From the NCBI GenBank assembly GCA_020348345.1, contig CP070748.1, forward strand, positions 449,210 through 513,209: a stretch of 64,000 bases of DNA, in the 5' to 3' direction. Numbering within the stretch: the stretch's first letter is position 1; the number at the start of each line of letters is the position of its first letter. The position numbers were made by a program, and so were the translations under genes. This stretch comes from Methanobacteriota archaeon (GTDB lineage: Archaea; Thermoplasmatota; Thermoplasmata; UBA10834). Below are positions 1-64,000 of this stretch, piece after piece. The notes under the pieces are model-generated. The model saw only the letters and a program-made list of their open reading frames with translations. It ran no database searches and had not been told where the DNA came from.

Positions 1-23
1 GACATCCTGACTCTCCGGTTGAG

Positions 24-332
24 TTGACCGACTCGCATTTTGAGGAGTTCATCAGAAGATACGACAATGTAGTCGTTGACTGCTGGGCGCCCTGGTGCGG
101 GCCGTGTCGGATGCTTTCTCCGACTATCGAAGCGATGGCTATGAGCTTCAAGGGAAGAGTCGTCTTCGGCAAACTGAACACTGACGAGAATTACGAGACG
201 ACGGGCAGATTCGGAATCTCAAGCATTCCCACCCTTCTCTACTTCAAGAAAGGCGAGCTAGCAGGAAGGACGGTCGGCGCATTGCCACGTAGTGAGATTG
301 AAAAGCAGCTAGAATACCTTGAATCACTCTGA
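24..332 (+). CDS. trxA: Thioredoxin. The start is uncertain because the reading frame is open back to the window edge.
   Basis: WAPWCGPC active-site motif; length about 100 aa; thioredoxin fold pattern. Confidence 0.8.
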   Translation: MTDSHFEEFIRRYDNVVVDCWAPWCGPCRMLSPTIEAMAMSFKGRVVFGKLNTDENYETTGRFGISSIPTLLYFKKGELAGRTVGALPRSEIEKQLEYLESL

Positions 333-396
333 AGTGAGAGTTTCCCCCACTCTCACCCCCTTTTTTCTTTTTTCGCTTCGTTGCGTGATTGCCAGC

Positions 397-858
397 ATGG
401 AATCTATAAATCGACGGAGATCACTTGACCGTCCGATGACCATGGATTTCGAGACAACCGTTGAATGGAGCGGAAGCTATCCAGCCAGTCTCTCCTGCCA
501 GAACGGCATGAGTGCTGAGTACAACATACCCGTGGAATTCGGAGGTGCAAAGGGTTTCCTCACGCCGGAAGACGCATTCGTAGGCGCTGCGAACACGTGC
601 TTTCAGATCATATTCGTTGGAGTCGCCAAAAGCCTCGGAATCAGCGTTGCGGCCTACCGCTGCAAGGCAGTGGGCATCCTTGACTCTGTTGAAGGGGTCC
701 GAAGATTCGTTTCAATAGACCTTCACCCAGAGATTCGGTTCCATCGCCCTGTCGAGTCCGAAAGATTGCAGAAGGCGTTGGAGACCGCTAAGAGAAAATG
801 CCTCGTGACTAATTCGATGAGTGTGGAGGTACGGGTGTTTCCGGTTACAGTTGGATGA
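397..858 (+). CDS. OsmC/Ohr-family peroxiredoxin-like protein
   Basis: Roughly 150 aa core with an OsmC-like pattern (GGAKGFLTPEDAFVGAANTCF ... CLVTNS). The ORF track begins at 319, but the internal Met at 397 gives a typical OsmC length. Confidence 0.55.
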   Translation: MESINRRRSLDRPMTMDFETTVEWSGSYPASLSCQNGMSAEYNIPVEFGGAKGFLTPEDAFVGAANTCFQIIFVGVAKSLGISVAAYRCKAVGILDSVEGVRRFVSIDLHPEIRFHRPVESERLQKALETAKRKCLVTNSMSVEVRVFPVTVG

Positions 859-955
859 CCGCTCGGAGGGAGGCCAGAGCCTTCAGAACACTCGCCCGTT
901 CATATATCGGAATGCGGCTTTCGCTCACAACGACAATATCAGGAATCTCCCTGTC

Positions 956-1477
956 CTAGAAACTAGACTTCTTCGCAGCCAGTCTTATCGCTTCCGTGAC
1001 GCTGTCCTTCGGGAGAATTGTCGCGATGGGGATGTCGACCACCCGCTCGATGGTTGTGCTTACAATAGGAGCGCAGACGATAGCCTTGGCCCCGTCCCTC
1101 TCTGCGCGCACGGAGGCAACGATCGCATCCTCCAAAGTCGTCGCGGGATATTCGATTGTAAGGATCTCTTTGCCCTCGATTTCGATTGATCGTTCCACGA
1201 CCTCGGCCAATACGTGTCTCGCAGCTATGACAGCGATGAAATCGCCTGATCCAACGCCTTCCGCCTTCCCGATTGCTCTCAGTATCTTCCTGAGAATGTC
1301 GAGGCTGGGGGATCGTTCGCCTCCGATTATCTTGTACAAGGTGCTCGATGATATCCCAGCAGCGTTCGCGAATTCCTTTAGAGTCATGTCCAGATCGGAT
1401 AGTATCTGTCGGAGGGTCCTGCTGAAAGCTTGGTCAGACTCCGCAGCCGCTCTCATCAATTTGCCGCCTTTGTCCAT
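956..1477 (-). CDS. XRE-type HTH transcriptional regulator with a C-terminal domain of unknown function
   Basis: N-terminal HTH (TLKEFANAAGISSSTLYKIIGGERSPSLDIL); divergent from the ABC transporter operon. Confidence 0.45.
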   Translation of the reverse strand: MDKGGKLMRAAAESDQAFSRTLRQILSDLDMTLKEFANAAGISSSTLYKIIGGERSPSLDILRKILRAIGKAEGVGSGDFIAVIAARHVLAEVVERSIEIEGKEILTIEYPATTLEDAIVASVRAERDGAKAIVCAPIVSTTIERVVDIPIATILPKDSVTEAIRLAAKKSSF

Positions 1478-1598
1478 TCAAATGTCCTCAATAGGTTAAC
1501 AACGTCGTCATTACTTATACAATTGTGCCAATACAATCCCCTTGTTGTGGCAAAGCTTATAATACTCGGATAGCTAGGGATGAGACAAGGATGATATC

Positions 1599-2723
1599 AT
1601 GCCGAAGAAGAACTTCGCAACCGCTCTCATTCTGGCAACAGTATTGCTGGTCGCTGGTGTGGCCACGTATGTTGTACTAGAGCAACGAGGCGGTGATGAC
1701 GAAAACGCCGTGTATTACGTCGTCGAGGCCCCGTCCAATATGAAGGGAGTGCTTGCGGCGAATCATATCGACGGCTACATCGCTTGGGAGCCGTTTGTTT
1801 CCGACGCCGTTGTAGATGGCGTAGGCAAAGTGATAGAATGGTCAGGGGAGATCGTCCCGGACCACCCCTGCTGCGTTGTGGCCGTATACAATTCGTTCGC
1901 ATCCGATAGCGAAGGTCAGGATATGTCCGCTCGTTTTCTGAAGGCGCACATGACCGCGACCGACTGGATCAATCAGGCAATGGATGACTCGGACAGCGCA
2001 GACTACGCTCTCCTTGTTGATATTGCGGTGGAGTTCACCGAGAGGAACGAGTCCGTCGTCGAAGAAGCGCTCGAGCACATGAAGTTCCATTATGCTATGG
2101 ATGCTAGCTTCACGACTGCCTTGGAGAACTTCACGGACATGTACATGGAACTCGGGCTGATCGCAGAGGGGAAGCTTGCCGATGGCGGCTATTCGAATGT
2201 GAGCGATTTCATCGACAAGTACATCGACGGCAGCTACATGGCTGCTGCCGCTTCAATCGAGCCGAGCGAAACGATACTGAACCCGGATTCACCGATAAGA
2301 CTGGGATTCCTGAAGGGCGACATACATCAGCTCGCCCAGGCGGTTGGCAAGAGCGATGCAGTGCTCGAGAACGGCAAGAGCATCTTCGAGGAATATGGTC
2401 TGAATGTGGAGAACGCCATTGGCGCACCCTTTTCGAATGGCGGAGCAGTGATGGATGCATTCGCTGGAGGTTATGTTGACATCGGCTATCTCGGAAGCCC
2501 TCCCGCAATACTCAAGCATCTAAATGCAGAGGTCAGAACATCGATAGTCGCTCAGGTCAATAGCGAAGGCAGCGCAATTGTCGTGCACGCAGATTCGGGA
2601 ATCACATCTCTCTCCCAGCTAGCTGGGAAGACAATCGCTCACCCGGGAACGAGCTCAATCCAATTCCTTCTGTTGAAAGCCGCTCTCCAATGGGAAGGTT
2701 TGGAGCTCAAACTCAAGACATGA
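1599..2723 (+). CDS. ABC transporter substrate-binding protein (NMT1/SsuA/TauA-like)
   Basis: N-terminal TM/signal anchor and a periplasmic-binding-protein-like pattern (GYIAWEPFVSDAVVDG); followed by a cognate permease and ATPase. Confidence 0.65.
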   Translation: MPKKNFATALILATVLLVAGVATYVVLEQRGGDDENAVYYVVEAPSNMKGVLAANHIDGYIAWEPFVSDAVVDGVGKVIEWSGEIVPDHPCCVVAVYNSFASDSEGQDMSARFLKAHMTATDWINQAMDDSDSADYALLVDIAVEFTERNESVVEEALEHMKFHYAMDASFTTALENFTDMYMELGLIAEGKLADGGYSNVSDFIDKYIDGSYMAAAASIEPSETILNPDSPIRLGFLKGDIHQLAQAVGKSDAVLENGKSIFEEYGLNVENAIGAPFSNGGAVMDAFAGGYVDIGYLGSPPAILKHLNAEVRTSIVAQVNSEGSAIVVHADSGITSLSQLAGKTIAHPGTSSIQFLLLKAALQWEGLELKLKT

Positions 2724-2778
2724 AGCTCCTGGGCAAACCTCTATTGACCCTCGTCTCGATTCCGATGGAGGAATAGGC

Positions 2779-3603
2779 ATGCTGTCCCTCGTCAAATTGG
2801 TGAAAGGCGCCATTGCCCTCAACTGGAGGCAACTTCTCCTCGGCGCGCTATCTCTTGCCATTTTTGTCAGTGCTTGGCAGATGTATTCTTGGTATCTCAA
2901 CGCCAACGTATCTGGATATGCCGCCTACGTGCCATATCCAGGGGAAGTAGCTGAAGCGTTCGTAGATTCGTTCGTGACTCCGGCCGGAACTGACGGGCTT
3001 GTAATGTCGGATCACATCATCGCCAGCCTGAAGAGGATATTCATGGGGTTCGTGATCGCATTGTCGATAGCCGTTCCCGCGGGATTACTCATGGGCAGCT
3101 ACATTACTGCAGAGGGATTGGGGATGCCAATCGTGGAAATCTTCCGTCCCATACCTCCCCTGGCATGGATTCCACTGTTCCTTGTTGTTCTGGGCTATCT
3201 CAAAGGGCCTGCGGCGATAGTGTTCCTTGGGATATTCTTTCCGATTCTTTTTAATGTCATACTTGGAGTGAAGAGAGTCGATCCCATACTCATTGATGCA
3301 GCGAAGACCCTGGGTTCGAAGAAACGACACCTGTTTCTCAAGGTAGTTCTGCCCTATACGACGCCATACCTGATGACAGGCATCAAGGTGGGGCTTGGCA
3401 TTGGCTGGATGTGTATCGTGGCCGCGGAGATGGTTGGAAAGTATGGAGGTGGCGTTGGCTTCTACATCTGGGACAGAAGTGACATTGGACAGTGGGACTA
3501 TGTCTTCGCAGGCATCGCAATGATAGCCATTCTTGGAATACTGACAACTGGCGTAGCGAGCCAAGTCGAGAGGAGGTTGTACGCTTGGATGGGCATGAAG
3601 TAG
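2779..3603 (+). CDS. ABC transporter permease (SsuC/TauC/NitT family)
   Basis: Polytopic membrane protein with a BPD-transporter EAA-like loop (AAKTLGSKKRHLFLKVVLPYTTPYL). Confidence 0.8.
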   Translation: MLSLVKLVKGAIALNWRQLLLGALSLAIFVSAWQMYSWYLNANVSGYAAYVPYPGEVAEAFVDSFVTPAGTDGLVMSDHIIASLKRIFMGFVIALSIAVPAGLLMGSYITAEGLGMPIVEIFRPIPPLAWIPLFLVVLGYLKGPAAIVFLGIFFPILFNVILGVKRVDPILIDAAKTLGSKKRHLFLKVVLPYTTPYLMTGIKVGLGIGWMCIVAAEMVGKYGGGVGFYIWDRSDIGQWDYVFAGIAMIAILGILTTGVASQVERRLYAWMGMK

Positions 3604-3611
3604 ACATACGA

Positions 3612-4397
3612 ATGGAAGCCCTCCTCAAGGTGTTCAAGGAGGAGACCAGGGAAATCGTCGCCTTGAAAGAATTCAGTCTCGATGTCGGCGATGGTGAGTT
3701 CGTCTGCCTGCTGGGTCCATCGGGTTGCGGAAAGACGACCGTGCTAAGAATAGTGGCAGGTCTGGAGACGAAGAGTGGCGGCAGAGTCACAGTCAGCGGG
3801 GTGGAGGTCGAAGGTGCTGGGTCCAACAGAGGCGTCGTCTTCCAGGAATTCGCTTTATTCCCTTGGCGCACAGTCAGAAAGAACATCGAATTCGGCCTTG
3901 AGGTGAAGAAGATCCCTCCTCATGAGCGGGAGGCGGTCTCATCGACATTCATCGACCTGGTAAACCTGGAAGGTTTCGAGAACGCCCATCCTCATCAGCT
4001 CTCTGGGGGGATGAAGCAACGCGTAGGGATCGCTCGGGCGCTGGCGAATGACCCCGCGGTTCTGCTGATGGACGAGCCGTTCGGCGCTCTGGACGCTCAA
4101 ACCAGAAACCTCATGCAGAAGGAGCTGCTTCGCATCTGGTCCGCGACCAGGAAGACGATCCTGTTCGTGACGCACTCAGTAGACGAGGCCGTGTTCCTCG
4201 CGGACAGGATAGTGGTGATGACGGCAAGACCCGGGAAGGTGAAGAGGATCATACCTGTGGCCCTTCCTCGCCCCAGAGAGAGGACGAGTTCCGAGTTCAT
4301 CTCCATCCGTGGCGAGGTCCTTGAGGAGCTTGACGCAGAGTTCGCGAAGACCATGATGCGAGAGATGACCGACGCTTCTGTGCAGCACAAGGCTTAA
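3612..4397 (+). CDS. ABC transporter ATP-binding protein (SsuB/TauB-like)
   Basis: Walker A GPSGCGKTT, signature LSGGMKQRV, Walker B LLMDEPFGALD; start adjusted to the Met just after the permease stop. Confidence 0.85.
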   Translation: MEALLKVFKEETREIVALKEFSLDVGDGEFVCLLGPSGCGKTTVLRIVAGLETKSGGRVTVSGVEVEGAGSNRGVVFQEFALFPWRTVRKNIEFGLEVKKIPPHEREAVSSTFIDLVNLEGFENAHPHQLSGGMKQRVGIARALANDPAVLLMDEPFGALDAQTRNLMQKELLRIWSATRKTILFVTHSVDEAVFLADRIVVMTARPGKVKRIIPVALPRPRERTSSEFISIRGEVLEELDAEFAKTMMREMTDASVQHKA

Positions 4398-4411
4398 TTC
4401 TTCTAGACTCG

Positions 4412-4903
4412 ATGCAGAAATTCATGAGCTTCGAGCTAAATGTTGTCAGCAACACTCCATTGACGCCATTGAGCGACATCGAGGAAGTCGCAATACTCTT
4501 CCTCAACCAGATAGGATACTTCCCAAAGGGCTACGATCCCAAGACTGAAGCGACTGATATTCGCGACAGTCCTCCGTACAGGCTGATGGTGGACCACTTC
4601 CTGAAGCGGCCGGAGAAAGTCTGGGTGGTTGAAGATCTGGCAGCTTCACTTGGGACGACCAAAGCGACGGTCTACAGACACATAAACAAGCTGAAGGGGT
4701 TTGACTTGTTGGAGGAAGCCAGTGTGGACCGGCCAGGCGGATCCACGAAGAAGGGATACCGCATTAGATATGGTGACCTCAGCAAGGCCTGGAACTTCAC
4801 TGAGGCGCACGTGCAAGTGGCGATGGAGAACTACAGGAAGACGGTCGATCACATACAGGAGCTTGTTGCGAAGAAGGGGGGTAGGCATGCCAAAAAGAGA
4901 TGA
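4412..4903 (+). CDS. Hypothetical protein with a probable winged-helix DNA-binding domain
   Basis: wHTH-like segment (LAASLGTTKATVYRHINKLKGFDLLEE); no recognisable catalytic motif. Confidence 0.35.
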   Translation: MQKFMSFELNVVSNTPLTPLSDIEEVAILFLNQIGYFPKGYDPKTEATDIRDSPPYRLMVDHFLKRPEKVWVVEDLAASLGTTKATVYRHINKLKGFDLLEEASVDRPGGSTKKGYRIRYGDLSKAWNFTEAHVQVAMENYRKTVDHIQELVAKKGGRHAKKR

Positions 4904-5171
4904 CGCAATCATCTTGACTGAAGGGTCAGAATACAGAATCAAGAGCCTGGAGGCCAGAGACAAACCGATGGAGACCACCGGCGTATTCAAGGGATATGCC
5001 GCTATCGCTCACGACACAGCAATCGTGATGGAGATCAAATCTCCGGTGGGCGAGCACAAGACGATGCTGAGATTGATTCCATCCCACATGATTACTTCGA
5101 TTGACGTCCTGAAGGCGAAGAAGGAGAAGAAGGACAAGAGTCAGGAAGGAGACACCGTCTACTTCGGTTGA
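4887..5171 (+). CDS. Small hypothetical protein
   Basis: ORF begins MPKRDD; Lys-rich C-terminus; no recognisable family. Confidence 0.3.
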   Translation: MPKRDDAIILTEGSEYRIKSLEARDKPMETTGVFKGYAAIAHDTAIVMEIKSPVGEHKTMLRLIPSHMITSIDVLKAKKEKKDKSQEGDTVYFG

Positions 5172-5464
5172 GAATGGCGCATCAGATGAAAGTCAACCTG
5201 AACACAATGGAAGCGCGTGTGATTGCATTGTTGAGGAGGCGCTATCCGATAACGACCGACGAACTCAGGAAAGAACTGTCAGTCAGACGTGATACACTCG
5301 ATAGGGTGCTGAAGAGGCTTGCTGCAAAGGGCGTTCTCATTCTCGAGCCGTTGCCCGACAAGACGTATGTACGGCTTCTGCTTCCCGGTGTGGAACCAGC
5401 TGCGGAGCCTTCGATTGAAAGAAGTGACAAGGATGGTGATGACGATTCCATCGCATACCGTTAA
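5168..5464 (+). CDS. Small winged-helix (MarR/TrmB-like) protein
   Basis: ARVIALLRRRYPITTDELRKELSVRRDTLDRVLKRLAAKGVL wHTH pattern; acidic tail. Confidence 0.4.
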   Translation: MRMAHQMKVNLNTMEARVIALLRRRYPITTDELRKELSVRRDTLDRVLKRLAAKGVLILEPLPDKTYVRLLLPGVEPAAEPSIERSDKDGDDDSIAYR

Positions 5465-7076
5465 TTCCAGGGCCATAGGAAGTGGACAAGGGGTGACGCC
5501 CTTTGAAGGCTCGATACCTCCAGCCTATGTCACTGACTTCATCGCAATGCTGCAATCTGGCGAGCTGTCAACTCGGGAGCAGGTCCTGAGGGCCAAGTCT
5601 GCTCTTTGCCGAAAGTATAACATGTCGCGTGTGCCAGCCAATTACGAGCTGCTGAAGCACGTGGCTGATGATTTGAGGGAATTTGCCGAACCACTGTTGC
5701 GAAACAAACCCGTGAGGACAATCAGCGGCGTCGCTCCAGTTGCGGTGATGACCAGCCCGTTCGACTGCCCCCACGGCCGCTGTGCTTATTGCCCCGGTGG
5801 CACCGCCAATGGCAGCCCCCAGTCTTACACGGGCAGGGAGCCAGCAGCACTGAGGGCGTCCGTGCACTCCTTTGACCCTTTTCGACAGACCAGAGCAAGG
5901 TTGGAGCAACTCGCCGCAATTGGACACCGTACCGCAAAGGTCGACTTGATAATCATGGGCGGGACCTTCACCGCTCGACCATATGAGTATCAGGAATGGT
6001 ATGTCAAGCGTTGCTTTGACGCGATGAATGGCTGCGAATCTCCTGATCTTGAGTCCTCCCAGATCCTCAACGAGATGACCTCATCGCGCTGTGTTGGAAT
6101 GACGATAGAAACGCGTCCGGATTGGTTCCTCGACGAGCATGTCACGAGGTCAACGCGCCTTGGGGCGACGAAGGTCGAGTTGGGCGTACAGATACTTGAT
6201 GATGACATACTGGAAGGCGTCAACCGCGGTCATGGCGTCGAAGATACGGCGGCTGCAACGGCGCGGGCAAGGCAAGCAGGGCTGAAGGTGTGCTACCACA
6301 TAATGCCAGGCCTACCGGGTAGCAGTGCTGTTGATGATCTACGCTCGTTTGATCTGATGTTAGAGGATGAGAGATTCAGACCTGATATGCTAAAGATCTA
6401 TCCCACACTGGTCATCAAAGGCACCGAGGTGTACGAACGGTGGAAGGCGGGTTCCTACTCACCGTTGGAACTCGATGATGCTTTATCGATAGTCGTCGAG
6501 ATGAAGAAACGAGTCCCCAATTGGGTGAGAATTCTGAGGGTTCAGCGAGACATTCCCGTCCAGCTGATAGCGGCCGGCGTCAAGAAGAGCCATCTGAGGG
6601 AACTCGCCACGGAGCAACTCAGGCTGAACGGTCTCAGGTGTGAGTGCATACGATGTAGGGAGGTAGGTCATATGGGGATTCGGGGTAGAAATCTAGAGCC
6701 AGAAGAGGCGAATCTGGAGGTTACATCGTATCGAGGCAGTGGAGGCATGGAGCATTTTCTTAGCTGCAAGGCGGCGGACAGCGGGGCCCTCGTGGGCTAT
6801 GCCAGGCTCAGAAGCGCTGACGATTCGAAATCCCACCCCGCAAGGGTTCGGGAGCTTCATGTGTACGGTGAATTGACACCATTCGATTCCGACACGCCGA
6901 ACGGATGGCAACATCGAGGCATAGGGGAACTACTGCTTTCCCGATGCGAGGAACTGTCCGCGGAGTTCGATCATGATACCATCAGTGTGACAAGCGGCGT
7001 CGGAGCCCGTGAGTACTATAGGCGCTTGGGGTACGAGCGAAATGGCATGTACATGGAGAAGATGCTTTGCAGATAG
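5433..7076 (+). CDS. elp3: Elp3-family radical SAM protein with C-terminal GNAT acetyltransferase domain
   Basis: Radical-SAM CPHGRCAYC (C-x4-C-x2-C); C-terminal GNAT motif (YRRLGYERNG). The start is ambiguous: a Met at 5433 overlaps the upstream ORF, and another Met lies downstream. Confidence 0.85.
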   Translation: MVMTIPSHTVNSRAIGSGQGVTPFEGSIPPAYVTDFIAMLQSGELSTREQVLRAKSALCRKYNMSRVPANYELLKHVADDLREFAEPLLRNKPVRTISGVAPVAVMTSPFDCPHGRCAYCPGGTANGSPQSYTGREPAALRASVHSFDPFRQTRARLEQLAAIGHRTAKVDLIIMGGTFTARPYEYQEWYVKRCFDAMNGCESPDLESSQILNEMTSSRCVGMTIETRPDWFLDEHVTRSTRLGATKVELGVQILDDDILEGVNRGHGVEDTAAATARARQAGLKVCYHIMPGLPGSSAVDDLRSFDLMLEDERFRPDMLKIYPTLVIKGTEVYERWKAGSYSPLELDDALSIVVEMKKRVPNWVRILRVQRDIPVQLIAAGVKKSHLRELATEQLRLNGLRCECIRCREVGHMGIRGRNLEPEEANLEVTSYRGSGGMEHFLSCKAADSGALVGYARLRSADDSKSHPARVRELHVYGELTPFDSDTPNGWQHRGIGELLLSRCEELSAEFDHDTISVTSGVGAREYYRRLGYERNGMYMEKMLCR

Positions 7077-7096
7077 TGAACACCCGGCGGTATGAT

Positions 7097-7112
7097 TATA
7101 TGAAAAAACCCA
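7097..7112 (+). promoter_or_regulatory. Candidate archaeal BRE/TATA element upstream of the TPR gene pair
   Basis: GATTATATGAAAAAAC sits about 30 nt upstream of the TTG start at 7141, so the transcript would be leaderless or short-leader. Confidence 0.4.
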
Positions 7113-7140
7113 TATCGGTTTCCATCGGAGGAGACGCTGG

Positions 7141-9030
7141 TTGCCCTGTTTGAAGTGCGATGGCCAAAGCGAAGACGGCGCGCTCATGTGTGACGAGTGC
7201 GCCGACGCCTGCTATGGGGAACCAAGATTCTTCCTAACGCCAGTCCTTATAGGCCCGAGCCTATATGCGAGGCTGCGGTCCGTAGGCTCAGTCGCATACG
7301 TTCTAGGCCCCACGTCAGAAGGGGATTTGTCCTTGATGACGTCATCGGACATCAGGCGCACGCTTCAGGATGCCGTGTTGAGCGGACTGTCCGAGGAGGA
7401 GGTGCTGCACAACATCGACCTGTGCGATAAGACTCTGGCTCATATGGGCGTCCCGCTCAAGTACGACCCGTCGGCGATGCTTCTGACCGAGGACGCTGCG
7501 GATACAGTCATGACCGTACTCCAAATAGCAGAGGCCTTATTGAGGCAAGGAGGAGGCACCCCCTCGAGCGATCTCTGCCTGCGGCTCGGCGTTGTGTACT
7601 GGACCGCCTCACATGGCATTCTGCTTCGGACAGCCAGCCGCCGATGGAGGGACGAGAAGAAGATACATCTTGTCAACCTTTCCAAGGAGTACTTCCGGAT
7701 GGTCAGCGAGGATGATGATCTGCACTCGCTCGCCGTCTGGAATCTGGCTATGCTCTGCCTGGAGCTGAGGGATTGGAGCGAGGCCAAGGAGTATCTCACC
7801 CAGTCTCGAGTGCACTTCCCCAGCGACAACAGAATCGCAGAGGGGCTCGTCAGAGCGGAGCTGGAACTTGGTAACACCGTCGAAGCGTTGACTCTCGTGG
7901 ATGAGATACTTGTTCAGTCTGCGACGGCGCAGCTTTGGCTTCTCAAAGGAGAGATACTACTGAAGGTCAACAGAATGGAGGAGTCCCTCGAATGCTTCAA
8001 CCAGTCTCTCTCTCTTGACTCAGGATTGATCGACGCACATAACCGCCTGATCGCGGTCTTGAGGGCTTTGGGCAGAAATGAAGAGGCCGTTATGGCGGAG
8101 CGTCAGAGGACAATATCCAGGACTCCCGGCATAGAGGAGAAAGTCCTGGACATAATCGGAGAACTGACCAAAGCGCCGTCCCAGCCCGCCGCGGTAAGGG
8201 TGCGTGCTCGTCAGATGGCGCGTATCAAGAAGGTTCCGGCGGAGCCTGCCCCTGCCCCTGTGATTGCCGAGATGCCGCTCGATTTGGCGGCTGCCGCGTT
8301 GGAGGCTGGAGATTACGACCTCGCCATCCAGCGCTCCCGACATGCGATTGAGGCTGATCCAGGCTCAAGAGAGGCGAGCCTCATCCTCATTGAGGCCATG
8401 GTCGCTGTCGGAGATATTGCCGGTGCTTCGAAGAGCGTCCATTCGTTTTATGAGAGAAACAGGGATGATCCGCACGCTTGGTATTGGCGCGGCGTGGTGG
8501 CGGAGAAGGAGGGTAAATGGGGGGCAGCAGTTCAGTACTTCAGCAAGGCTGTGACTATTGATCCCGAACTTGCAGAGGCATGGGCCGCAATGGGCGACAC
8601 GCTGCTGGTGAACGACAAACTGAATGGCGCTGATGAGAGCTACTCGAGGGCGTTGCAGATCGATGCAGGAAATGCCAAAGCATGGCTCGGAAAAGGCAGG
8701 ACCATGCGCGCCCTCGGCAGATGGGGAGCGGCGATCCAGTGCTTGGACAAGTACAACTCCTTGATGCCGGACGACAAGGACGCATGGCTGTTGAAGGCCG
8801 ACACGCTCATGGACAAGGAGAAGTACCGCAGAGCCATCGACGCGTACAATAAGTATCTCGAACTCTACCAGGATGACTCGTATGCATTGGGGCGCAAGGG
8901 CGCCGCGTTGAACGCTCTGGGGATGGTGGATGAGGCTGTGGCCTGTCTCGAGGAGAGCGTGCGCCTTGACCCCGGTAACAGACAGGCGGTGAAGCTGCTC
9001 AGGTCGTTAACTGAAGGAGGCGGAGACTGA
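7141..9030 (+). CDS. Zinc-ribbon plus TPR-repeat protein
   Basis: N-terminal CxxC...CxxC (PCLKCDG...CDECADAC); C-terminal two thirds is a multiple-TPR pattern (W/LG/Y/A/F/A/P periodicity). Confidence 0.7.
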   Translation: MPCLKCDGQSEDGALMCDECADACYGEPRFFLTPVLIGPSLYARLRSVGSVAYVLGPTSEGDLSLMTSSDIRRTLQDAVLSGLSEEEVLHNIDLCDKTLAHMGVPLKYDPSAMLLTEDAADTVMTVLQIAEALLRQGGGTPSSDLCLRLGVVYWTASHGILLRTASRRWRDEKKIHLVNLSKEYFRMVSEDDDLHSLAVWNLAMLCLELRDWSEAKEYLTQSRVHFPSDNRIAEGLVRAELELGNTVEALTLVDEILVQSATAQLWLLKGEILLKVNRMEESLECFNQSLSLDSGLIDAHNRLIAVLRALGRNEEAVMAERQRTISRTPGIEEKVLDIIGELTKAPSQPAAVRVRARQMARIKKVPAEPAPAPVIAEMPLDLAAAALEAGDYDLAIQRSRHAIEADPGSREASLILIEAMVAVGDIAGASKSVHSFYERNRDDPHAWYWRGVVAEKEGKWGAAVQYFSKAVTIDPELAEAWAAMGDTLLVNDKLNGADESYSRALQIDAGNAKAWLGKGRTMRALGRWGAAIQCLDKYNSLMPDDKDAWLLKADTLMDKEKYRRAIDAYNKYLELYQDDSYALGRKGAALNALGMVDEAVACLEESVRLDPGNRQAVKLLRSLTEGGGD

Positions 9031-11636
9031 TGGTTGAGCTAGACCGCATCCTTAGCGAACGTTCCGATGAGCGAATTCTGTCTGCTGTGCGTTCCCTCTC
9101 CGCTTCAGGCTTTTCTAGGTTTGTGGAGCGAGTCCTTGGCTACCTCGATTTGACCATATCTAGAAGCCGAATCAAAGAGGATTTCGTCATTGCCGATTGT
9201 GTTCACAGACCGGACAGTCTGAAGTACGTGGTCTTCTTCTCGAGAAGGGACGAGAACGTGGCAAAGCAGTCCGTTGACAGTCTTGTGTCCTATATGGAGA
9301 AGGTTGAGGCTGTGAAGGGCTTGGTCCTTTCCTCCTCGCCGATACTGCCGGATGCTGTGAAGCTTGCTGAGATGCATGATGTGGGCGTAGCCGACGGTCC
9401 GAAGCTGGCCGCGCTCGTAAGGCGGTTCGATCTGGACAGAGACCTCATTCGAGAGGCAGAACTCTCCGGCAAGCGCGATGCGGAGCTGGCGAAGACTGGC
9501 CGTCTTGACGAATCGGCAGCTGCGGCCATGGCTGACGGATATGAGGCGCTATCCAACAAGGACTTCCTCAAAGCGCTTGAGAGCGTAGACCAGGCAATAC
9601 TATCCGACGATACCATCGACGCCGCGTGGCGTCTTAAAGGTGTAGTCCTCGATGAAATGGGCTATCACGAACAGGCCCTGGAGTGCTTCAGGCACGCGCT
9701 CGCAATAAGCAAGGGCAGTGATGAAACATGGTACGCACTCGCGAACTGTTTCTACTCCCTATCACGCCACGAGGAGGAGCTGAAATGCTACGACCGCGCT
9801 CTCGAAATCAATCCTCTCAATCTCAAGGCTCTCTTGAATAAAGGCGGCACTCTTCACAGGCTAGGCAGATACCAAGAGGCACTAGATGCGTATGACGAAG
9901 TGCTGAGGAGAAACTACCGGCTCGAGAAGGTACATAACAACCGAGGAGTGACTCTCCACAAGCTCGGTCGGCCCAAGGAGTCGCTCGAAGCCTATGACCG
10001 AGCCATCGCCCTGCGTCACGACTACGTCGAGGCAATAATGAACAAGGCCAACCTCCTCTTCGAGCTTGGGAACGATGATGAAGCGCTCAGCTCCTATTCT
10101 CACGTCACTGAGATTCGCCCTGACATGCCACTTGCCTGGCGGTCGAAGGGACTGGTGGCTTTGAAGATGGGCAAGCGATCGGCTGCCACAAGGGCCTTCG
10201 AGGAGGCTCTCAGGCTAGACGCCGGCGACGTCGAGGCCAAGAGGGCCCTTGATGAGCTTGGGAAAGAGCCGAAGGAGGACCTCGTTGAGACCACAGGATT
10301 TCTCGAGGAGATATTCGCCCCTGATGCCGAGGCCCCGCCTGCAGAGACAGCCGCAGAGCCAACGCAGCCATTGCCTCCAGAGGAGGTTATCACGAGTATC
10401 GAGGAGGAGACGCTTGAACAGATTGCAGAGGAGCTGTACGGCGACCGCGCGGAGTTGCTGCTGTTGTTGGGCCGTCTCGACGAAGCCTACGATTATCTGA
10501 TCAGATCGCTCAGACTCGAGGGAGAGAATTCGCGACTGCTGACCGCTGCCGGGAGCGTGCTGTTTCGACAGGGCAAGCATGAAGCAGCGATAAAGACCTA
10601 CGAGCACGCATACACGGCGGATAGAAGCTACTCACCGGCTCTGTACAACCTTCACATGGCTCTGATGGTTGCGGGCGAGAGTGAGCTGGCTGCGAAGGTG
10701 AGCCAGTCTCTAAGGGAGTCATCGCGTGGATGGCAGGGGAGGGCGGCTTCCGCAATAGAGGCGATGAAACGGAAGGACTATCGTCAGGCAATCGAGGACA
10801 CGGAGGTCGCTATGGCAGCTGAGAACCTATCCACATTGCGCAACTTCAGAGGTGTACTTCAGCTTGTATCGGATGACGTCGATGGCGCTTCGGAGACCTT
10901 CACGCAGCTCACTGCAGACACCTTCGATAGGTCTGAAGCCCACAACAACCTTGGGTCCGCGATACTCAAGAAGGGCGATTGGGAGGGCGCGGGAGCAGAG
11001 TTCGACAAGGCAATGCGACTTCGCAAGGGTAACCCCACCGCCTGGAACAACAGGGGTTGTGTGCTTTACAAGGAAGACCGACTCAGAGAAGCGATAGCCT
11101 GCTTCGAGGAGTCTCTGGTAATCAATCCTACCGCCGTCGCAATGGGGAACAAGGGATTCACCCAGCTTATGATTGACATGCTCGATGATGCGATAAGATC
11201 ATTCGAACAATCGCTGAAGATCTTGGAGACTCCTGAGGCGTTCAACAACAAGGGAATTGCACTTCTGCGTTCAGGGCGCGTGGACGCAGCAGTCGTCGCT
11301 TTCAGAGAAGCGCTCAGACTGTCTCCTCAGTTTGAGGATGCTAACGCCAATCTGCGGAGCGCGCTGTCCGCCCAGTCGTTAAGACAGAGAGAGGTGATGG
11401 AGACTCCGCCTCCTCCTCCACCTCCGCCGCCCTCCAGAAGCATGAAATCTGACAGCGACCGAGCCAAGATGCAGCTGCTTCGCCACGAAAGCGAGAAGAC
11501 TCTGAAGAAGAAGAAGAAATCCGAGCTGGAAGCTATTTGCATAGCCCTCGATAAGAGCTCGCGAGGCACTAAGAAGGAGCTCGTTGCGCGCATCCTTAAG
11601 GAGAAGAGGCGTCTGCTCAGGAAGAGCCGCCTGTGA
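9030..11636 (+). CDS. Mrr-like (restriction-endonuclease fold, probably inactive) N-terminal domain, long TPR array, poly-Pro linker and C-terminal SAP-like motif
   Basis: N-terminal FVERVLGYLDLTI...EDFVIADCV...VVFFSRRDE resembles the Mrr_cat core, but the (E/Q)xK position reads RRD. More than 10 TPR units follow. PPPPPPPPP at about 11400-11430. C-terminal KSELEAICIALDKSSRGTKKELVARILKE resembles a SAP bihelical motif. The start overlaps the stop of 7141..9030 (ATGA). Confidence 0.6.
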   Translation: MVELDRILSERSDERILSAVRSLSASGFSRFVERVLGYLDLTISRSRIKEDFVIADCVHRPDSLKYVVFFSRRDENVAKQSVDSLVSYMEKVEAVKGLVLSSSPILPDAVKLAEMHDVGVADGPKLAALVRRFDLDRDLIREAELSGKRDAELAKTGRLDESAAAAMADGYEALSNKDFLKALESVDQAILSDDTIDAAWRLKGVVLDEMGYHEQALECFRHALAISKGSDETWYALANCFYSLSRHEEELKCYDRALEINPLNLKALLNKGGTLHRLGRYQEALDAYDEVLRRNYRLEKVHNNRGVTLHKLGRPKESLEAYDRAIALRHDYVEAIMNKANLLFELGNDDEALSSYSHVTEIRPDMPLAWRSKGLVALKMGKRSAATRAFEEALRLDAGDVEAKRALDELGKEPKEDLVETTGFLEEIFAPDAEAPPAETAAEPTQPLPPEEVITSIEEETLEQIAEELYGDRAELLLLLGRLDEAYDYLIRSLRLEGENSRLLTAAGSVLFRQGKHEAAIKTYEHAYTADRSYSPALYNLHMALMVAGESELAAKVSQSLRESSRGWQGRAASAIEAMKRKDYRQAIEDTEVAMAAENLSTLRNFRGVLQLVSDDVDGASETFTQLTADTFDRSEAHNNLGSAILKKGDWEGAGAEFDKAMRLRKGNPTAWNNRGCVLYKEDRLREAIACFEESLVINPTAVAMGNKGFTQLMIDMLDDAIRSFEQSLKILETPEAFNNKGIALLRSGRVDAAVVAFREALRLSPQFEDANANLRSALSAQSLRQREVMETPPPPPPPPPSRSMKSDSDRAKMQLLRHESEKTLKKKKKSELEAICIALDKSSRGTKKELVARILKEKRRLLRKSRL

Positions 11637-11664
11637 ACTGCGCGCGACAGATGTCCGCAGTCGC

Positions 11665-11910
11665 CTATGCTATGTTCATCACGACAACGTCTCGAACTGC
11701 CCTCATCTCACTGAAAGGTAACACAAGTCTTCCGTCTGAGTCCGTCTTGAACAACCTCGGCTCGATCTCCTCGGCCGGGATGACGAGCACGTTTTGAAGC
11801 TCGCCGGTCTTTGTGTCAATCAAGAAATTCTCTATCATGCCGAGTATCTGGCCATCATTGGTCATCACTGTCTTGCCCTTCAGCTCGGTAATGAATTTGC
11901 GCATGGTCAT
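11665..11910 (-). CDS. PRC-barrel domain protein
   Basis: LKGKTVMTNDGQILGMIENFLIDTKTGELQNVLV pattern typical of archaeal PRC-barrel proteins; lies immediately downstream of cdc48. Confidence 0.5.
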   Translation of the reverse strand: MTMRKFITELKGKTVMTNDGQILGMIENFLIDTKTGELQNVLVIPAEEIEPRLFKTDSDGRLVLPFSEMRAVRDVVVMNIA

Positions 11911-11922
11911 CCCATCTCCAGA

Positions 11923-14145
11923 CTACCTGTAGTAGCCAAGGCCGTTATCATCTTTGGCCCTCTTAGACATTGCGGTCGTCATCTCCTGGACAAGATTCTC
12001 GTATATCTTCGCGGTCTCCTTGTCAGTTGAAGCTCTTACGAGCTTCATAGCCTCCTCGAAATGCTTCTTCTTGACAGTCTTCGCGTTCCTGTCCTCGCGG
12101 AGGGACAGCATCGCGGCTTCCCGACAGAGATTCTCGATATCTGCACCCACATATCCTTCCAACCTTCTAGCAAGGTCCTTCAAATCCACATCTTTGAGTG
12201 GCATATCACTGGTGTGTACCTGCAGGATCTTCAGTCTGGTCGCCTCGTCAGGAAGAGGTGTCAGCAGCAGCTTGTCGAACCTCCCAGGGCGAAGCAGCGC
12301 TCTGTCCAGGATGTCCGGGCGATTTGTGGCAGCAATGACGAACACCCCGCTGAGCGAATCCAGTCCGTCCATCGACGTCAGAAGCTGGTTGACAACTCTC
12401 TCGGTCGCGCCGGAGTCGAAATGGCTTCCTCTTCTAGGTGCAATCGCGTCGATCTCATCAAGGAACACTATCGATGGAGCGACCTGTTTTGCCTTCTTGA
12501 AGATCATTCGTATCGCCTTCTCGCTCTCGCCGACCCATTTTGACATTATCTCAGGACCCTTGATTGAGATGAAGTTGGCCTTCGATTCGTTCGCGACCGC
12601 TCGCGCAATCAGCGTCTTACCCGTCCCAGGCGCTCCGAACAGGAGCACGCCGCTCGGCGGCTGGATTCCCATCCTCGAGAAGGCCTCAGGATCCTCGAGA
12701 GGCTTCTCAATAGCCTCGTTGAGAGCCTCCTTCACGCTCTCCAGCCCTCCCACGTCTTCCCAAGTGACCTTGGGTATTTCGACCGATACCTCGCGCATAG
12801 CACTCGGCTCTATCTCTCTGAGAGCGTCCGTGAAATCCTGCGCGGTCACGCGCATCTTCTCCAGAATATCCGTTGGTATTGGCTTGCCGAACTCAATATC
12901 TGGAAGGTACCGTCTCAGCGCCCGCATCGCACTCTCTCTTGACAATGCCGCCAAATCAGCGCCCACGAATCCGTGCGTCATGTCTGCAATCTTGTCCAGC
13001 TTGACACTATGATCGAGAGGCATGCCTCGGGTGTGTATCATCAGAATCTCGAGCCTTCCTTCCGCTGTGGGAACACCGATCTCGATCTCCCTGTCGAATC
13101 TTCCTGGCCTGCGCAATGCAGGGTCTATTGCACCCTCTCGATTCGTCGCAGCGATTACTATCACGTTGCCTCTCGACGTGAGTCCATCCATCAGAGTCAG
13201 CAATTGGGCAACAACTCGTCGTTCAACCTCGCCCTGGACTTCGTCTCGTTTCGGTGCGATTGAGTCGATCTCATCGATGAATATAACGGAGGGCGCATTC
13301 TTCTCCGCCTCTGAGAACATCTCACGCAACCGTTCCTCGCTCTGCCCATAGAATTTGGACATGATCTCCGGGCCTTGAATGGCGTGGAAGTTCGCACCTG
13401 CCTCGTTCGCAACCGCTCGCGCAATGAGGGTCTTCCCTGTTCCAGGCGAACCGTAAAGGAGTATGCCCTTTGGAGGATCTATCCCCAGCCTGGAGAATAT
13501 CTCAGGGTGTTTCAGGGGCAGTTCAATCATCTCTCTTATTCTCAGGAGCTCTCCCTCGAGGCCACCCACATCCTCGTAGGTGACAGATGGCCTGGTGAGT
13601 TCGGTGACTTCAACAGGTTCCGTGCGCACCGATAGCTCGGTGAAATCACCTATCTGTACGATGCCGCTGGGCGTGGTAGATGCGACGACAAATGGCAGGA
13701 ATCCGCCCATAAGCGCTATGTTGGGTATGATGATCTCATCACCCTTTACGATTGCTCTGTTGAGCAGCCCCTTCTTGAAGAGCCCCTCGACTCCTTGGCC
13801 GAATCGGACCCTCTTTCCATGTGGTATCTTCGGGGCTACCACGACCTTCTTCGCGGCGTGAGCATCAGCCTTCCTGACCGCGACCTTCTCGCCGATTGAT
13901 ACGCCGGCGTTCCCTCGAATCATTCCGTCGATACGGACTATGCTCTTCCTCTCGTCCTCATGAGCGGCTCTGAAGACCTTGGCCGCAGTCCGCTTCTTAC
14001 CGATTATCTCAATTATGTCTCCGACGTCTATGTTCAGGGTCTTTCTCGTGTCAGAGTCTATTCTCGCACGTCCCAGGCCGACTTCGGACTGGTGGTGTGC
14101 ACGCGCGACCTTCAACGTTACCGCGTCCGTAGGCTTTCGTGTCAT
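11923..14145 (-). CDS. cdc48: CDC48/VCP-like AAA+ ATPase (two AAA domains)
   Basis: Two Walker A ([16 protein letters not shown]), two Walker B ([18 protein letters not shown]) and SRH regions; N-terminal double-psi barrel region. Confidence 0.95.
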
Positions 14146-14333
14146 CCAACGCGTAATCCCCTGGCCTATCCAAAAAGCTTTGGGATGCCAAGTGGCGATT
14201 GCATTTCACTAGGGCGTTCGCTAATGTACGCTTTCTGCGCCCACAATCCGTCGATTGTCAGATGCCTGAAAGGAGTTGGCTAGAAAAGCATTAAAGCGCA
14301 ACCATCTATTCGAACTGACGACGAGGCTTTAGG

Positions 14334-15218
14334 ATGTACGAGGTACGATTCCATGGCCGCGGAGGTCAAGGAGCGGTCATGGCTGCACAGGCACTTGCGA
14401 GTGCGGCGCACGCGGAGGGAGGGTACGCGACGGCCTTCCCGTTTTTCGGGGCGGAGAGACGAGGAGCGCCGGTACTTGCGTTTACGAGAATCGACGATAA
14501 GAGGATTTACAGAAAGACGCAGGTCTACGAGCCCGATTTCGTGGTAGTCCTGGACGAAGGATTGCTGGAGACCGTCAATGTCGTCGAGGGTTTGAAGGAT
14601 GGAGGGGCCGTCGTAGTCAACTCGGTCAGGAGCCCTGAGGAGATCGACGTCGGGATAGACGCTAAGCTCGCAACAGTCGATGCTACGAGCGTCGCTTTGG
14701 AGGTTCTCAAGCGACCCGCCACGAACTCGTCAATCCTGGGAGCACTGTCAAAGGCCACAGGAATCGTGAGCATAGAGTCAATCGAGAAGGGAATCATGCA
14801 GGTTTTTGGCGATAGGCTCGGCGAGAAGGTTGGGGAGAGAAACGCGAAGGCCGCCCGCATCGCCTACGACAGGACTGTGGTGGGCGAATCGCACGGCAGC
14901 AGAGTTCTGAAAGCCTCCAATAAATGGCTGCCGGACGTCAGAGAACTACCAATGGGAGTGGCGGGCATCTCGCTGGATACTGATGCGGGCGCGGTCGGCC
15001 CCGGTTCATTCCTTGAGAACAAGACTGGAAGCTGGAAGGTCTTTCACCCCGAATATGACGGAGAGAAGTGCACCATGTGCAACTTCTGCTGGTTCTACTG
15101 TCCAGAAGGATGCATCTATAGAAAGGAAGATCGAATGGAGTTCGACATGGACTATTGCAAAGGCTGCGGGATATGTGCGAACGAGTGTCCCGCCGAAGCC
15201 ATCAAGATGGTGAGGTGA
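14334..15218 (+). CDS. porGD: Pyruvate:ferredoxin oxidoreductase gamma-delta fusion (PorG/PorC plus PorD)
   Basis: N-terminal roughly 185 aa gamma pattern ([12 protein letters not shown]...FGAERRGAP); C-terminal 2x[4Fe-4S] delta ([15 protein letters not shown] ... [12 protein letters not shown]) in a single ORF. Confidence 0.85.
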
Positions 15219-15223
15219 ATAGG

Positions 15224-16405
15224 ATGGTGTCGAAGATCTGCACAGGCAACTACGCAGCCGCCTATGGCTCGATGCGATCGCGGGCGAGAACAGTTGCAGC
15301 CTATCCTATCACGCCCCAGACCTTCATAGTGGAACATATCTCCGAGTTCATCAACAACGGGGAGATGGACTGCGAGTATATTGAGGTCGAGAGCGAGCAC
15401 ACCGCCATGAGTGCGTGCGTGTCAGCGAGCGCCTCGGGCGTGCGCACATTCACAGCCACATCATCTCAGGGATTGGCGCTTATGCACGAGATTCTGCCAA
15501 TCGCTAGTGGCATGAGGCTGCCTGTGGTCATGGCGGTCGTCAACAGGTCAATTGCATCTCCAATAAACATCTGGGTGGAGCATAACGACATAATGCCCGA
15601 GAGGGATTCTGGATGGATTCAGGTCTTCTGCGACAACAACCAGGAAGTCCAGGACATGATTCTGCAGGCCTACCGCATTGCAGAGGGCAAACGCGTCGCA
15701 CTTCCCGTCGCGGTGTGTCTGGACGCCTTCATACTCTCGCACACGGTTGAACCAGTCGATCTCATCGAGCAGGATGCAGCTGACAAGTACGTGCCTGAGT
15801 TCAGCCCTACGGGCGCGATTCTTGACCCCGATGACGTTGCCGCTGTAGGTGTGTTCACCCCTCCCGATTACATGATGGAATGCAGATGGCAGACCGACAA
15901 GGCGATGAGAAATGCCGTCGAGGCTATCGGTGAAGCGAACGAAGTCTTCGCGAAGCAGTTTGGTCGAGATCATGGAGGAATGATAGACCCATATATGGTC
16001 GATGACGCCGAGGCAGTGCTCGTAACGATGGGTACTGCCAGCTCGACCGCACATGAGGTCGTCGATGAGATGAGAGCCAAGGGCAAGAAGGTAGGCCTTG
16101 TTAAGCTCAGATTCTGGCGCCCATACCCTTCGGAGCTCCTCAGGGCCATAGCCGAGAAGGTCAAGGCCGTGGGCGTCTTCGACAGGGCGGTGTCATATGG
16201 CATCGGAGGACCGTCCTACATCGAGTTCAGGAACGCAGTGTTCGGCCTCGACCTGCCAGTGATGAATTTCATCGGAGGTCTTGGAGGCAGAGACGTGTCG
16301 CTGCAAGATGTGCGATTCATGTATGAGAAGCTGCTGGAGGCAGCTAGGACGGGCGTCGTCAAGCGTGACATAACTTGGATGGGAACCAGGGGGGTCGAGC
16401 AATGA
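15224..16405 (+). CDS. porA: Pyruvate:ferredoxin oxidoreductase alpha subunit
   Basis: PorA pattern (ICTGNYAAAYG..., AYPITPQT); start placed at the Met just after the porGD stop. Confidence 0.9.
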   Translation: MVSKICTGNYAAAYGSMRSRARTVAAYPITPQTFIVEHISEFINNGEMDCEYIEVESEHTAMSACVSASASGVRTFTATSSQGLALMHEILPIASGMRLPVVMAVVNRSIASPINIWVEHNDIMPERDSGWIQVFCDNNQEVQDMILQAYRIAEGKRVALPVAVCLDAFILSHTVEPVDLIEQDAADKYVPEFSPTGAILDPDDVAAVGVFTPPDYMMECRWQTDKAMRNAVEAIGEANEVFAKQFGRDHGGMIDPYMVDDAEAVLVTMGTASSTAHEVVDEMRAKGKKVGLVKLRFWRPYPSELLRAIAEKVKAVGVFDRAVSYGIGGPSYIEFRNAVFGLDLPVMNFIGGLGGRDVSLQDVRFMYEKLLEAARTGVVKRDITWMGTRGVEQ

Positions 16406-17292
16406 AGCTCAAGGAGCTTCCCGACGAGGAGCTTTTCACCCGCGGACACACTGCGTGCGCCGGCTGCGGGGCAGCAGTAGCGGTTCGCAATCTCATGAAA
16501 GTCCTTGGCAAAAGGACGATGGTAGTGAATCCTGCGTGCTGCCTGCTGATCTTCGGCGCGACCTATCCCTACCTGGCCTGGAAGGTGCCCTTTCATCACG
16601 TAGCATTCGAGAACACCGCTGCGTGTGCGACTGGAATGTCTAGGGCGATGAAGGTTCGAGGTAAGGAGGATACGGTTGTGATGGGGATTGCCGGCGACGG
16701 CGGAACCGCGGACATTGGCATCCAGGCGCTTTCTGGAGCCGCGGAGAGGAACGAGGATATGCTTTACGTCATGTATGACAACGAAGCCTACATGAACACG
16801 GGCATCCAGCGTTCAGGCTCGACGCCGTTCGGCGCATGGACAACGACAACTCCAGTAGGCAAGGTGAAGGCAGGAAAGGCCGACTTCAAGAAGGACATGC
16901 CGCTCATAATGATGGCGCACAACGTTCCGTACGTCGCGACCGCCTCTATCGGGAACATACAGGATTTCATCAATAAATTCGAGAAGGCAAGGAACATGAA
17001 GGGGTTCAGGTACATCCAGGTTTTCACTCCCTGCCCGACAGGGTGGCGACACGACACGGCCAAGACGATCGAAGTCGCCAAGCTGGCAGTCGATACGGGC
17101 ATGTGGACACTCTACGAATGTGAGAACGGCAAAGTCAAGATCAATCGGAAGCCCAAGATGACCCCGGTATCAGAGTATCTCAAAGTGCAAGGCCGCTTCA
17201 GACATATGAAAGAGGAGGATGTCAGAAAGCTTCAGGACTGGGTCACCAGCAAATGGGAGGCCGACGAGAGATACGCTCAGTGCAGGCAGTGA
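16402..17292 (+). CDS. porB: Pyruvate:ferredoxin oxidoreductase beta subunit (TPP-binding)
   Basis: GHTACAGCG and TPP-binding GDGG...ADIG...YDNEAYMNTGIQ; overlaps the porA stop. Confidence 0.9.
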   Translation: MKLKELPDEELFTRGHTACAGCGAAVAVRNLMKVLGKRTMVVNPACCLLIFGATYPYLAWKVPFHHVAFENTAACATGMSRAMKVRGKEDTVVMGIAGDGGTADIGIQALSGAAERNEDMLYVMYDNEAYMNTGIQRSGSTPFGAWTTTTPVGKVKAGKADFKKDMPLIMMAHNVPYVATASIGNIQDFINKFEKARNMKGFRYIQVFTPCPTGWRHDTAKTIEVAKLAVDTGMWTLYECENGKVKINRKPKMTPVSEYLKVQGRFRHMKEEDVRKLQDWVTSKWEADERYAQCRQ

Positions 17293-17332
17293 AAGGGTCC
17301 CGATTGCCGCGCAAGGAATTACGCCATGGTCT

Positions 17333-18205
17333 CTATCGGCTCGTCGCGACCGACTTTCTCATCTCAACCTGTTTGATTGTGACGGCGAAATCGAACTTGT
17401 CCAGCATCCTGCGCGTCGCAAGATCGTCATTAACGTTGTAGATAGCTATGTTGAACGCACCCAACTCCCAAAGTCTGTTGAGGGCGAACTTCGTCAACGA
17501 GGTACCTATCCCAAGACTCCTTCGCTGAGGGAGCACGCCTATGAACGGGATGAACCCTGTCGTTTCGACACGTCTCAGCATTACAAATCCTCCGTCGACG
17601 GAATATATCTCGCAAGTCCTTCCAGATTCCTCCAAGGCCGCGGCCTTCCTCCTCTGCCAGCAGGATTCGGAGTATGACGCTCTATGCACTTCCACGATGT
17701 CCTCCACACGGACTCTGTTCGGCCTGTTTCCAAATCCTGCGAATCCGGCAGCCTTCCCTTCTGCTGAAAGATACTTCCGCGCCTCCGTATATCCAAGCCT
17801 CGCGTAGAGCCTCGAAGCCGCTGAGTTACCCTCTATGACCTCCAAGATGATCTCCTCGACTCCTCGGAGACGGGCGCCTTCCTCCGCGGCCTCCATCAAT
17901 CGCCTCCCTATTCCCTGACCACGGAAGGACGGAACCACCCCCAGCCCTCCGATCCACGCTTCATTGCCGTCGATTACCGGATTGACGTATCCTATTATGG
18001 CGTCTTGATGCTTCGCCACTATGATATCATCTATCCTGCCTCCGACAGAGCGCAAGAAATCCATGAAGAACTTGCGAGACGATCTGAACGGGATGATGTA
18101 GTCTGCGAAGATATCCGCCTGAGCCTCGACAAGCCCATCTACCTCGTTCGGGTCGAGCCTGACAATCTCCACCACTTCTTCGACCTTCATCTCATGAGCC
18201 TTCAA
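17333..18205 (-). CDS. Tandem-GNAT N-acetyltransferase
   Basis: Two acetyl-CoA binding motifs (RGQGIGRRLME and RSLGIGTSL) within about 290 aa. Confidence 0.65.
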   Translation of the reverse strand: MKAHEMKVEEVVEIVRLDPNEVDGLVEAQADIFADYIIPFRSSRKFFMDFLRSVGGRIDDIIVAKHQDAIIGYVNPVIDGNEAWIGGLGVVPSFRGQGIGRRLMEAAEEGARLRGVEEIILEVIEGNSAASRLYARLGYTEARKYLSAEGKAAGFAGFGNRPNRVRVEDIVEVHRASYSESCWQRRKAAALEESGRTCEIYSVDGGFVMLRRVETTGFIPFIGVLPQRRSLGIGTSLTKFALNRLWELGAFNIAIYNVNDDLATRRMLDKFDFAVTIKQVEMRKSVATSR

Positions 18206-19689
18206 GCGATGTCGGGTCTCATATGGGGGAAGAGAATGACCTCTTTGATTGACGGGGCATTCGTGAAGATCATGGCAAGTCTGTCTATGCCTATCCCGAG
18301 GCCGCCCGTAGGCGGCAGGCCGTATTCCAACGCTCGCACGTAATCCAAGTCTATAGGATGAGCTTCATCATCCCCCTCCTGTTTGAGGCGATCCTGCTCT
18401 TTGAATCGCTGTTCCTGCTCGACGGGATCGTTCAACTCTGAGAAGGCGTTGGCGAATTCCCAACCGTTTATGAACAACTCGAATCGCTCAACCAGGTGAG
18501 GCGCTCCTCTCTTTCTCTTGGCTAGGGGAGATACCTCAATCGGATGATCGATGATGAAGACTGGATCTATCAGGCACGGCTGAACCTTCTGGTCGAAGAT
18601 CTCCGATACTACCTTGCCGATGTCCGAACAGTCATCTACTTCTCGGACTCCCATCTCTCTAGCGGCGTCTTTCGCGCTCTCCAAGGTGTCAAGCGTGCTC
18701 ACATCCAGGCCTGAGTGCTTCTTAATCGCCTCGTCCATGGTGATTCGAGGCCATGGCCTTGTGAAATCCAAGATCCGATCTCCGTAGACGATCTTCTCGG
18801 TTCCAACAATCTGCATCGCCGTGTCGTGAATCAGAGACTCCGTGAGGTCCATTATGTCGTTGTAATCTGAATACGCCTTGTAGAGTTCCATCGAAGTGTA
18901 CTCCGGATAGTGTTGGGCGTCAATATCCTCGTTCCTGAAGTTCTTTCCAATCTCGTAAACGCCTTCGAGATTGCCCACTATGCACCTCTTGTGATACAAC
19001 TCGGGCGCAATCCTCAGATACAGATCGATATCGAGGAAGTTGTGATGCGTTACAAAAGGCCTGGCGAGCGCTCCTCCGTACAGAGGTTGCAGAATCGGCG
19101 TCTCGACCTCTATGAATCCTTTTTCATTCAGCCAGGCACGCATGTGTGCAATCATGCGACTTCTCTTGATGAACCGCGTTCTCACGTCCTCATTCATGAG
19201 CAGGTCGAGGTATCTTTGCCTGTATCTCATCTGTACGTCCTGAAGGCCATGGAACTTCTCTGGCAGAGGTATCAATGCCTTGCTCAGGACTTGAAATCCT
19301 GTAACGGCAATGGTAATCTCTCCGGTCTTTGTTCTAAACACATTGCCATTTACTCCGACGACATCGCCTCTGTCCATTGTCTGGAACAGATCCCACAGGT
19401 CGTCCCCTATGTCATCCCTACGGAAGTAGATCTGGACTTTGCCTTCTCGGTCAACCAGATCGGCGAAACCAGCTTTCCCGTGAATCCTCTTCGCCATGAT
19501 CCTGCCCGCGACGGAGATCAAATCCTCGCTCCTGTCGGAGCCGATGTCACTGTATTGCGATGCGACTTCAGTTGAGGAGTGAGTGCGGTCATATCTGTAG
19601 GTCTTGTATGGATCGAAGCCACGGCTCTTCATATCCTCCAGGTTCTTCCTGAGCTGTTTCCTGAGGTCGCTCTCCTGTTCTTCAGGCAT
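18202..19689 (-). CDS. lysS: Lysyl-tRNA synthetase, class II
   Basis: N-terminal OB anticodon-binding domain; class-II motif 2 (KNFRNEDIDAQHYPEYTSMELY) and motif 3 (GGLGIGIDRLAMIF). Confidence 0.9.
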   Translation of the reverse strand: MPEEQESDLRKQLRKNLEDMKSRGFDPYKTYRYDRTHSSTEVASQYSDIGSDRSEDLISVAGRIMAKRIHGKAGFADLVDREGKVQIYFRRDDIGDDLWDLFQTMDRGDVVGVNGNVFRTKTGEITIAVTGFQVLSKALIPLPEKFHGLQDVQMRYRQRYLDLLMNEDVRTRFIKRSRMIAHMRAWLNEKGFIEVETPILQPLYGGALARPFVTHHNFLDIDLYLRIAPELYHKRCIVGNLEGVYEIGKNFRNEDIDAQHYPEYTSMELYKAYSDYNDIMDLTESLIHDTAMQIVGTEKIVYGDRILDFTRPWPRITMDEAIKKHSGLDVSTLDTLESAKDAAREMGVREVDDCSDIGKVVSEIFDQKVQPCLIDPVFIIDHPIEVSPLAKRKRGAPHLVERFELFINGWEFANAFSELNDPVEQEQRFKEQDRLKQEGDDEAHPIDLDYVRALEYGLPPTGGLGIGIDRLAMIFTNAPSIKEVILFPHMRPDIA

Positions 19690-19844
19690 TACGCAACACC
19701 CCTGCTGGGTACGCTCTCATATTCTGAGGGCGTACTTAAACGTAATCGCTCTGCCACCCCTGACGATCCCCGCATCGCCCCCCATTGTCATTAGCATATC
19801 ACTCACCAGGACTCGGTCGAAGCCACTATCAATTCGTGGCTTCG

Positions 19845-20273
19845 CTATGTCTTCTTCCTCTTCTTCTCCGCGTCCTCAATTGCCGCGAGAAGCTCCTCGA
19901 TCCTGAATGGCTTGAGAAGAAACCCCTTAGCTCCAGCTGCGAGAGCCTCTTTCTCTATGTGGAGGTCTGCACTTCCGAAGAAGATGGCGGCATCGGGGTT
20001 GATACGGAGGATCTCCTGAGTCGCACTAACGCCATCTCGGACAGGCATCCGCTGGTCCATGATGACCACGACAGGTTTCTCCTTCATCTTCTTGTACTTC
20101 CTGACCGCCTCCTCACCATCGGATGCGACTGCAACCACCTTGTGGCCGTGAGCTTCGAGGATGTCCCTGTACAGCTCAACAATGAATTTCTCGTCGTCTA
20201 CAAGGAAAACGGTGGCGATGCTACAACCTCCACTTGAACCGCGAAATGATACGTCGTTTTGATGCCCCGACAA
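19845..20273 (-). CDS. Stand-alone CheY-like response-regulator receiver domain
   Basis: VFLVDDE..., phospho-acceptor context VVIMDQRMPVRDG, and K in GFLLKPF; the start codon is uncertain. Confidence 0.75.
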   Translation of the reverse strand: MSGHQNDVSFRGSSGGCSIATVFLVDDEKFIVELYRDILEAHGHKVVAVASDGEEAVRKYKKMKEKPVVVIMDQRMPVRDGVSATQEILRINPDAAIFFGSADLHIEKEALAAGAKGFLLKPFRIEELLAAIEDAEKKRKKT

Positions 20274-20444
20274 TCACCAGACTGCTAGGATACGCAAATG
20301 GCCAGGCGGGATTATGCTAATTATACTGTAGCTTATATAATGATTTTCCTAATGTCGCGGAAGGCCTAAAACGCCCGCCAGTTGCCCCTCTGAGCCTGCT
20401 CAACACTTAAATATGAATACATGCCATTGAGCTTTCGGAGAATC

Positions 20445-20612
20445 ATGCCGAAGAACAAGAAGAACGAGGGATTTCACTCCGCCGCAGGTCTTATAAGGTA
20501 CTTCGATTCAGAGGATGACAAGGCGCTCAAGGTCAACCCCTGGGTTGTGGTCGGCCTCTGCATTGGGGTTTCGGCGCTAGTTCTGATCCTCGGCGCAATC
20601 TATCCGACCTGA
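20445..20612 (+). CDS. secG: Preprotein translocase Sec61beta (archaeal SecG) subunit
   Basis: MPKNKKNEGFHSAAGLIRYFDSED... followed by a single C-terminal TM helix; typical about 55 aa Sec61beta. Confidence 0.8.
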   Translation: MPKNKKNEGFHSAAGLIRYFDSEDDKALKVNPWVVVGLCIGVSALVLILGAIYPT

Positions 20613-20911
20613 TTCACGAGCGTTCTTGAGCAATAGGGCCGTAGAAAGGCTGGACGATGGGGCCTGTCACCGTTCATATCTGTACGTTGCAAGTTCGAAA
20701 TCTGACGAAAGGAATAAATATAATCGCCGCGCTCGCTCGACCGCTCGAGGCGTCGAACATGGTGAACAGGACGGCCGTGTTTGGTAGTCTTCATGCGTGA
20801 ACTCGCATGCATCAGTCCGACCTCTCGAGCTGTTGTTTGTCCGATGCAGAGGCCTAGCGGAAGCCACGTAGTTGGGGAAACTGCTTCGGCTAGCGATGGA
20901 TAGATGGAGGG

Positions 20912-21784
20912 ATGATGTTGACGTTGATGAGGATAGCTATACCGAACAAGGGAAGGCTGAGCCAACCTGCAGTTAAGCTCATGAACAGCATCGGCTTGCC
21001 AATGCCAGATTCCGGCAGCAGGACATTGATTGCAGAGTTTCGAAAAGGCAGATACCAGATACTTCTTGCGAGGGCACAGGACATACCTGAGTTCATCGAG
21101 ATGGGTGTTGCGGATCTCGGCATCACCGGTCTGGACCTGATATTGGAGACCGGAATGGATGTAAGCAAGGTCATGGAGCTCGACTTTGGTCGATGCAGAC
21201 TTGTTGCAGCGGTCCCTGAGGAATCGAAGATCATGAACGCGTCCGAGGTGAAGGATGGAAGCACTGTCGCCACCGCTTTCCCACAGCTCACGAAGAAATA
21301 CTTCGAGAAGCTCGGAAAGAAGGTGAAGATCGCTGGAGTGACAGGTGCCACGGAGGTCGCTCCAAAGATAGGTTTGGCTGACGTCATAACCGACCTCACT
21401 GAGACCGGTTCAACACTCAAACTCAATCATCTCCGAGAGGTGGGAGTAATGCTTGACTCCGTAGCCGTGCTCATTGCGAACAAGGAATCACTTGAGAAGA
21501 AGAAGGAGCGAATACAGGAGATAGTCAGCGCTATAGACAGCGTCATAGGCGCATCGAAGAAGAGGTATCTCATGGCAAATGTCCCCCGAAGCACACTGCC
21601 GAACCTCGAAAGCCTCCTGCCGGGCGTCTCCGGTCCAACGATAATGGATATCATCGGTCGGAAAGATATGGTTGCTATCCACGCTGTGGTCAACGAAGAC
21701 GAGGTGAACGGAATAATCGCCATTCTGAAGGATATTGGAGGCACTGGCATACTGATTTGCCCTATCGAAAGGATGGTATTGTGA
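20912..21784 (+). CDS. hisG: ATP phosphoribosyltransferase (long form with C-terminal regulatory domain)
   Basis: HisG pattern (RIAIPNKGRL, DLGITGLDL) plus a roughly 90 aa C-terminal domain. Confidence 0.9.
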   Translation: MMLTLMRIAIPNKGRLSQPAVKLMNSIGLPMPDSGSRTLIAEFRKGRYQILLARAQDIPEFIEMGVADLGITGLDLILETGMDVSKVMELDFGRCRLVAAVPEESKIMNASEVKDGSTVATAFPQLTKKYFEKLGKKVKIAGVTGATEVAPKIGLADVITDLTETGSTLKLNHLREVGVMLDSVAVLIANKESLEKKKERIQEIVSAIDSVIGASKKRYLMANVPRSTLPNLESLLPGVSGPTIMDIIGRKDMVAIHAVVNEDEVNGIIAILKDIGGTGILICPIERMVL

Positions 21785-21785
21785 G

Positions 21786-23072
21786 ATGTTGTCGTACGAC
21801 GTGGAGTCCGCTTCCATTGAAGAAATCGAACAGATAATGCGTCGCGGCCAGGCATCATTTCAGAGGTCCATCGAGCGAGCACGCACAATCGTCGAGGAGG
21901 TCCGCAAGGAAGGCGACGCAGCTGCCGTGCGATATGCACGCAAATATGACGGATTTGAGGGGCGCTCGTTCGCGGTTCCCGCCAAATGCATTGAAACCGC
22001 TCCGTCTCGCTTGCCACAACAGTTGGTTTCAGCGCTGAAGGAAAGCGCTAGACGAATTGCTGCGTACCATGAGAAGCAGATACCGGAAGAGTTCGAGTTC
22101 AAGGATTCGTGTGGCGTGTTGGGCCAGAAAGTAGTTGCGTTGGGTCGCGTGGGAATATACGCTCCCGGTGGCACTGCAAGCTACGCCTCGTCGGTATTGA
22201 TGGCCGCGGTCCCTGCAAGGGTTGCGGGCGTCAAGGAGATAATACTCTGCACCCCGCCTGGAAACGGCTGCGTTGATAACTCAATACTGGCAGCAGCAAA
22301 CATCGTTGGCATCAAGGAGGTCTATTCTATTGGAGGCGCTCAGGCCGTAGCCGCAATGGCATATGGAACCGAGACAATCAGGAGGGTTGACAAGATAGTG
22401 GGCCCGGGCGGTGCCATCGTGACAGCCGCGAAGCAACTTGTCAGAAAGGACTGCGACATAGATTTCCTGGCCGGTCCGTCGGAAGTTTTGATTATAGCAG
22501 ACAGCAACTCGGACTCCAATCTCTTGGCAAGTGAGATGCTCGCCCAGCTTGAACACGATACAGACGCTGTCGCCGTTTTGCTCTCCACCTCGAAGTCGAT
22601 CATCGAAGAAACCAAAAATCGATTCGAGGAAATGGCTAAAGGCGCTGGAAGGAGGCAGATCATAAGGAAGGCCGCAGAGAAGGGCGCGATCTTCCTGAGG
22701 GTTCGCAGCCTGCAGCAAGCTCTGCAGGTGTCTAACGACTTCGCTCCGGAACACCTTGTGATAGACACGAGGGAGCCTTGGTCACTGCTTGACGGAGTGA
22801 AAGCTGCCGGTTCCGTATTCCTTGGTCGCTGGTCGTCAGTCGCCTTCGGCGACTACTGTTCCGGCACCAATCATGTGTTGCCAACTATGGGCATGGCCCG
22901 GTCGAGCTCTGCTCTGTCGGTCAGCGATTTTGTGAAGATCGTTCCATATCAACAGATAACTCGTAAAGGCGCTGGTAGGTTGGCTCCTATTGCGGTATCT
23001 CTGGCCGAGGCCGAGGGATTAACGGCTCACGCGTCTGCGGCGAAAGCAAGAATACACGGTGGTGACGAATGA
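21786..23072 (+). CDS. hisD: Histidinol dehydrogenase
   Basis: HisD pattern (GRWSSVAFGDYCSGTNHVLPT, EHDTDAVAVL). Confidence 0.9.
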   Translation: MLSYDVESASIEEIEQIMRRGQASFQRSIERARTIVEEVRKEGDAAAVRYARKYDGFEGRSFAVPAKCIETAPSRLPQQLVSALKESARRIAAYHEKQIPEEFEFKDSCGVLGQKVVALGRVGIYAPGGTASYASSVLMAAVPARVAGVKEIILCTPPGNGCVDNSILAAANIVGIKEVYSIGGAQAVAAMAYGTETIRRVDKIVGPGGAIVTAAKQLVRKDCDIDFLAGPSEVLIIADSNSDSNLLASEMLAQLEHDTDAVAVLLSTSKSIIEETKNRFEEMAKGAGRRQIIRKAAEKGAIFLRVRSLQQALQVSNDFAPEHLVIDTREPWSLLDGVKAAGSVFLGRWSSVAFGDYCSGTNHVLPTMGMARSSSALSVSDFVKIVPYQQITRKGAGRLAPIAVSLAEAEGLTAHASAAKARIHGGDE

Positions 23073-24133
23073 CTTCCATTGGTGAGTTGAAAAGACGAAC
23101 GCTTGAATCGCTCAGCCGCCCTTCTTATTCTCTCAGGGATACCGAGCTGCTGATAATGAACAACAACGCAAACCTGTTCGGCATCAACCCCGCCGTGGAG
23201 GAAGTGGCAGAATCGTTTGACTTCGAGAAGCTGTGGGCCTACCCGAGCGAAGACTCCGATAACCTCAGGAACAGAATCGCATCTGATCTATCGGTTTCGC
23301 CCGACGAGATAATCGTTGGAAACGGCTCTGACGAACTCCTTGATATCGTATCAAAGACTTTCATCAATCCCGGAGATGTATTCTGCCAGGTAACTCCGAC
23401 ATTCAGGATGTACAAGTTCTACGCTGTGGTCAACATGGCGAGCGTGAAGGAGAAGGTGTTGTCCAATGGATTCACGCTGCCAGTACAGGAGATCATCGAC
23501 GAGCAGGCCAAAATCATCGCTCTGTGTCAACCCAACAACCCCACAGGCAATCTGTTTGCCAGAGGAGATGTCAAGCGTGTGCTGGACGAAAGCCCCGGCA
23601 TAGCGCTCGTGGATGAGGCTTACAACGATTTCTGTGGTTCCAACATGATCGATGAGGTGATGGAGTGCGAACGCGGAATCGATGTAAGAACCTTCTCAAA
23701 AGCCTATGGTCTCGCCGGCCTCAGGGCGGGATATGCGATAGCCAGAAAGGAGATCGTGAATGAGTTGAGGCGGGTGCGCACGCCTTTTGGCCTGAACGCC
23801 TTCACGGAGGCGGTGGCTGTGGCCGCGCTAGATCACAGAGATTGGGTCGATTCAAAGGTGCAGGAGATGAAATCTGAGCGGAAGTATCTCTCAGACAGGA
23901 TGACCAAGCTCGGCTTCACTGTGTATCCGTCGGAATGCAATTTCATCCTCTGCAAGTCGCCCATTAGAAGCGCGGATCTCGTGAGTTCACTCATGGAGAA
24001 GAAAGTGGCAATCAGGGACTTCGGATCGTATCCTATGCTGGATGATCACGTTAGGGTGACCATAGGGCCGAGGGAATACATGGACGTTCTGTTGGAGGCC
24101 GTCGAGCCAATGGTTGGCGGAAATCAACCATGA
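23069..24133 (+). CDS. hisC: Histidinol-phosphate aminotransferase
   Basis: Class-II aminotransferase; PLP lysine context (TFSKAYGLAGLRAGY); overlaps the hisD stop (ATGA). Confidence 0.85.
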   Translation: MTSIGELKRRTLESLSRPSYSLRDTELLIMNNNANLFGINPAVEEVAESFDFEKLWAYPSEDSDNLRNRIASDLSVSPDEIIVGNGSDELLDIVSKTFINPGDVFCQVTPTFRMYKFYAVVNMASVKEKVLSNGFTLPVQEIIDEQAKIIALCQPNNPTGNLFARGDVKRVLDESPGIALVDEAYNDFCGSNMIDEVMECERGIDVRTFSKAYGLAGLRAGYAIARKEIVNELRRVRTPFGLNAFTEAVAVAALDHRDWVDSKVQEMKSERKYLSDRMTKLGFTVYPSECNFILCKSPIRSADLVSSLMEKKVAIRDFGSYPMLDDHVRVTIGPREYMDVLLEAVEPMVGGNQP

Positions 24134-24729
24134 AGATAGCAATCGTTGACTACGGCGTAGGAAATCTACACAGCATATCGAAAGGACTTGAGCGAGCGGG
24201 GGCAGAGGCTCGTATTTCGTCCTCTCCAGACGAAATCGCGGAGGCGGAGTGCATCATCTTCCCTGGCGTGGGAGCGTTCGGAGCTGCTATGGACGTTCTC
24301 CGACCCGCAGCTGGCGCGATAAGATCGGCAATAGAGGGTGGAACGCCGACGCTCGGCATTTGCCTTGGTATGCAGGTGCTTTTCGAGAAGAGCGAAGAAT
24401 CTCCTGGCGACGGTTTGTCTGTGTTCAAGGGAACGGTCAGGCGGCTCAACGCTCCAAGGGTCCCTCACATGGGTTGGAACAACGTGTCTCACACGGATGA
24501 CGATGTATTCAACGGGATCAGCGGTGATGCGCAGTTCTACTTCGCCAATTCGTTCGTATGCGATCCGACCGAAAAGGTCACGATATGTGAGACAGTATAC
24601 GGTGAGAGGTTTCCTGCAGCGGTCAGGAAAGGCGTCATGTTCGGAACTCAGTTCCATCCGGAGAAGAGCGGCGAACCGGGTCTGAGACTACTCGCCAATT
24701 TCATCAGAATCTCGGAGGAATGCAGATGA
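24130..24729 (+). CDS. hisH: Imidazole glycerol phosphate synthase glutaminase subunit
   Basis: Class-I GATase triad context (GICLGMQ, ...H...E). Confidence 0.9.
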   Translation: MKIAIVDYGVGNLHSISKGLERAGAEARISSSPDEIAEAECIIFPGVGAFGAAMDVLRPAAGAIRSAIEGGTPTLGICLGMQVLFEKSEESPGDGLSVFKGTVRRLNAPRVPHMGWNNVSHTDDDVFNGISGDAQFYFANSFVCDPTEKVTICETVYGERFPAAVRKGVMFGTQFHPEKSGEPGLRLLANFIRISEECR

Positions 24730-25436
24730 AGATCATACCCGCGGTCGATATAAGGGGTGGTAAGGTCGTTCAGCTCGTTGGCGGGAAGCCAGGAACAGAA
24801 CGTTTCGCCATCGAGGATGCTACAGGAATTGCCCGTAGGTGGCAGGATGATGGTGCTGAGATAATACACATCATTGACCTCGACTCTGCAATGGGGGTCG
24901 GCAACAACGAAGAGCTGATTGAAAACATAATCGGCGCCTTGTCGATACCCGTCCAGGTGGGTGGAGGAATCAGGACCGCCGAGAAGGTACACAGGCTCTT
25001 TGAGATTGGCTGCGAGAGAGTCATTATGGGCACCCGGGCGATTCAGGAGAGGTCGTTCGCTGAGGAGATGTCGAGGCAGTACCCTGATGGCATTGTAGTC
25101 GCGCTCGACTCCGTTGCTGACAAGGTTCTCATCAAGGGATGGCAGGAGAGTTCGGGCAAGGATACCTACGCTGTGGCAAAGGACATCGAGACTCTGCCGA
25201 TATGGGGATTCCTGTTCACGAATGTAGAAGTCGAGGGACGACTGGAGGGAATAGATCCTATTTACATCGAGAAATTCATGAATACGACGAGGAAGCCCGT
25301 GATTGTATCTGGGGGCATCACGACTCGAGCCGACATAGAGACGCTCCAGCAGATGGGAGTGGATTCAGTCGTCGTTGGAATGGCAATCTATACCGGACGT
25401 ATCAACTTCAGGAGAGTCGTGAGGGAATTTTCATGA
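24720..25436 (+). CDS. hisA: ProFAR isomerase
   Basis: HisA/HisF TIM-barrel pattern (IIPAVDIRGGKVVQL, VGGGIRT). Confidence 0.9.
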   Translation: MQMKIIPAVDIRGGKVVQLVGGKPGTERFAIEDATGIARRWQDDGAEIIHIIDLDSAMGVGNNEELIENIIGALSIPVQVGGGIRTAEKVHRLFEIGCERVIMGTRAIQERSFAEEMSRQYPDGIVVALDSVADKVLIKGWQESSGKDTYAVAKDIETLPIWGFLFTNVEVEGRLEGIDPIYIEKFMNTTRKPVIVSGGITTRADIETLQQMGVDSVVVGMAIYTGRINFRRVVREFS

Positions 25437-25999
25437 CTTCGGATGCGCCTAAACGCAGATCAAGCTTAACCAGGGAAACAAGAGAGACAAAGGTGCAGGT
25501 CAGTCTTGTCATTGAAGGCGAGGGGAATATCAAATGCGATGTCCCAGACGAATTCCTTCGCCATATGGTCGAAACGTTGGCGAGATACTCCGGAGTTGAT
25601 ATGGACATCTCGGCCAGCGGCGACTTGGAGCACCATCTAGCTGAGGATGTGGCCATAACCATGGGACGCGCCTACAGGGAAGCCATCGGGAATGCTCCCA
25701 TCAGGAGAATTGCGAGCGCCGTTGTGCCTATGGATGAGGCGTTGGTCCAGGCAACGATCGACATCATTGACCGCCCGTATGCGCACTTGGAACTGCCCGA
25801 TGAGACATACTCACACTTCGTGAGATCATTCGCCATGGAATTAAGGGCGACCGTGCATACAGTCGTGCTGCGAGGGAAGGATGAGCACCACATCATAGAG
25901 GCGACGTTCAAAGCGCTTGGCAAGGCGCTCCATGAGGCCATGTCCAGAACGGGATCCATTCTCTCGACGAAATCGTCAGTCAAATGGGGTGTGGAATGA
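25433..25999 (+). CDS. hisB: Imidazoleglycerol-phosphate dehydratase
   Basis: IGPD pattern (RETKETKVQVSL..., HHIIEATFKALGKA). The ORF track extends upstream, but the Met at 25433 overlaps the hisA stop. Confidence 0.9.
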   Translation: MTSDAPKRRSSLTRETRETKVQVSLVIEGEGNIKCDVPDEFLRHMVETLARYSGVDMDISASGDLEHHLAEDVAITMGRAYREAIGNAPIRRIASAVVPMDEALVQATIDIIDRPYAHLELPDETYSHFVRSFAMELRATVHTVVLRGKDEHHIIEATFKALGKALHEAMSRTGSILSTKSSVKWGVE

Positions 26000-26763
26000 T
26001 GCCGCTCACGAAGAGGATAATACCCTGCTTGGACGTCAAGGACGGGGTTGTGGTTAAGGGGGTACGGTTCAAGGGCCTGACCGATGTGGGAGATCCTCCA
26101 ACGCTCGCAGTGAAGTATCAGGAACAGGGAGCTGATGAGATAGTGTTTCTGGATGTCAAAGCCTCGTTAGCAGGAGTCGAGACGTTAAGGGCGGCTGTCC
26201 AGAAGACAGCCGAGCAGCTCTTTGTGCCGCTCACAGTCGGAGGTGGGGTCCGAACGTTCGAGGATGTCAGAAAGATGCTGCGCGTCGGGGCAGACAAGGT
26301 CTCCATGAACACGGCGGCCGTATCGAACCCGTCACTGATAACCGAGTGTGCCGAGGCCTTCGGGAGCCAGTGTGTCGTTGTGGCGATTGATGCGAAGCGC
26401 GACGGGGACAGCTGGGAGGTCCACACCCACTCAGGCACAAGACCATCTCGGCTGGATGCAATCGAATGGGCCAAAGGGGTCTGCGAAGCAGGCGCGGGGG
26501 AGATTCTGCTGACCAGCATGGATTGCGACGGAGTCAGAGGCGGTTACGATATCGAACTCACCAGAAGAGTTGCCAGAAGCGTGAGCGTTCCTGTGATTGC
26601 GTCCGGCGGATGTGGCAGCATGGAGCACATAGCCGATGTGCTTTCTGAGGGCGAGGCGGATGCAGCGCTAGCGGCATCCATTTTCCATTACGACGAGCAT
26701 ACGGTTCTTGATGTTAAGAAGATGCTCGCTTCAAAGGGTATCCCCGTGAGGTGGTTTGGTTGA
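25996..26763 (+). CDS. hisF: Imidazole glycerol phosphate synthase cyclase subunit
   Basis: [11 protein letters not shown]...VGGGVRT...ASGGCGS pattern; start placed to overlap the hisB stop. Confidence 0.9.
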
Positions 26764-27338
26764 ATCAAAGCAATGATCTGATGCCGGTAGTGGTTCAGGA
26801 TGTGAAGAACAACAACGTCTTGATGGTGGCGTTTACGAACGAAGAGGCGATGGAACTCACTAAGAAGACTGGCTATATGCACTACTGGAGCCGCTCCAAG
26901 CAGCGGATATGGAAGAAGGGCGGGACATCAGGCAATGTCCAGAAAGTGGTCGAGATACTTGGTGACTGTGATCACGACGCCATACTGGCGAGGGTTGAGC
27001 AGACCGGTGTTGCGTGTCATAATGGAACCTATTCCTGCTTCTTCAAGGATCCCTTGCCACCTAACGATATCATCTCCGAACTGTGGAGTGTGTTCGAAGA
27101 ACGCAGGAAGAGTCAATGCGAGTCTTCGTACACTTGCAGGCTCTTCAAGAACCGGAACCTACTGCTGAAGAAGATAGCGGAAGAGAGTTCCGAGGTCATT
27201 ATCGCCGCGAAGGACGGCAAGCGCGAGGAGGTAGTGAACGAGATGGCCGATCTCATGTACCACTTGATGGTCCTTCTCTTCGATGAGCGGATACCGATAC
27301 AGGACGTGTATCGTGAGCTGGAGGTAAGGAGGAAATGA
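26751..27338 (+). CDS. hisIE: Bifunctional phosphoribosyl-AMP cyclohydrolase / phosphoribosyl-ATP pyrophosphatase
   Basis: N-terminal HisI pattern ([16 protein letters not shown]...CDHDAIL...CH); C-terminal HisE MazG-like pattern ([17 protein letters not shown]). Confidence 0.9.
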
Positions 27339-28003
27339 GGGCAAGACGGTGCGACTTCCACACTCACACCACCTTCAGCGACGGCGCCCTTATCCCAATG
27401 GAACTCATACGACGAGTTGCCGTTGGCGATCACCGAGCCGTTGCCATCACGGACCACGTTTCCTTCTCGAACGTAGAGTGGGTCGTTCCTCAGGTCGCTA
27501 AAGATTGCGCCAGGGCAGACGCCTGGGACATCATCGCTATCCCTGGCGCCGAGATAACTCACGTCCCTGTGAAGTACATTGACGAGGCGGTCAGACTCGC
27601 ACGCAAAGCGGGTGCAGAGCTCATAATCGTGCATGGGGAGACGTCTGTGGAACCCGTCGAGCAGGGCACGAATGCAGCCGCTGCGGCTAACCCGGACGTC
27701 GATATTCTGGCTCATCCGGGAATGCTATCCTCAGAGGATGCGGAGGCTGCTGCAGACAACGGAGTCTATCTGGAATTGTCGTGCAGGAAGGGGCATTCGC
27801 GGTCAAATGGCCATGTGGCGTCGGTCGCGAAGGCCGTTGGCGCAAAGATTCTGGTCAACACCGATATGCACTCCCCCGAGGACATAAGCACAATGGCATC
27901 GGCGACCTCAGTAGCTCGGGGCGCGGGGCAGGATCCCGAGGCCGTCAGGGAGGCACTCGTCACGAACACCGAGGCGTTGCTCCGCAAACTCGGACACGCC
28001 TGA
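27335..28003 (+). CDS. PHP-domain phosphoesterase, probably histidinol-phosphate phosphatase
   Basis: Begins with the PHP motif [11 protein letters not shown]; lies at the 3' end of the his operon and overlaps the hisIE stop. Confidence 0.7.
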
Positions 28004-28006
28004 TGC

Positions 28007-28026
28007 GGTGATTATTAGAATCACCG
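28007..28026. promoter_or_regulatory. Perfect 8-bp inverted repeat (CGGTGATT-ATTAG-AATCACCG) between the hisJ stop and the nikR promoter
   Basis: Read directly from the sequence; followed by the AT-rich stretch TAATTTCCTAATAACTATGATATAGCC (candidate TATA) about 25 nt before nikR. Confidence 0.5.
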
Positions 28027-28079
28027 TAATTTCCTAATAACTATGATATAGCCTGAGCGTTCTTCAAAGGGTGAACGTA

Positions 28080-28472
28080 ATGATAGTTAGCTTATCCATA
28101 CCAGAGGAGCTGCTCGTAAGATTCGATGATGTGCTGAAGTCAAAAGGCTTCAACTCAAGATCCGACGCGGCAAGGGAGGCAATGCGCTCGTTTGTGGATG
28201 AGGCGGAGTGGGAAAGCCAGGACGGCGACAATCAGCTCGTGATTACGGCGATCTACAGGGAGCACGGTCCCCGAGGCGAGCTCTCCGTTCTCCAACATCG
28301 ATACGAGGAGATACGGATGATGCTACACCTTCACCTCGAACGCGATCAATGCATGGAGCTCATAATCGCCAGAGGGCCTAATTCCGTCCTCAAGGAGATT
28401 CTGACGAAGGTCAGGAAGGTAAGGGGCATCCGGTCCATCCGATTCATCTCCACCTCACTTCCAGTTGGGTAG
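28080..28472 (+). CDS. nikR: Nickel-responsive regulator NikR (ribbon-helix-helix plus metal-binding domain)
   Basis: N-terminal RHH (IVSLSIPEELLVRFDDVLKSKGFNSRSDAAREAMRSF); C-terminal H/C metal-site context (HLHLERDQCMELI). Confidence 0.85.
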   Translation: MIVSLSIPEELLVRFDDVLKSKGFNSRSDAAREAMRSFVDEAEWESQDGDNQLVITAIYREHGPRGELSVLQHRYEEIRMMLHLHLERDQCMELIIARGPNSVLKEILTKVRKVRGIRSIRFISTSLPVG

Positions 28473-28496
28473 TCGGAGAGGAGGCAGCCACCTCTC

Positions 28497-29702
28497 TCAC
28501 AAGATGGGGAACCAACCGCACGTGAGTGCATTCCACTCGTACAAGAAGTCCCCCCACGCCGTTTCGGAGGCGAACGGGACATTCGTCATGTAGTCCTCCC
28601 AGTAATATCTCCACTCCCAGTTATGGAATCCCCAGTACAGGGTCACGCCGCCGCAATCGGCCTTCTCCTCAGGGTTGTACATCGCGATGACCGAGTCAGA
28701 GATGCATTCCATCATCTCCTCGGTAGCGTCAATCAGCTCCTGGTCGCCAGCTATGGCCTCCATCGATATCAGGTGCCTGCCGAAGTCTACCATGTCAACC
28801 TGATAGTGCGGTATGCACGATACCCACTCACAGTCCCGCAGTACCATCCGATAGTCGTAGCGATAGGATTCCAGCCTATCCAGCATCAAGTCTGCCCAGT
28901 CGCCTATCACGCCCACGTTGTCGTGGATCGCACTAGTGTCGATTGCGCTAAGTGTCGCATACCATCCCCAGGTGATCTCTGAGTAGTAGGCCGCCCATCC
29001 GTCGATCATGTCAGACGCAACCAGTGCTGGCTCTCTGGATGGATCCTGAACGACAGGGGCGAACATAAGGTCGTATGGGAATCCGTTGCCCGCGACAAGC
29101 TCCTCCGACGCAACTACGATATCCACCAGCCCCGTCGTCGCTACTGAGTAGATGGTCTCGACGCTCGCCATCGCACAGGCATCGAAGGCGATGATGTCTA
29201 TGTGAACCTGCGCACCGACGATTGCCGCATAAAGCTCGTCGAGGTACATCCAGTCGTCCGATGTGTAGTCCCCGCAGAAGCCGTTCCATGCGCTTCCGTG
29301 GTCCCAGGCAATCACAACGAGATGATCCGAAGGGTATCTCGCAGTCACGTCGGACAACGCCCATTGTAGCGTTTCGTCATCGGCGAAGTTCATCTCTTCC
29401 AGAGTCTCGATGGCCTGCCATTCTCCACCTTCTACTTCGATTATCTGCGTTCCCTGTGTGCTCATGAGGTCCACATACGCGACGAACTCAACGTTGTCCG
29501 TCGCCGGAAGATTGAGGAGCATGGCGAGGCTTGCTTTGTCCCAGTAACTCTCAAGATCATTATCAGCCGCAACATATAGCATAACAGTCCAAGTATCCTG
29601 GTTGCTCGCTAATGAGCTCTGCTTTCCCTGGACAACACCCGCTGTAAGAAGCGAACTCACAGTAAGTATTGCCGCAAATCCGAGAATCCTCTTTGTGTTC
29701 AA
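28497..29702 (-). CDS. Secreted clostripain-like (peptidase C11 family) protein
   Basis: N-terminal signal/TM segment; His/Cys dyad contexts (VIAWDHGSAW and IIAFDACAMASVE); paralog of the adjacent gene. Confidence 0.6.
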   Translation of the reverse strand: MNTKRILGFAAILTVSSLLTAGVVQGKQSSLASNQDTWTVMLYVAADNDLESYWDKASLAMLLNLPATDNVEFVAYVDLMSTQGTQIIEVEGGEWQAIETLEEMNFADDETLQWALSDVTARYPSDHLVVIAWDHGSAWNGFCGDYTSDDWMYLDELYAAIVGAQVHIDIIAFDACAMASVETIYSVATTGLVDIVVASEELVAGNGFPYDLMFAPVVQDPSREPALVASDMIDGWAAYYSEITWGWYATLSAIDTSAIHDNVGVIGDWADLMLDRLESYRYDYRMVLRDCEWVSCIPHYQVDMVDFGRHLISMEAIAGDQELIDATEEMMECISDSVIAMYNPEEKADCGGVTLYWGFHNWEWRYYWEDYMTNVPFASETAWGDFLYEWNALTCGWFPIL

Positions 29703-29837
29703 TACGCTCCCCCCGAATCAGCATCTGAGTCCGATACTGACTCACACTCGATGCTCGAGGTTGTAGAAAAGGTTTGCCTACGTCAGAGTATTTAAGCAAT
29801 CATCGCAAGCAGTTGGCGTAACTGGCGAATTGAGGAT

Positions 29838-29871
29838 GGAAAAAGGTAGGAAGGGGGCGGAGCCCCTTTTT
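29838..29871. terminator. GC hairpin (GGGGC-GGA-GCCCC) flanked by oligo-A on one side and oligo-T on the other; potential bidirectional terminator
   Basis: 5-bp GC stem at 29854-29866 with TTTTT at 29867-29871 and AAAAA at 29841-29845; lies just 3' of the minus-strand gene that ends at 29895. Confidence 0.45.
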
Positions 29872-29894
29872 CGGTTGTTTGTATGCACAGCCCC

Positions 29895-31061
29895 TCAGCT
29901 GTTGTAGTCATCCAGGAAGTCGCCCCATCCTGTGTCTATTGCGAACGCAACTTCTGTAAGATACGCAGGACCGGAATACGGCCAATCGCCGCCCGTTCCC
30001 CAGTATATCGATATGCCACCGCATGCAGCTGCGTAGGGGCCGTTCCAATAGGCGATCACCGACGAGTCAACAAGGTCTATTACATCCTGGGCCGCTGCCC
30101 TGAGCGTCGCGTCCTTGATCTTTGAATTAGCCAGGAGGTTAACGCACAGATCCTCAAGGTCGAGATGCTTGCTCGTCGCGTACATGGTGTAGGTGTCTCT
30201 AATGACCTTCTTGTATTCCCTCGCATACGATCCCAGGTTGTCATGCATCGCAGCGCACCAGTCGTTCAGCGCAGAGGTCTGCTGGCCGAGACTTACGATG
30301 TCTATTGCTGAGAGACATACCGATTGCGCCCAGTTCAACGGGTCGTAGTAGACTCCCCACCCGTCAACCATATCGGTCGCCACCTGTGCAGGCGTCCTCG
30401 AAGGATCGTTCGCTACTGGAGTGAACATCAGGTCGTACGGGTACCCGTTCATCGGAATCGTCTCTTCGGAGCCTACAACAATCCCCACCTGTCCGGTCAA
30501 TTCCACCTGATAGGCGACTTCCACCGCCGCCATGTTGCATGCGTCAAAGGCGAGAATATCGATGTACACTCCGGCGTTCTCAATTGCCGCCTGCAGCTCC
30601 GGCATCTTGATCTCGTCGTTAGAGGTCTGGTCGTCGCTGAAGTACCTCCATGCATAACCATGGTCCCAGCCAATCACTGCGAGGTTATCCGAAGGATAGA
30701 GCGTTGATGTTTCGGTCAAGAACCACTGGAAGGTCGCTCCGTCTCCGTAGTTCTTCTCCTCGTAGGTGTCAACCACTGTTATTGATCCATCAGATATCTC
30801 GTACAGCACTGTGCCGTTCTGTGCCACCCAGTCCATGAAGGCGACTACATTCACCCCGGAACTGGCCGGTATGTTCTTCAATGCGGGAAGGCTGTATTCA
30901 TCCCAATAACGCTCCAGATCGTTGTCCCCATTGACGTAGAGTGCAACGGTCCAAGATTCCCCTTCTCCTCTCGCGTGCTGAACAAATGTCATGCTCGGCA
31001 CGATCAAGAGGGCGGCAACAAATGCACCTAGACACAACTTGGTGTAACATCCCCTCATCAT
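29895..31061 (-). CDS. Secreted clostripain-like (peptidase C11 family) protein, paralog
   Basis: Signal/TM N-terminus; VIGWDHGYAW and ILAFDACNMAAVE dyad contexts; SD GGAGGG 7 nt upstream of the ATG. Confidence 0.6.
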   Translation of the reverse strand: MMRGCYTKLCLGAFVAALLIVPSMTFVQHARGEGESWTVALYVNGDNDLERYWDEYSLPALKNIPASSGVNVVAFMDWVAQNGTVLYEISDGSITVVDTYEEKNYGDGATFQWFLTETSTLYPSDNLAVIGWDHGYAWRYFSDDQTSNDEIKMPELQAAIENAGVYIDILAFDACNMAAVEVAYQVELTGQVGIVVGSEETIPMNGYPYDLMFTPVANDPSRTPAQVATDMVDGWGVYYDPLNWAQSVCLSAIDIVSLGQQTSALNDWCAAMHDNLGSYAREYKKVIRDTYTMYATSKHLDLEDLCVNLLANSKIKDATLRAAAQDVIDLVDSSVIAYWNGPYAAACGGISIYWGTGGDWPYSGPAYLTEVAFAIDTGWGDFLDDYNS

Positions 31062-31393
31062 ACATCCCTCCGGAAGCCAAGGTCCTTACAATTGTGAAAG
31101 ACTTCCAGCGTCGGGGTGATGGACTACTGACTATTTCAATACTCTATCATGCTCAGCAAGGCATGACGTGGGATCAACTATTCGGCAAACGTTAAACCTT
31201 TTTGGCAACGCTGCGAATGATTTGCCCGGAATTCGGACAAGACCATGAAGAATAGCAGCTCCTGCCCTATGTCGGTGTTAACACTAGGGGAGGCTGTGCA
31301 AGGCTCACCTTTGCTGCAGCGAAGCCGGACATCGCTCTGCCGAATGGCTCCGGCGAAACGATTATCTGCACAATTCACGCTTCAAGTGAACAG

Positions 31394-31693
31394 GTGGAAG
31401 AAATGATGGATGTGTCCAGATTGAATGGTACGAAGGTGATTGCCGCCGATTCGTTCACATTGGGCGAAGTGGATGGCGCGAATGTCGACACGAAGCAGTG
31501 GAGAGTAACCCATTTGAAGGTAGGCCTGAGCGATGACGCGACCCGTGAGCTGGGATTCAGCAAGCCTCTCCTCGGCTCGGTGAAGATATGTCTGCCTGTA
31601 GAGAACATCGCAGGCTACGGGGATGTCGTCACTCTGAAGAAATCTCTCATGGAGCTCAAAGGATCGGACATGTGTAAATCGAAGGGCAAGTAG
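31394..31693 (+). CDS. PRC-barrel domain protein
   Basis: VSRLNGTKVIAADSFTLGEVDGANVDTKQWRVTHLKV pattern, similar to the ORF at 11665..11910. Confidence 0.45.
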   Translation: MEEMMDVSRLNGTKVIAADSFTLGEVDGANVDTKQWRVTHLKVGLSDDATRELGFSKPLLGSVKICLPVENIAGYGDVVTLKKSLMELKGSDMCKSKGK

Positions 31694-31833
31694 CACTCGA
31701 GCGCGCAATAGCCGCCGCGCGCTGATCCAAGAGTCGGCAATTCTCCACTGACTGGGCCGAACATAGTGAGGAATCTATTGGTGGAGATAGCGTACATACA
31801 CATCGGCTCAGAAACGGTGCGATTGCGCGGAGG

Positions 31834-31933
31834 TGCTCCCGCCGGGATTTGAACCCGGGTATCGAGCTTTCACCGGCATCCTATTGAACGCCACGAGAGG
31901 CTCGAATGATTGGCCGGACTACACTACGGGAGC
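31834..31933 (-). tRNA. tRNA-Glu (anticodon CUC) with a roughly 25 nt intron at the canonical 37/38 position
   Basis: Acceptor GCTCCCG/CGGGAGC; D-arm GTGTAGTCCGGCCAATCAT, typical of archaeal tRNA-Glu; T-arm CCGGGTTCAAATCCCGG; anticodon stem CGAGC/GCTCG enclosing 32 nt; TATA-like TTTATGTAA about 30 nt upstream. Confidence 0.7.
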
Positions 31934-32119
31934 CTGGTCGAAGCATCCAAAATGGAGTGAATTACATAAACGTTTGGGAGCTTCGATTCAAGCCCTCAAA
32001 GCTCGCCGACGCGCCCACCGGAGCAGGGCGGCTCCCTTCTCTCAGCGTCTCAAGATCGTTGCCGCCGTTCACGAAGTGTGCAATGCGCGGGAACCGCCTC
32101 GCGCTGCGAAAGACCTTCG

Positions 32120-32938
32120 TCAGATGTCTTCGTCCCCATCCCTCCAATCGAGGCCAGGGGTTCTCAATCCGATCTTCACCACTGATGGGAACTTGCGCTT
32201 GTGCGATGATAGCCGAACCATTTTCAATATCCTCCTCACCTCTTCGAGGGGGGCTCCCGTGTCCTTAGCAATCTCTCTGTCATCCTTTGATAGTTCTATA
32301 CCCCTCAGAATTGCATCAAGCTCGTCGTAGGGCATGCCGATGTCATTCTCATCAGTCTGACCCTCCCATAGGCCAGCAGAAGGAGGACGGTCAATGATGG
32401 TCTGGGGTATATCAAGGCGTTCCGCTAGCTGACGAACCTCTGTTTTGTACAGGTCCCCAATTGGCTCGAGATCTACTCCTCCATCGCCGTATTTTGTGAA
32501 ATATCCAATCAAGAGCTCGCTCTTGTTGCTGGTTCCGAGCACCAATCGTCCGTCTCGGTTTGCGAAATGGTAGAGAATGATCATTCTGCATCGAGCCTTG
32601 ATGTTCGCCATGGATTCCTTGCTCACGTCATTGCCAAGAGTTTCTGAGAAGGCGCTGATGAGGTCGGTTATGTCGTAGGTTTCGCAAGATACTCCGACCA
32701 TCCCACAGAGCAATTTCGCATCGCTCAGGTCTCTCTTCGGCGAATCCTTCTCAGGCATTATCAACGCCAGAACGCTGTCCTTTCCCACCGCTCTCGCAGC
32801 GAGGCTTAGCACCACAGCGGAGTCAACGCCTCCACTCAACCCCAGCACATATCCCTTTGCCCCAGCCTTTCTGAGCTTCTCCTCGAGGAAGTGCTCGATG
32901 ATCTTCTCAGTGCCTGGCTTCAGAACAGGTTCGCTCAT
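32120..32938 (-). CDS. nadE: NH3-dependent NAD+ synthetase
   Basis: PP-loop GLSGGVDSAV; NadE pattern throughout. Confidence 0.9.
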   Translation of the reverse strand: MSEPVLKPGTEKIIEHFLEEKLRKAGAKGYVLGLSGGVDSAVVLSLAARAVGKDSVLALIMPEKDSPKRDLSDAKLLCGMVGVSCETYDITDLISAFSETLGNDVSKESMANIKARCRMIILYHFANRDGRLVLGTSNKSELLIGYFTKYGDGGVDLEPIGDLYKTEVRQLAERLDIPQTIIDRPPSAGLWEGQTDENDIGMPYDELDAILRGIELSKDDREIAKDTGAPLEEVRRILKMVRLSSHKRKFPSVVKIGLRTPGLDWRDGDEDI

Positions 32939-32958
32939 CAGGCCTGGGATGGGCCAGT

Positions 32959-33879
32959 TTGGATATAGCCGTTATGGTCATTTCGCTTCCGGAGCCCAAC
33001 CCTAATCATAATCTACTGAAAAACCCGTCATCGTCTATGATGACTAAGGTCTCATTGACCCTGGCTCAAATCAAGTGTCAACTGCATGATAAGGATGCGA
33101 ACCTAGAGATCATGCGAAAGACAGTGAGCCAAGCTGAGGGTGATATTGTTGTCTTTCCCGAGCTCAACCTGACCGGGTATATGCCGCGTGACGACCTTTT
33201 CAGAATAGCTGAGCCCATCGACGGACCAACGGTCAGTAGCGTTCAGAATCTTGCAGAGGACACTGGAAAGGACATTGTCTTCGGCTTTCCTGTCAAGGAC
33301 GAGGAGATTCATGGCCACCTATTCAACTCATGCTTGCTAGCTGCTGGAGATGGCCGAATATTCAGGTACGACAAGATGTACCTCCCGACCTTCGGGCCTT
33401 TCGAGGAGCGTGTGTTCTTTGCGAGCGGCAAGGCGCCAGTTGTCGCTGATGGCATTCACGCGAGAATAGGCCTGACTGTTTGCTACGACCTCTTCTTTCC
33501 GGAACTAGCCAAGCTTGAGGCGTTGCGCGGCGCTCAGCTCCTCGTGAACATCTCAGCCGCTCCAACGACGTCGTGGCCTAGCTTCGAGAAGATCATGCCA
33601 GCGAGAGCCATCGAGAATGGTGTGTTCCTGGTGTATGTCAACATGGTGGGCGTGCATGGGGGCTTGGTTTTCAGCGGTGGAAGCACGCTTGTCGATCCGA
33701 GAGGTGAGATAATCCTCAGGGCGCCCGCTCTAAAGGAGAGTGTATCGGAGGCAACAATCGACTTGGACGACATCGCTATTGCCAGGAGGACGAGGCCGCT
33801 GATGCGCGATATCCGTCCCGAGATCATCGCAGAGATAGGATCCATGCTGCGTGAAGACCGTTCGTGGAGAGGCAACTGA
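32959..33879 (+). CDS. Carbon-nitrogen hydrolase (nitrilase superfamily)
   Basis: E-K-C triad contexts (VVFPELNLTGY; TVCYDLFFPE); the true start is probably an internal Met near 33035. Confidence 0.8.
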   Translation: MDIAVMVISLPEPNPNHNLLKNPSSSMMTKVSLTLAQIKCQLHDKDANLEIMRKTVSQAEGDIVVFPELNLTGYMPRDDLFRIAEPIDGPTVSSVQNLAEDTGKDIVFGFPVKDEEIHGHLFNSCLLAAGDGRIFRYDKMYLPTFGPFEERVFFASGKAPVVADGIHARIGLTVCYDLFFPELAKLEALRGAQLLVNISAAPTTSWPSFEKIMPARAIENGVFLVYVNMVGVHGGLVFSGGSTLVDPRGEIILRAPALKESVSEATIDLDDIAIARRTRPLMRDIRPEIIAEIGSMLREDRSWRGN

Positions 33880-33957
33880 TTGGGCGAGATGTGTCCTCGG
33901 TCCATTGTTCGCAAATCGGATATTCTTAAATACGAACATCAATCTGAAGGTACCCAA

Positions 33958-34069
33958 GCTGAGGTGGCCCAGCCCGGTAAGGCGCGAGCCTGGAGTCTTG
34001 TTGAAGAATCAAGCCCGCTAGCTCGTGGCGCTTTGCGCCTCGGGAGTTCGAATCTCCCCCTCAGCGCCA
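33958..34069 (+). tRNA. tRNA-Ser (anticodon GGA) with a roughly 24 nt intron and a long variable arm; CCA encoded
   Basis: Acceptor GCTGAGG/CCTCAGC; discriminator G; T-arm GGGAGTTCGAATCTCCC; anticodon stem CGAGC/GCTCG enclosing 31 nt; variable arm GGCGC/GCGCC; TATA TTCTTAAATA about 30 nt upstream. Confidence 0.8.
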
Positions 34070-34133
34070 TAGCGTTCTTATCCCTCTTAATATAACGATG
34101 TGAAACACATTAATAGCCGGCCTGCAAATCACT

Positions 34134-36137
34134 ATGACTGGGATCGGCGAGAAGTTGCCCGCACCATCCGTGAATAAGATTCGCGTGCTGCTGATAGACG
34201 ATGAGCCCGAGTTTCTCGATCTGACCAAGTTCTTCCTAAGCCGAGAGGACTCCATCGAAGTGACGGTGGCGTCTTCAGCGAAGGATGGTCTGGACAAGCT
34301 TCAGGAAGAGCAGATTGATGCCGTGGTGTCCGACTACTCCATGCCAGGAATCGACGGGCTCGAGCTTCTGAAGATCATTCGCGCCCGGGGCCTGGACATA
34401 CCATTTATTCTGCTGACAGGCAAAGGCAGGGAGGATGTTGCGATTGAGGCGTTGAACTCGGGCGCTGACTTCTATGTCCGCAAGGGCACTGATCCGAGGA
34501 CGCAGTTCGCGGACATCACGAACGCCATAAAAGTGGGCGTGGAAAGGAAGAGGGCAGTCGATGAGTCATCTCTGAGCAGCAGGTTCCTGTCCCGAGTGTT
34601 CACCAGCATTCGAGATGGTATATGCGTATTGGACAAAGACAGGACCATACTGATGGCGAACGCAGCGGTAGAGGAGTGGTATCCCCATCTGCGCCCTATA
34701 GTCGGAAAGAAATGTTGGGAGGTCTTCCACCCCTCATCTGAAGAGGAGCACGACACCGATTGCCCTGGTAAGAGGACCATAGGCACAGGTGAGGCGAGCA
34801 GGGAGCTGTTGCGCAGATTCGACGCCAACGGAAATCAGACGGGTTGGATTGAGATGTTTGCCTTCCCCCTTGTTGAGGGCGAGCCAGGCGAGGTGGTCGG
34901 CGTGATCGAATATGCGCGCGATATCACCGAACTACAGGCGACTCGGGAGCGCTTGATTGATGAGCTTGACACCCACGGAGCGCTCGATGAGGTATCCAGA
35001 GCCCTCATATGTCCTCCGTCCACAATCAAGGAGATATCGAGGCTTGTTCTCGAAAGCGCGAAGAAGCTGACGAATAGTCAGCACGGGTACGTCTCCTCGG
35101 TCGATCCCGTCACCAAAAGCATAATAAGTTGGACAATAACGGACATGCTTGGAAAGGAGTGTTCCGTGCCCGGTGGAAGCATCGAGTTCCGGGTTGGCCC
35201 TGATGGTCGATACCCTCGTCTGTGGGGACACTCTATGAACACCGGCGAGCCATTCATAGCAAATAACCCTGAGGAGCACGAATTATATACGGGAGTCCCC
35301 GACGGACACATCAAACTCAGAAACTACATATCTGTCCCTGCGGTCATCGGTGGCGAGATTGTAGGCCAGGTGGCTCTCGCAAACTCCTCTCGCGCCTATG
35401 GCGAGAAGGACATTGGAATCATCATGCGTCTCGCACACGTCTACGCAATGGCCGTCATACACGAGCGCGATGTGGCTGCTCTCAAGGAGGCGAACGAGAG
35501 GCTGCGGGTGCTTGGGCAGCTAACCCAACATGACGCATTGAACCAAATAACAGTGATGGAGGGTTGGCTGGCGCTCGCGAAGGACTCAAACGACGATACG
35601 AAGATCAATGACATCTTACCCAAGATAGCAGCTTCGGCCGAGGCTCTTCGGGCTCAGACGGAATTCGCGGTCGAGTATGAACGCCTCGGTGCCAAGGAAT
35701 TCAGATGGATAAGTCTGCCGGATGCGTGTCGTGAAGCATCGTCTGTTATCGAACTCGAAAGCATCAATATGAAGTGCGAGATCGGGGACGTAGAGATTCT
35801 CGCTGATCCGATGTTCAGCAAAGTCTTCCAGAACCTGTTCAGCAATTCGGTCAAACACGGGGAGCATGTGACCACCATTACGATTAGAGCAGAGGAAGTG
35901 ACAGATGGTCTAAGAGTCACCTATGAGGATGATGGTGTGGGAATAGACCCCGAAAGCAAGGAAGCTGTGTTCGAAGCGGGAATCGGCAGGAATACCGGGC
36001 TAGGCCTCTATCTCGTAAAAGAACTCCTGAAGACCTGCAAGATGACTATCAGAGAAACGGGAGAGTACGGCAAAGGTGCCGTGTTTGAGATCAACGTTCC
36101 GCCAGACCGCTTTCGAATCCAGAATAGTTCTGGGTGA
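34134..36137 (+). CDS. Hybrid signal-transduction protein: receiver, PAS, GAF and histidine kinase (cytoplasmic)
   Basis: REC domain (RVLLIDDE...SDYSMPGIDG...LLTGK), PAS/GAF-like middle region, H-box (HDALNQITVMEG) and HATPase G-box (GLGLYLVKELL). Confidence 0.85.
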   Translation: MTGIGEKLPAPSVNKIRVLLIDDEPEFLDLTKFFLSREDSIEVTVASSAKDGLDKLQEEQIDAVVSDYSMPGIDGLELLKIIRARGLDIPFILLTGKGREDVAIEALNSGADFYVRKGTDPRTQFADITNAIKVGVERKRAVDESSLSSRFLSRVFTSIRDGICVLDKDRTILMANAAVEEWYPHLRPIVGKKCWEVFHPSSEEEHDTDCPGKRTIGTGEASRELLRRFDANGNQTGWIEMFAFPLVEGEPGEVVGVIEYARDITELQATRERLIDELDTHGALDEVSRALICPPSTIKEISRLVLESAKKLTNSQHGYVSSVDPVTKSIISWTITDMLGKECSVPGGSIEFRVGPDGRYPRLWGHSMNTGEPFIANNPEEHELYTGVPDGHIKLRNYISVPAVIGGEIVGQVALANSSRAYGEKDIGIIMRLAHVYAMAVIHERDVAALKEANERLRVLGQLTQHDALNQITVMEGWLALAKDSNDDTKINDILPKIAASAEALRAQTEFAVEYERLGAKEFRWISLPDACREASSVIELESINMKCEIGDVEILADPMFSKVFQNLFSNSVKHGEHVTTITIRAEEVTDGLRVTYEDDGVGIDPESKEAVFEAGIGRNTGLGLYLVKELLKTCKMTIRETGEYGKGAVFEINVPPDRFRIQNSSG

Positions 36138-36156
36138 AGGCAATCGTTTTTAATCG

Positions 36157-36846
36157 ATGGCACTAATTCGTGGGCAACGGAGGCGGTCGCCGACGTCTGG
36201 CACTTCTGATGGGCAGGGCATCTTTCCACGGTCTAAACAGCGAGTGATAGAGGCAGAACTATCGTGGATCTCGAGCCTCGTTCTGTTCTTTGCCACGGTC
36301 TATTCAGTACTTAAGTTCGATATAATATGGATAGGGTTCGGAATCTTCGCACTGTCCTTGTATGTCCTTCCAATCGTATCAACGCGAGATCCATTCAAAG
36401 CCATTCCTTGGGAGATAACGATCCTGCTCTCGTCGCCCATGCTCTTGCATATCTCTGAAGGCTCCCAAATGATGAGTGATCAGTTCGCATGGTGGGACGA
36501 TCTCACGTCTTTGGCCTTTGCATTCTCACTGTCAACGATTGGCTTCCTGCTGACAGTGGAGCTTGAGATGTATACGAGCGTCCGCATGAATCGCCCGTTC
36601 TCCGTGTTCTTCGTTGTGATGTTCACGCTCTCAGAATCTGGCTTCTGGATGCTCGCGTTATATGTTGGTGATTCGCTCTTCGGAACGACGAACTTGCAGT
36701 CGAACGACGATGTTATGCGAGAGTTCGTGTGGATTCTTATTGGCGGAATTCTGATGGGATTCCTGTACGCGGCCTACATAAGAGCTATGTCTGACCACAG
36801 GAGCAAGACGCTAGGGCTCATTCATGTGTGGGAGGTGAAGAATTGA
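36157..36846 (+). CDS. Polytopic membrane protein of unknown function, paralog A
   Basis: Multiple hydrophobic helices; homologous to the next ORF (WDDLTSLAFAFSLSTIGFLLTV resembles WDHLTHAMSASLIAALGFILVA). Confidence 0.45.
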   Translation: MALIRGQRRRSPTSGTSDGQGIFPRSKQRVIEAELSWISSLVLFFATVYSVLKFDIIWIGFGIFALSLYVLPIVSTRDPFKAIPWEITILLSSPMLLHISEGSQMMSDQFAWWDDLTSLAFAFSLSTIGFLLTVELEMYTSVRMNRPFSVFFVVMFTLSESGFWMLALYVGDSLFGTTNLQSNDDVMREFVWILIGGILMGFLYAAYIRAMSDHRSKTLGLIHVWEVKN

Positions 36847-37487
36847 GAAAAAGCCTGAAGTTCGCCTCCAGAATCATGCAGGGGGGAATGGTTGCACTGG
36901 CGATTTCTGGCGTTCTTGCCGGGGAACTAACATATGTTCCCGCAGCCCTCATTGCGATATTCGTAAGCGAATTGCCTAGTATCTTCAGGAGGGATCTCAA
37001 GATAGTACTGCCCATTGAGCTGAACCTGTGGATTGTCACGGCGCTATTTATCCACGTATTGGGCAGTTTCTCGGGGTTCTATGATAACGTCCCGGGATGG
37101 GATCATCTCACCCATGCAATGTCCGCGTCGCTGATAGCCGCGCTCGGATTCATCCTTGTAGCTTCTATTGACAAGTACGCCGAAAGCATCTACCTTCCTC
37201 GAATCTTCCTTGCGCTTCTGATAGTCATGCTAACGATGGGCGTTGGCGTGATATGGGAGATAACGGAATACTTGATTGACTCCGCAACGGGCAGCCATCT
37301 GCAATACTCTCTTGACGACACCATGAGGGATCTTCTTTTCGACACTATCGGCGGAATAGTGGTAGCATTCGGCGGTGCCTACTATCTCAGCCACACAACT
37401 CTAGACCACTTCGTTGACGGATTTCAGATGTCGGCCGCAAAGGATCGTGTGAGCCTGATGATCGAAAGGCGAAAGGAAAGAACCTAG
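36828..37487 (+). CDS. Polytopic membrane protein of unknown function, paralog B
   Basis: Same architecture as 36157..36846; the start may be the internal Met at 36876. Confidence 0.45.
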   Translation: MGGEELRKSLKFASRIMQGGMVALAISGVLAGELTYVPAALIAIFVSELPSIFRRDLKIVLPIELNLWIVTALFIHVLGSFSGFYDNVPGWDHLTHAMSASLIAALGFILVASIDKYAESIYLPRIFLALLIVMLTMGVGVIWEITEYLIDSATGSHLQYSLDDTMRDLLFDTIGGIVVAFGGAYYLSHTTLDHFVDGFQMSAAKDRVSLMIERRKERT

Positions 37488-38098
37488 TCCCACCATTCCA
37501 ACCCATACTTCTTCACTGAAGATGCAAGCACCTCCTCAGAGTTGATGTTGACGAAGCTCACCAGTTCAGGATCAACAGTTCTCAATTCCTCCTCCTCTAC
37601 AATCGCGAGATCAAGGAGGCCGAAGGCCTCCTTAGGCCTCAGCACTCCTTCCTTTATGACTTGTTGAAAGGCTTTGAGACACGGCCCCCTCTTGTAAATA
37701 GCATGCAGTGGCTCGAGATAGCCACGGACGCGCGGAACTGCACCGTCTTTGCCAACACCCATCGCAGCTATTTTCTCGCAGACTTCCCTGCGAAGGAGAG
37801 GAGTGTCACATGGGCTAGCGAGCACGTACTCTCCATGTGAAGCTTCTAAGGCAGTAACGAGCCCTCGAATGGGGCCTTCTCCCGTTCGCTCGTCTTCCAC
37901 AACCAGGATATCGTTTCCAAGGAGATGGGCGTAGTAAGGCTTTCTGCCAGGGGCAACCGACATGACTATTTCGTCTGCGAGCTGCTGAAGCACCGCTATG
38001 ACATGGGATATCATTGTGCGGGATCCGAAATCAGCCAACGCCTTCTCTTTGCCGAAGCGACTGCTTGTGCCTCCTGCCAGGACCGCTCCCGTGATCAT
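37484..38098 (-). CDS. mobA: Molybdenum cofactor guanylyltransferase
   Basis: MITGAVLAGGTSSRFG N-terminal nucleotide-binding motif; MobA-like length. Confidence 0.8.
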   Translation of the reverse strand: MITGAVLAGGTSSRFGKEKALADFGSRTMISHVIAVLQQLADEIVMSVAPGRKPYYAHLLGNDILVVEDERTGEGPIRGLVTALEASHGEYVLASPCDTPLLRREVCEKIAAMGVGKDGAVPRVRGYLEPLHAIYKRGPCLKAFQQVIKEGVLRPKEAFGLLDLAIVEEEELRTVDPELVSFVNINSEEVLASSVKKYGLEWWD

Positions 38099-38216
38099 TT
38101 CAGGAGGGGTAGAAGCTGACTGGTCATCAAACTTTCCCGAGCTGCGGTGTTTGCCCTAATGCGCTTGCCAAAAGAGTTATAGGCGCCTAGCATTGTGGGC
38201 ATCAGCAGGCTTCGAG

Positions 38217-39263
38217 ATGTCGAAAATCACCTTGTCCCAGGGAGCCGGCGGGGAAAAGATGCAGGAGCTCATCAGGAACTTCGTGCTCAAGGAGCTGGAG
38301 CACGACTATGGCGAAGTACCGCTTTCGGCCCTTGATGACGCTGCGATAGTTGATGGAATAGCGTTCACAACTGATACCTACACTGTCAAGCCTCTCTTCT
38401 TCCCTGGAGGCAATATCGGCAGCCTTGCCGTGGCGGGAACGGTTAACGACGTATCCGTGATGGGCGCATACCCAGTCGCACTGTCCTGCGGCATGATAAT
38501 CGAGGAAGGATTCCCAGAAAGCGATTTGCGAACCATACTGGCAAGTGCAAACCTAACAGCTCGGAAGGCTGACGTGAAGATAGTCACCGGCGACACAAAG
38601 GTCGTGGAGAAGGGCGCGGCCGATGGCTTGTTCGTTAATACGAGTGGAATTGGGAAGCGCTCGCCCCATCTTGATGGCAACATCGATAGAATACGCACAT
38701 CAAGGAGGTATCCGTGGAATTGGCCCAACGATTCCGGATTGTCCGACGGAGACGTCCTGATAGTGTCAGGACCTATTGGCAACCATGGCGTAGCTCTTCT
38801 CTCTGCTCGCGAGGGATATGGATTTGAGACGACGATCAGAACCGATGCAGCTCCGCTGAACGGCCTGATAGAGTCCGCCCTTAAAATCGGCGGCATCACA
38901 GCCATGAAGGACCCCACACGTGGCGGGCTGGCGAACCTGTTGAACGAATGGTCTGAGAAATCCAATATTGGTCTCACTGTCAAGGAAGAGGACTTGCCGA
39001 TAGACTCTGGTGTGCTCTCCGCTTGCGAGATGCTTGGCATTGACCCACTTGAGATTGGCAACGAGGGAAAGGTTGTCTTCGCCGTTGTGCCAGAAGCTTC
39101 GAAGGACGTCCTCGACGCAGTGAAAGCATCGCCCGAGGGACGACATGCAATGATTATCGGCGAGGCATCCTCTGACATAGATGGTGTCGTCCTGGAAACA
39201 TATACTGGCGGCAAACGCATTGTAGAGTCACCAATCGGAGACCCCGTACCCAGAATATGCTGA
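38217..39263 (+). CDS. hypE: [NiFe]-hydrogenase maturation protein HypE
   Basis: AIR-synthase-like (PurM) fold pattern; the C-terminal ...PRIC ends in the Cys that is carbamoylated and dehydrated in HypE. Confidence 0.9.
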   Translation: MSKITLSQGAGGEKMQELIRNFVLKELEHDYGEVPLSALDDAAIVDGIAFTTDTYTVKPLFFPGGNIGSLAVAGTVNDVSVMGAYPVALSCGMIIEEGFPESDLRTILASANLTARKADVKIVTGDTKVVEKGAADGLFVNTSGIGKRSPHLDGNIDRIRTSRRYPWNWPNDSGLSDGDVLIVSGPIGNHGVALLSAREGYGFETTIRTDAAPLNGLIESALKIGGITAMKDPTRGGLANLLNEWSEKSNIGLTVKEEDLPIDSGVLSACEMLGIDPLEIGNEGKVVFAVVPEASKDVLDAVKASPEGRHAMIIGEASSDIDGVVLETYTGGKRIVESPIGDPVPRIC

Positions 39264-39282
39264 TGGCATCTTGCCTAGACGC

Positions 39283-39768
39283 CTATGCCTCAATGAGTTC
39301 CGCTACTATCTTCTCCACAATCGAGGGGACAGCGGCAGCCACATTCGGTGTGAGGCTCTCACTGACGTTGACGACGTCCGCCGCCTCGACAGCCACGAAT
39401 CGAATGTTGGATGGCATCCTATCCCCTACAAGACGCCTTCCGAGCGCCAAGGCCGTGGCTATATTGATGCCGTGAGGCGATGCGCCGTGGACGGTTCTCT
39501 CGAAGTCGCCTTCTTGCATCGTATGTAATTCCCCCGGGGTGCCGCTCTCGGTTACAATAGCGTCTATTATGACGACATTGTCGTAGTCCAGAACCATGTC
39601 GAGGAGTTCTAGGCCACTTGCCGGCAACTCCTCAACGTCCACACCTGGGAGGGCTCTCTCCTTCAACTTACGGGCGATGTGTATTCCGACGCCGTCATCG
39701 GAGAGAATCGGGTTTCCTACGCCAACAACAAGGGTCTTCTTGCGTCGGCCTTTGCCATTCAGTGTCAT
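39283..39768 (-). CDS. Hydrogenase maturation endopeptidase (HycI/HyaD/FrhD family)
   Basis: TLVVGVGNPILSDDGVGIHIARKL pattern; lies immediately downstream of mvhA. Confidence 0.85.
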   Translation of the reverse strand: MTLNGKGRRKKTLVVGVGNPILSDDGVGIHIARKLKERALPGVDVEELPASGLELLDMVLDYDNVVIIDAIVTESGTPGELHTMQEGDFERTVHGASPHGINIATALALGRRLVGDRMPSNIRFVAVEAADVVNVSESLTPNVAAAVPSIVEKIVAELIEA

Positions 39769-39846
39769 TTGGTGAGTCCTCTCATGCCGCTTCAACCTTA
39801 AGAAAAATATGTTGTCGAGGGGTGTAACCCCTCTTGTCTAAACCGA

Positions 39847-41361
39847 TTAGAAGTTTCTTAGAGTATCTAGCTTCGAACCATCCGCGCGCCTTACATTGAC
39901 CTCAAGCGCAGGCGATCCATTAAGCGCGTGCGTTCCGCAGGAGTTGCACGGGTCGTAGCATCGGAACGCCATCTCAACCTTGTTCAGAAGACCAGGGGAG
40001 ACCTCGCCGTTCTTGATCAAGGCTTTCGCCGCTTGGATAACGCTCGTGTTAATGGCCGCGTAGTTGTTCGTCGTTGCGACTATCATGTTGATCTTCGTGC
40101 ACAGGCCGTCTTTGTCCGAGGCATAGTGGTGTATCAGCGTTCCTCTCGGAGCCTCGCAGATACCTACGCCTTCGGTCGGCTCGTTGACCTCTCCGCGGAT
40201 ATCATCGCTCGTTATGCTCTTGTCGCTGGCTAGTTCAAGCATCCTTTCAGTGGCGTACTGCAGCTCGATGACCCTCGCCCAGTGGAATGCTAGTGTGTGG
40301 TGAACCGGACCTGTCACACCAAGGTCCTTGACCGTCTTTGCCAGCGCTTCATACTCCGCCTGAGCGAGCGGAGTCGTGTAGCCTTCGCAGACATTGATTC
40401 TCCCTAGCGGTCCCACTCTGTAGATGCCGCTCGAAGGTCCGGCCGTGAAGCCGGTCCATCCTACCTGCTTCAGGAATGGCATCTTCATGTAGGTCCAGGG
40501 TTCGACATGCTCGGCGATAACATCCAGATATTCGCTTGGCTTGTACTTCACGACCTCTTTGCCCTCCTGGTCTACAACGCGTATGTCTCCATCGTAGAAG
40601 TTCGTCTTGTTGTCGCTATCGACCATTCCCATGTAGTAGGTCTCGAGGTAGTACGCGTCCTGGTTTAGAACGAGGCCCATGTAGTCCTGGTTGGCCAGCA
40701 CAACGTCGTGCAGCAGCTTGATGGTGAATTTGCCGAACTCCACGCACGACTTCGCCATCTCCTCCATCTGGGCGCGCTCCTCCTCGCTGATCTGCTTGGA
40801 CACGCCTCCAGGGAGACCGAAGCACGGATGCGTGGCCCTCCCGCCGACGATTTCCTGTACCTTCTGACCATACGAACGGTGCTTGATCACCTCTGCGCCG
40901 ATATCGACTCCGACTGCATCAACCACTCCAAGCACGTTCCGCTTGTTCGAGGGTGCGGACGGGCCGAGAACGAAGTCCGGCGCTGCGAGCGCGTAGAAGT
41001 GCGCAATGTGGCTATGGGTGTACTGTCCCATGTAGAACAGCTCTCTGAGCTTCTTCGCCGTCTCGGTAGGCTTTGCATCGAACACAGCATCGAGAGCCTT
41101 GGTCGATGCTATATGATGCGCAGCCGGACACACTCCGCACAGTCTGTTGGTGAGCACCGGCAATTCCTGCACGTGTCTGCCTATACAGAATCGTTCGAAT
41201 CCTCTCAGTTCAGGAACCTGTAGATATGCGTTCGCGACGTTTCCCTCGTCGTTCAGAAATATCTCTATCTTGCCGTGTCCCTCAAGCCTCGTGATCGGGT
41301 CGATCGTTATCTTCTTCTCCGTCGTCTTTGTGGGCGTGTCGTTGATGATTGGTCCTGACAT
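39847..41361 (-). CDS. mvhA: [NiFe] hydrogenase large subunit, Mvh/Vhu type (F420-non-reducing)
   Basis: N-terminal RLEGHG and L1 RLCGVC; C-terminal Ni-binding DPCNSCGTH; no in-frame TGA, so it is the Cys form rather than the Sec form. Confidence 0.9.
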   Translation of the reverse strand: MSGPIINDTPTKTTEKKITIDPITRLEGHGKIEIFLNDEGNVANAYLQVPELRGFERFCIGRHVQELPVLTNRLCGVCPAAHHIASTKALDAVFDAKPTETAKKLRELFYMGQYTHSHIAHFYALAAPDFVLGPSAPSNKRNVLGVVDAVGVDIGAEVIKHRSYGQKVQEIVGGRATHPCFGLPGGVSKQISEEERAQMEEMAKSCVEFGKFTIKLLHDVVLANQDYMGLVLNQDAYYLETYYMGMVDSDNKTNFYDGDIRVVDQEGKEVVKYKPSEYLDVIAEHVEPWTYMKMPFLKQVGWTGFTAGPSSGIYRVGPLGRINVCEGYTTPLAQAEYEALAKTVKDLGVTGPVHHTLAFHWARVIELQYATERMLELASDKSITSDDIRGEVNEPTEGVGICEAPRGTLIHHYASDKDGLCTKINMIVATTNNYAAINTSVIQAAKALIKNGEVSPGLLNKVEMAFRCYDPCNSCGTHALNGSPALEVNVRRADGSKLDTLRNF

Positions 41362-41367
41362 ATAGCA

Positions 41368-42384
41368 TCACCCCTTCCTCTTGCGTTTCTCGGTCACAGT
41401 TCTCTTGAGCAGCGACTTCGGCAGTGTGAAGGCATAGAATGTCCCGAGTGGGTCCTTCACCTGCATCATTAGTTCCATTATCTGCTCCTCACTTAACTTT
41501 GACTCCGAATCCGTGATGTTCAGCAGCGACGACAGCGCGCTCAGCATACTCCCGCCGTGGTCCATGACCGCCTTCGTCGGGCCCATGCAACCCCTGCAGG
41601 GCATGTTGGCTTTCGGGCACATCGAGCCGCATCCAGCTCTCGTCGCTGGGCCAATGCAGATGATCCCCTGATCGAGAAGGCACTTCTTCGGGTCCGCCTT
41701 GATCTCGTATGACTGGTAGATCTTCTCGATCCGTCTTCCCGTCTCGACGCGCTCGCGGTCGCACTCGTCGCACAGGGTCTTGTCCGAAGCGATAACAGCG
41801 CCTTTGGGTGGCAGATCCGCCCCCTCTGTGACGTGCTTCGCCACTGCATCCACTGCCAGAGCGATGAGGTTCACCGTCGGCGGGCATCCCGGCATGAAGT
41901 AGTCCACATCCACAACCTCGTCAAGGGTTTTGACGCTGTCATAGAATTCCGGGAGGTCCAATTCGCCCTCGGGCACCTTCAGCTGTGTCTGAGGCGTTAC
42001 GAAATCGGGGTTGTCCGTCGAGGCGGTGTCCTTGTAGACCGTCTGGAAGACCTCCTTCTTGTTCGTTACATTTGCCAAGCCTGGCGTCCCACCGAAGCAG
42101 GCGCACGATCCAAACGCAATCATCACCGCCGACTTCTCCCGAAGCACCTTCGCCACATGCTCGTTTTCGCTGTTACGTATCGCACCGTTGTAGAACGATA
42201 CGGTGATCGATTTGTCTGGCATAGCCTCTATCTCGGAGAGTTTCCCGTCGAATCCGATCGGCCAGAATACCACCTCGGCTATGGCATGCACATCCAGTAT
42301 CTTCGCATCTATATCCAGCAGGGCAACGTCGCATCCTCCGCAACCAGCCCCCCAGTACTGCGCTATCTTGATCTTGTCTGCCAT
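41368..42384 (-). CDS. mvhG: [NiFe] hydrogenase small subunit, Mvh type
   Basis: N-terminal AQYWGAGCGGC; Fe-S cysteine clusters throughout. Confidence 0.9.
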   Translation of the reverse strand: MADKIKIAQYWGAGCGGCDVALLDIDAKILDVHAIAEVVFWPIGFDGKLSEIEAMPDKSITVSFYNGAIRNSENEHVAKVLREKSAVMIAFGSCACFGGTPGLANVTNKKEVFQTVYKDTASTDNPDFVTPQTQLKVPEGELDLPEFYDSVKTLDEVVDVDYFMPGCPPTVNLIALAVDAVAKHVTEGADLPPKGAVIASDKTLCDECDRERVETGRRIEKIYQSYEIKADPKKCLLDQGIICIGPATRAGCGSMCPKANMPCRGCMGPTKAVMDHGGSMLSALSSLLNITDSESKLSEEQIMELMMQVKDPLGTFYAFTLPKSLLKRTVTEKRKRKG

Positions 42385-42385
42385 C

Positions 42386-42769
42386 TCAGCTCACCTCCTC
42401 GTTCGAAGGTTGGCTTCTCGGAACAGCCTTGTACTGCGGCGACTGTCCGGTCGTGCCGACCTGCTCGATCATCCTCCACCTCTTCAGGGCAATGATGTGC
42501 TGGACGATCTCCGGCTTCGATATGCCCGTCGCGTCGTGCAGCTCGTGCACGGTTCTGGGCTGCTGTTCCATCTGGAGGAGCAGCATGTTTCGCTCCAACT
42601 CCACGGCGGCCGCCTTCTGGAGTATGAAGCTGTATCTCGCATCCGTGATCGTCTCGCCGAACACGTTCTCGCCGGTCGTCAGCGTCTCCTTCTTGCCGAG
42701 GAGCCACCGTATGCGCTCGCCCTCGAGGGTTTTGAGCGCAGCCCGTATCTTGACGTTCCGCGAAGTCAT
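42386..42769 (-). CDS. Winged-helix-like protein homologous to the C-terminal extension of the fused MvhD at 46268..47092; offset by 2 nt from the upstream mvhD
   Basis: FRLKALVGKEFNLLSKGNAYGEEV... (fused copy) aligns with RIRWLLGKKETLTTGENVFGET... (this ORF); wHTH-like segment TVHELHDATGISKPEIVQHIIALKRWRMI. Confidence 0.55.
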   Translation of the reverse strand: MTSRNVKIRAALKTLEGERIRWLLGKKETLTTGENVFGETITDARYSFILQKAAAVELERNMLLLQMEQQPRTVHELHDATGISKPEIVQHIIALKRWRMIEQVGTTGQSPQYKAVPRSQPSNEEVS

Positions 42770-42771
42770 CT

Positions 42772-43233
42772 TCAGTCACCACCTCTGACAGGGGACGGGC
42801 CCAGCTCGTTGACAACGTCCGTGAACTCCACTATCGTCTTCTGGAACCTCTCCCCCTCGCCGGCGGATATCCACTCGAGCTTCAATCGTCCAGGATCGAA
42901 GCCGAACTGCTGAAGCAGTATCCTCAGGAGAGCGATCCTCCTGCGAGTCCTGTAGTTACCTCCGATGTAGTGACAGTCCGCCGGATGGCACCCAGCGACC
43001 AGCACTCCGTCCGCGCCCTTCTGGAACGCTCTCAGAACGAACTCCGGGTCCACTCTCGCGGAGCACATGACCCTGATCACCCTGAAGTGAGGGGGCATCT
43101 GTAATCTGCTTACGCCTGCCAGGTCCGCGCCCGCGTATGAACACCAGTTGCAGCAGAATACGAGGATCCTTGGTTCGAAATCCTCCTGTTCCAACTTGTG
43201 CTCGCCTCCTGCATTTGGGGTCGCACTGCTCAT
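42772..43233 (-). CDS. mvhD: MvhD-like [2Fe-2S] electron-transfer subunit
   Basis: [15 protein letters not shown]...CSARV...[17 protein letters not shown] signature. Confidence 0.85.
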   Translation of the reverse strand: MSSATPNAGGEHKLEQEDFEPRILVFCCNWCSYAGADLAGVSRLQMPPHFRVIRVMCSARVDPEFVLRAFQKGADGVLVAGCHPADCHYIGGNYRTRRRIALLRILLQQFGFDPGRLKLEWISAGEGERFQKTIVEFTDVVNELGPSPVRGGD

Positions 43234-46200
43234 TGCTTCACCTCCTGCTTTCCGAGGAGCCCCTCAAGCGCCGCATCGATCATAGCCACGATCTGCTCGT
43301 CTTTGAATCCCTTCTGTGTCAACGCACCTGACGGGCACGCGCCCACGCACGCGCCACAGCCCTTGCACAGGCCCACGTTGACATCTACGAGCTTCTTAGT
43401 CTCGTCCTTCTTGTCGACGATGATCTCGAGCGCCTTGTATTCGCATGTCGGGACGCAGATGCCGCAGCCGTCGCAGAGAGTCTCATCCAAACTCGCCACT
43501 ATGCCTTCGGCTTCAAGAGTCTTCTTGGACAGTACCGTCATCGCGCGCGCAACGGCGGCGAGACCCTGCCCGATGCTCTCATCGAGGAATTTGGGTCCGT
43601 GCGACAGGCCTGCCAGATAAACCCCCTCCGTCGCGAAGTCGACTGGCCTCAGCTTCATGTGCGCCTCGAGGAAGAAGCCCTCCTTGGTCATCGGGACCTT
43701 GAGCATCGGCGCGAGCGCCTCCGACTCCGGATAGGGCCGTGTGCCCGATGCGAGCACGAGGTAATCGGAGGTCAGGACGACCTCCTTGTCCGTGTCCTCA
43801 TCGGTGACCGTAACCTGCAGCTTGCCTCCCTTGTCCTCGACCTTCGGCTTGACGTCGTCCTCGAACCTGATGAACGTCACGCCCTTCTCGGCCGCGTCCT
43901 TATAGTAGGCCTCTCTGAAACCGTAGGTCCGGATGTCCCTGTAGAGAACGTACACCTTCGCCTCGGGGTTCTTCTCCTTTACCTTGATCGCCGCGGTCAT
44001 CGTTCCTGTGCAGCAGACACGCGAACAGTTCGGATGTCCCTCTTCTCTGGAGCCAACACACTGGATGAACACGTACGAATCGCCCTTGGCCTCGTCCTTC
44101 TTGAGCTTCTCCTTGAACTCGAGAAGTGTGAGCACGTTGGGGTTCTCGCCATAGAGATACTCTCCCTCCGGCTTGTACTCCTGACCGCCCACTGCCAGTA
44201 TAACGACGCCGTGCTCGATCTCCTCTCCGCTGTCGAGCGCGGTCTTGAAGTTCCCCACGTATCCGTCTATATTCTTCACTCCGGTGCCGGTGTGCACGGT
44301 GATGTTGTCGTTCGACATGACCTCCTTGGCCAGCGCATCCGCATGCTCTGTCGGGTCCTCGCCGGACGGCAGATAGTGTAGCTTGCGCAAGTTGCCTCCG
44401 AGCTCCTTCTCCTTCTCGACCAGATGCACCTTCACTCCCTGCTTCGCCATCTCGAGCGCGGCGATCATCCCGGTAGCGCCTCCACCTATTACCAGAGCCT
44501 GTTGGTTCACATCGATGGTCAGGTTCTCCAGTGGCTCCAGCAGCCGGGCCTTCGCCACAGCCATTCGAACCAGGTCCTTCGCCTTCTTCGTGGCAGCCGG
44601 CGCCTCGTGCATGTGGATCCATGAGCACTGGTCCCGTATGTTCGCCATCTCGAACAGATACGAGTTCAGGCCCGCCTCCTTGATGGTGTTCTGGAAGAGC
44701 GGCTCATGCGTCCGGGGCGTGCAGCTCGCCACGACGACCCGGTTGAGCTCGTGCTCCTTGATCATCTCCTTTATCTTCTCCTGGGTATCCTGCGAGCAGG
44801 TGTACAGATTCTCCTCGGCGTATGCGACGTTCGGGAGCGTCCTGGCGTACTCGGCGACTGATGGAACGTTCACCACGCCTCCGATGTTTATGCCGCAGTG
44901 ACATACAAAGACGCCTATGCGAGGCTCCTGGCCCGTTATGTCCAGCTCCTCAGGGTATTCCTTCATGGTGACCAGGCTGTCCCTTGCGGAGGCTATCTCG
45001 GTGGCGGCCTTTGCCGCAGCGCCACTCGCCTCGGCGACGGTCATCGGGATGTCCTTGGGAGATGAGAACGCTCCGCTGACGAAGACGCCCTGCTTGGAAG
45101 AGCTGACCGGGTCGAATACCGTGGTCCGGCAGAAACCGTCCGTGTTCAGATCGAAGCCCATGACCTTGCTCAGAGCCTCCGCGTCCTGCGGCGGCTTCAG
45201 TCCAACGGCGAGAACCACCAGGCCGAATTCCTCCTCCTTCGGTTCGCCCTTCTCGACATACTTGACGACCAGGTTCTTCGTCTCTGGATCCTCGAAGACG
45301 GATGCGACCCTCGAACGCACAAACTCTATGCCGTACTCGTTCTGCGCCCTGTTGTAGTACTCGTCAAACTCCTTGCCAAACGCCCTCATGTCCATGAAGA
45401 ACACCTTGGGCTTGATGTCTCCTCCATGCTCCTTGGCGATTATCGCTTCCTTGATCGAGTACATGCAGCAGACGCCCGAGCAGTACTCGTTTCCGACCTG
45501 CTCGTCCCTCGAGCCCACGCACTGTATGAACGCGATCTTCTCGGGTATGTCTCCATCCGAAGGGCGCAATACGGTGCCGAAGTAGGGCCCCGTGGCGCTG
45601 AGCATCCTCTCGAACTCGATGCTGGTCACGACGTTCTTGTAGACGCCGTATCCGTATTCTCCCTTCATGCGAGCGTCGAACTCGTCGAAGCCTGGAGACA
45701 GTATGATGGAACCCACCTTGATCTCCGAGGTGCTCTCCTCCTGATCGTATACGACCGCCTTGGCCTTGCACTCCTCCGCGCAGATGCCGCAGCCGATGCA
45801 CTTGTCCTTGTCGATGGAGTACACCAGAGGAACCGCCTGCGGGTAGCGGACGTATATCGCCTTGCGAACCTTCGTGTTCTCGTTGTACTCGTCAGAGGTC
45901 TCGATCGGGCAAGTCTGTGCGCACGAACCGCAGCCCGTGCACTTCGCTGGGTCTACCCTCAACGCCCTCTGCTTGACAGTGACGGTGAAATCGCCCGCCT
46001 GGCCGTCCACTGACATGATGTCCGCGTTCGTGACCAGGCTTATGTTGTGGTGTCTTCCCGTCGACACGAGCTTCGGCGCCATGATGCACATCGCACAGTC
46101 GTTCGTCGGGAAGGTCTTGTCCAACTGGGCCATCGTGCCTCCTATGCTGGGCTGCTTCTCGACGAGATATACCTTGAATCCGGAGTCGGCTAGGTCAAGG

Positions 46201-46271
46201 GCGGATTGCAGGCCTGATATCCCTCCTCCGACCACCATGACTGCGCCAACCTTGTCAGTAGCTGCCATCAC
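43230..46271 (-). CDS. hdrA: Extended heterodisulfide-reductase subunit A homolog (about 1013 aa) with an extra N-terminal FAD/NAD(P)-binding module
   Basis: The N-terminal part (VMVVGGGISGLQSALDLA...TFPTNDCAMCI) precedes a complete canonical HdrA. That core contains [30 protein letters not shown] and C-terminal ferredoxin CDGCGIC/CKGCGAC. Confidence 0.85.
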   Translation of the reverse strand: MMAATDKVGAVMVVGGGISGLQSALDLADSGFKVYLVEKQPSIGGTMAQLDKTFPTNDCAMCIMAPKLVSTGRHHNISLVTNADIMSVDGQAGDFTVTVKQRALRVDPAKCTGCGSCAQTCPIETSDEYNENTKVRKAIYVRYPQAVPLVYSIDKDKCIGCGICAEECKAKAVVYDQEESTSEIKVGSIILSPGFDEFDARMKGEYGYGVYKNVVTSIEFERMLSATGPYFGTVLRPSDGDIPEKIAFIQCVGSRDEQVGNEYCSGVCCMYSIKEAIIAKEHGGDIKPKVFFMDMRAFGKEFDEYYNRAQNEYGIEFVRSRVASVFEDPETKNLVVKYVEKGEPKEEEFGLVVLAVGLKPPQDAEALSKVMGFDLNTDGFCRTTVFDPVSSSKQGVFVSGAFSSPKDIPMTVAEASGAAAKAATEIASARDSLVTMKEYPEELDITGQEPRIGVFVCHCGINIGGVVNVPSVAEYARTLPNVAYAEENLYTCSQDTQEKIKEMIKEHELNRVVVASCTPRTHEPLFQNTIKEAGLNSYLFEMANIRDQCSWIHMHEAPAATKKAKDLVRMAVAKARLLEPLENLTIDVNQQALVIGGGATGMIAALEMAKQGVKVHLVEKEKELGGNLRKLHYLPSGEDPTEHADALAKEVMSNDNITVHTGTGVKNIDGYVGNFKTALDSGEEIEHGVVILAVGGQEYKPEGEYLYGENPNVLTLLEFKEKLKKDEAKGDSYVFIQCVGSREEGHPNCSRVCCTGTMTAAIKVKEKNPEAKVYVLYRDIRTYGFREAYYKDAAEKGVTFIRFEDDVKPKVEDKGGKLQVTVTDEDTDKEVVLTSDYLVLASGTRPYPESEALAPMLKVPMTKEGFFLEAHMKLRPVDFATEGVYLAGLSHGPKFLDESIGQGLAAVARAMTVLSKKTLEAEGIVASLDETLCDGCGICVPTCEYKALEIIVDKKDETKKLVDVNVGLCKGCGACVGACPSGALTQKGFKDEQIVAMIDAALEGLLGKQEVKQ

Positions 46272-47092
46272 TGCTCACCCCCAATTGCGATGGTCTTGTA
46301 GACCGGAGTGAATCCCTCCGGGTGCTCCATCGCGATCTTGCTGTTCTGCCTAAGCAGAACGATGTGTCTGAGTATCTTGTCGGTAGGGACGTCCATGACC
46401 ATGCCCAACTGCTTGACCGACATCGGCCGTATCCTCGCGAGTTCAAGTATGAGCGCCCTCTCGAACTCGTCCTGGGTAGCCACGTCTATTACGCCAGTCA
46501 GCTTCTCAGCGTCCACCTCCTCACCGTACGCGTTCCCTTTTGAGAGAAGATTGAACTCCTTGCCGACCAGAGCCTTCAGCCTGAATGTCTGGGAAGCGTC
46601 GTCGGCGGCGGAGACCTTCGCCTTCATCATGTCGTCCGAACGCACCTTGCTGGGTCCCAGCTTCTGTATCCCCTCCGTGAACTCAGTGACCACCTTGGAG
46701 AACTTCTCGCCTTCGGATGCAGAGACCCATTCGAGCCTCAGCCTGCCTTCGTCAATCCCCGCCTCCTTGAGGAGCCTCTTCATGAGTTCCACGCGCTTCT
46801 CGGTGTGGAAGTTGCCTGTCATGTAGTGGCAGTCGTTGAGGTGGCAGCCTCCGATGAGTATCCCGTCGGCACCCGCCTCAAAGACGTCGAGCACCAGGTG
46901 CGGGCTCACTCTCGTGGAGCACATGACCCTGACGAGACGTATGTTCGTCGGATACTGGAATCTGCTTACTCCACATAGGTCCGCGCCGGCGTACGAGCAC
47001 CAGTTGCATAGGAAGCCGACAATCTTCGGCTCCCACTCCTTGTCCGGCTCGTGCTTCTTGCCGTGATGAGCGGTGTGATGCTTTTGCGCCAT
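46268..47092 (-). CDS. MvhD fused to a C-terminal wHTH-like domain
   Basis: MvhD signature ([15 protein letters not shown]...GGCHLNDCHY) over about 140 aa, then a roughly 130 aa domain (LARIRPMSVKQLGMVMDVPTDKILRHIVLLRQNSKI) homologous to ORF 42386..42769. Confidence 0.8.
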   Translation of the reverse strand: MAQKHHTAHHGKKHEPDKEWEPKIVGFLCNWCSYAGADLCGVSRFQYPTNIRLVRVMCSTRVSPHLVLDVFEAGADGILIGGCHLNDCHYMTGNFHTEKRVELMKRLLKEAGIDEGRLRLEWVSASEGEKFSKVVTEFTEGIQKLGPSKVRSDDMMKAKVSAADDASQTFRLKALVGKEFNLLSKGNAYGEEVDAEKLTGVIDVATQDEFERALILELARIRPMSVKQLGMVMDVPTDKILRHIVLLRQNSKIAMEHPEGFTPVYKTIAIGGEQ

Positions 47093-47095
47093 CTA

Positions 47096-48973
47096 TCACA
47101 CCTCCTCCAAGGCCGCTTTGGCCTCCGCAAGCAGCTGCTGGTCGGTGTAATGCGTCATTGTGATCGCCCCCTCCGGGCATGTGGCGCCGCAGCAACCGCA
47201 GCCCTTGCACGCGGCGACGATAACCTCGCTGATGCCATCGTCGTTCTTTCTCAGAGCGCCGTACGGGCACACCTCGACGCATGTTCCGCAGCCGGTACAT
47301 TTCGTCTCATCGACTCTCGATGTGAGAGCCTCGGCCTGAACGTAACCGTTCGCGAGAGGTATCGCCGCTCTTGAGGCAGCGGCCGAAGCCTGGGATGCCG
47401 CCTCTGCGATGTCCGCCGGTCCTCTGCAGGTTCCGCACACATAGACGCCGTCCGTCGCGAAGTCGACCGGTCTCAGCTTGACATGTGCCTCCTGGAAGAA
47501 GCCGTCCTGGCCCAATGGCACCTTGAGCAGCTGGGACAGAGTGGCGGCGTCTGGCTGTGACACGAGCGGGGTAGAGAGTATGACCATATCAACCGGCATG
47601 GTCCTCTCCATCTTCAGCGTCTCGTGGAAATATCCAACCTCGAGCTTCCCGTCCTTCGTTGATACCTTCGGGAGGTTGTCCGGCAAGTATCTGATGAACT
47701 TGACCCTCTTTTCTCTGGCCTTGTTGAACTCCAGCTCGTGTTCGACGCCATACGCCATCACGTCCCTGTTGAACACCGTGATCTCCACTCCGCTGGATGG
47801 GGCACCGCCTTCGTCGGCAGCCTCGTCGGCCTCTCGCCTGCCTCTGCCGCGTCTCCTTCGCCTCCTCTCAAGTCCCTCATCCTCCGCCTTCATCTCGGCA
47901 GCAGGTTCCTCGACGACCTGGCCGGCTTCCGCCTCTGCCTTCTCCTCGGTCGCGCCGAGCATGTTGTCTCGGTTCTCAGCTATGTTGATCGCCGTCTTGA
48001 TTGCGACATTGCAGCAGATCCTGGAGCAGTACGAGACCTTCTGTCCTCTTGCTCCAGCGCATTGTATGAAAGCGACGCTCTTCAGCTTGGGAATCTCCTT
48101 CTTGTTGCAGAGTTCCTCGAATTCCATGGACGTGACGACGTTCGGATGTTCCTTGTAACCGAACAGGCCCTCCGGTACCAGCGGGATCGCGCCCGTGGCA
48201 ACGATGATGGCGCCCACCTTGACCTCCTTGGACTCAGATCCTTCTGTGCCTATGGAGACATCGTAATTCCCTATGAATCCCTCCACGGTCGCAACGTGCG
48301 AGTTGACGTACTGTGTGATGTTCTTCTGGGCGTTCACCTTGTCGATGAGTGGCTGAATGGCCTCGTTTGCGCTCTTCTTCGTCATCATCAGACCGTGCAG
48401 GTTCTTCACAAATCCTCCGAGTTCCTTCTCCTTCTCGACCAGATGCACGGGGAATCCCATGTTAGCGAGCGAAAGCGCTGCCGTCATTCCGGCAACTCCG
48501 CCTCCGACGACGAGAGCGGCAGGCGTAACATCGATCTTCGTCTCCTCCTGAGGCTCCAGGAATCGAGCCCTCGCCACGCCCATCCTTACCAGGTCCTTGG
48601 CCTTCTGGGTCGCCTTCTCCTTCTCCTTCATGTGAACCCATGAACAGTGCTCACGTATGTTGACGAAAGTGAACATGTACTTGTTTACGCCAGCAGCCTC
48701 GCACGTGCGCTGGAATAGCGGGGCATGAGTCCGCGGTGTGCAGCTCGAGACCACCACTCTGTCCAGGTTGTGCTCTTTGATGCTCTCCTTGATGTTATTG
48801 AGGCCGTCCTCGGCACATGTGTAGAGGTTGTCTGTGGCGTACACGACGTCCGGAAGGGTCGACGCGTACTCGGTCACGGCCTTGACATCGACGAATCCGC
48901 CTATGTTCGAGCCGCAGTGGCAGATGAATACTCCGATCCGTGGCTTCTTCTCAATGTTTGTGTCTTCGGGCAT
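47096..48973 (-). CDS. Divergent HdrA-like flavoprotein with an Arg/Glu-rich low-complexity insertion
   Basis: PRIGVFICHCGSNIGG N-domain and LVVGGGVAGMTAA FAD motif, but GGFVKNLHG replaces [16 protein letters not shown]; insertion AEAEAGQVVEEPAAEMKAEDEGLERRRRRRGRGRREADEAADEGG; C-terminal 2x[4Fe-4S] ferredoxin. Confidence 0.7.
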   Translation of the reverse strand: MPEDTNIEKKPRIGVFICHCGSNIGGFVDVKAVTEYASTLPDVVYATDNLYTCAEDGLNNIKESIKEHNLDRVVVSSCTPRTHAPLFQRTCEAAGVNKYMFTFVNIREHCSWVHMKEKEKATQKAKDLVRMGVARARFLEPQEETKIDVTPAALVVGGGVAGMTAALSLANMGFPVHLVEKEKELGGFVKNLHGLMMTKKSANEAIQPLIDKVNAQKNITQYVNSHVATVEGFIGNYDVSIGTEGSESKEVKVGAIIVATGAIPLVPEGLFGYKEHPNVVTSMEFEELCNKKEIPKLKSVAFIQCAGARGQKVSYCSRICCNVAIKTAINIAENRDNMLGATEEKAEAEAGQVVEEPAAEMKAEDEGLERRRRRRGRGRREADEAADEGGAPSSGVEITVFNRDVMAYGVEHELEFNKAREKRVKFIRYLPDNLPKVSTKDGKLEVGYFHETLKMERTMPVDMVILSTPLVSQPDAATLSQLLKVPLGQDGFFQEAHVKLRPVDFATDGVYVCGTCRGPADIAEAASQASAAASRAAIPLANGYVQAEALTSRVDETKCTGCGTCVEVCPYGALRKNDDGISEVIVAACKGCGCCGATCPEGAITMTHYTDQQLLAEAKAALEEV

Positions 48974-48979
48974 GTCTGT

Positions 48980-51685
48980 TCACCCCCCTCCTGAATTCGC
49001 GAGGATCTCCGCCGCCTTGGCAGCTGCGCTTGATCCCTGGGCAACGGATTCCGGTATGTCTGCAGGTCCCGCGCAGTACCCAGCAAGATAGACTCCAGGC
49101 ACCTCGCTTCTGCCGAAGTCCAGGATGCTATCGGGGGACTCGAAGAATCCGAACTCAGTCAGCTTCAGCCCGAGCTCCTCGGCCAGCTCGACCGTGTCCT
49201 TCCTTGGGACGAGCGTAGTCGCGAGGACGACCGCGTCGAACTCCTCCGACTGCTGTTTTCCTCCGATATCGAACACGACGACAGGATTGTGCGTTTCAGC
49301 GTTCTCCTGGACGGTCGCGTCGGAGTTGATGTAGCTGACTCCATAATCGCTCTTCGCCCTCTCGACGTACTCGTTGAATCCTTTCGCGCAGGCCCGCATG
49401 TCCTTGTAGAATATCGTCGAATTGATGTCCTCATAGTGCTCTCTGGCGAGCATAGCCTCCTTCGTTGCGTGCATGCAACATACCGCGCAGCAATACGGGT
49501 GCCCAACCTGTGGGTTTCTGGATCCGACGCACTGTATGAACGCCAGCTTCTTCGGATGCTCTCCATCGGACCGTCTGACGATGTGTCCTCCAGTCGGTCC
49601 AGCAGCGTTGATCATGCGCTCATATTCCATAGCTGTGTAGACGTTCGGGTACTTCTTGTAGCCGTACTCCGAGGCGGATGTCGGATCCCATACGTCGAAT
49701 CCTGTTGCGACTATGATTGCCGCAGGGTTCAGCGCCACGGTCTGGTCCTTCATGTTGTAGTCGATGGCGTCCGGTCCGCACGCAGGCGCGCACGCCTCAC
49801 ACTGGGAGCACGGTCCGCAGCTGACGCATCGAGCCGCCTCCTTCAGAGCTTCCTCCTTCGTGAAGATCTTCTCGACCTCTTCGAAAGAGGTTCTGCGCTT
49901 GTCGTCAGGAAGGTGCTGCCTCAGAATCCGTTCGCTCTTCGTAATCTCTCCCTTCATTCTCGCTTTGATGTCCTCAAGGGTGATGACATGCTCGTCCTTT
50001 TCCTCTGGCACCGGCTCGATGCTCTCGCCGTTCAGCATCTTCTCGATGTACAGCGCAGCTTTGTTGCCAGCGCCGAACGCCTCCACAGCCGACGCTGGTC
50101 CCGAAACAGCATCTCCGCCGGCAAATACGCCCTCTACGTTAGTGCTGAGGTTACCCGCGTTCACTTCAAGGGTATTCCATTTCGTAACGGCGAGGTTCTT
50201 TGAGCCCAGAGTGTCAAGATCTGGTGCCTGGCTTACCGCAGGTATGACCGTGTCTACTTCAACCTTGAATTCCGACCCCTCGACAGGCACGGGCCGTGGC
50301 CTGCCGGATTTGTCAGGTTCGCCGAGCTTCATTCGAATGCATTCAATGGATGCGATCTTGCCGTCCTTCCCCTCGATCTTCACCGGCGAAGCGAGGAACT
50401 CGAACTTGACGCCTTCATCTTCCGCGCCCTTTATCTCAGCTGAGATGGCCGGCATCTCGTCCCTGGTTCGGCGGTATATCACTGTTACATCTGAGCCCAT
50501 CCGCAAGGCGGTCCTCGCAGCGTCCATAGCCGCGTTGCCACCGCCTATGACTGCTACCTTTTTGCCGATCTTGACCTGCTCCTTGTCGGCAACTTTGTGA
50601 AGGAAATCCACCCCATGGACGACCCCTTCCAGGTCTTCTCCAGGCACGTCCAGTTTGAGACTCCTGTGAGCTCCTATTGCCAGGAAGACGGCGTCGTATT
50701 CCTTCTTCAGATCATCTAGCGACATGTCCTTGCCAATGGTCTTGCCATACTCGATTTCTATGCCATGCGCAAGCAGGAAGTCGACCTCCGCTTTGAGCAC
50801 GTCTTTTGGAAGGCGATAATCGGGAATACCCCACCAGAGCATCCCACCGGGCTTCGAAGTCGCTTCGAAGATCTTGACTTTAAAACCTTTGAGAGCGAGT
50901 CGGAAGGCCGCTGCCAAACCGGCTGGGCCAGCTCCAACGACCGCCACCTTCTCCTTCCGATCCTCCTCGATCGTGGCCGGCACATCTTCGCCCTGCTCGC
51001 GAACGTAGTCTCCCACGAATGCCTTCAATCCAGCAATGGCCACGGGGTCGTCGACGTCATTTCTGTTGCAGCCCTCTTCACACGGGTGATGGCAAATGCG
51101 TCCACACACGGAGGGTAGGGGTATTGTCCTCCGTATAAGATTCACTGCTTCCTTGAACTTCTCGGCTCGTATGAGCGCCACATATCCCTGCGCGCTCAGC
51201 CCGGCCGGACATTTGTCAGAGCATGGCGCCACACCGGCTCTGTCAATCGTCGCCGCCCTTGGAACTGACTGAAGGAACGGCATGTAGATGGCAGGCCTTT
51301 CCCTCATGTCCATGTCGAACTCATTTGGAAGGCTGACAGGGCAGACCTTGAAACAGTCGCCGCAGCCAGTGCACTTCTCCTCGTCGACGAACCTGGCCTT
51401 CCGGAGCACGTCAACCTTGAAATCCCCAGCCTCCCCGGAGATATTCTTGACCTCCGAGTAGGTCATGACGTTGATGTTGGGGTGCGCGTAGCAGTCCGCC
51501 ATCTTCGGCGCCAGGATGCATATCGAGCAATCGTTCGTAGGGAAAGTCTTGTCCAGCTGTGCCATTCTTCCGCCGATGCTGGGCAGCTTCTCGACCAGGT
51601 CGACCGTGATTCCCTTGTCGGCTAGGTCCAAAGCAGCCTGTATTCCGGCAATTCCGCCTCCGATAACCAATACGGATTTCTTCAA
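48980..51685 (-). CDS. HdrA-like protein with an inserted complete GltD/NfnB-type NAD(P)H:FAD oxidoreductase module (HdrL-like)
   Basis: HdrA FAD motif ([18 protein letters not shown]...[11 protein letters not shown]). GltD signatures: VCGRICHHPCEEGC, VAVVGAGPAGLAAA, WGIPDYRLPK, VAVIGGGNAAMDAA, VFAGGD. C-terminal HdrA segments ([23 protein letters not shown]). TTG start with a GGGGG SD. Confidence 0.8.
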   Translation of the reverse strand: MKKSVLVIGGGIAGIQAALDLADKGITVDLVEKLPSIGGRMAQLDKTFPTNDCSICILAPKMADCYAHPNINVMTYSEVKNISGEAGDFKVDVLRKARFVDEEKCTGCGDCFKVCPVSLPNEFDMDMRERPAIYMPFLQSVPRAATIDRAGVAPCSDKCPAGLSAQGYVALIRAEKFKEAVNLIRRTIPLPSVCGRICHHPCEEGCNRNDVDDPVAIAGLKAFVGDYVREQGEDVPATIEEDRKEKVAVVGAGPAGLAAAFRLALKGFKVKIFEATSKPGGMLWWGIPDYRLPKDVLKAEVDFLLAHGIEIEYGKTIGKDMSLDDLKKEYDAVFLAIGAHRSLKLDVPGEDLEGVVHGVDFLHKVADKEQVKIGKKVAVIGGGNAAMDAARTALRMGSDVTVIYRRTRDEMPAISAEIKGAEDEGVKFEFLASPVKIEGKDGKIASIECIRMKLGEPDKSGRPRPVPVEGSEFKVEVDTVIPAVSQAPDLDTLGSKNLAVTKWNTLEVNAGNLSTNVEGVFAGGDAVSGPASAVEAFGAGNKAALYIEKMLNGESIEPVPEEKDEHVITLEDIKARMKGEITKSERILRQHLPDDKRRTSFEEVEKIFTKEEALKEAARCVSCGPCSQCEACAPACGPDAIDYNMKDQTVALNPAAIIVATGFDVWDPTSASEYGYKKYPNVYTAMEYERMINAAGPTGGHIVRRSDGEHPKKLAFIQCVGSRNPQVGHPYCCAVCCMHATKEAMLAREHYEDINSTIFYKDMRACAKGFNEYVERAKSDYGVSYINSDATVQENAETHNPVVVFDIGGKQQSEEFDAVVLATTLVPRKDTVELAEELGLKLTEFGFFESPDSILDFGRSEVPGVYLAGYCAGPADIPESVAQGSSAAAKAAEILANSGGG

Positions 51686-51846
51686 TCAAAAACCCCCTTC
51701 TCAAATCTCATGTTCATTCGCATTTGCATTGTGCCTACTGCAATCAACGAACCCCTTTTGCCTTTGCGGTATTGAGTCTCTTCTTTTATGTGTTTCGTTT
51801 GGCCATTGGCGAATCTTGTGCGATGAACGCTTCGCGAATCGCCTCG

Positions 51847-53442
51847 TCATTCCAACGCCTCCGCAATCGCCACGCTGAGGTCCTTGATCTTGATGTCCAC
51901 CTGCTCCTTCGGTATCCCTTCGAGCTTGTTGTCTCGAGCGCAAGCCAGATGAATCAGGCACTTGTAACATCCCGTGACAAGGCAGTCCGCTCCCGTCTTC
52001 TTGGCCTCCTTAAGCCTCTCCACCTGCAGCTTGCGCGCGATATCGTCACACGTTGCCCAGGAGCTTACCCCGCAGCAGGTTGCCTTGTCCTTCGTGTTCT
52101 CCATCTCCACTACGTCGGCTCCGAAGCCCTTCATGGCGTTCCTGGGCGAGTCGTAGATCCCCAGGTGTCTGCCCAGTCGGCAAGAGTCCTGGAAGGTCAG
52201 CTTGTCGGCACCTTTCTTGAACTTCAGTTTTCCATCCTGGATCAGGTCGTCCACGAACTCGGATACGTGGGTCATCTCGAATTCGAAGTCACCCATAAAG
52301 TCCTGATAGTCCATGTCGAAGGTTCTCATGCATTCAGGGCAGGAGAACACGACGGTCTTCGCTCCGGAGGCCTTGATGAGCTCTACATTCCTCTTCATCA
52401 GCTTCTGCAGCCCCTCCTCGTCGCCAGTCCAGTTGAGATCATGCCCGCAGCACACCTCATCGTTGCTGACAACAGGGGTTATGCCTGCACTGTTCATTAT
52501 CTTGACCACAGACTGAGGTATGCCAGCGAGGTTGAGCTCTCTGTCGCGGAAGATAGCATCGAAATACGACACGCATCCAGTGAAGTAGAAGACATCACCC
52601 TTGTCCGCCACCTTCAACTCTGGTGTGAGCCATCCCAGTCTGTCTTGCTTGAAATCTCCGTGTGCCTGGAATCGCATCATTCCCTGCAGGAGTCCACCCT
52701 GACTGCATGCGGGCGTTGCCTCGTTGGCCGCCGCCTCGGTCCTCAATCCTCTGATGAAGCCAGAGTAGTCCACTTTGTACGGGCACATCGAGTTGCACTG
52801 TTCACATGTTATGCAGGTCCAGATATCGTTGCTGGCAACGATGGAATCGGCCTGTCCTTCCGTCGCCTTCAGCACAATCGTTCTGGGGGCGAACTCGGGG
52901 TTGTACTTGGCAACGGGACATACGGTCGTGCACTTGCCGCACTCGACGCAGTCGAAAGCCCCAGTGTCCTCGACGAGGCGATCGACGCTGGGCTTGAGTT
53001 TGGCGGGATCGTAGGTCTTCTTCGGAAGCTTTGGTATCGGGTTGGGGCCTAGCTCTCGTATGCTATCCGTGAATTCCTTCATCGTCGAGGCGAACTTCTG
53101 ACCCTCCGAGGCGGAGATCCATTCCAATCTCATACGGGCCCTGCCTATGCCGACCACGTCCAGCAGGTCCTGTGTGGCCTTCATTCTCTTTTCCGCTTCG
53201 ACGTTTCCGGATATGTAATGACAGTCACCTATGTGGCATCCAGCCACGAGTACGCCATCCGCACCCAGCTCGAGCGCCCTCAGAACAAAGTACGGCTCCA
53301 CCCTTCCAGAGCACATCACCCGGATGATGCGCGCGTTTGGAGGATACTGCATTCTGCTGACCCCTGCCAAGTCCGCGCCGGCGTACGAGCACCAGTTGCA
53401 GCAGAAGGCTACGATGTTCGGCTCGAATTTCTCGCCAGTCAT
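51847..53442 (-). CDS. MvhD-HdrC-HdrB tripartite fusion protein
   Basis: N-terminal MvhD ([15 protein letters not shown]...[10 protein letters not shown]), middle 2x[4Fe-4S] HdrC-like ([12 protein letters not shown] ... [12 protein letters not shown]), C-terminal HdrB CCG-domain pattern (CCGHDLN ... CCGVSSW). The start overlaps the hdrA stop (ATGA); the ORF track extends further 5' inside hdrA. Confidence 0.8.
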
Positions 53443-56400
53443 GTTTTCACCTCCTGCTCGGGCTCCTCGTCTGCAAGTGCCGCCTCTATCATCGTGATGA
53501 TCTGGTCGGATCTGAAGTGCTTCGGTCGAATGGCTCTCGTACAACACTCGACCGCGCATGAGCCGCAGCCTTTGCAGAGAGCCTCCTTGATTCGCGATTT
53601 GAACACTCCGGGCGAGATCTCCTCCACGACCGGGGCTCCGTATTCACAGATGTCCTCGCACCTTCCGCAACCGATGCATTTGTCCTCATCCACGACGCTG
53701 ACGACGCCTTCGGCCTCGATGAACGGCCTTGACAGCACTGTGTTCACTCTGGCTGCTGCCGCGAGCGCCTGCGATATGCTCTCATCGATCAGTCTCGGTG
53801 AGTGGGCGAGACCGCAGAGGAAGATTCCATCGGTGGCAAAATCAACAGGCCTCAGTTTCATATGAGCTTCGAGGAAGAAGCCCTCCCTGTTCTGGGGTAT
53901 CTTCAGAAGCTGCGCCAGATCCTTATTGTCTGGGTTAGGATGGACCGCCGCGTTCAGAACCAGATAGTCAGGTTTGAGTGCAATTCTCTCCTCGATGAAC
54001 TTCTCGTCAATATCTATCTCGAGATCGTCTCCGTTTGCTTTCACTTTCGGAGGCGACTCTGGGTCGAACCTGAGGAACCTGACTCCGAGGCGCGCAGCTT
54101 CGTTGTAGTTCTCCTCAGCGAACCCATAGGTACGTATGTCTCTGAACAGCACGAACACCTCAGTTTCGGGGTGCTCTCTCTTGATCTTCAGAGCGTTAGC
54201 CATCGCGGTTGAGCAACAGATGCGGGAGCAGTTTGGGTGCTCGTCGTTCCTTGATCCCACGCATTGGATGATCACGACGCTTCTGGCGTCAAACTCGCCG
54301 CTGGCAAGCATCTTCCCCAGATCGGTTTGTCTGATGACCTTCGGGTGTTTGCCATACAGGTACTCCTCGGGCTCGTATTCTATAGCTCCAGTCGCCACTA
54401 CGATCGCGCCGTGTTCTATCTTCTCCCCGCTCTTAAGAGTGGTTTCGAAGTTGCCTATGTATCCCTTGACCTCTTCGACGGTATCTTCCAGATGCACTTT
54501 GATCTTCTCGTGTTCCCGAACTTCCTTCTTCAGGCTGGCAAGCGTTTCCCGGGGGTCAACGCCAGAAAGGGTGCTGAATATCGTCCTCAGATGTCCACCC
54601 AGCTCCTTGTCCTTCTCGACCAGGTGAACCTCGTATCCTGCTTTGGCAATCTCTAGTGCGGAGGTCATCCCGCTGAGCCCTCCTCCAATGACCAACGCGG
54701 CGGGTGTGACCGGTATCTTGGGTTGTGGCAACGGTTCAAGTTTGCTCGATTTGGCCACCGCCATCCTCACCAGGTCCTTCGCCTTCTTAGTTGCCGCCTC
54801 GGGTTCCATCCGGTGAACCCAAGAGCACTGGTCTCGTATGTTCGCCATCTCGAACAGGTACTTGTTCAGACCAGCCTCCCTCACCGTGTTCTGAAACAAC
54901 GGCTCGTGCGTCCGCGGTGTGCAGCTCGCGACGACCACTCTGTTGAGATCATGCTCTTCGATTATCTCCTTGATCTTCTTCTGGGTGTCCTGGGAGCAAG
55001 TGTAGAGATTGGCCTCTGCGTAGACCACGCCGGGAAGGCTTGATGCGTACTTCATTACCTCAGGCACGTTGACGACCGCGCCGATATTGATGCCGCAATG
55101 ACAGACGAACACGCCTATGCGAGGCTCCTGACCTTCCAGATTCTTCTCCTCGGGGTATTCCTTCTTGGTGACCAGCTTTCCTCTCTGATCGGCCAGCAAC
55201 GCCGCAACCTTGCCCGCTGCGCCGCTTGCCTGGGCCACTGAGTCGGGGATGTCCTTCGGGCCCGAGAACGCTCCGCAGACGTAGATGCCAGGCGAAGTGC
55301 AGTCGACCGGTGACAGCTCATCAGTCTCACAGAAGCCGTAGCTGTTCATCTTGATACCCAGCATCTTGGCAAGCTGACGTGCCATCTCAGGAGGCTTCGC
55401 GCCGGCAGACAGAACAACCATGTCGAAGGATTCCTCGCTTATGTCAGCATCGTCTATGAAGCTGAGCAAGAGATCGTCGGTTTCATGACTCTGCTGAACC
55501 TTCGATATTCGGTTGTTCCTAAGAATTCTGACACCGTACTCAGTCTCCGCCCGATGAAGGTACTCTTCGAATTCCTTCCCGAACGCGCGCGTATCCATGA
55601 AGAACATGGTCGTTTTGAGTCCAGGCACGTGTTCCTGGGCTATCACAGCCTGTTTGAGGGCTGCCATGCAGCAATACGAAGAGCAGTAAGTGTTCGGTGT
55701 CTGCGCGTCTCGTGAGCCGACGCATTGAATGAACGCTATCTTCTGTGGAACGTCGCCATCCGATGGGCGGATCACATGCCCCTCCGTAGGTCCAGAGGCG
55801 CTCAACATTCGCTCGAACTCTATGTTGCTTACCACATTAGGGTAGACGCCATGGCCGTATGCGTTCTTCTTTGACGCATCGAAGACCTCATAGCCAGTGG
55901 CGAGGATGATCGCTCCGACCTCTATGGTCTCGTCGACCGTCGAGTCCATGCTGTATTCGATTGCGCCGGCCTCGCAGAACTTCTCGCATATGCCACAGCC
56001 GATACAGAGGCCCTTGTCAATCGTGTATATCAAGGGCACTGCCTGAGGAAAGGGGACATAGACCGCCTTTGCAGGTGCGAGATCTCTGTCGAATGAGTTG
56101 GCGCCTTCGATAGGACAGTGTTCCGCGCACACACCGCAGCCAGTGCACTTCTCCTCGACTATGAAGCGCTGGTGCCTTGTGATTGTGACATTGAACTTGC
56201 CCGCCTCTCCTTCTACATTCTTCAGTTCGGCGTTGGTGATGAGGGTGATGTTCTCGTGCCTGCCCGTTGCCACAAGCTTCGGGGACAGAATGCACATGGA
56301 ACAGTCGTTCGTCGGAAAGGTCTTGTCCAGCTGCGCCATCGTTCCGCCGATGCTCGGCGTGGTCTCCAATAGATAGACTTTGTATCCTGATTCCGCGAGG

Positions 56401-56474
56401 TCCAATGCGGCCTGCATGCCCGCTGGTCCTCCTCCCACGACCAGGGCCGCGCCGACGAGTTCGTTATCCGCCAT
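53439..56474 (-). CDS. hdrA: Extended HdrA homolog (about 1011 aa), close paralog of 43230..46271
   Basis: Same architecture as 43230..46271; the central region is roughly 85% identical at the protein level, with near-identical nucleotide stretches. Confidence 0.85.
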
Positions 56475-56476
56475 CG

Positions 56477-56920
56477 TTATGCACTCTCCTCAGCAATAGG
56501 GCCCAGCGTCTGTAGTTCAGCGACCATCTTCTTCACGACGTCGGCGAACTTCTGACCCTCCGAGCCCGCAATCCATTCCACTCTGAACCTCTGCGGCTCC
56601 AGGCCCGCATCCTCAAGGAACTCCGAAAGAAAGATCCCCCTCATGGCCGTCTTCTCATTGCCGTTGATGTAGTGACAGTCAGAGGGATGACATCCGGCGA
56701 CGATGACGCCGTCTGCCCCCAGCGAGAACGCCTTGAGAACAAATGCCGGATCGACTCTCCCGGAGCACATGACCCTGATGATTCTGACGTTTGCAGGATA
56801 CTGAAGCCTCGTCGTACCTGCTAAATCCGCACCAGCATATGAACACCAATTGCAGCAGAAGGCTACGATTTTCGGCTCAAAGGCGGGGTGCTCCATCTCC
56901 GGGTTCGTCCCCTCTTCCAT
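56477..56920 (-). CDS. mvhD: MvhD-like [2Fe-2S] subunit
   Basis: [15 protein letters not shown]...AGCHPSDCHY. The ORF track's N-terminal extension overlaps hdrB in another frame; the true start is the Met just after the hdrB stop. Confidence 0.85.
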   Translation of the reverse strand: MEEGTNPEMEHPAFEPKIVAFCCNWCSYAGADLAGTTRLQYPANVRIIRVMCSGRVDPAFVLKAFSLGADGVIVAGCHPSDCHYINGNEKTAMRGIFLSEFLEDAGLEPQRFRVEWIAGSEGQKFADVVKKMVAELQTLGPIAEESA

Positions 56921-56922
56921 GG

Positions 56923-57840
56923 CTAGGTCCCCCTGAGCTTCCTGAGGAATGAGTGTGCTGATACGTGATGAGTGTCGAAGCCCAGAGAGATCGGATCGAT
57001 CCCCATTGCCAGGGCCTGGAACTGCGAGACATGCATCACCGGAATCCCTTCCTTTGTGAAGGACTTCTGCGCGTTGTCGAACTGAAGGAGGCAGAACGGG
57101 CAGCCTGTGACGATGCAGTCGGCCCCCGCGTCGGCTATGTTCCTGCACTTGTCCTCGGTGAGCGAATTGGCCAAGTCCACAACGTGGGACCGCACGCCCC
57201 CGCCCGCTCCGCAACAGTCCAATCGATCCTCGTACTCGACGCTCGTTGCGCCACATGTCTCGACGATCTTGTCGATGTTGACGGGGTCGTTGGGGTCGTC
57301 GATGGTTTGGTTCTCGGTAGGTCTTAGGTAATGGCAGCCGTAGTGCACGGCAGCTCTTATGTTCTTGAGAGGACGTTTCGCGTGTTCGGCGATGCTCTCC
57401 AGGCCGACGTCGTTGATCATGAGGTCTACGTAATGCCGCACCTTCACCGGCTCCATTATGCGCCGCCGCCCCTCAGTCTTCCTCGGAATGCCGGTGTACT
57501 TCCTGCCTATCTGAGAGAGAACTCTGTTCACCTTGCCGAGATTCTTCGGATCCGTGAGGTATTCGGTCGCCTTCAGGAGGGACGTAAGGCAGCCGTTGCA
57601 GACGGTGAGGATCTCCCTCCGCTCGTTCTGGGCGAGCGTCAGATTGCGAGCCGCCAGAAGGAGCCATGTGTTCTTGTCGGACGAGTAGAAGATGCCAGGT
57701 ACAGGACAGCAAGAGAACTCCTTGATGTCCTCAACGTCCAGGTTGAACCCGTCGCTTCCGCAGACCCATCTCACGGCATATTCGATGCCTGGATACCTGT
57801 TTGGTATTATGCATCCGAAGAAATACGCGTACTGGCTCAA
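56923..57840 (-). CDS. hdrB: Heterodisulfide reductase subunit B
   Basis: Two CCG domains (FSCCPVPG ... LDCCGAGGG); HdrB-like length. Confidence 0.9.
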   Translation of the reverse strand: MSQYAYFFGCIIPNRYPGIEYAVRWVCGSDGFNLDVEDIKEFSCCPVPGIFYSSDKNTWLLLAARNLTLAQNERREILTVCNGCLTSLLKATEYLTDPKNLGKVNRVLSQIGRKYTGIPRKTEGRRRIMEPVKVRHYVDLMINDVGLESIAEHAKRPLKNIRAAVHYGCHYLRPTENQTIDDPNDPVNIDKIVETCGATSVEYEDRLDCCGAGGGVRSHVVDLANSLTEDKCRNIADAGADCIVTGCPFCLLQFDNAQKSFTKEGIPVMHVSQFQALAMGIDPISLGFDTHHVSAHSFLRKLRGT

Positions 57841-58415
57841 GTCTTCACCTCGCTCTCAATACCGATGAGCTTATCGTAGCCCGTCGAGCGCACGAGCAGA
57901 TTGATCTCCCGCACAACCTTCGCGTATTCCTTGTCGCGCGAGGGCATGTCCACAAGCTCGAGCTCCCTCCTGACTCGCTCGATTTCAGGATCGGGCTTTA
58001 CGCTCTGACCGTACTTGAGCAGGTTCGATGCGGCCATCTTTATGAACGGAGGTATGACTCCCTCCTTGATCGCGATGTGTCTCAGCGCTATCATCACCTC
58101 AGCAGGGTTGATGTCCGCGGGACAGTGTTCGTAACATCTGTAGCACGTGGCGCAGACCCATCGAGTTTCAAGCGTGAACTTCTTCAGCCCGAACTGGCAG
58201 AACTTGATGATACTCCTGGTCTTGTAATCGATCTTGAGGCTTATCGGACACACGCCGGTGCAATTGCCGCACTGAAGGCATGTCATCACATCCTTGCCTC
58301 CATGCTTCACAATCTCCTTGGCGAAATCCGGTTCCAGCTGAGATTCATCAATGACTCTGTCTTCAACCAGCTTCTCGCGCAGACCGCTGATGAAGGTCTT
58401 CTCCACCTCTCCCAT
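57837..58415 (-). CDS. hdrC: Heterodisulfide reductase subunit C
   Basis: 2x[4Fe-4S] (CLQCGNCTGVCP ... CATCYRCYEHCP). Confidence 0.9.
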   Translation of the reverse strand: MGEVEKTFISGLREKLVEDRVIDESQLEPDFAKEIVKHGGKDVMTCLQCGNCTGVCPISLKIDYKTRSIIKFCQFGLKKFTLETRWVCATCYRCYEHCPADINPAEVMIALRHIAIKEGVIPPFIKMAASNLLKYGQSVKPDPEIERVRRELELVDMPSRDKEYAKVVREINLLVRSTGYDKLIGIESEVKT

Positions 58416-58417
58416 CT

Positions 58418-60511
58418 TCAGGCCTCCTCCGCCTTCTTCGCGGGCTTCCTCGCCTTGCCGTTAGTCCCCTCCATACCCCCCAGGGCGGAGACTATCTCGG
58501 AGGCTATCTGTTCGTCGGTGAATTGGTTCGCTGTGATGGCCTTCTGCGGACACGCCGCAACGCATGTACCACATCCGTGACATAGCGCTTCCACAACCTT
58601 CGCCTTCGTTCCATTGTCTGTCTCAACGATCTCGGGGGCGCCATACGGACACATCTCAACACAAAGGCCACATCCGATGCAGAGTTCCTCATTGATGGAA
58701 GCGGTGAGTGGCTCGATCTTGACCTTCTTGCCAGCCATGATGGATGCTGCTGACGCCGCCGCTGCCTTAGCCTGAGCGACGGAATCGGGTATGTCCTTGG
58801 GGCCCTGGGCGCATCCAGCGAGGTAGATGCCGTCAACAGCCGTGTCGACCGGCCTTAGCTTCGGGTGTGCCTCCTGGAAGAAGCCGTCCGGGCTTAGGGA
58901 TAAGGAGAGTATCTTACCGATCCTCTTGCTGCCCTCCGACGGTTGAAGTCCCGTGGAAAGGACGATCAGGTCGAACTCCCTTTCTGTTATCTTGTTCAGC
59001 AACGTCTCCTCGGCCCTAATCGTGATGGAGTTCGTCTCGGAATCCTCGCTCAGCTTCGCCGGCCGTCCTCGTATGAACTCGATGCCATACTCCTCTCTGA
59101 CACGATGATACAGCTCTTCGAAGCCCTTCCCGAACGCCCTGATGTCATTGTAGTAGACCGCGATTTCGGTGTCGGGTTCGTGCTCCTTGATGATTTGGGC
59201 GTTTTTCATCGAGTACATGCAGCAGACGCGAGAGCAGTAGTCGTTGCCTATCTTCTTGTTCCTCGAGCCGACGCATTGGATGAAGGCGACCCTCTTGGGG
59301 CTCTCGCCGTCGGACGGCCTTATCAGATGTCCTCCCGTCGGACCCGAGGCGTTCAGCAGCCGTTCGAGCTCCAAACCTGTGATGACATTCTGATATTCCC
59401 AGTATTTGTATACGCCGCGTTTCATCGGGACATAGATGTCGAAGCCAGTAGCGCATATTATCGTGCCGACCTTCAGCTCGACCATTTCGTCCTCCATCTC
59501 ATGGTCGATTGCCTCGTTGGCGCATGCCTTCAGACAGGCCTTGCACTTCCCGGTTTTGAAATGGATGCAGTTATCCTTGTCGATCGTGTATTTCAGCGGC
59601 ACCGCTTGAGGAAACGGCACATAGATCGCCTTCCTCTTCCCGAAACCCATATCGAACTTGTTGTCGACTTTGACTGGGCAAGCATCGGCGCAGACTCCGC
59701 ACCCCACACACTTGTCCTCCACTACGTATCTAGCCTTTCTTCTGACCTTGACACTGTAATTGCCAATGAATCCGCTGACGTCCTCCACCTCCGAGTAGGA
59801 TAGGAGCGTTATGTTGGGGTGTCTGGCCAGTTCCACCATCTTGGGCGCCAGAATACATATTGCGCAATCCCCTGTGGGAAAAGTCTTGTCGAGCTGAGCC
59901 ATGCGTCCTCCGATGCTCGGCTCCGACTCCACGACGAATACCTTGAACCCCATCTGGGCCAGATCAAGGGCGGCCTGGATACCTGCGACTCCTCCGCCGA
60001 TCACAAGAGAGGATTGCTCGACCGGCACCTCTCTGGCCTCGAGCGGAACCAGCTTCTCGGCCTTGGCGATACCCATCCTGACGAGGTCTACGGCCTTCTC
60101 TGTAGCCCTGTCCTTCTCCTTGGAATGGACCCATGAGCATTGCTCTCGCACATTCACCATCTGAAGCATATACGGGTTGAGGCCGGCCTCCTGGATGCAG
60201 CTCCTGAAGGTGGGCTCGTGCATCCGGGGCGAGCACGCTGCAACGACAACCCTGTTCACATCGTTCTCCTTGACGGCCTTGATGATCTCTTCTTGACCGA
60301 GGTCGGAGCATGTGTACTTGTTCTCCTTCGCCACGACAACGCCCGGAACCTTCTCGGCCGCTTCCCTGACCTTGGAAACATCAACAGTGCCTGCAATGTT
60401 GCTGCCGCAGTGACAAACAAAAACTCCGATTCTGGGCGTCATCGAATCCTTTGCAGGCGGCGTCTTCGGTCCTTCCGGGGCTCTCTCTTCGAGTGGTTCG
60501 GGTGAACTCAT
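58418..60511 (-). CDS. hdrA: Heterodisulfide reductase subunit A (canonical roughly 700 aa architecture)
   Basis: N-domain [19 protein letters not shown] domain [17 protein letters not shown]...[11 protein letters not shown], inserted and C-terminal ferredoxins (CVGCGVC, CIGCGLC, CHGCGTC); SD GGAGGGG. Confidence 0.9.
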
Positions 60512-60874
60512 GATTCCCCTCCTGGCTAAGTCCAGACGAATTGACCCAGCCCGAGTGACCCCGCTGAGTTCGCCAAGTCAGTCTGGCGCATCCACTCGGC
60601 TCTGGCAATCCTGACGGGTGGGTGTAACAAAGGAGTCCTTAATATAGATTTCGTTGTCCATATTTCGAAAAACGCAGCCCATCCAGCGATAGTCGTTAGG
60701 TTGTGCCTTAATAAGACGTAGTATGTTATGCGGATATGCGTGGCGATGTTCGAAATCAGAACATTCCGCCACCCCATATGAATCCAACTCGTCGCCAGGG
60801 CGGAGAGCGAAATGTCCGCGGTGGAAGCTGGCGACCGTCAAAAGATCGAGATTCCGGCGATCCGTTCAATCGTT

Positions 60875-61963
60875 TCATGGTCGTCTCTTCGCGCGTTGAT
60901 ATCGATGCGATATGTTGCAGCTCCCTTCGCGGGAAACCATGCATGGGCCGACTGGACTCTGAGGTGTGCATCTCGAGCCGAACAACGGACAATCCTCGCT
61001 CGTGATAACGCCCCTCAGCATCTCCCCGCACCTGCATCCCTCCGGCTCCCGATACTCTCTGTCCAATATCGGGGAGACGATATCTGAGAACTTCTTGCGC
61101 GCATCGAATGCTTCGAGATCCCCCGCAATCATAAGGCCGCTGTTCGGTATCGTAGGGAAACCACGCCATTGCGCATCCGCGGGTACGAAGGCCTTCTTCA
61201 TAGCCAGCAACGCAGCCTGGTTGCCCTCGGTGCGCACCACCCTGGAATATTCGTTTTGGAGCTCTGCTCTGCCTTCTGCATGCTGCCTGGCCAGCATGTA
61301 GACTCCCATCATGAGATCCAGAGGCTCGAAGCCGGCGATGACCTGAGGGATACCATGTTCCGCCGATAGAAACTCGTAGGGAGCCGTGCCTATGATGGTG
61401 CTGACATGGCCTGGTTGGATCATGCCGTGGAGCTTGATCTCGCCCATGGATGAAATCGCTCTGAGCGCGGGTGGGACGGTTCTGTGGCAGCTGAGGACGG
61501 AGAAGTTGTCTGGAGGATTCGAGAGGAGCGCAGAAGCAGTTGTAGGCGCGGTCGTCTCGAACCCTATGCCAACGAACACCATCTCTCCGTCGAGCCGCTT
61601 CGCCATACTAACAGCGTCGTCGACCCCGAACACGATTCTGACGTCCCCTCCTTCAGCACGTATGTCGGTGAGGGACTGCGCCTCGCCTGGCACCTTCATG
61701 AGATCACCGAAGGCTGCAATCGTCACGCCCGCCTTCGCCAGGGCCATCGTCATCTCTATCTCCTGTGGAGGCGTGACACAGACGGGGCATCCTGGTCCTT
61801 GACGAATGTCAATCCCCACCCTTCTGAATTCACCTTCGAGTCCGAATCTGATGAGAGTGTCCTGATGAGTGCCGCATACATGCATCAGCGTGATGTCAAG
61901 CCGCATCCCCTCCAGCTCGCTCATGATCTTCCGGGATGTCTCTCTGTCTCTCAACCTAAACAC
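60875..61963 (-). CDS. hypD: [NiFe]-hydrogenase maturation protein HypD
   Basis: CGxH, GPGCPVCV and FETT motifs. Confidence 0.9.
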   Translation of the reverse strand: MFRLRDRETSRKIMSELEGMRLDITLMHVCGTHQDTLIRFGLEGEFRRVGIDIRQGPGCPVCVTPPQEIEMTMALAKAGVTIAAFGDLMKVPGEAQSLTDIRAEGGDVRIVFGVDDAVSMAKRLDGEMVFVGIGFETTAPTTASALLSNPPDNFSVLSCHRTVPPALRAISSMGEIKLHGMIQPGHVSTIIGTAPYEFLSAEHGIPQVIAGFEPLDLMMGVYMLARQHAEGRAELQNEYSRVVRTEGNQAALLAMKKAFVPADAQWRGFPTIPNSGLMIAGDLEAFDARKKFSDIVSPILDREYREPEGCRCGEMLRGVITSEDCPLFGSRCTPQSPVGPCMVSREGSCNISHRYQRAKRRP

Positions 61964-62330
61964 CGGGCACCACCATGCTTATGTTCCTTATCACACAGTC
62001 GCGGCCTCCAGTCACCTTGGCAAGCTCCCCGCACTTCGGGCATTCGAACGATGCTGCGAGCTGGTGAGGGCCGTCTTCTGGTGGGGAAGCCTCGCCCTTA
62101 AAGCCGCAACCGCATTCAATCTCTCCTCTTGTGGTCTGGAGATCGAGCACTGCACCTTCGAGCATCGTGTTCTTGGCAAGCACTTCGAATGCGAATCTAA
62201 GCTGATCATGCCCAAGCATTGTGAACTCCCCCAACTCGATAGTGACCTTGTCGATCTTAGAGGCGTTTCTGGCATTAGCTTCATCCATTACGCTCGCGAC
62301 AATCTGGCTCATTACGGAGAATTCATGCAT
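61956..62330 (-). CDS. hypA: Hydrogenase nickel-insertion protein HypA
   Basis: N-terminal MHE and Zn site CGCG...CPKCG. Confidence 0.85.
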   Translation of the reverse strand: MHEFSVMSQIVASVMDEANARNASKIDKVTIELGEFTMLGHDQLRFAFEVLAKNTMLEGAVLDLQTTRGEIECGCGFKGEASPPEDGPHQLAASFECPKCGELAKVTGGRDCVIRNISMVVPGV

Positions 62331-62333
62331 GGC

Positions 62334-62561
62334 TCACGCCTCTGCATCGTCTTGGGCCAACAGCTCGCGGAAGAGCTGGAGGGTCTTCTCAGCCTCTTCT
62401 CGGTCAAGCACTTCGATTGCGTAGCCTGCGTGTACAATTACGAAATCTCCAATCTTCGCGGTGACTAGCGAGATGTTGACCTCTCTGGTTACGCCGCCGA
62501 AATCCACCTTGGCGACGTTTCCGTCGATGGATTTCACCTCAGCCGGAACAGCGAGACACAT
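62334..62561 (-). CDS. hypC: Hydrogenase assembly chaperone HypC
   Basis: Begins MCLAVP (conserved N-terminal Cys2). The ORF track extends further 5' and overlaps hypF; the start is placed at MCLAVP. Confidence 0.85.
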   Translation of the reverse strand: MCLAVPAEVKSIDGNVAKVDFGGVTREVNISLVTAKIGDFVIVHAGYAIEVLDREEAEKTLQLFRELLAQDDAEA

Positions 62562-62596
62562 CGGACCGTCGGTATGAGCGGTTCGCCCATATAGTT

Positions 62597-64000
62597 TTAG
62601 CCGAGCAATCTGCCAGCAATCGCGTTTTGACCGACAGATATTCCTCCGTCTCCGTTGGGAACGCGCTGATGTGATGCGAAGGTGAGCCCTCTTCTCCTGA
62701 CGGCTTCCTCGACCCATGACGTGACCGGGTTGCTGAACGATACGCCTCCGCTCAAACCCACAGTTGCCAGGCCTTTGCTTTCCGCGATATCGCAGGCCCT
62801 ATCCGTCAGAGCCGTTACGAGAGAGCCGACGAACGAAGCCGCAAGATCGGCCTTGCGTGAATCGGAGGCAGCTTTCATCTCGAGAAGCTTTTCGAACATC
62901 GGTATCGTCTTGGCATATTCCACTCCATCACTGGTGCCGAACTCCACCTCGAAGTCCTCGCAGATGTCGCCCGTATCGAGCCATTTCTCCAGCTTGATTG
63001 CAGGTTCGCCTTCGTAGGTGCGTTTGCAGCAGATATCTAGTATGCACGATACGGCGTCGAGAACTCGGCCCATGCTCGTCGCCTTCACGCTATTGGGCAT
63101 CATCTTGGAGTAGACATCCGCCTCCTCCGGCGTGACAAGGGTCGGCTCTGAGCCTGTAATGAGTTGGATGGCAGTGACAACACGTTTCGGGTTAACGACT
63201 GCACGATCTCCTCCGAGGAGCGGAATCCCCTGTAGCGTGCACGCTCTGCTGTATTCCGCGAAATCCGCCACAAGAGTCTCACCGCCCCATGAACTGCCAT
63301 CATCTCCGTAGCCGGTGCCGTCCCACGCGAGGCATACGATCGGCTCTTGGATTCCGCGGTCTATCATAAGTGAAGCCGCGTGGGCATGGTAGTGCTGGAC
63401 CTCGATTGACTGGCACTTGAACTCCTTGGCAAGCCGCTTCGCCATTATTCTGGTCGAGTATCTGGGATGTTTGTCAAGGGCGATTGCATCGACCTCCTCG
63501 ACGCCCAAAAGCCCGGAAAGGTGGTGAATAGCATCACCAAGATAGCGAAGCGTTGGATGCTGCTGAGATTCGCCGATATACTGTGTCACGAAGATCTCCC
63601 TGTTCCTCGTAATCGAGCCAGTGACGTCCCATTGAGCCCCAACGCCTATCACCGTCTTGTCATGGTTTGCCGGAAGCGGGAGCGGAACATATCCGCGAGA
63701 CTTCCTGATGAAGCAGAGATCATCTCCACGAGGTTTCACGACGCTGTCATCGCATCTGTGGACTATCTTACGGTCATGGAGGAGGTAGCAGTCCAATCCG
63801 AGATCGTACGCCTTCGAGTTCTCTATCACCATCGGTTCTCCCGGCGGGTTGGCAGACGTCATTATGACCGCGTCGGTCTCAAGATGCTTGAACATCAGCA
63901 TATGAGCGGCTGAATATGGCAACATTATGCCCACATTGCCCAGACTCGGCGCGACGCCCGCCAGCACCGATTTCATTTCTTCCTTCCTCTGAAGAAGCAC
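62597..64000 (-). CDS. hypF: Carbamoyltransferase HypF, C-terminal portion (the gene continues beyond the window end)
   Basis: YrdC-like and Kae1/YgjD-like C-terminal domains; the acylphosphatase and Zn-finger N-terminus is not in the window. Confidence 0.85.
   Translation of the reverse strand: MLLQRKEEMKSVLAGVAPSLGNVGIMLPYSAAHMLMFKHLETDAVIMTSANPPGEPMVIENSKAYDLGLDCYLLHDRKIVHRCDDSVVKPRGDDLCFIRKSRGYVPLPLPANHDKTVIGVGAQWDVTGSITRNREIFVTQYIGESQQHPTLRYLGDAIHHLSGLLGVEEVDAIALDKHPRYSTRIMAKRLAKEFKCQSIEVQHYHAHAASLMIDRGIQEPIVCLAWDGTGYGDDGSSWGGETLVADFAEYSRACTLQGIPLLGGDRAVVNPKRVVTAIQLITGSEPTLVTPEEADVYSKMMPNSVKATSMGRVLDAVSCILDICCKRTYEGEPAIKLEKWLDTGDICEDFEVEFGTSDGVEYAKTIPMFEKLLEMKAASDSRKADLAASFVGSLVTALTDRACDIAESKGLATVGLSGGVSFSNPVTSWVEEAVRRRGLTFASHQRVPNGDGGISVGQNAIAGRLLG

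Follow-up and report, generated by a model that had tools for sequence, protein, structure and literature searches.

HdrL-N of an archaeal Mvh/Hdr gene cluster as half of a split HdrL-type protein with an inserted NADPH cassette

The DNA analysed here is a stretch of 64 kb (the window) from a MAG of an uncultured Thermoplasmata-type archaeon. As judged from the sequence, this archaeal lineage encodes an HdrL-type protein by two adjacent genes; the ORF that we call HdrL-N is its first half, and the 625-aa neighbour, HdrL-C, its second (Table 1). The combination of HdrA with an NADPH module in HdrL-N is a genuine and already published kind of redox enzyme, since the architecture was known before from HdrL of sulfate reducers (2009) and HdrA-NfnB of ANME-1 (2022). 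What we add is that the ORF is half of an HdrL, that the two halves follow the Cys197 rule, that the cassette is of the StnC/NfnA-Bfu type, and its reading as an NADPH port. The first-pass annotation had described an HdrL-like chimera at 48980-51685; the coordinates and the architecture hold, the strand has to be corrected to minus, and the ORF is one half of the protein rather than the whole. For genome annotation, the pair is to be read as one enzyme and not as an "FAD-dependent oxidoreductase" plus an "HdrA".

Table 1. Features of the split HdrL pair and of the surrounding gene cluster, in window coordinates
Feature	Coordinates	Strand	Length and remarks
HycI-type maturation protease	39283-39795	minus	end of downstream part of cluster (39283..46271)
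MvhA [NiFe] large subunit	39847-41361	minus	downstream part
MvhG	41368-42384	minus	downstream part
ArsR-type wHTH	42386-42769	minus	separate 127-aa ORF
MvhD	42772-43233	minus	downstream part
Tandem HdrA	43230-46271	minus	1013 aa; downstream part
MvhD-type [2Fe-2S] protein	46268-47092	minus	274 aa; FlpD at residues 24-146 (1e-52)
HdrL-C	47096-48973	minus	625 aa; second half of split HdrL
HdrL-N	48980-51685	minus	901 aa; HdrA TrxR-like FAD domain and inserted ferredoxin domain interrupted by NADPH/FAD/2x[4Fe-4S] cassette
HdrL-N residues 626-901	48983-49810	minus	ferredoxin motif 2 and HdrA TrxR-like domain, second part
HdrL-N residues 150-625	49811-51238	minus	inserted GltD-fold cassette, ~476 residues
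HdrL-N residues 1-149	51239-51685	minus	HdrA TrxR-like domain, first part
MvhD-HdrC/HdrB-like fusion	51847-53442	minus	FlpD, Fer4_8 and 2x CCG; likely start ATG 53442, 531 aa
Tandem HdrA	53439-56474	minus	1011 aa; upstream part of cluster (53439..60511)
MvhD	56477-56920	minus	upstream part
HdrB	56923-57840	minus	upstream part
HdrC	57837-58415	minus	upstream part
Full-length HdrA	58418-60511	minus	697 aa; upstream part

Two complementary halves of an HdrL

HdrL-N is read from the minus strand as a single ORF that begins with TTG at 51685 and ends with TGA at 48982-48980; the plus-strand reading of the same interval is rejected, its frame being full of stops. All motifs quoted in the first-pass annotation are located in this ORF, with matches far beyond chance: the 18-letter FAD motif (residues 5-22, containing the GxGxxG), TFPTNDC (47-53), GRICHHPCEEGC (195-206), VAVVGAGPAGLAAA (247-260), WGIPDYRLPK (285-294), VAVIGGGNAAMDAA (377-390), VFAGGD (520-525) and CCAVCC (732-737). 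The claimed start like an HdrA FAD domain and the HdrA C-terminal segments with CC..CC are borne out by the PDB sequence match to HdrA 5odc_A (E 5e-133), which falls into two blocks flanking the insert, HdrL-N 4-149 corresponding to HdrA 145-290 and 626-896 to 293-566. In this alignment C56 of TNDC53SIC56 takes the place of HdrA Cys197. Like canonical HdrA of MvhAGD-HdrABC (5ODC), the scaffold has the TrxR-like FAD domain, Cys197, the four TrxR-cluster Cys (C719, C732, C736 and C737) and both CxxCxxCxxxC motifs, the first (C105, C108, C111, C115) being invariant among homologues and the second (C626, C629, C632, C636) lying behind the cassette, so that the cassette interrupts the inserted ferredoxin domain between the two motifs. 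No selenocysteine was seen in HdrL-N, every cluster-ligand position being Cys. The HdrA N-terminal domain is indeed absent, as annotated, and so is the C-terminal ferredoxin domain, which the annotation did not mention. HMM domain mapping (Pfam Pyr_redox_2 4e-52, Fer4_20 4e-20) and a single-chain AlphaFold model (AF2, pLDDT 89, pTM 0.85) uphold an HdrA scaffold with an inserted module, and the non-cassette part of the model superposes on HdrA (Foldseek). Actually, HdrL-N is not a canonical HdrA, for it lacks the two domains and scores below the NCBIfam HdrA cut-offs (NF041778, NF041891 and NF040770 with 337, 342 and 528 bits vs 1,400, 1,300 and 1,100, respectively).

HdrL-C consists of the HdrA N-terminal domain (PRIGVFICHCG), a TrxR-like FAD domain and the C-terminal 2x[4Fe-4S] ferredoxin domain. 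It matches HdrA 3-234, 316-416 and 419-646, with residues 235-315 missing, and carries a lineage-specific E/A/R-rich insert of ~58 aa. Its TrxR-like domain has neither the inserted ferredoxin domain nor Cys197, and HdrL-N supplies both. HdrL-N thus has the Cys197 equivalent and no N-terminal domain and HdrL-C the converse, in accordance with the complementarity rule of Chadwick 2022 for asymmetric tandem HdrA pairs (PMC9012536). Over its whole length, HdrL-C can be aligned with residues 911-1468 of one homologue (1,472 aa), and a second homologue, of 1,565 aa, matches it with its C-terminal part; the fused ~1,470-aa homologues span both halves; since the pair is colinear with fused HdrL, it is read as a split HdrL. 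HdrL-N by itself unites an HdrA-type FAD domain and a GltD/NfnB-like module in one polypeptide, and an mvhD gene lies directly downstream of the pair, both as in HdrL. The single polypeptide of ~1,400-1,500 aa (natural fusions have 1,418 aa or more) is here replaced by two genes (901 and 625 aa), the first ending with TGA and the second having an SD and ATG of its own.

In sulfate reducers, HdrL (HdrL1-3 of Desulfobacterium autotrophicum, Sfum_0824 of Syntrophobacter fumaroxidans) joins an HdrA-type flavoprotein to a glutamate-synthase-small-subunit-like NAD(P)H module, and NAD(P)H has been proposed as the electron source of the Hdr-type complex (PMC2702500; PMC5947623); there, too, mvhD follows hdrL (PMC2702500). 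The fused homologues of Desulfobacterales/Syntrophales are colinear with HdrL-N plus HdrL-C. The present protein differs in being archaeal, encoded by two genes and without visible selenocysteine, with 41-49% identity to the bacterial forms among the matches listed, and in that its cluster also contains MvhAG, full-length HdrACB and two tandem HdrA genes. For HdrA9/10/11 ('HdrA-NfnB') of ANME-1, Chadwick et al. 2022 proposed NADPH as carrier and reported the insertion in only some ANME-1 among the genomes compared there (PMC9012536). The likeness to these proteins is drawn from the published description, and the organism here is a Thermoplasmata-type MAG.

A cassette of the StnC/NfnA-Bfu type

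The annotation's claim of a complete GltD/NfnB-type module stands by HMMs, PDB matches, AlphaFold and fold search; the residue relevant for bifurcation is, however, StnC/NfnA-Bfu-like. The intact NAD(P)H-binding Rossmann fold on which the claim depended is present, as both Rossmann folds and their cofactor motifs are intact: that for FAD at 247-260, that for NADPH at 377-390 with Y404-R405-R406, and the GGD at 523-525. Two [4Fe-4S] clusters are predicted to be held by seven Cys and Lys221 (PC155xxxC159P, C198, C202, C206 and K221 among them), and the terminal motif reads RRxSFEEV...EAARC620xxC623.

NfnB-type chains match residues 152-631 in the PDB sequence search (E 1e-96 to 1e-131), and NCBIfam PRK12771 (NF009410) gives 557 bits vs a cut-off of 516. 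A glutamate synthase small subunit GltD is rejected, TIGR01317 and TIGR01318 reaching 220 and 318 bits vs cut-offs of 448 and 483; a GltB partner was not found within the window. The best cassette matches (369-429 bits) are StnC (Sporomusa ovata StnABC, 8OH5) and NfnA-Bfu (NfnABC, 9BOV, 9N5U), and Foldseek superposes the cassette on 9bov_A and 8oh5_C with an rmsd of 2.2 A over ~480 columns at 45% identity. NfnB/NfnL of NfnAB (NfnSL; 4YLF, 5JCA) shares the GltD fold, FAD, NADPH and two [4Fe-4S] and aligns over full length (327-357 bits), with an rmsd of 2.0-2.2 A on NfnI-L/NfnB and 41% identity to T. maritima NfnB; relative to it, however, the cassette is circularly permuted, NfnB 13-44 corresponding to HdrL-N 593-625, after the domain. 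The segment order of the cassette is that of StnC/NfnA-Bfu, with RRxxFxEV...EAxRCxxCG behind the Rossmann domains. At the FAD-proximal cluster, K221 aligns with the ligand K170 of StnC, whereas bifurcating NfnB (4ylf_B) and NfnI-L (5jca_L) have Glu there. K221 is invariant among 45 homologues, and across 82 loci the position is Lys in 73, His in eight, Arg in one and Glu in none. By its PRK12771 score, permuted order and Lys, the cassette is assigned to the StnC/NfnA-Bfu type, and by the same Lys it is predicted not to be of the bifurcating NfnB/NfnL type.

What marks bifurcating NfnB is Glu as a ligand of the FAD-proximal [4Fe-4S] cluster (PMC10482914), and the homologous FAD of StnC and NfnA-Bfu oxidises NADPH at the end of the chain and is non-bifurcating (PMC10482914; PMC11829005); mutagenesis has put this Lys/Glu marker to the test in StnC only. 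Since the cassette is permuted, of the StnC/NfnA-Bfu type and has Lys221 instead of Glu, it is most likely a plain NADPH port and not a second bifurcation site. The Lys for Glu at the proximal cluster, together with the StnC-type order, makes this a prediction testable by mutagenesis. The host scaffold differs from that of StnC/NfnA-Bfu, being HdrA and not a NuoG/Fdh-like BfuA subunit; in fact, Pfam detects no NuoG/Fdh-like domain in HdrL-N, which is thus no StnC/BfuA proper, and Cys114 of StnC is Ala165 here.

As for the nucleotide, NADPH is probably preferred to NADH: the cassette has GxGxxA followed by YRR(T/S)xxEMPA, the NADPH-type YRR being shared with StnC/NfnA-Bfu, and its IYRRTRDEMPA after VAVIGGGNAAMDAA (residues 377-413) aligns with 4ylf_B, 5jca_L, 8oh5_C, 9bov_A and 9n5u_A. 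The first Arg of YRR is absent in 15 of the 82 homologous loci. Arg291, equivalent to NfnB R201 and StnC R239, is invariant in homologues, its geometry not being readable from sequence.

Gene neighbourhood and proposed electron path

The Mvh/Hdr array described in the annotation is confirmed, with MvhAG downstream of the pair, HdrB and HdrC upstream, MvhD and HdrA genes on both sides, and Hyp maturation genes bracketing the cluster. The partner named there as an MvhD-wHTH does not hold up: the 274-aa MvhD has no detectable wHTH, its C-terminal extension of ~125 aa gives no Pfam match, and the wHTH is an ORF of its own. This MvhD is conserved directly downstream of split HdrL in relatives, and immediately upstream of HdrL-N they have an equivalent of the MvhD-HdrC/HdrB-like fusion, as one fused gene or as two; the fusion is our candidate for the disulfide-reducing subunit. 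In relatives with the split, HdrL-N adjoins the HdrC/B-like gene or overlaps with it; here a gap of 161 nt lies between them, and there is no HdrB/C gene downstream of the gap from HdrL-N through MvhA, which makes the disulfide partner uncertain in this organism. A sigma-70 promoter/terminator scan of the gap was blank, the sigma-70 model not being applicable to archaeal promoters. The cluster has no NuoF/NuoE-like genes, no HydBC/BfuBC-type genes are nearby, and the window has no tRNA genes. Among 80 genome loci, MvhD lies within 8 kb of HdrL in 58 and HdrB/C-type genes in 47, whereas MvhA/G is a neighbour in only four.

In our opinion the best explanation, and a moderately probable one, is that the pair works as an asymmetric HdrA with an NADPH port, the HdrA flavin being the sole bifurcating centre. 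HdrL-N and HdrL-C would form an asymmetric HdrA pseudo-dimer and associate with the downstream MvhD and the upstream MvhD-HdrC/B-like protein. The cassette flavin would take a hydride from NADPH, or give one to NADP+, and single electrons would pass between it and the HdrA flavin over two clusters in the cassette, two in the inserted ferredoxin domain and that of the N-terminal domain. Bifurcation or confurcation would occur only at the HdrA flavin, where NADP(H) would occupy the branch on which canonical HdrA reduces free ferredoxin, a second branch would run through the HdrC/B-like protein to a disulfide/thiol couple, and a third would lead by way of MvhD to ferredoxin or, via MvhAG of the same cluster, to H2/H+ as the low-potential partner. 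The net reaction would most likely be NADPH-dependent disulfide reduction coupled to ferredoxin or proton reduction, or the reverse. The substrates, the direction of electron flow and bifurcation itself in the HdrL pair are what we infer; a purified, assayed or structurally solved HdrL-type protein was not found in the literature. The cassette sits on what is the low-potential branch of canonical HdrA, an odd entry for a mid-potential donor, and this speaks against the proposed path.

More tentatively, and with a rather low probability, the pair, the MvhDs and MvhAG may form one three-port machine linked to H2, NADP(H) and disulfide, with the nucleotide wired to the free-ferredoxin branch via a permuted, non-bifurcating StnC-type cassette. 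If so, no Hdr complex of this stoichiometry would have been described before, and Bfu and Hdr, two bifurcating families that are unrelated, would each have recruited the same insertable NADPH cassette on their own.

The genes from HdrL-N and HdrL-C over MvhD, tandem HdrA, MvhD and wHTH to MvhG and MvhA, with no HdrB/C among them and Hyp maturation genes on both sides of the cluster, would also suit an NADP+-reducing hydrogenase, in which the pair and MvhD serve MvhAG as diaphorase from H2 to NADP+, with ferredoxin as a possible co-donor and no disulfide. Under standard conditions the transfer from H2 (-414 mV) to NAD(P)+ (-320 mV) is exergonic (potentials: PMC5861303), but an HdrA-type bifurcating core is superfluous for such a simple downhill reaction. 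MvhA/G beside HdrL is moreover rare compared with HdrB/C-type genes, and the close contact of the HdrC/B-like gene with HdrL-N in split relatives also argues against it; we regard it as unlikely.

Slightly less probable still is that the pair has two bifurcation sites, the cassette flavin acting like the b-FAD of NfnB and being linked to the HdrA flavin via low-potential Fe-S branches. This idea was raised for the HdrA-NfnB proteins of ANME-1 (PMC9012536), and it agrees with the identity and superposition of the cassette with NfnB and with the invariant Arg291. Lys221 and the StnC-like segment order nevertheless point to one site, as Lys replaces the Glu ligand just as in non-bifurcating StnC/NfnA-Bfu and Glu is absent from all 82 loci; furthermore, Pfam shows no NfnA/PyrK-like [2Fe-2S]/FAD partner among most large ORFs of the window.

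The gene junction and the distribution of the layout

HdrL-N and HdrL-C are in the same frame, with TGA ACA GAC between them and then ATG, and the start of HdrL-C is preceded by a Shine-Dalgarno-like run, GGAGGGGGG, with a strong GGAGG motif. The split gene pair is kept in relatives at 100%, 91%, 70% and 55% identity, with at least four or five split loci by eye in the homologue table, and the linker between the halves is shorter than in fused forms. At 70% and 55% identity the genes are out of frame because of a gap of 5 nt. Most ORFs of the window (38 of 55) end with TGA.

Programmed read-through of the in-frame TGA, by which the split pair and a fused HdrL of ~1,529 aa would both be made, is very improbable. 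The TGA ACA GAC ATG is in frame in both the window and the 91% relative, and a read-through product would line up with the natural HdrL fusions; but the frame would agree by chance in one case of three, and a gene split by a point mutation would be expected to keep it in any case. Besides, it is not kept in the 70% relative, no SECIS-like or other recoding signal is found, and the Shine-Dalgarno-like motif argues for independent initiation. Selenocysteine or other recoding at this TGA is likewise rejected, TGA being the commonest stop, the site an inter-domain linker and the more distant relative out of frame.

That the ORF is an assembly chimera of hdrA and gltD/nfnB, or that an error of sequencing or a pseudogene lesion has split a fused hdrL, as a TGA and two codons between in-frame ORFs might suggest, has a negligible probability and is refuted as far as the data allow, given the same 901 + 625 arrangement in an independent Logan assembly, the identical UCE45746.1, the split in the relatives with the two more distant ones out of frame, the strong GGAGG and ATG ahead of the second gene, the shortened linker, the usual TGA stop, and insert boundaries identical across 82 loci. 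HdrL-N is no assembly chimera, a possibility the annotation had raised, because independent assemblies contain the same ORF and at least 600 genomes the same layout.

For expression and dissection, a naturally split archaeal HdrL may be more convenient than the fused proteins of ~1,500 aa. The database entry with exactly the HdrL-N sequence, UCE45746.1, comes from a contig of 1.70 Mb and belongs to a 90% cluster of 25 members. Overall, with the at least 600 genomes of the genome contig scan and about 8,000 related sequences in a protein search, few uncharacterised Hdr variants of anaerobes are as widespread as HdrL-type proteins; among the matches listed, the relatives from the genome scan are nearly all bacterial.

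Domain layout and authenticity of HdrL-N

The first-pass annotation described the stretch 48980-51685, from sequence alone, as an HdrA scaffold interrupted by a GltD/NfnB-type unit. The coordinates are those of a real ORF, though it has to be read on the minus strand, the plus-strand frame being broken by many stops. Reverse-complement translation gives a protein of 901 aa, HdrL-N, from a TTG start at 51685 to a TGA stop at 48982-48980, and all the peptide motifs quoted earlier are found in it (residues 5-22, 47-53, 195-206, 247-260, 285-294, 377-390, 520-525 and 732-737). Its Pfam matches (Table) have E-values as low as 4e-52. Among PDB sequences, the HdrA of Methanothermococcus thermolithotrophicus (5odc_A) matches with E 5e-133 in two blocks, HdrL-N 4-149 corresponding to HdrA 145-290 and HdrL-N 626-896 to HdrA 293-566, while NfnB-type chains cover residues 152-631. 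The two blocks imply an insert of about 476 residues, placed between positions 290 and 293 of HdrA. The insertion point of this GltD-fold cassette (residues 150-625, with NADPH, FAD and two [4Fe-4S] sites) lies between the two CxxCxxCxxxC motifs of the HdrA inserted ferredoxin domain. The predicted succession of an HdrA FAD start, a GltD/NfnB-type insert and HdrA C-terminal segments is thus borne out.

An artefact is refuted, be it the assembly chimera considered in the same annotation or another error. In an independent Logan assembly, the 625-aa gene again begins 6 nt after an ORF for exactly this protein, and in GCA_041548485.1 a copy with 91% identity is embedded in the same cluster of 20 kb. 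Representative genomes were also scanned by alignment; at least 600 stretches matched, and all of the 80 loci kept encode an ORF aligning across the insert boundaries. The protein is deposited as UCE45746.1, on a contig of 1,698,361 bp. The 90% cluster to which it belongs counts 25 members, and several carry a Thermoplasmata or Thermoplasmatota label.

On the whole, the architecture of HdrL-N is known, widespread and uncharacterised, and it is found here in a host lineage new to it. HdrL has been found in the proteome of sulfate-grown Syntrophobacter (PMC5947623), and HdrA9-11 of ANME-1 have an NfnB-like insertion of about 500 aa interrupting the inserted ferredoxin domain (PMC9012536), which is exactly the insertion topology of HdrL-N. 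Our literature search found no biochemical or structural study of any HdrL. Within the literature searched, three points have apparently not been stated before: the split form of the gene, the StnC-type identity of the cassette as seen from its permutation and lysine ligand, and the resulting view that a second bifurcation site at the cassette flavin is improbable.

Table. Features of HdrL-N, HdrL-C and their surroundings (window positions, or residues of HdrL-N where stated)
Feature	Position	Strand	Remark
N-terminal FAD dinucleotide motif			HdrL-N; Pfam
4Fe-4S motif	residues 100-118		HdrL-N; Pfam
Fer4_20	residues 153-232		HdrL-N; Pfam
Pyr_redox_2	residues 246-540		HdrL-N; Pfam
Hdr/Mvh cluster	39283-60511	-	bracketed by hypE and by hypD, hypA, hypF
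ArsR-family winged-helix protein	42386-42769	-	HTH_5, E 3e-6; between MvhD and MvhG
MvhD with uncharacterised extension	46268-47092	-	274 aa; downstream of HdrL-C; candidate partner
C-terminal extension of this MvhD	46268-46690	-	about 125 aa
HdrL-C	47096-48973	-	625 aa; directly downstream of HdrL-N
Low-complexity insert of HdrL-C	47795-47968	-	about residues 336-393 of HdrL-C
HdrL-N/HdrL-C junction	48971-48985	-	
MvhD-HdrC/B fusion	51847-53442	-	upstream of HdrL-N; candidate partner
Two large TPR-repeat proteins	7141-11636	+	629 and 868 aa
Two clostripain-family (Peptidase_C11) genes	28497-31061	-	401 and 388 aa; adjacent

Type of the NADPH cassette

The AlphaFold2 model of HdrL-N, computed from a 45-sequence alignment, is confident (pLDDT 89, pTM 0.85). 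In Foldseek searches of the PDB, the cassette superposes on NfnA of Caldicellulosiruptor NfnABC (9bov_A) and on StnC (8oh5_C) with an rmsd of 2.2 A over about 480 columns at 45% identity, on NfnI-L and NfnB with 2.0-2.2 A (TM about 0.8, normalised to the target), and also on GltD; outside the cassette, the model superposes on HdrA. The two Rossmann folds are whole, so the NAD(P)H-binding fold on which the first-pass annotation depended is intact; all NADPH-dependent references share the FAD, NADPH (YRRTRDEMPA) and GGD motifs in the alignments. The only NCBIfam model above its curated cut-off is PRK12771 (557 vs 516 bits), the GltD, NfnB-like and HdrA equivalog models all falling below their own.

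The order of segments separates the candidate relatives. In the native order, NfnB aligns to the cassette only from its residue 45 (327 bits). When residues 590-625 (RRTSFEEV...EAARCVSCG) are placed before residues 151-556, NfnB aligns in one stretch, residues 13-462, with 357 bits, and the NfnI-L and GltD alignments are also better; StnC and NfnA-Bfu then break into two stretches, because the equivalent of 590-625 already follows the domain in these proteins. The cassette thus shares its segment order with StnC and NfnA-Bfu, and against NfnB and GltD it is circularly permuted. Both ends of the insert would accordingly supply cysteines to the first cassette cluster, C155 and C159 at one end and C620 and C623 at the other, an arrangement that comes naturally to an inserted domain.

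The cluster ligands point the same way. The FAD-proximal cluster has a Glu ligand in the bifurcating NfnB and Lys170 in StnC, whose flavin is non-bifurcating and whose activity is crippled by mutation of K170 (PMC10482914). K170 aligns with cassette K221, a position with Glu in NfnB and NfnI-L and Lys in two NfnA-Bfu structures. K221 is invariant in the 45-sequence alignment, and of 82 loci, 73 have Lys here, eight His, one Arg and none Glu. Cysteines 155, 159, 198, 202, 206, 620 and 623 are invariant or nearly so in these loci, while C194 is kept in only 49; this leaves seven Cys and the Lys to ligate two clusters, the same number as in StnC. The homologous FAD of Csac NfnABC, at the chain end, takes electrons from NADPH and hands them on singly (PMC11829005). 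By segment order and Lys ligand, the cassette belongs with StnC and NfnA-Bfu, not with NfnB. Both the Lys/Glu difference and the permutation speak against a second bifurcation site at the cassette flavin; being of StnC type, the flavin is probably non-bifurcating. In addition, the first Arg of YRR is Leu or Pro in 15 of the 82 HdrL-type loci, and the preceding Tyr also varies; judged by sequence, these 15 may be NADH-specific variants.

The split HdrL and its complementary halves

Among the best 120 homologues, 30 have about 900 aa and 89 have at least 1,400 aa. Over its whole length HdrL-C aligns, at 42% identity, with residues 911-1468 of a homologue of 1,472 aa; it also aligns with the C-terminal part of a Methanomassiliicoccales protein of 1,565 aa. 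The long form is therefore HdrL-N fused to its neighbour HdrL-C. The fused form occurs in 71 of the 80 kept loci, a handful being split (e.g. in Dehalococcoidia). In a rough neighbour-joining tree, split forms appear in at least two clades, and the window's split clade is sister to the fused archaeal forms.

The junction in the window reads TGA ACA GAC and then ATG, with both ORFs in the same frame and a GGAGGGGGG run just 5' of the HdrL-C ATG. The in-frame junction is kept in the 91% relative, while the 70% and 55% relatives have a gene of about 900 aa followed by one of about 600 aa, out of frame with a 5-nt gap. The split is genuine and conserved, since it is kept in all three relatives and since 38 of 55 crude ORFs in the window end in TGA, more than in any other stop. 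That the TGA is in frame is probably peculiar to the lineage; point mutation may have left it behind at fission, and, less likely, occasional read-through could yield a fused protein.

The two halves are complementary. HdrL-C is without HdrA 235-315, the inserted ferredoxin domain, and has no cysteine at the position of the HdrA TNDCSIC motif; HdrL-N carries this motif, its C56 aligning with HdrA Cys197. In tandem and fused HdrA paralogues, according to Chadwick et al. (PMC9012536), Cys197 is missing from the copy that has the N-terminal domain and present in the copy that does not; it ligates the N-terminal cluster of the partner, itself on the path to the inserted ferredoxin domain. By their sequences, HdrL-C, which has the N-terminal domain, and HdrL-N, which lacks it, follow exactly this rule. 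The two tandem HdrA proteins encoded in this cluster are likewise built of the two modules, minus the insert, and residues 440-1003 of the 1,013-aa one align with the whole of HdrL-C. HdrL is therefore a tandem HdrA with an NADPH cassette acquired in the first module. HdrL-C has in addition an insert of about 58 aa, rich in E and A and ending in RRRRRRGRGRR, which follows the CSRICC cluster motif and precedes the next strand. The 91% and 70% relatives have it; the 55% split relative lacks it, as do the fused forms of bacteria and Methanomassiliicoccales.

Gene cluster and proposed electron path

The HdrL-like protein indeed lies in an Mvh/Hdr array, which forms one contiguous minus-strand cluster. 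It includes four HdrA-type units (full-length HdrA of 697 aa, tandem HdrA of 1,011 and 1,013 aa, and the split HdrL), four MvhD domains, HdrC, HdrB, the MvhD-HdrC/B fusion, an ArsR-type wHTH, MvhG, MvhA and a HycI-type protease. The gene order is kept in GCA_041548485.1 and largely in the 70% relative. MvhG and MvhA, a few genes further downstream, are candidate partners as well. The longest ORFs at 51847-53559 and 56477-57256 (both minus strand) overlap upstream genes; their true starts are likely ATG 53442 (531 aa, the MvhD-HdrC/B fusion), which has GGAGGTG upstream and an ATGA overlap with the upstream stop, and ATG 56920 (147 aa), both fitting the gene lengths called in relatives. The MvhD extension has no Pfam match (best E 0.19) and is not the wHTH suggested earlier; the length of this MvhD is kept in relatives (258-291 aa). 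The ArsR-family winged-helix protein is a separate gene, found at the same place in relatives, and may be a regulator embedded in the operon.

Our analysis establishes the cofactor sites of HdrL-N and their sequence order, the complementarity of the halves and the conserved neighbours. In the path we propose, HdrL-N and HdrL-C would form an asymmetric HdrA pseudo-dimer, in which NADP(H) would exchange hydride with the cassette flavin. Single electrons would then pass the cassette's pair of clusters, the pair in the inserted ferredoxin domain and the cluster of the N-terminal domain, to which C56 would be a ligand in trans, and reach the HdrA flavin as the single bifurcating or confurcating centre. 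With potentials of -414 mV for H2, -420 mV for ferredoxin, -320 mV for NADH and -140 mV for heterodisulfide (Buckel and Thauer, PMC5861303), NADPH-driven disulfide reduction coupled to ferredoxin or proton reduction is a feasible candidate reaction. The main difficulty of the model is that NADP(H) is attached at the branch which is low-potential in canonical HdrA. A role as H2:NADP+ hydrogenase without disulfide is disfavoured by the rarity of MvhAG beside HdrL, in 4 of the 80 kept loci against 47 with HdrB/C types.

The window has a G+C content of 55%, and outside the cluster it holds archaeal-type housekeeping genes (ELP3-like radical SAM, CDC48, PorGDAB, AspRS, the histidine operon and NadE). 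Besides these there are the two clostripain-family genes and, downstream of the ELP3-like radical-SAM gene, the two consecutive TPR-repeat proteins.

Follow-up and report, generated by a model that had tools for sequence, protein, structure and literature searches.

A three-module MvhD-HdrC-HdrB fusion protein encoded in a large Hdr/Mvh gene cluster of a Thermoplasmata archaeon

Results

The fusion gene and its upstream partner

The window analysed here, a stretch of 64,000 nucleotides, contains a minus-strand open reading frame (51847..53559) that includes the gene under study:

51847..53442, minus strand: mvhD-hdrCB fusion gene, 531 aa, assigned from the ORF and its start codon, Pfam matches and homologues of the same length

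The start of this gene is an ATG at 53442 with the sequence GGAGGTG 7 nt upstream, and homologues share this start position. A longer version of 570 aa, beginning at 53559, was considered and rejected, because it overlaps the 3' end of the neighbouring HdrA gene, the homologues begin at the 531-aa start and the ribosome binding site lies before that ATG. The start codon forms a 4-nt overlap (ATGA) with the TGA stop of the gene upstream:

53439..56474, minus strand: fused-dimer ('type II') HdrA, 1011 aa, with two FAD/TrxR modules (Pfam), predicted to be coupled to the fusion gene

The same ATGA overlap is present in the complete chromosome CP070732.1. Altogether this arrangement indicates that the fusion gene is translationally coupled to the HdrA gene. 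In the alignment of the 1011-aa protein, residues 9-430 correspond to HdrA 145-567, residues 442-602 to HdrA 1-155 and residues 855-1002 to HdrA 513-655, and the two halves show complementary domain loss. Fused-dimer HdrA proteins of this type have been described in the case of ANME HdrA3/4, Moorella HdrA and BamE (PMC9012536; 10.64898/2026.04.10.717634). The first-pass annotation, which placed the fusion directly downstream of an extended HdrA, was thus borne out.

The Hdr/Mvh gene cluster

The description of these genes as a compact two-gene Hdr unit proved too narrow, as the fusion is gene 6 of 14 Hdr/Mvh-related genes that extend over 21 kb. In addition to the two genes above, the cluster comprises:

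58418..60511, minus strand: hdrA, 697 aa (Pfam), the first gene of the cluster, with a 360-nt intergenic region upstream
57837..58415, minus strand: hdrC-like gene, 192 aa (Pfam Fer4 dicluster families)
56923..57840, minus strand: hdrB, 305 aa (Pfam, two CCG domains, E 3.5e-29)
56477..56923, minus strand: stand-alone mvhD, about 148 aa (Pfam FlpD; 148-aa gene call in CP070732.1)
48980..51685, minus strand: HdrA with an inserted GltD-type NAD(P)H module ('type III' or HdrL-like), 901 aa (Pfam Fer4_20 and Pyr_redox_2)
47096..48973, minus strand: hdrA, 625 aa (Pfam)
46268..47092, minus strand: mvhD, 274 aa, of which about 125 aa form a C-terminal extension (Pfam FlpD match confined to 24-146)
43230..46271, minus strand: second fused-dimer HdrA, 1013 aa (Pfam)
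42772..43233, minus strand: mvhD, 153 aa (Pfam FlpD)
41368-42384, minus strand: mvhG, [NiFe]-hydrogenase small subunit (Pfam Oxidored_q6)
39847-41361, minus strand: mvhA, [NiFe]-hydrogenase large subunit (Pfam NiFeSe_Hases)
39283..39795, minus strand: hydrogenase maturation protease (Pfam HycI)

As a whole, the cluster encodes five HdrA-type proteins, four MvhD domains (the fusion included), a separate HdrB and HdrC, and MvhGA. The 901-aa HdrA/GltD gene lies downstream of the fusion gene across a 161-nt gap, and its product scores 557 bits on the NCBIfam model PRK12771 and 528 bits on HdrA2. The second fused-dimer HdrA is 56% identical to the first one (blastp). The mvhGA genes are about 10 kb away from the fusion gene, behind four other genes and the 161-nt gap, and adjoin another mvhD gene. 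A small ORF at 42363-42815 gave no match in the Pfam scan; the other genes between 39.3 and 60.5 kb encode soluble Hdr/Mvh-type proteins. The Pfam scan of the genes in this interval detected no HdrE-like gene in the cluster. Likewise, neither an ETF, DsrC-like or membrane-anchor gene nor BamBC (tungsten AOR-type) or BamGHI (NuoEFG-like) genes were seen among the cluster genes scanned.

Domains, cysteine motifs and predicted fold

The fusion protein can be divided into the following regions:

53047..53415, minus strand: MvhD/FlpD domain, residues 10-132 (PF02662), with the presumed [2Fe-2S] site C15, C44, C69 and C74
52954..53046, minus strand: linker, residues 133-163 (alignments, stops in split loci, AF2 model)
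52768..52953, minus strand: HdrC-type ferredoxin domain, residues 164-225 (Pfam Fer4_17/Fer4_8, Fer4 dicluster)
52318..52590, minus strand: CCG domain 1, about residues 285-375, with C290, C331, C332, C368 and C371 (Pfam CCG, spacing)
51946..52197, minus strand: CCG domain 2, residues 416-499, with C421, C456, C457, C492 and C495 (best Pfam CCG stretch)

The N-terminal domain matches PF02662 (FlpD/MvhD) over profile positions 1-123 of 123, with an E value of 2e-55 and 186.3 bits against a cutoff of 22.3, scores 200 bits on the MvhD part of the NCBIfam HdrA2 model, and finds MvhD chains in the PDB by sequence at E 1e-53. The Foldseek comparison to 8rvu_F, 5odc_D and 7bkb_F gave target-normalised TM-scores of 0.82-0.87, an rmsd of 2.5 A and 56-62% identity. 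A CCNWC motif can be read at residue 14, and the four cysteines C15, C44, C69 and C74 are the presumed [2Fe-2S] ligands.

In the stretch of residues 160-531, two ferredoxin motifs are followed by two CCG domains in a single chain. The former are two CX2CX2CX3CP [4Fe-4S] motifs of 12 residues each, at 165 and 210, and the ferredoxin domain matches HdrC chains in the PDB sequence search (E 1e-11). The two CCG domains together match Pfam at E 8e-24 (84 bits, cutoff 20.6) and have the spacings C290-X40-CC-X35-C368-X2-C371 and C421-X34-CC-X34-C492-X2-C495. Thus, the first-pass reading of one ORF carrying an MvhD signature, two HdrC-type [4Fe-4S] motifs and HdrB-type CCG motifs is upheld by the Pfam scan, in which all three module types matched above cutoffs or as Fer4 dicluster families, and by the motifs themselves: CCGHDLN and CCGVSSW are found at residues 331 and 456, and the CCG motifs are neither incomplete nor degenerate, with all ten CCG cysteines present. 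In 17 fused homologues (32-90% identity), C15, C44, C69, C74 and all eight ferredoxin cysteines are invariant, and so are C290, C331, C332, C368, C421, C456, C457 and C495 of the CCG domains. Two additional cysteines in or near the second CCG domain, C465 and C501, are also invariant in these homologues.

The AF2 model of the fusion protein has a pLDDT of 81.5 and a pTM of 0.85. In Foldseek, the model matched HdrB chains with target-normalised TM-scores of 0.62-0.66 and HdrC chains with 0.44-0.54. In the case of the C-terminal 370 residues, the top match by both sequence and fold was EtfD of M. smegmatis (9ojn; E 1.6e-28 in the PDB sequence search, 1.3e-14 by fold), and HdrB chains were not matched by sequence at E <= 0.001 in the PDB search. 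The NCBIfam equivalogs for HdrB and HdrC (TIGR03288, TIGR03290, NF041779) remained below cutoff (24.2 against 345 for HdrB; 51 against 160 and 49 against 350 for HdrC). This was also the case for TfrB (118 against 385), LdhH (124 against 800), GlpC (74 against 278), GlcF (55 against 333) and DsrK (50 against 400). The best partial matches were LdhH, TfrB and GlpC, above HdrB.

The fused form and its split counterparts

A search for the same fusion in related genomes, as proposed in the first-pass annotation, found it in many archaeal and bacterial genomes. Among the best 120 protein clusters (56-92% identity), 117 have 530-558 aa and the same Pfam architecture, and the other three are truncated; these homologous fusions come from NCBI, JGI, ENA and Logan assemblies. 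An exact match to the 531-aa protein of the window was not found in the assembly collection searched. The complete 1.97-Mb Thermoplasmata chromosome CP070732.1 carries the whole operon at 90% identity, with the same 531-aa gene, and the best named relative is a genome of the Thermoplasmata UBA10834 (84% identity). The fused form occurs in Thermoplasmata, Bathyarchaeia, Archaeoglobales and Heimdallarchaeota, and in bacteria as well, namely Actinomycetota, Chloroflexota and Desulfobacterales; among the last is the cultured strain NaphS2, which degrades aromatic compounds.

In many related genomes the two genes are separate; frequently they share a frame, and a lone stop within the linker divides them. 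Overall, the gene is fused in about 36 of 81 related loci, whereas mvhD and hdrD are distinct neighbouring genes in about 45. An mvhD part is adjacent or fused in 79 of the 81. Among the 80 best loci, split pairs were in the same frame in 26 cases and in different frames in 3. We read no biology into this ratio, because the excess probably stems, at least in part, from the way tblastn ranks its hits, as its alignments can run on across one stop. The linker is variable in sequence, with G132, P133 and P135 conserved in the alignment; its counterpart in split homologues is the intergenic spacer together with the N-terminus of HdrD, with stops at query positions 134-150. In the AF2 model, its pLDDT is about 80-90 and a helix is formed at 146-160.

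A neighbour-joining tree built from the HdrD part shows the fused state to be polyphyletic and scattered, and the Thermoplasmata relatives in the tree are all fused. The fusion is fixed in a large Thermoplasmata clade. In the 63 loci with enough sequence, a large HdrA ORF (850 aa or more) lies immediately upstream in 54, and any HdrA-like ORF in 60. Judged by the sequences of these loci, the fusion represents a conserved pair of neighbouring genes, mvhD and hdrD, in joined form and is not a one-off.

Split genes with a single in-frame stop are common in relatives and a single base error could in principle create a fusion from them, but an artefact of sequencing or assembly that merged two distinct genes, mvhD and hdrD, is hardly credible as the origin of this ORF and was rejected, given the same length and architecture in 117 of the best 120 clusters from independent assemblies, the identical gene length and operon in CP070732.1, the uniformly fused Thermoplasmata relatives, and a linker with conserved residues that is modelled as ordered. 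In conclusion, the fusion gene is real and intact, and one polypeptide unites MvhD, HdrC-type and HdrB-type modules.

Comparison to known systems

The first-pass annotation had listed HdrB+HdrC (HdrD) and HdrA+MvhD as the known fusions, which agrees with published descriptions. Residues 160-531 have the architecture of HdrD from HdrDE-type enzymes, with the same two CX2CX2CX3CP motifs followed by two CCG domains and their ten cysteines, and the protein is likewise predicted to be soluble. Unlike HdrD, the fusion protein has an extra N-terminal MvhD domain and remains far below the HdrB and HdrC equivalog cutoffs; its gene sits in an HdrA gene cluster without an HdrE cytochrome b partner. According to comparative genomics of ANME, the fused HdrD form is uncommon in HdrA gene clusters of methanogens (PMC9012536). 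HdrA2 or 'type Ia' HdrA (e.g. M. acetivorans HdrA2B2C2) likewise has an MvhD domain covalently joined to an Hdr subunit; there it is C-terminal on HdrA, whereas here it is N-terminal and its partner is the HdrC/B module.

Compared with MvhADG-HdrABC of hydrogenotrophic methanogens (PDB 5ODC and related entries), the present protein shares 56-62% identity in its MvhD domain, its HdrB- and HdrC-like folds are recognisable, and mvhGA is present in the cluster studied here. The differences are that MvhD, C and B are fused in the present protein, that the HdrA is a fused dimer and that the lineage is probably non-methanogenic.

A comparable set of components is found in BamDEF, part of the class II benzoyl-CoA reductase, in which BamE is a fused HdrA dimer, BamF an MvhD-like adaptor and BamD an HdrD-like protein. 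In the cryo-EM preprint, BamF joins BamE with the BamGHI input module, the bifurcating FAD and cluster D1 of BamD communicate through cluster E4, which lies in a TrxR-like domain of BamE, and BamD passes electrons to ETF; the distal non-cubane cluster of BamD is degenerate with its substrate pocket filled, and in most BamD homologues the distal cluster is disrupted (10.64898/2026.04.10.717634). By the description in this preprint, on which the comparison rests, the same three components occur here: an HdrA that is a fused dimer, an adaptor of the MvhD [2Fe-2S] type, and an HdrD-like protein in place of HdrBC. In contrast to BamDEF, MvhD and HdrD form one chain, the distal CCG cysteines are intact, and the cluster has no BamBC or BamGHI.

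The direct counterparts are mvhD-hdrD pairs in the split state, which occur in ANME, Methanoperedens and Methanosarcinales within type II/III HdrA clusters and are orthologous, with 48-57% identity over both halves. Their clusters share the same downstream HdrA/GltD and HdrA genes, but the pairs consist of two genes with an ATGA overlap instead of one ORF. Such clusters with 'HdrD' and 'MvhD' have been described (PMC12054007, PMC9012536). A survey of archaeal gene fusions and fissions mentions Hdr fusions 'of more than two subunits'; the MvhD-HdrCB fusion is not named in its text or supplements.

Proposed role of the fusion protein

Electron bifurcation by HdrA-type complexes is a core part of the energy metabolism of methanogens, of organisms that oxidise methane or alkanes, of sulfate reducers and acetogens, and of degraders of aromatic compounds. 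We consider it probable that the fusion is a soluble three-module Fe-S subunit of an HdrA-type flavin-based electron-bifurcating (or confurcating) complex. By analogy, it is likely a combined adaptor and high-potential-exit subunit, arranged like BamF plus BamD on BamE. The MvhD half would dock on the HdrA scaffold and carry mid-potential electrons between a donor module and the bifurcating FAD. The HdrD-type half would reduce a disulfide or a protein partner, and in HdrA, the ferredoxin domain inserted into its N-terminal half may serve ferredoxin. The fusion would thereby covalently tie two subunits on the same HdrA, as BamF and BamD on BamE, and fix their 1:1 stoichiometry.

Two modules of the same cluster are candidate donors in this lineage, alone or together: the MvhGA hydrogenase and the HdrA/GltD protein, which binds NAD(P)H. 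The first-pass annotation regarded MvhD as the electron-donor adaptor. With a hydrogenase as the donor, this holds only loosely: in flanks of up to 10 kb of the 81 related loci, MvhA was found in only 4 and the GltD-type NAD(P)H module in 34.

Possible, if on balance doubtful, is that the HdrD-type half does not reduce a small-molecule disulfide but hands electrons to another protein or carrier (ETF, DsrC-like or quinone-linked), as in BamD or EtfD. Consistent with this are the EtfD match as the best one of the C-terminal 370 residues, the ranking of LdhH, TfrB and GlpC above HdrB among the NCBIfam partial matches, and the transfer from BamD to ETF. However, the CCG cysteines are kept in distant homologues, unlike the degenerate distal cluster of BamD, which fits two intact non-cubane clusters, and the candidate partner genes for such a port (ETF, DsrC-like or membrane-anchor) were absent from the cluster scan above.

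Rather unlikely is a direct wiring of MvhD to the HdrC-type clusters of its own chain, i.e. a non-bifurcating bypass from the donor through the [2Fe-2S] cluster and the cubanes to the non-cubane clusters, in place of a supply of electrons to the HdrA flavin. The linker is short, with about 14 unstructured residues, and the modelled pTM for modules of 130 aa and 370 aa may suggest a confident fixed packing of the two halves, although pTM is an indirect indicator of packing. That a large HdrA is adjacent almost everywhere speaks for a role that depends on HdrA, and the MvhD-like cluster of BamDEF faces the bifurcating FAD (10.64898/2026.04.10.717634).

Still less probable is that the protein is a subunit of a true CoM-S-S-CoB heterodisulfide reductase in a methanogen or methanotroph, in other words HdrD sensu stricto to which an MvhD has been added. 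The ten CCG cysteines and both cubane motifs are intact, JGI labels several homologues as HdrD, and split homologues exist in Methanoperedens and Methanosarcinales genomes. Against this stand the HdrB and HdrC equivalog scores far under cutoff, the missing sequence match to HdrB chains, a cluster without an HdrE-like gene, and the abundance of the family in bacteria, which are not known to rely on coenzymes M and B. In addition, the order of the nearest named lineage, UBA10834, has been described as non-methanogenic, with Wood-Ljungdahl pathway genes and hydrogenases. Because of this order-level description and because the family is common in bacteria, the acceptor is probably not CoM-S-S-CoB.

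A further idea starts from the recurrence of the fusion and concerns fused-dimer (type II) and GltD-containing HdrA complexes in general. In these, the entry adaptor and the high-potential exit arm could be immediate neighbours and maybe directly wired, from the [2Fe-2S] cluster to an HdrC cubane, giving a switchable non-bifurcating shortcut between donor and disulfide, unlike in canonical Mvh-Hdr. We regard this as speculative and improbable; if true, the acceptor in the non-methanogens would be a thiol/disulfide couple.

Conclusions

The MvhD-HdrCB architecture is a variant that recurs in archaea and bacteria and for which neither a name, be it as MvhD-HdrD or MvhD-HdrCB fusion, was found in the literature searched nor a curated family was found. 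Homologues are called 'hydrogenase iron-sulfur subunit' at NCBI and 'heterodisulfide reductase subunit D' at JGI. Each of these names hides half of the protein and can mislead metabolic reconstruction, for example by implying a hydrogenase or a methanogen-type Hdr.

The fusion has arisen several times, and this provides gene-fusion evidence for a single complex in which both this MvhD and this HdrD-type module sit on the large HdrA. Such evidence narrows the wiring models for type II/III HdrA clusters. Additionally, the fused-dimer HdrA together with the fusion protein would offer a simpler two-protein target for expression and structural work.

A conserved gene joining MvhD, HdrC and HdrB

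The first-pass annotation had placed MvhD, HdrC-type and CCG signatures in a single ORF at 51847-53442, an observation confirmed as a whole: the coordinates were exact, every quoted motif was found, and the HMM scan it had proposed recovered all three domain kinds. The gene lies within a minus-strand ORF (51847-53559). Its ATG at 53442, with GGAGGTG ahead of it, opens a product of 531 aa and shares ATGA with the TGA stop of the upstream HdrA, so that the two genes are translationally coupled by a 4-nt overlap.

Domains and motifs of the fusion protein (Pfam, or read from the sequence)
Residues 10-132: complete FlpD/MvhD domain, Pfam, E 2e-55
Position 14: CCNWC motif, read from the sequence
Residues 164-225: dicluster ferredoxin domain, Pfam
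Positions 165 and 210: ferredoxin-region motifs, 12 residues each
Two CCG domains: Pfam, E 8e-24
Positions 331 and 456: CCG motifs CCGHDLN and CCGVSSW

Two doubts had been attached to this observation, namely degenerate CCG motifs and false continuity. Neither applies, as each CCG motif has its full set of cysteines (C290-X40-CC-X35-C-X2-C and C421-X34-CC-X34-C-X2-C) and homologues of the same length occur in independent assembly sources. In detail, about 5.8 billion proteins were searched and 6094 relatives reached E <= 1e-10; among the best 120, drawn from NCBI, JGI, ENA and Logan assemblies, 117 have 530-558 aa and the identical Pfam architecture (56-92% identity), the other three being truncated. 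One relative, 90% identical, is encoded on the 1.97-Mb chromosome CP070732.1 (‘Methanobacteriota archaeon’), where gene order matches across 21.6 kb of compared sequence and the 4-nt HdrA overlap recurs. The fusion ORF is thus conserved and not an artefact.

Conservation was assessed in an alignment of 17 fused proteins (32-90% identity). Invariant in it are C15, C44, C69 and C74 of the MvhD part, all eight ferredoxin cysteines and eight of the ten CCG cysteines; of the remaining two, one occurs in 15 and the other in 16 of the 17 proteins. An AlphaFold2 model (53 homologues; pLDDT 81.5, pTM 0.85) was compared with the PDB using Foldseek. Target-normalised TM-scores were 0.82-0.87 for MvhD chains (56-62% identity), 0.62-0.66 for HdrB chains and 0.44-0.54 for HdrC chains; the HdrD-like domain of mycobacterial EtfD matched with E 1e-14.

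Gene cluster around the fusion gene

The earlier interpretation was supported in part. The position downstream of an extended HdrA held, since a 1011-aa fused-dimer HdrA lies directly upstream with the 4-nt overlap. The proposed compact two-gene Hdr unit did not: the gene instead belongs to a long minus-strand Hdr/Mvh series running from hdrA (697 aa) to a maturation protease.

Minus-strand gene order of the cluster
hypF and hypD (-), followed by a 360-nt gap
hdrA, 697 aa (-)
hdrC, hdrB and mvhD (-)
HdrA, 1011 aa, fused dimer (-)
51847-53442 (-): fusion gene
51686-51846: non-coding gap, 161 nt
HdrA, 901 aa, with inserted GltD-type NAD(P)H module (-)
hdrA, 625 aa (-)
46268-47092 (-): long mvhD, 274 aa
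HdrA, 1013 aa, second fused dimer (-)
mvhD (-)
42363-42815 (-): small ORF without Pfam match
mvhG, mvhA and maturation protease (-)

The 1011-aa HdrA aligns to HdrA as a fused dimer with complementary domain loss. Residues 9-430 correspond to HdrA 145-567 (TrxR domain plus inserted ferredoxin domain, lacking the N-terminal domain), residues 442-602 to the N-terminal domain and residues 855-1002 to the C-terminal ferredoxin domain. It represents the ‘type II’ HdrA of PMC12054007, the same kind as ANME HdrA3/4, Moorella HdrA and BamE (PMC9012536; preprint 10.64898/2026.04.10.717634).

The 21-kb cluster as a whole (window 39283-60511 (-); 1-21596 in the CP070732.1 locus) encodes five proteins of HdrA type, including two fused dimers (56% identical to each other) and one with the GltD insert, as well as HdrB, HdrC, the fusion, MvhG, MvhA and four MvhD domains of 53-62% mutual identity. 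The gap after the fusion gene measures 160 nt on CP070732.1; by contrast, genes overlap or lie 2 nt apart at nearly all upstream junctions. This gap, in which no obvious T-rich terminator was found, may mark the boundary between two transcription units. In the 274-aa MvhD homologue the FlpD match is limited to residues 24-146, leaving a C-terminal extension of about 125 aa without Pfam match; the preprint on class II benzoyl-CoA reductase (10.64898/2026.04.10.717634) describes the MvhD adaptor BamF as exceeding the usual length by more than 100 aa and as having additional domains. In the place of the small ORF, the CP070732.1 locus has a 127-aa gene call (20659-21042), also without Pfam match.

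Housekeeping genes make up the remainder of the window (a his operon, 2-oxoacid:ferredoxin oxidoreductase, CDC48, an aminoacyl-tRNA synthetase, peptidases), and no methanogenesis genes were found in it. Also encoded there are two large TPR-repeat proteins, one directly after the other, of 629 and 868 aa (7141-11636 (+)), two adjacent clostripain-family (peptidase C11) paralogues of 401 and 388 aa (28497-31061 (-)) and a hybrid sensor with receiver, PAS, GAF and HATPase domains (34134-36137 (+)), which lies within a few kb of hypE and the hydrogenase/Hdr cluster.

Fused and split forms

The fusion recurs across archaea and bacteria, as the search in related genomes that had been suggested revealed. 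About 20 of the best 150 representatives (50% clustering) are full-length fusions of 32-60% identity; the rest lack the fusion and consist either of an HdrD-like protein (370-400 aa) or of MvhD by itself. Going by source names, fused members come from Ca. Alkanophaga, Desulfobacteraceae and Planctomycetota. A genome scan with one genome per species gave at least 592 relatives, of which the best 80 plus the CP070732.1 locus were analysed, with TGA read through and stops mapped. Among these 81 loci, about 36 carry a single continuous gene (two with an in-frame TGA precisely where Cys69 would be encoded, one with an assembly frameshift) and about 45 adjacent, separate mvhD and hdrD, as in Methanosarcinales and Methanoperedens, where the two overlap by ATGA. 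Fused forms among the loci analysed occur in Thermoplasmata, Bathyarchaeia, Archaeoglobales and Heimdallarchaeota, in Actinomycetota, Chloroflexota and Armatimonadetes, and in a large Desulfobacterales clade, to which the cultured strain NaphS2 belongs.

A rough neighbour-joining tree built from the HdrD part has fused clades adjoining split ones several times: the window's Thermoplasmata clade adjoins split Methanosarcinales and Methanoperedens, fused Actinomycetota adjoin split Zixibacteria, and fused Desulfobacterales adjoin split Syntrophaceae. This pattern implies several independent fusion or fission events.

In several deltaproteobacterial homologues (L019, L034, also L011, L020, L021, L035, L036 and L065) an in-frame TGA interrupts the MvhD part where the window protein has Cys69, a conserved residue that may be a [2Fe-2S] ligand. 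This TGA probably encodes selenocysteine; Sec-containing MvhD proteins are described in the D. autotrophicum genome paper, and BamF contains Sec19 (preprint 10.64898/2026.04.10.717634). In seven bacterial loci (L013, L014, L030, L040, L044, L050 and L056) mvhD and hdrD share a frame and are parted only by a linker TGA at query positions ~136-149. The overall excess of such same-frame splits may reflect tblastn ranking bias.

In 79 of the 81 loci an MvhD part is either joined to the HdrD part or encoded next to it. Among loci analysed with enough sequence, an HdrA-like ORF lies immediately upstream in 60 of 63, and one of 850 aa or more in 54; a further HdrA-like gene follows downstream in 50 of 68. 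Of the 81 loci, 34 encode a GltD-type NAD(P)H module (close to the unit in 30), whereas MvhA was found in only four, within flanks of up to 10 kb. The constant set is therefore a large HdrA, MvhD and an HdrD-type module; hydrogenase is, by these gene counts, a lineage-specific addition.

Proposed electron path and acceptor

Within an HdrA bifurcating complex, the fusion protein would perform two functions with a single polypeptide. Its MvhD domain would act as the [2Fe-2S] adaptor linking the flavin to a mid-potential donor module, the candidate donor being MvhGA and/or the HdrA/GltD protein with its NAD(P)H module. The HdrC/B part would provide the high-potential exit through two cubane and two non-cubane clusters, and the inserted ferredoxin domain of HdrA would serve ferredoxin. 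In structural terms, class II benzoyl-CoA reductase offers the best precedent with its BamDEF module. Electrons pass there from the MvhD-like BamF towards the bifurcating FAD of fused-dimer BamE, and cluster E4 in a BamE TrxR domain connects this FAD to cluster D1 of HdrD-like BamD (preprint 10.64898/2026.04.10.717634). As BamF and BamD surround the same flavin, a covalent link between the MvhD and HdrD-like parts is sterically plausible.

CoM-S-S-CoB is an unlikely acceptor, because the fusion protein scores far below the cutoffs of the equivalog models for HdrB and HdrC, bacteria commonly carry the family, and the nearest named relative among those listed (84% identity) is a Thermoplasmata genome of the UBA10834 order, which has been described as non-methanogenic and as having hydrogenases and genes of the Wood-Ljungdahl pathway. 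The fusion protein retains all ten CCG cysteines, whereas most BamD homologues do not, which favours real thiol/disulfide chemistry at the CCG part.

An unnamed variant among Hdr fusions

Both fusions named in the first-pass annotation are in the literature, HdrB+C as HdrD and HdrA+MvhD as HdrA2 or ‘type Ia’, along with HdrA+HdrA (‘type II’) and HdrA+GltD (‘type III’, HdrL). ‘MvhD’ plus ‘HdrD’ clusters beside unusual HdrAs are described in ANME and methanogens (PMC12054007, PMC9012536) and correspond to the split form. For the MvhD-HdrD fusion no name was found in the literature searched, no NCBIfam model reaches cutoff, and database names cover half the protein each (‘hydrogenase iron-sulfur subunit’ or ‘heterodisulfide reductase subunit D’). 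We therefore class it as a new, unnamed variant, one that is already abundant in sequence databases and not peculiar to the window. To a specialist familiar with BamDEF-type modules and the many Hdr fusions it is not surprising; it is a convenient target for experiments and useful evidence on the wiring of type II/III HdrA complexes.
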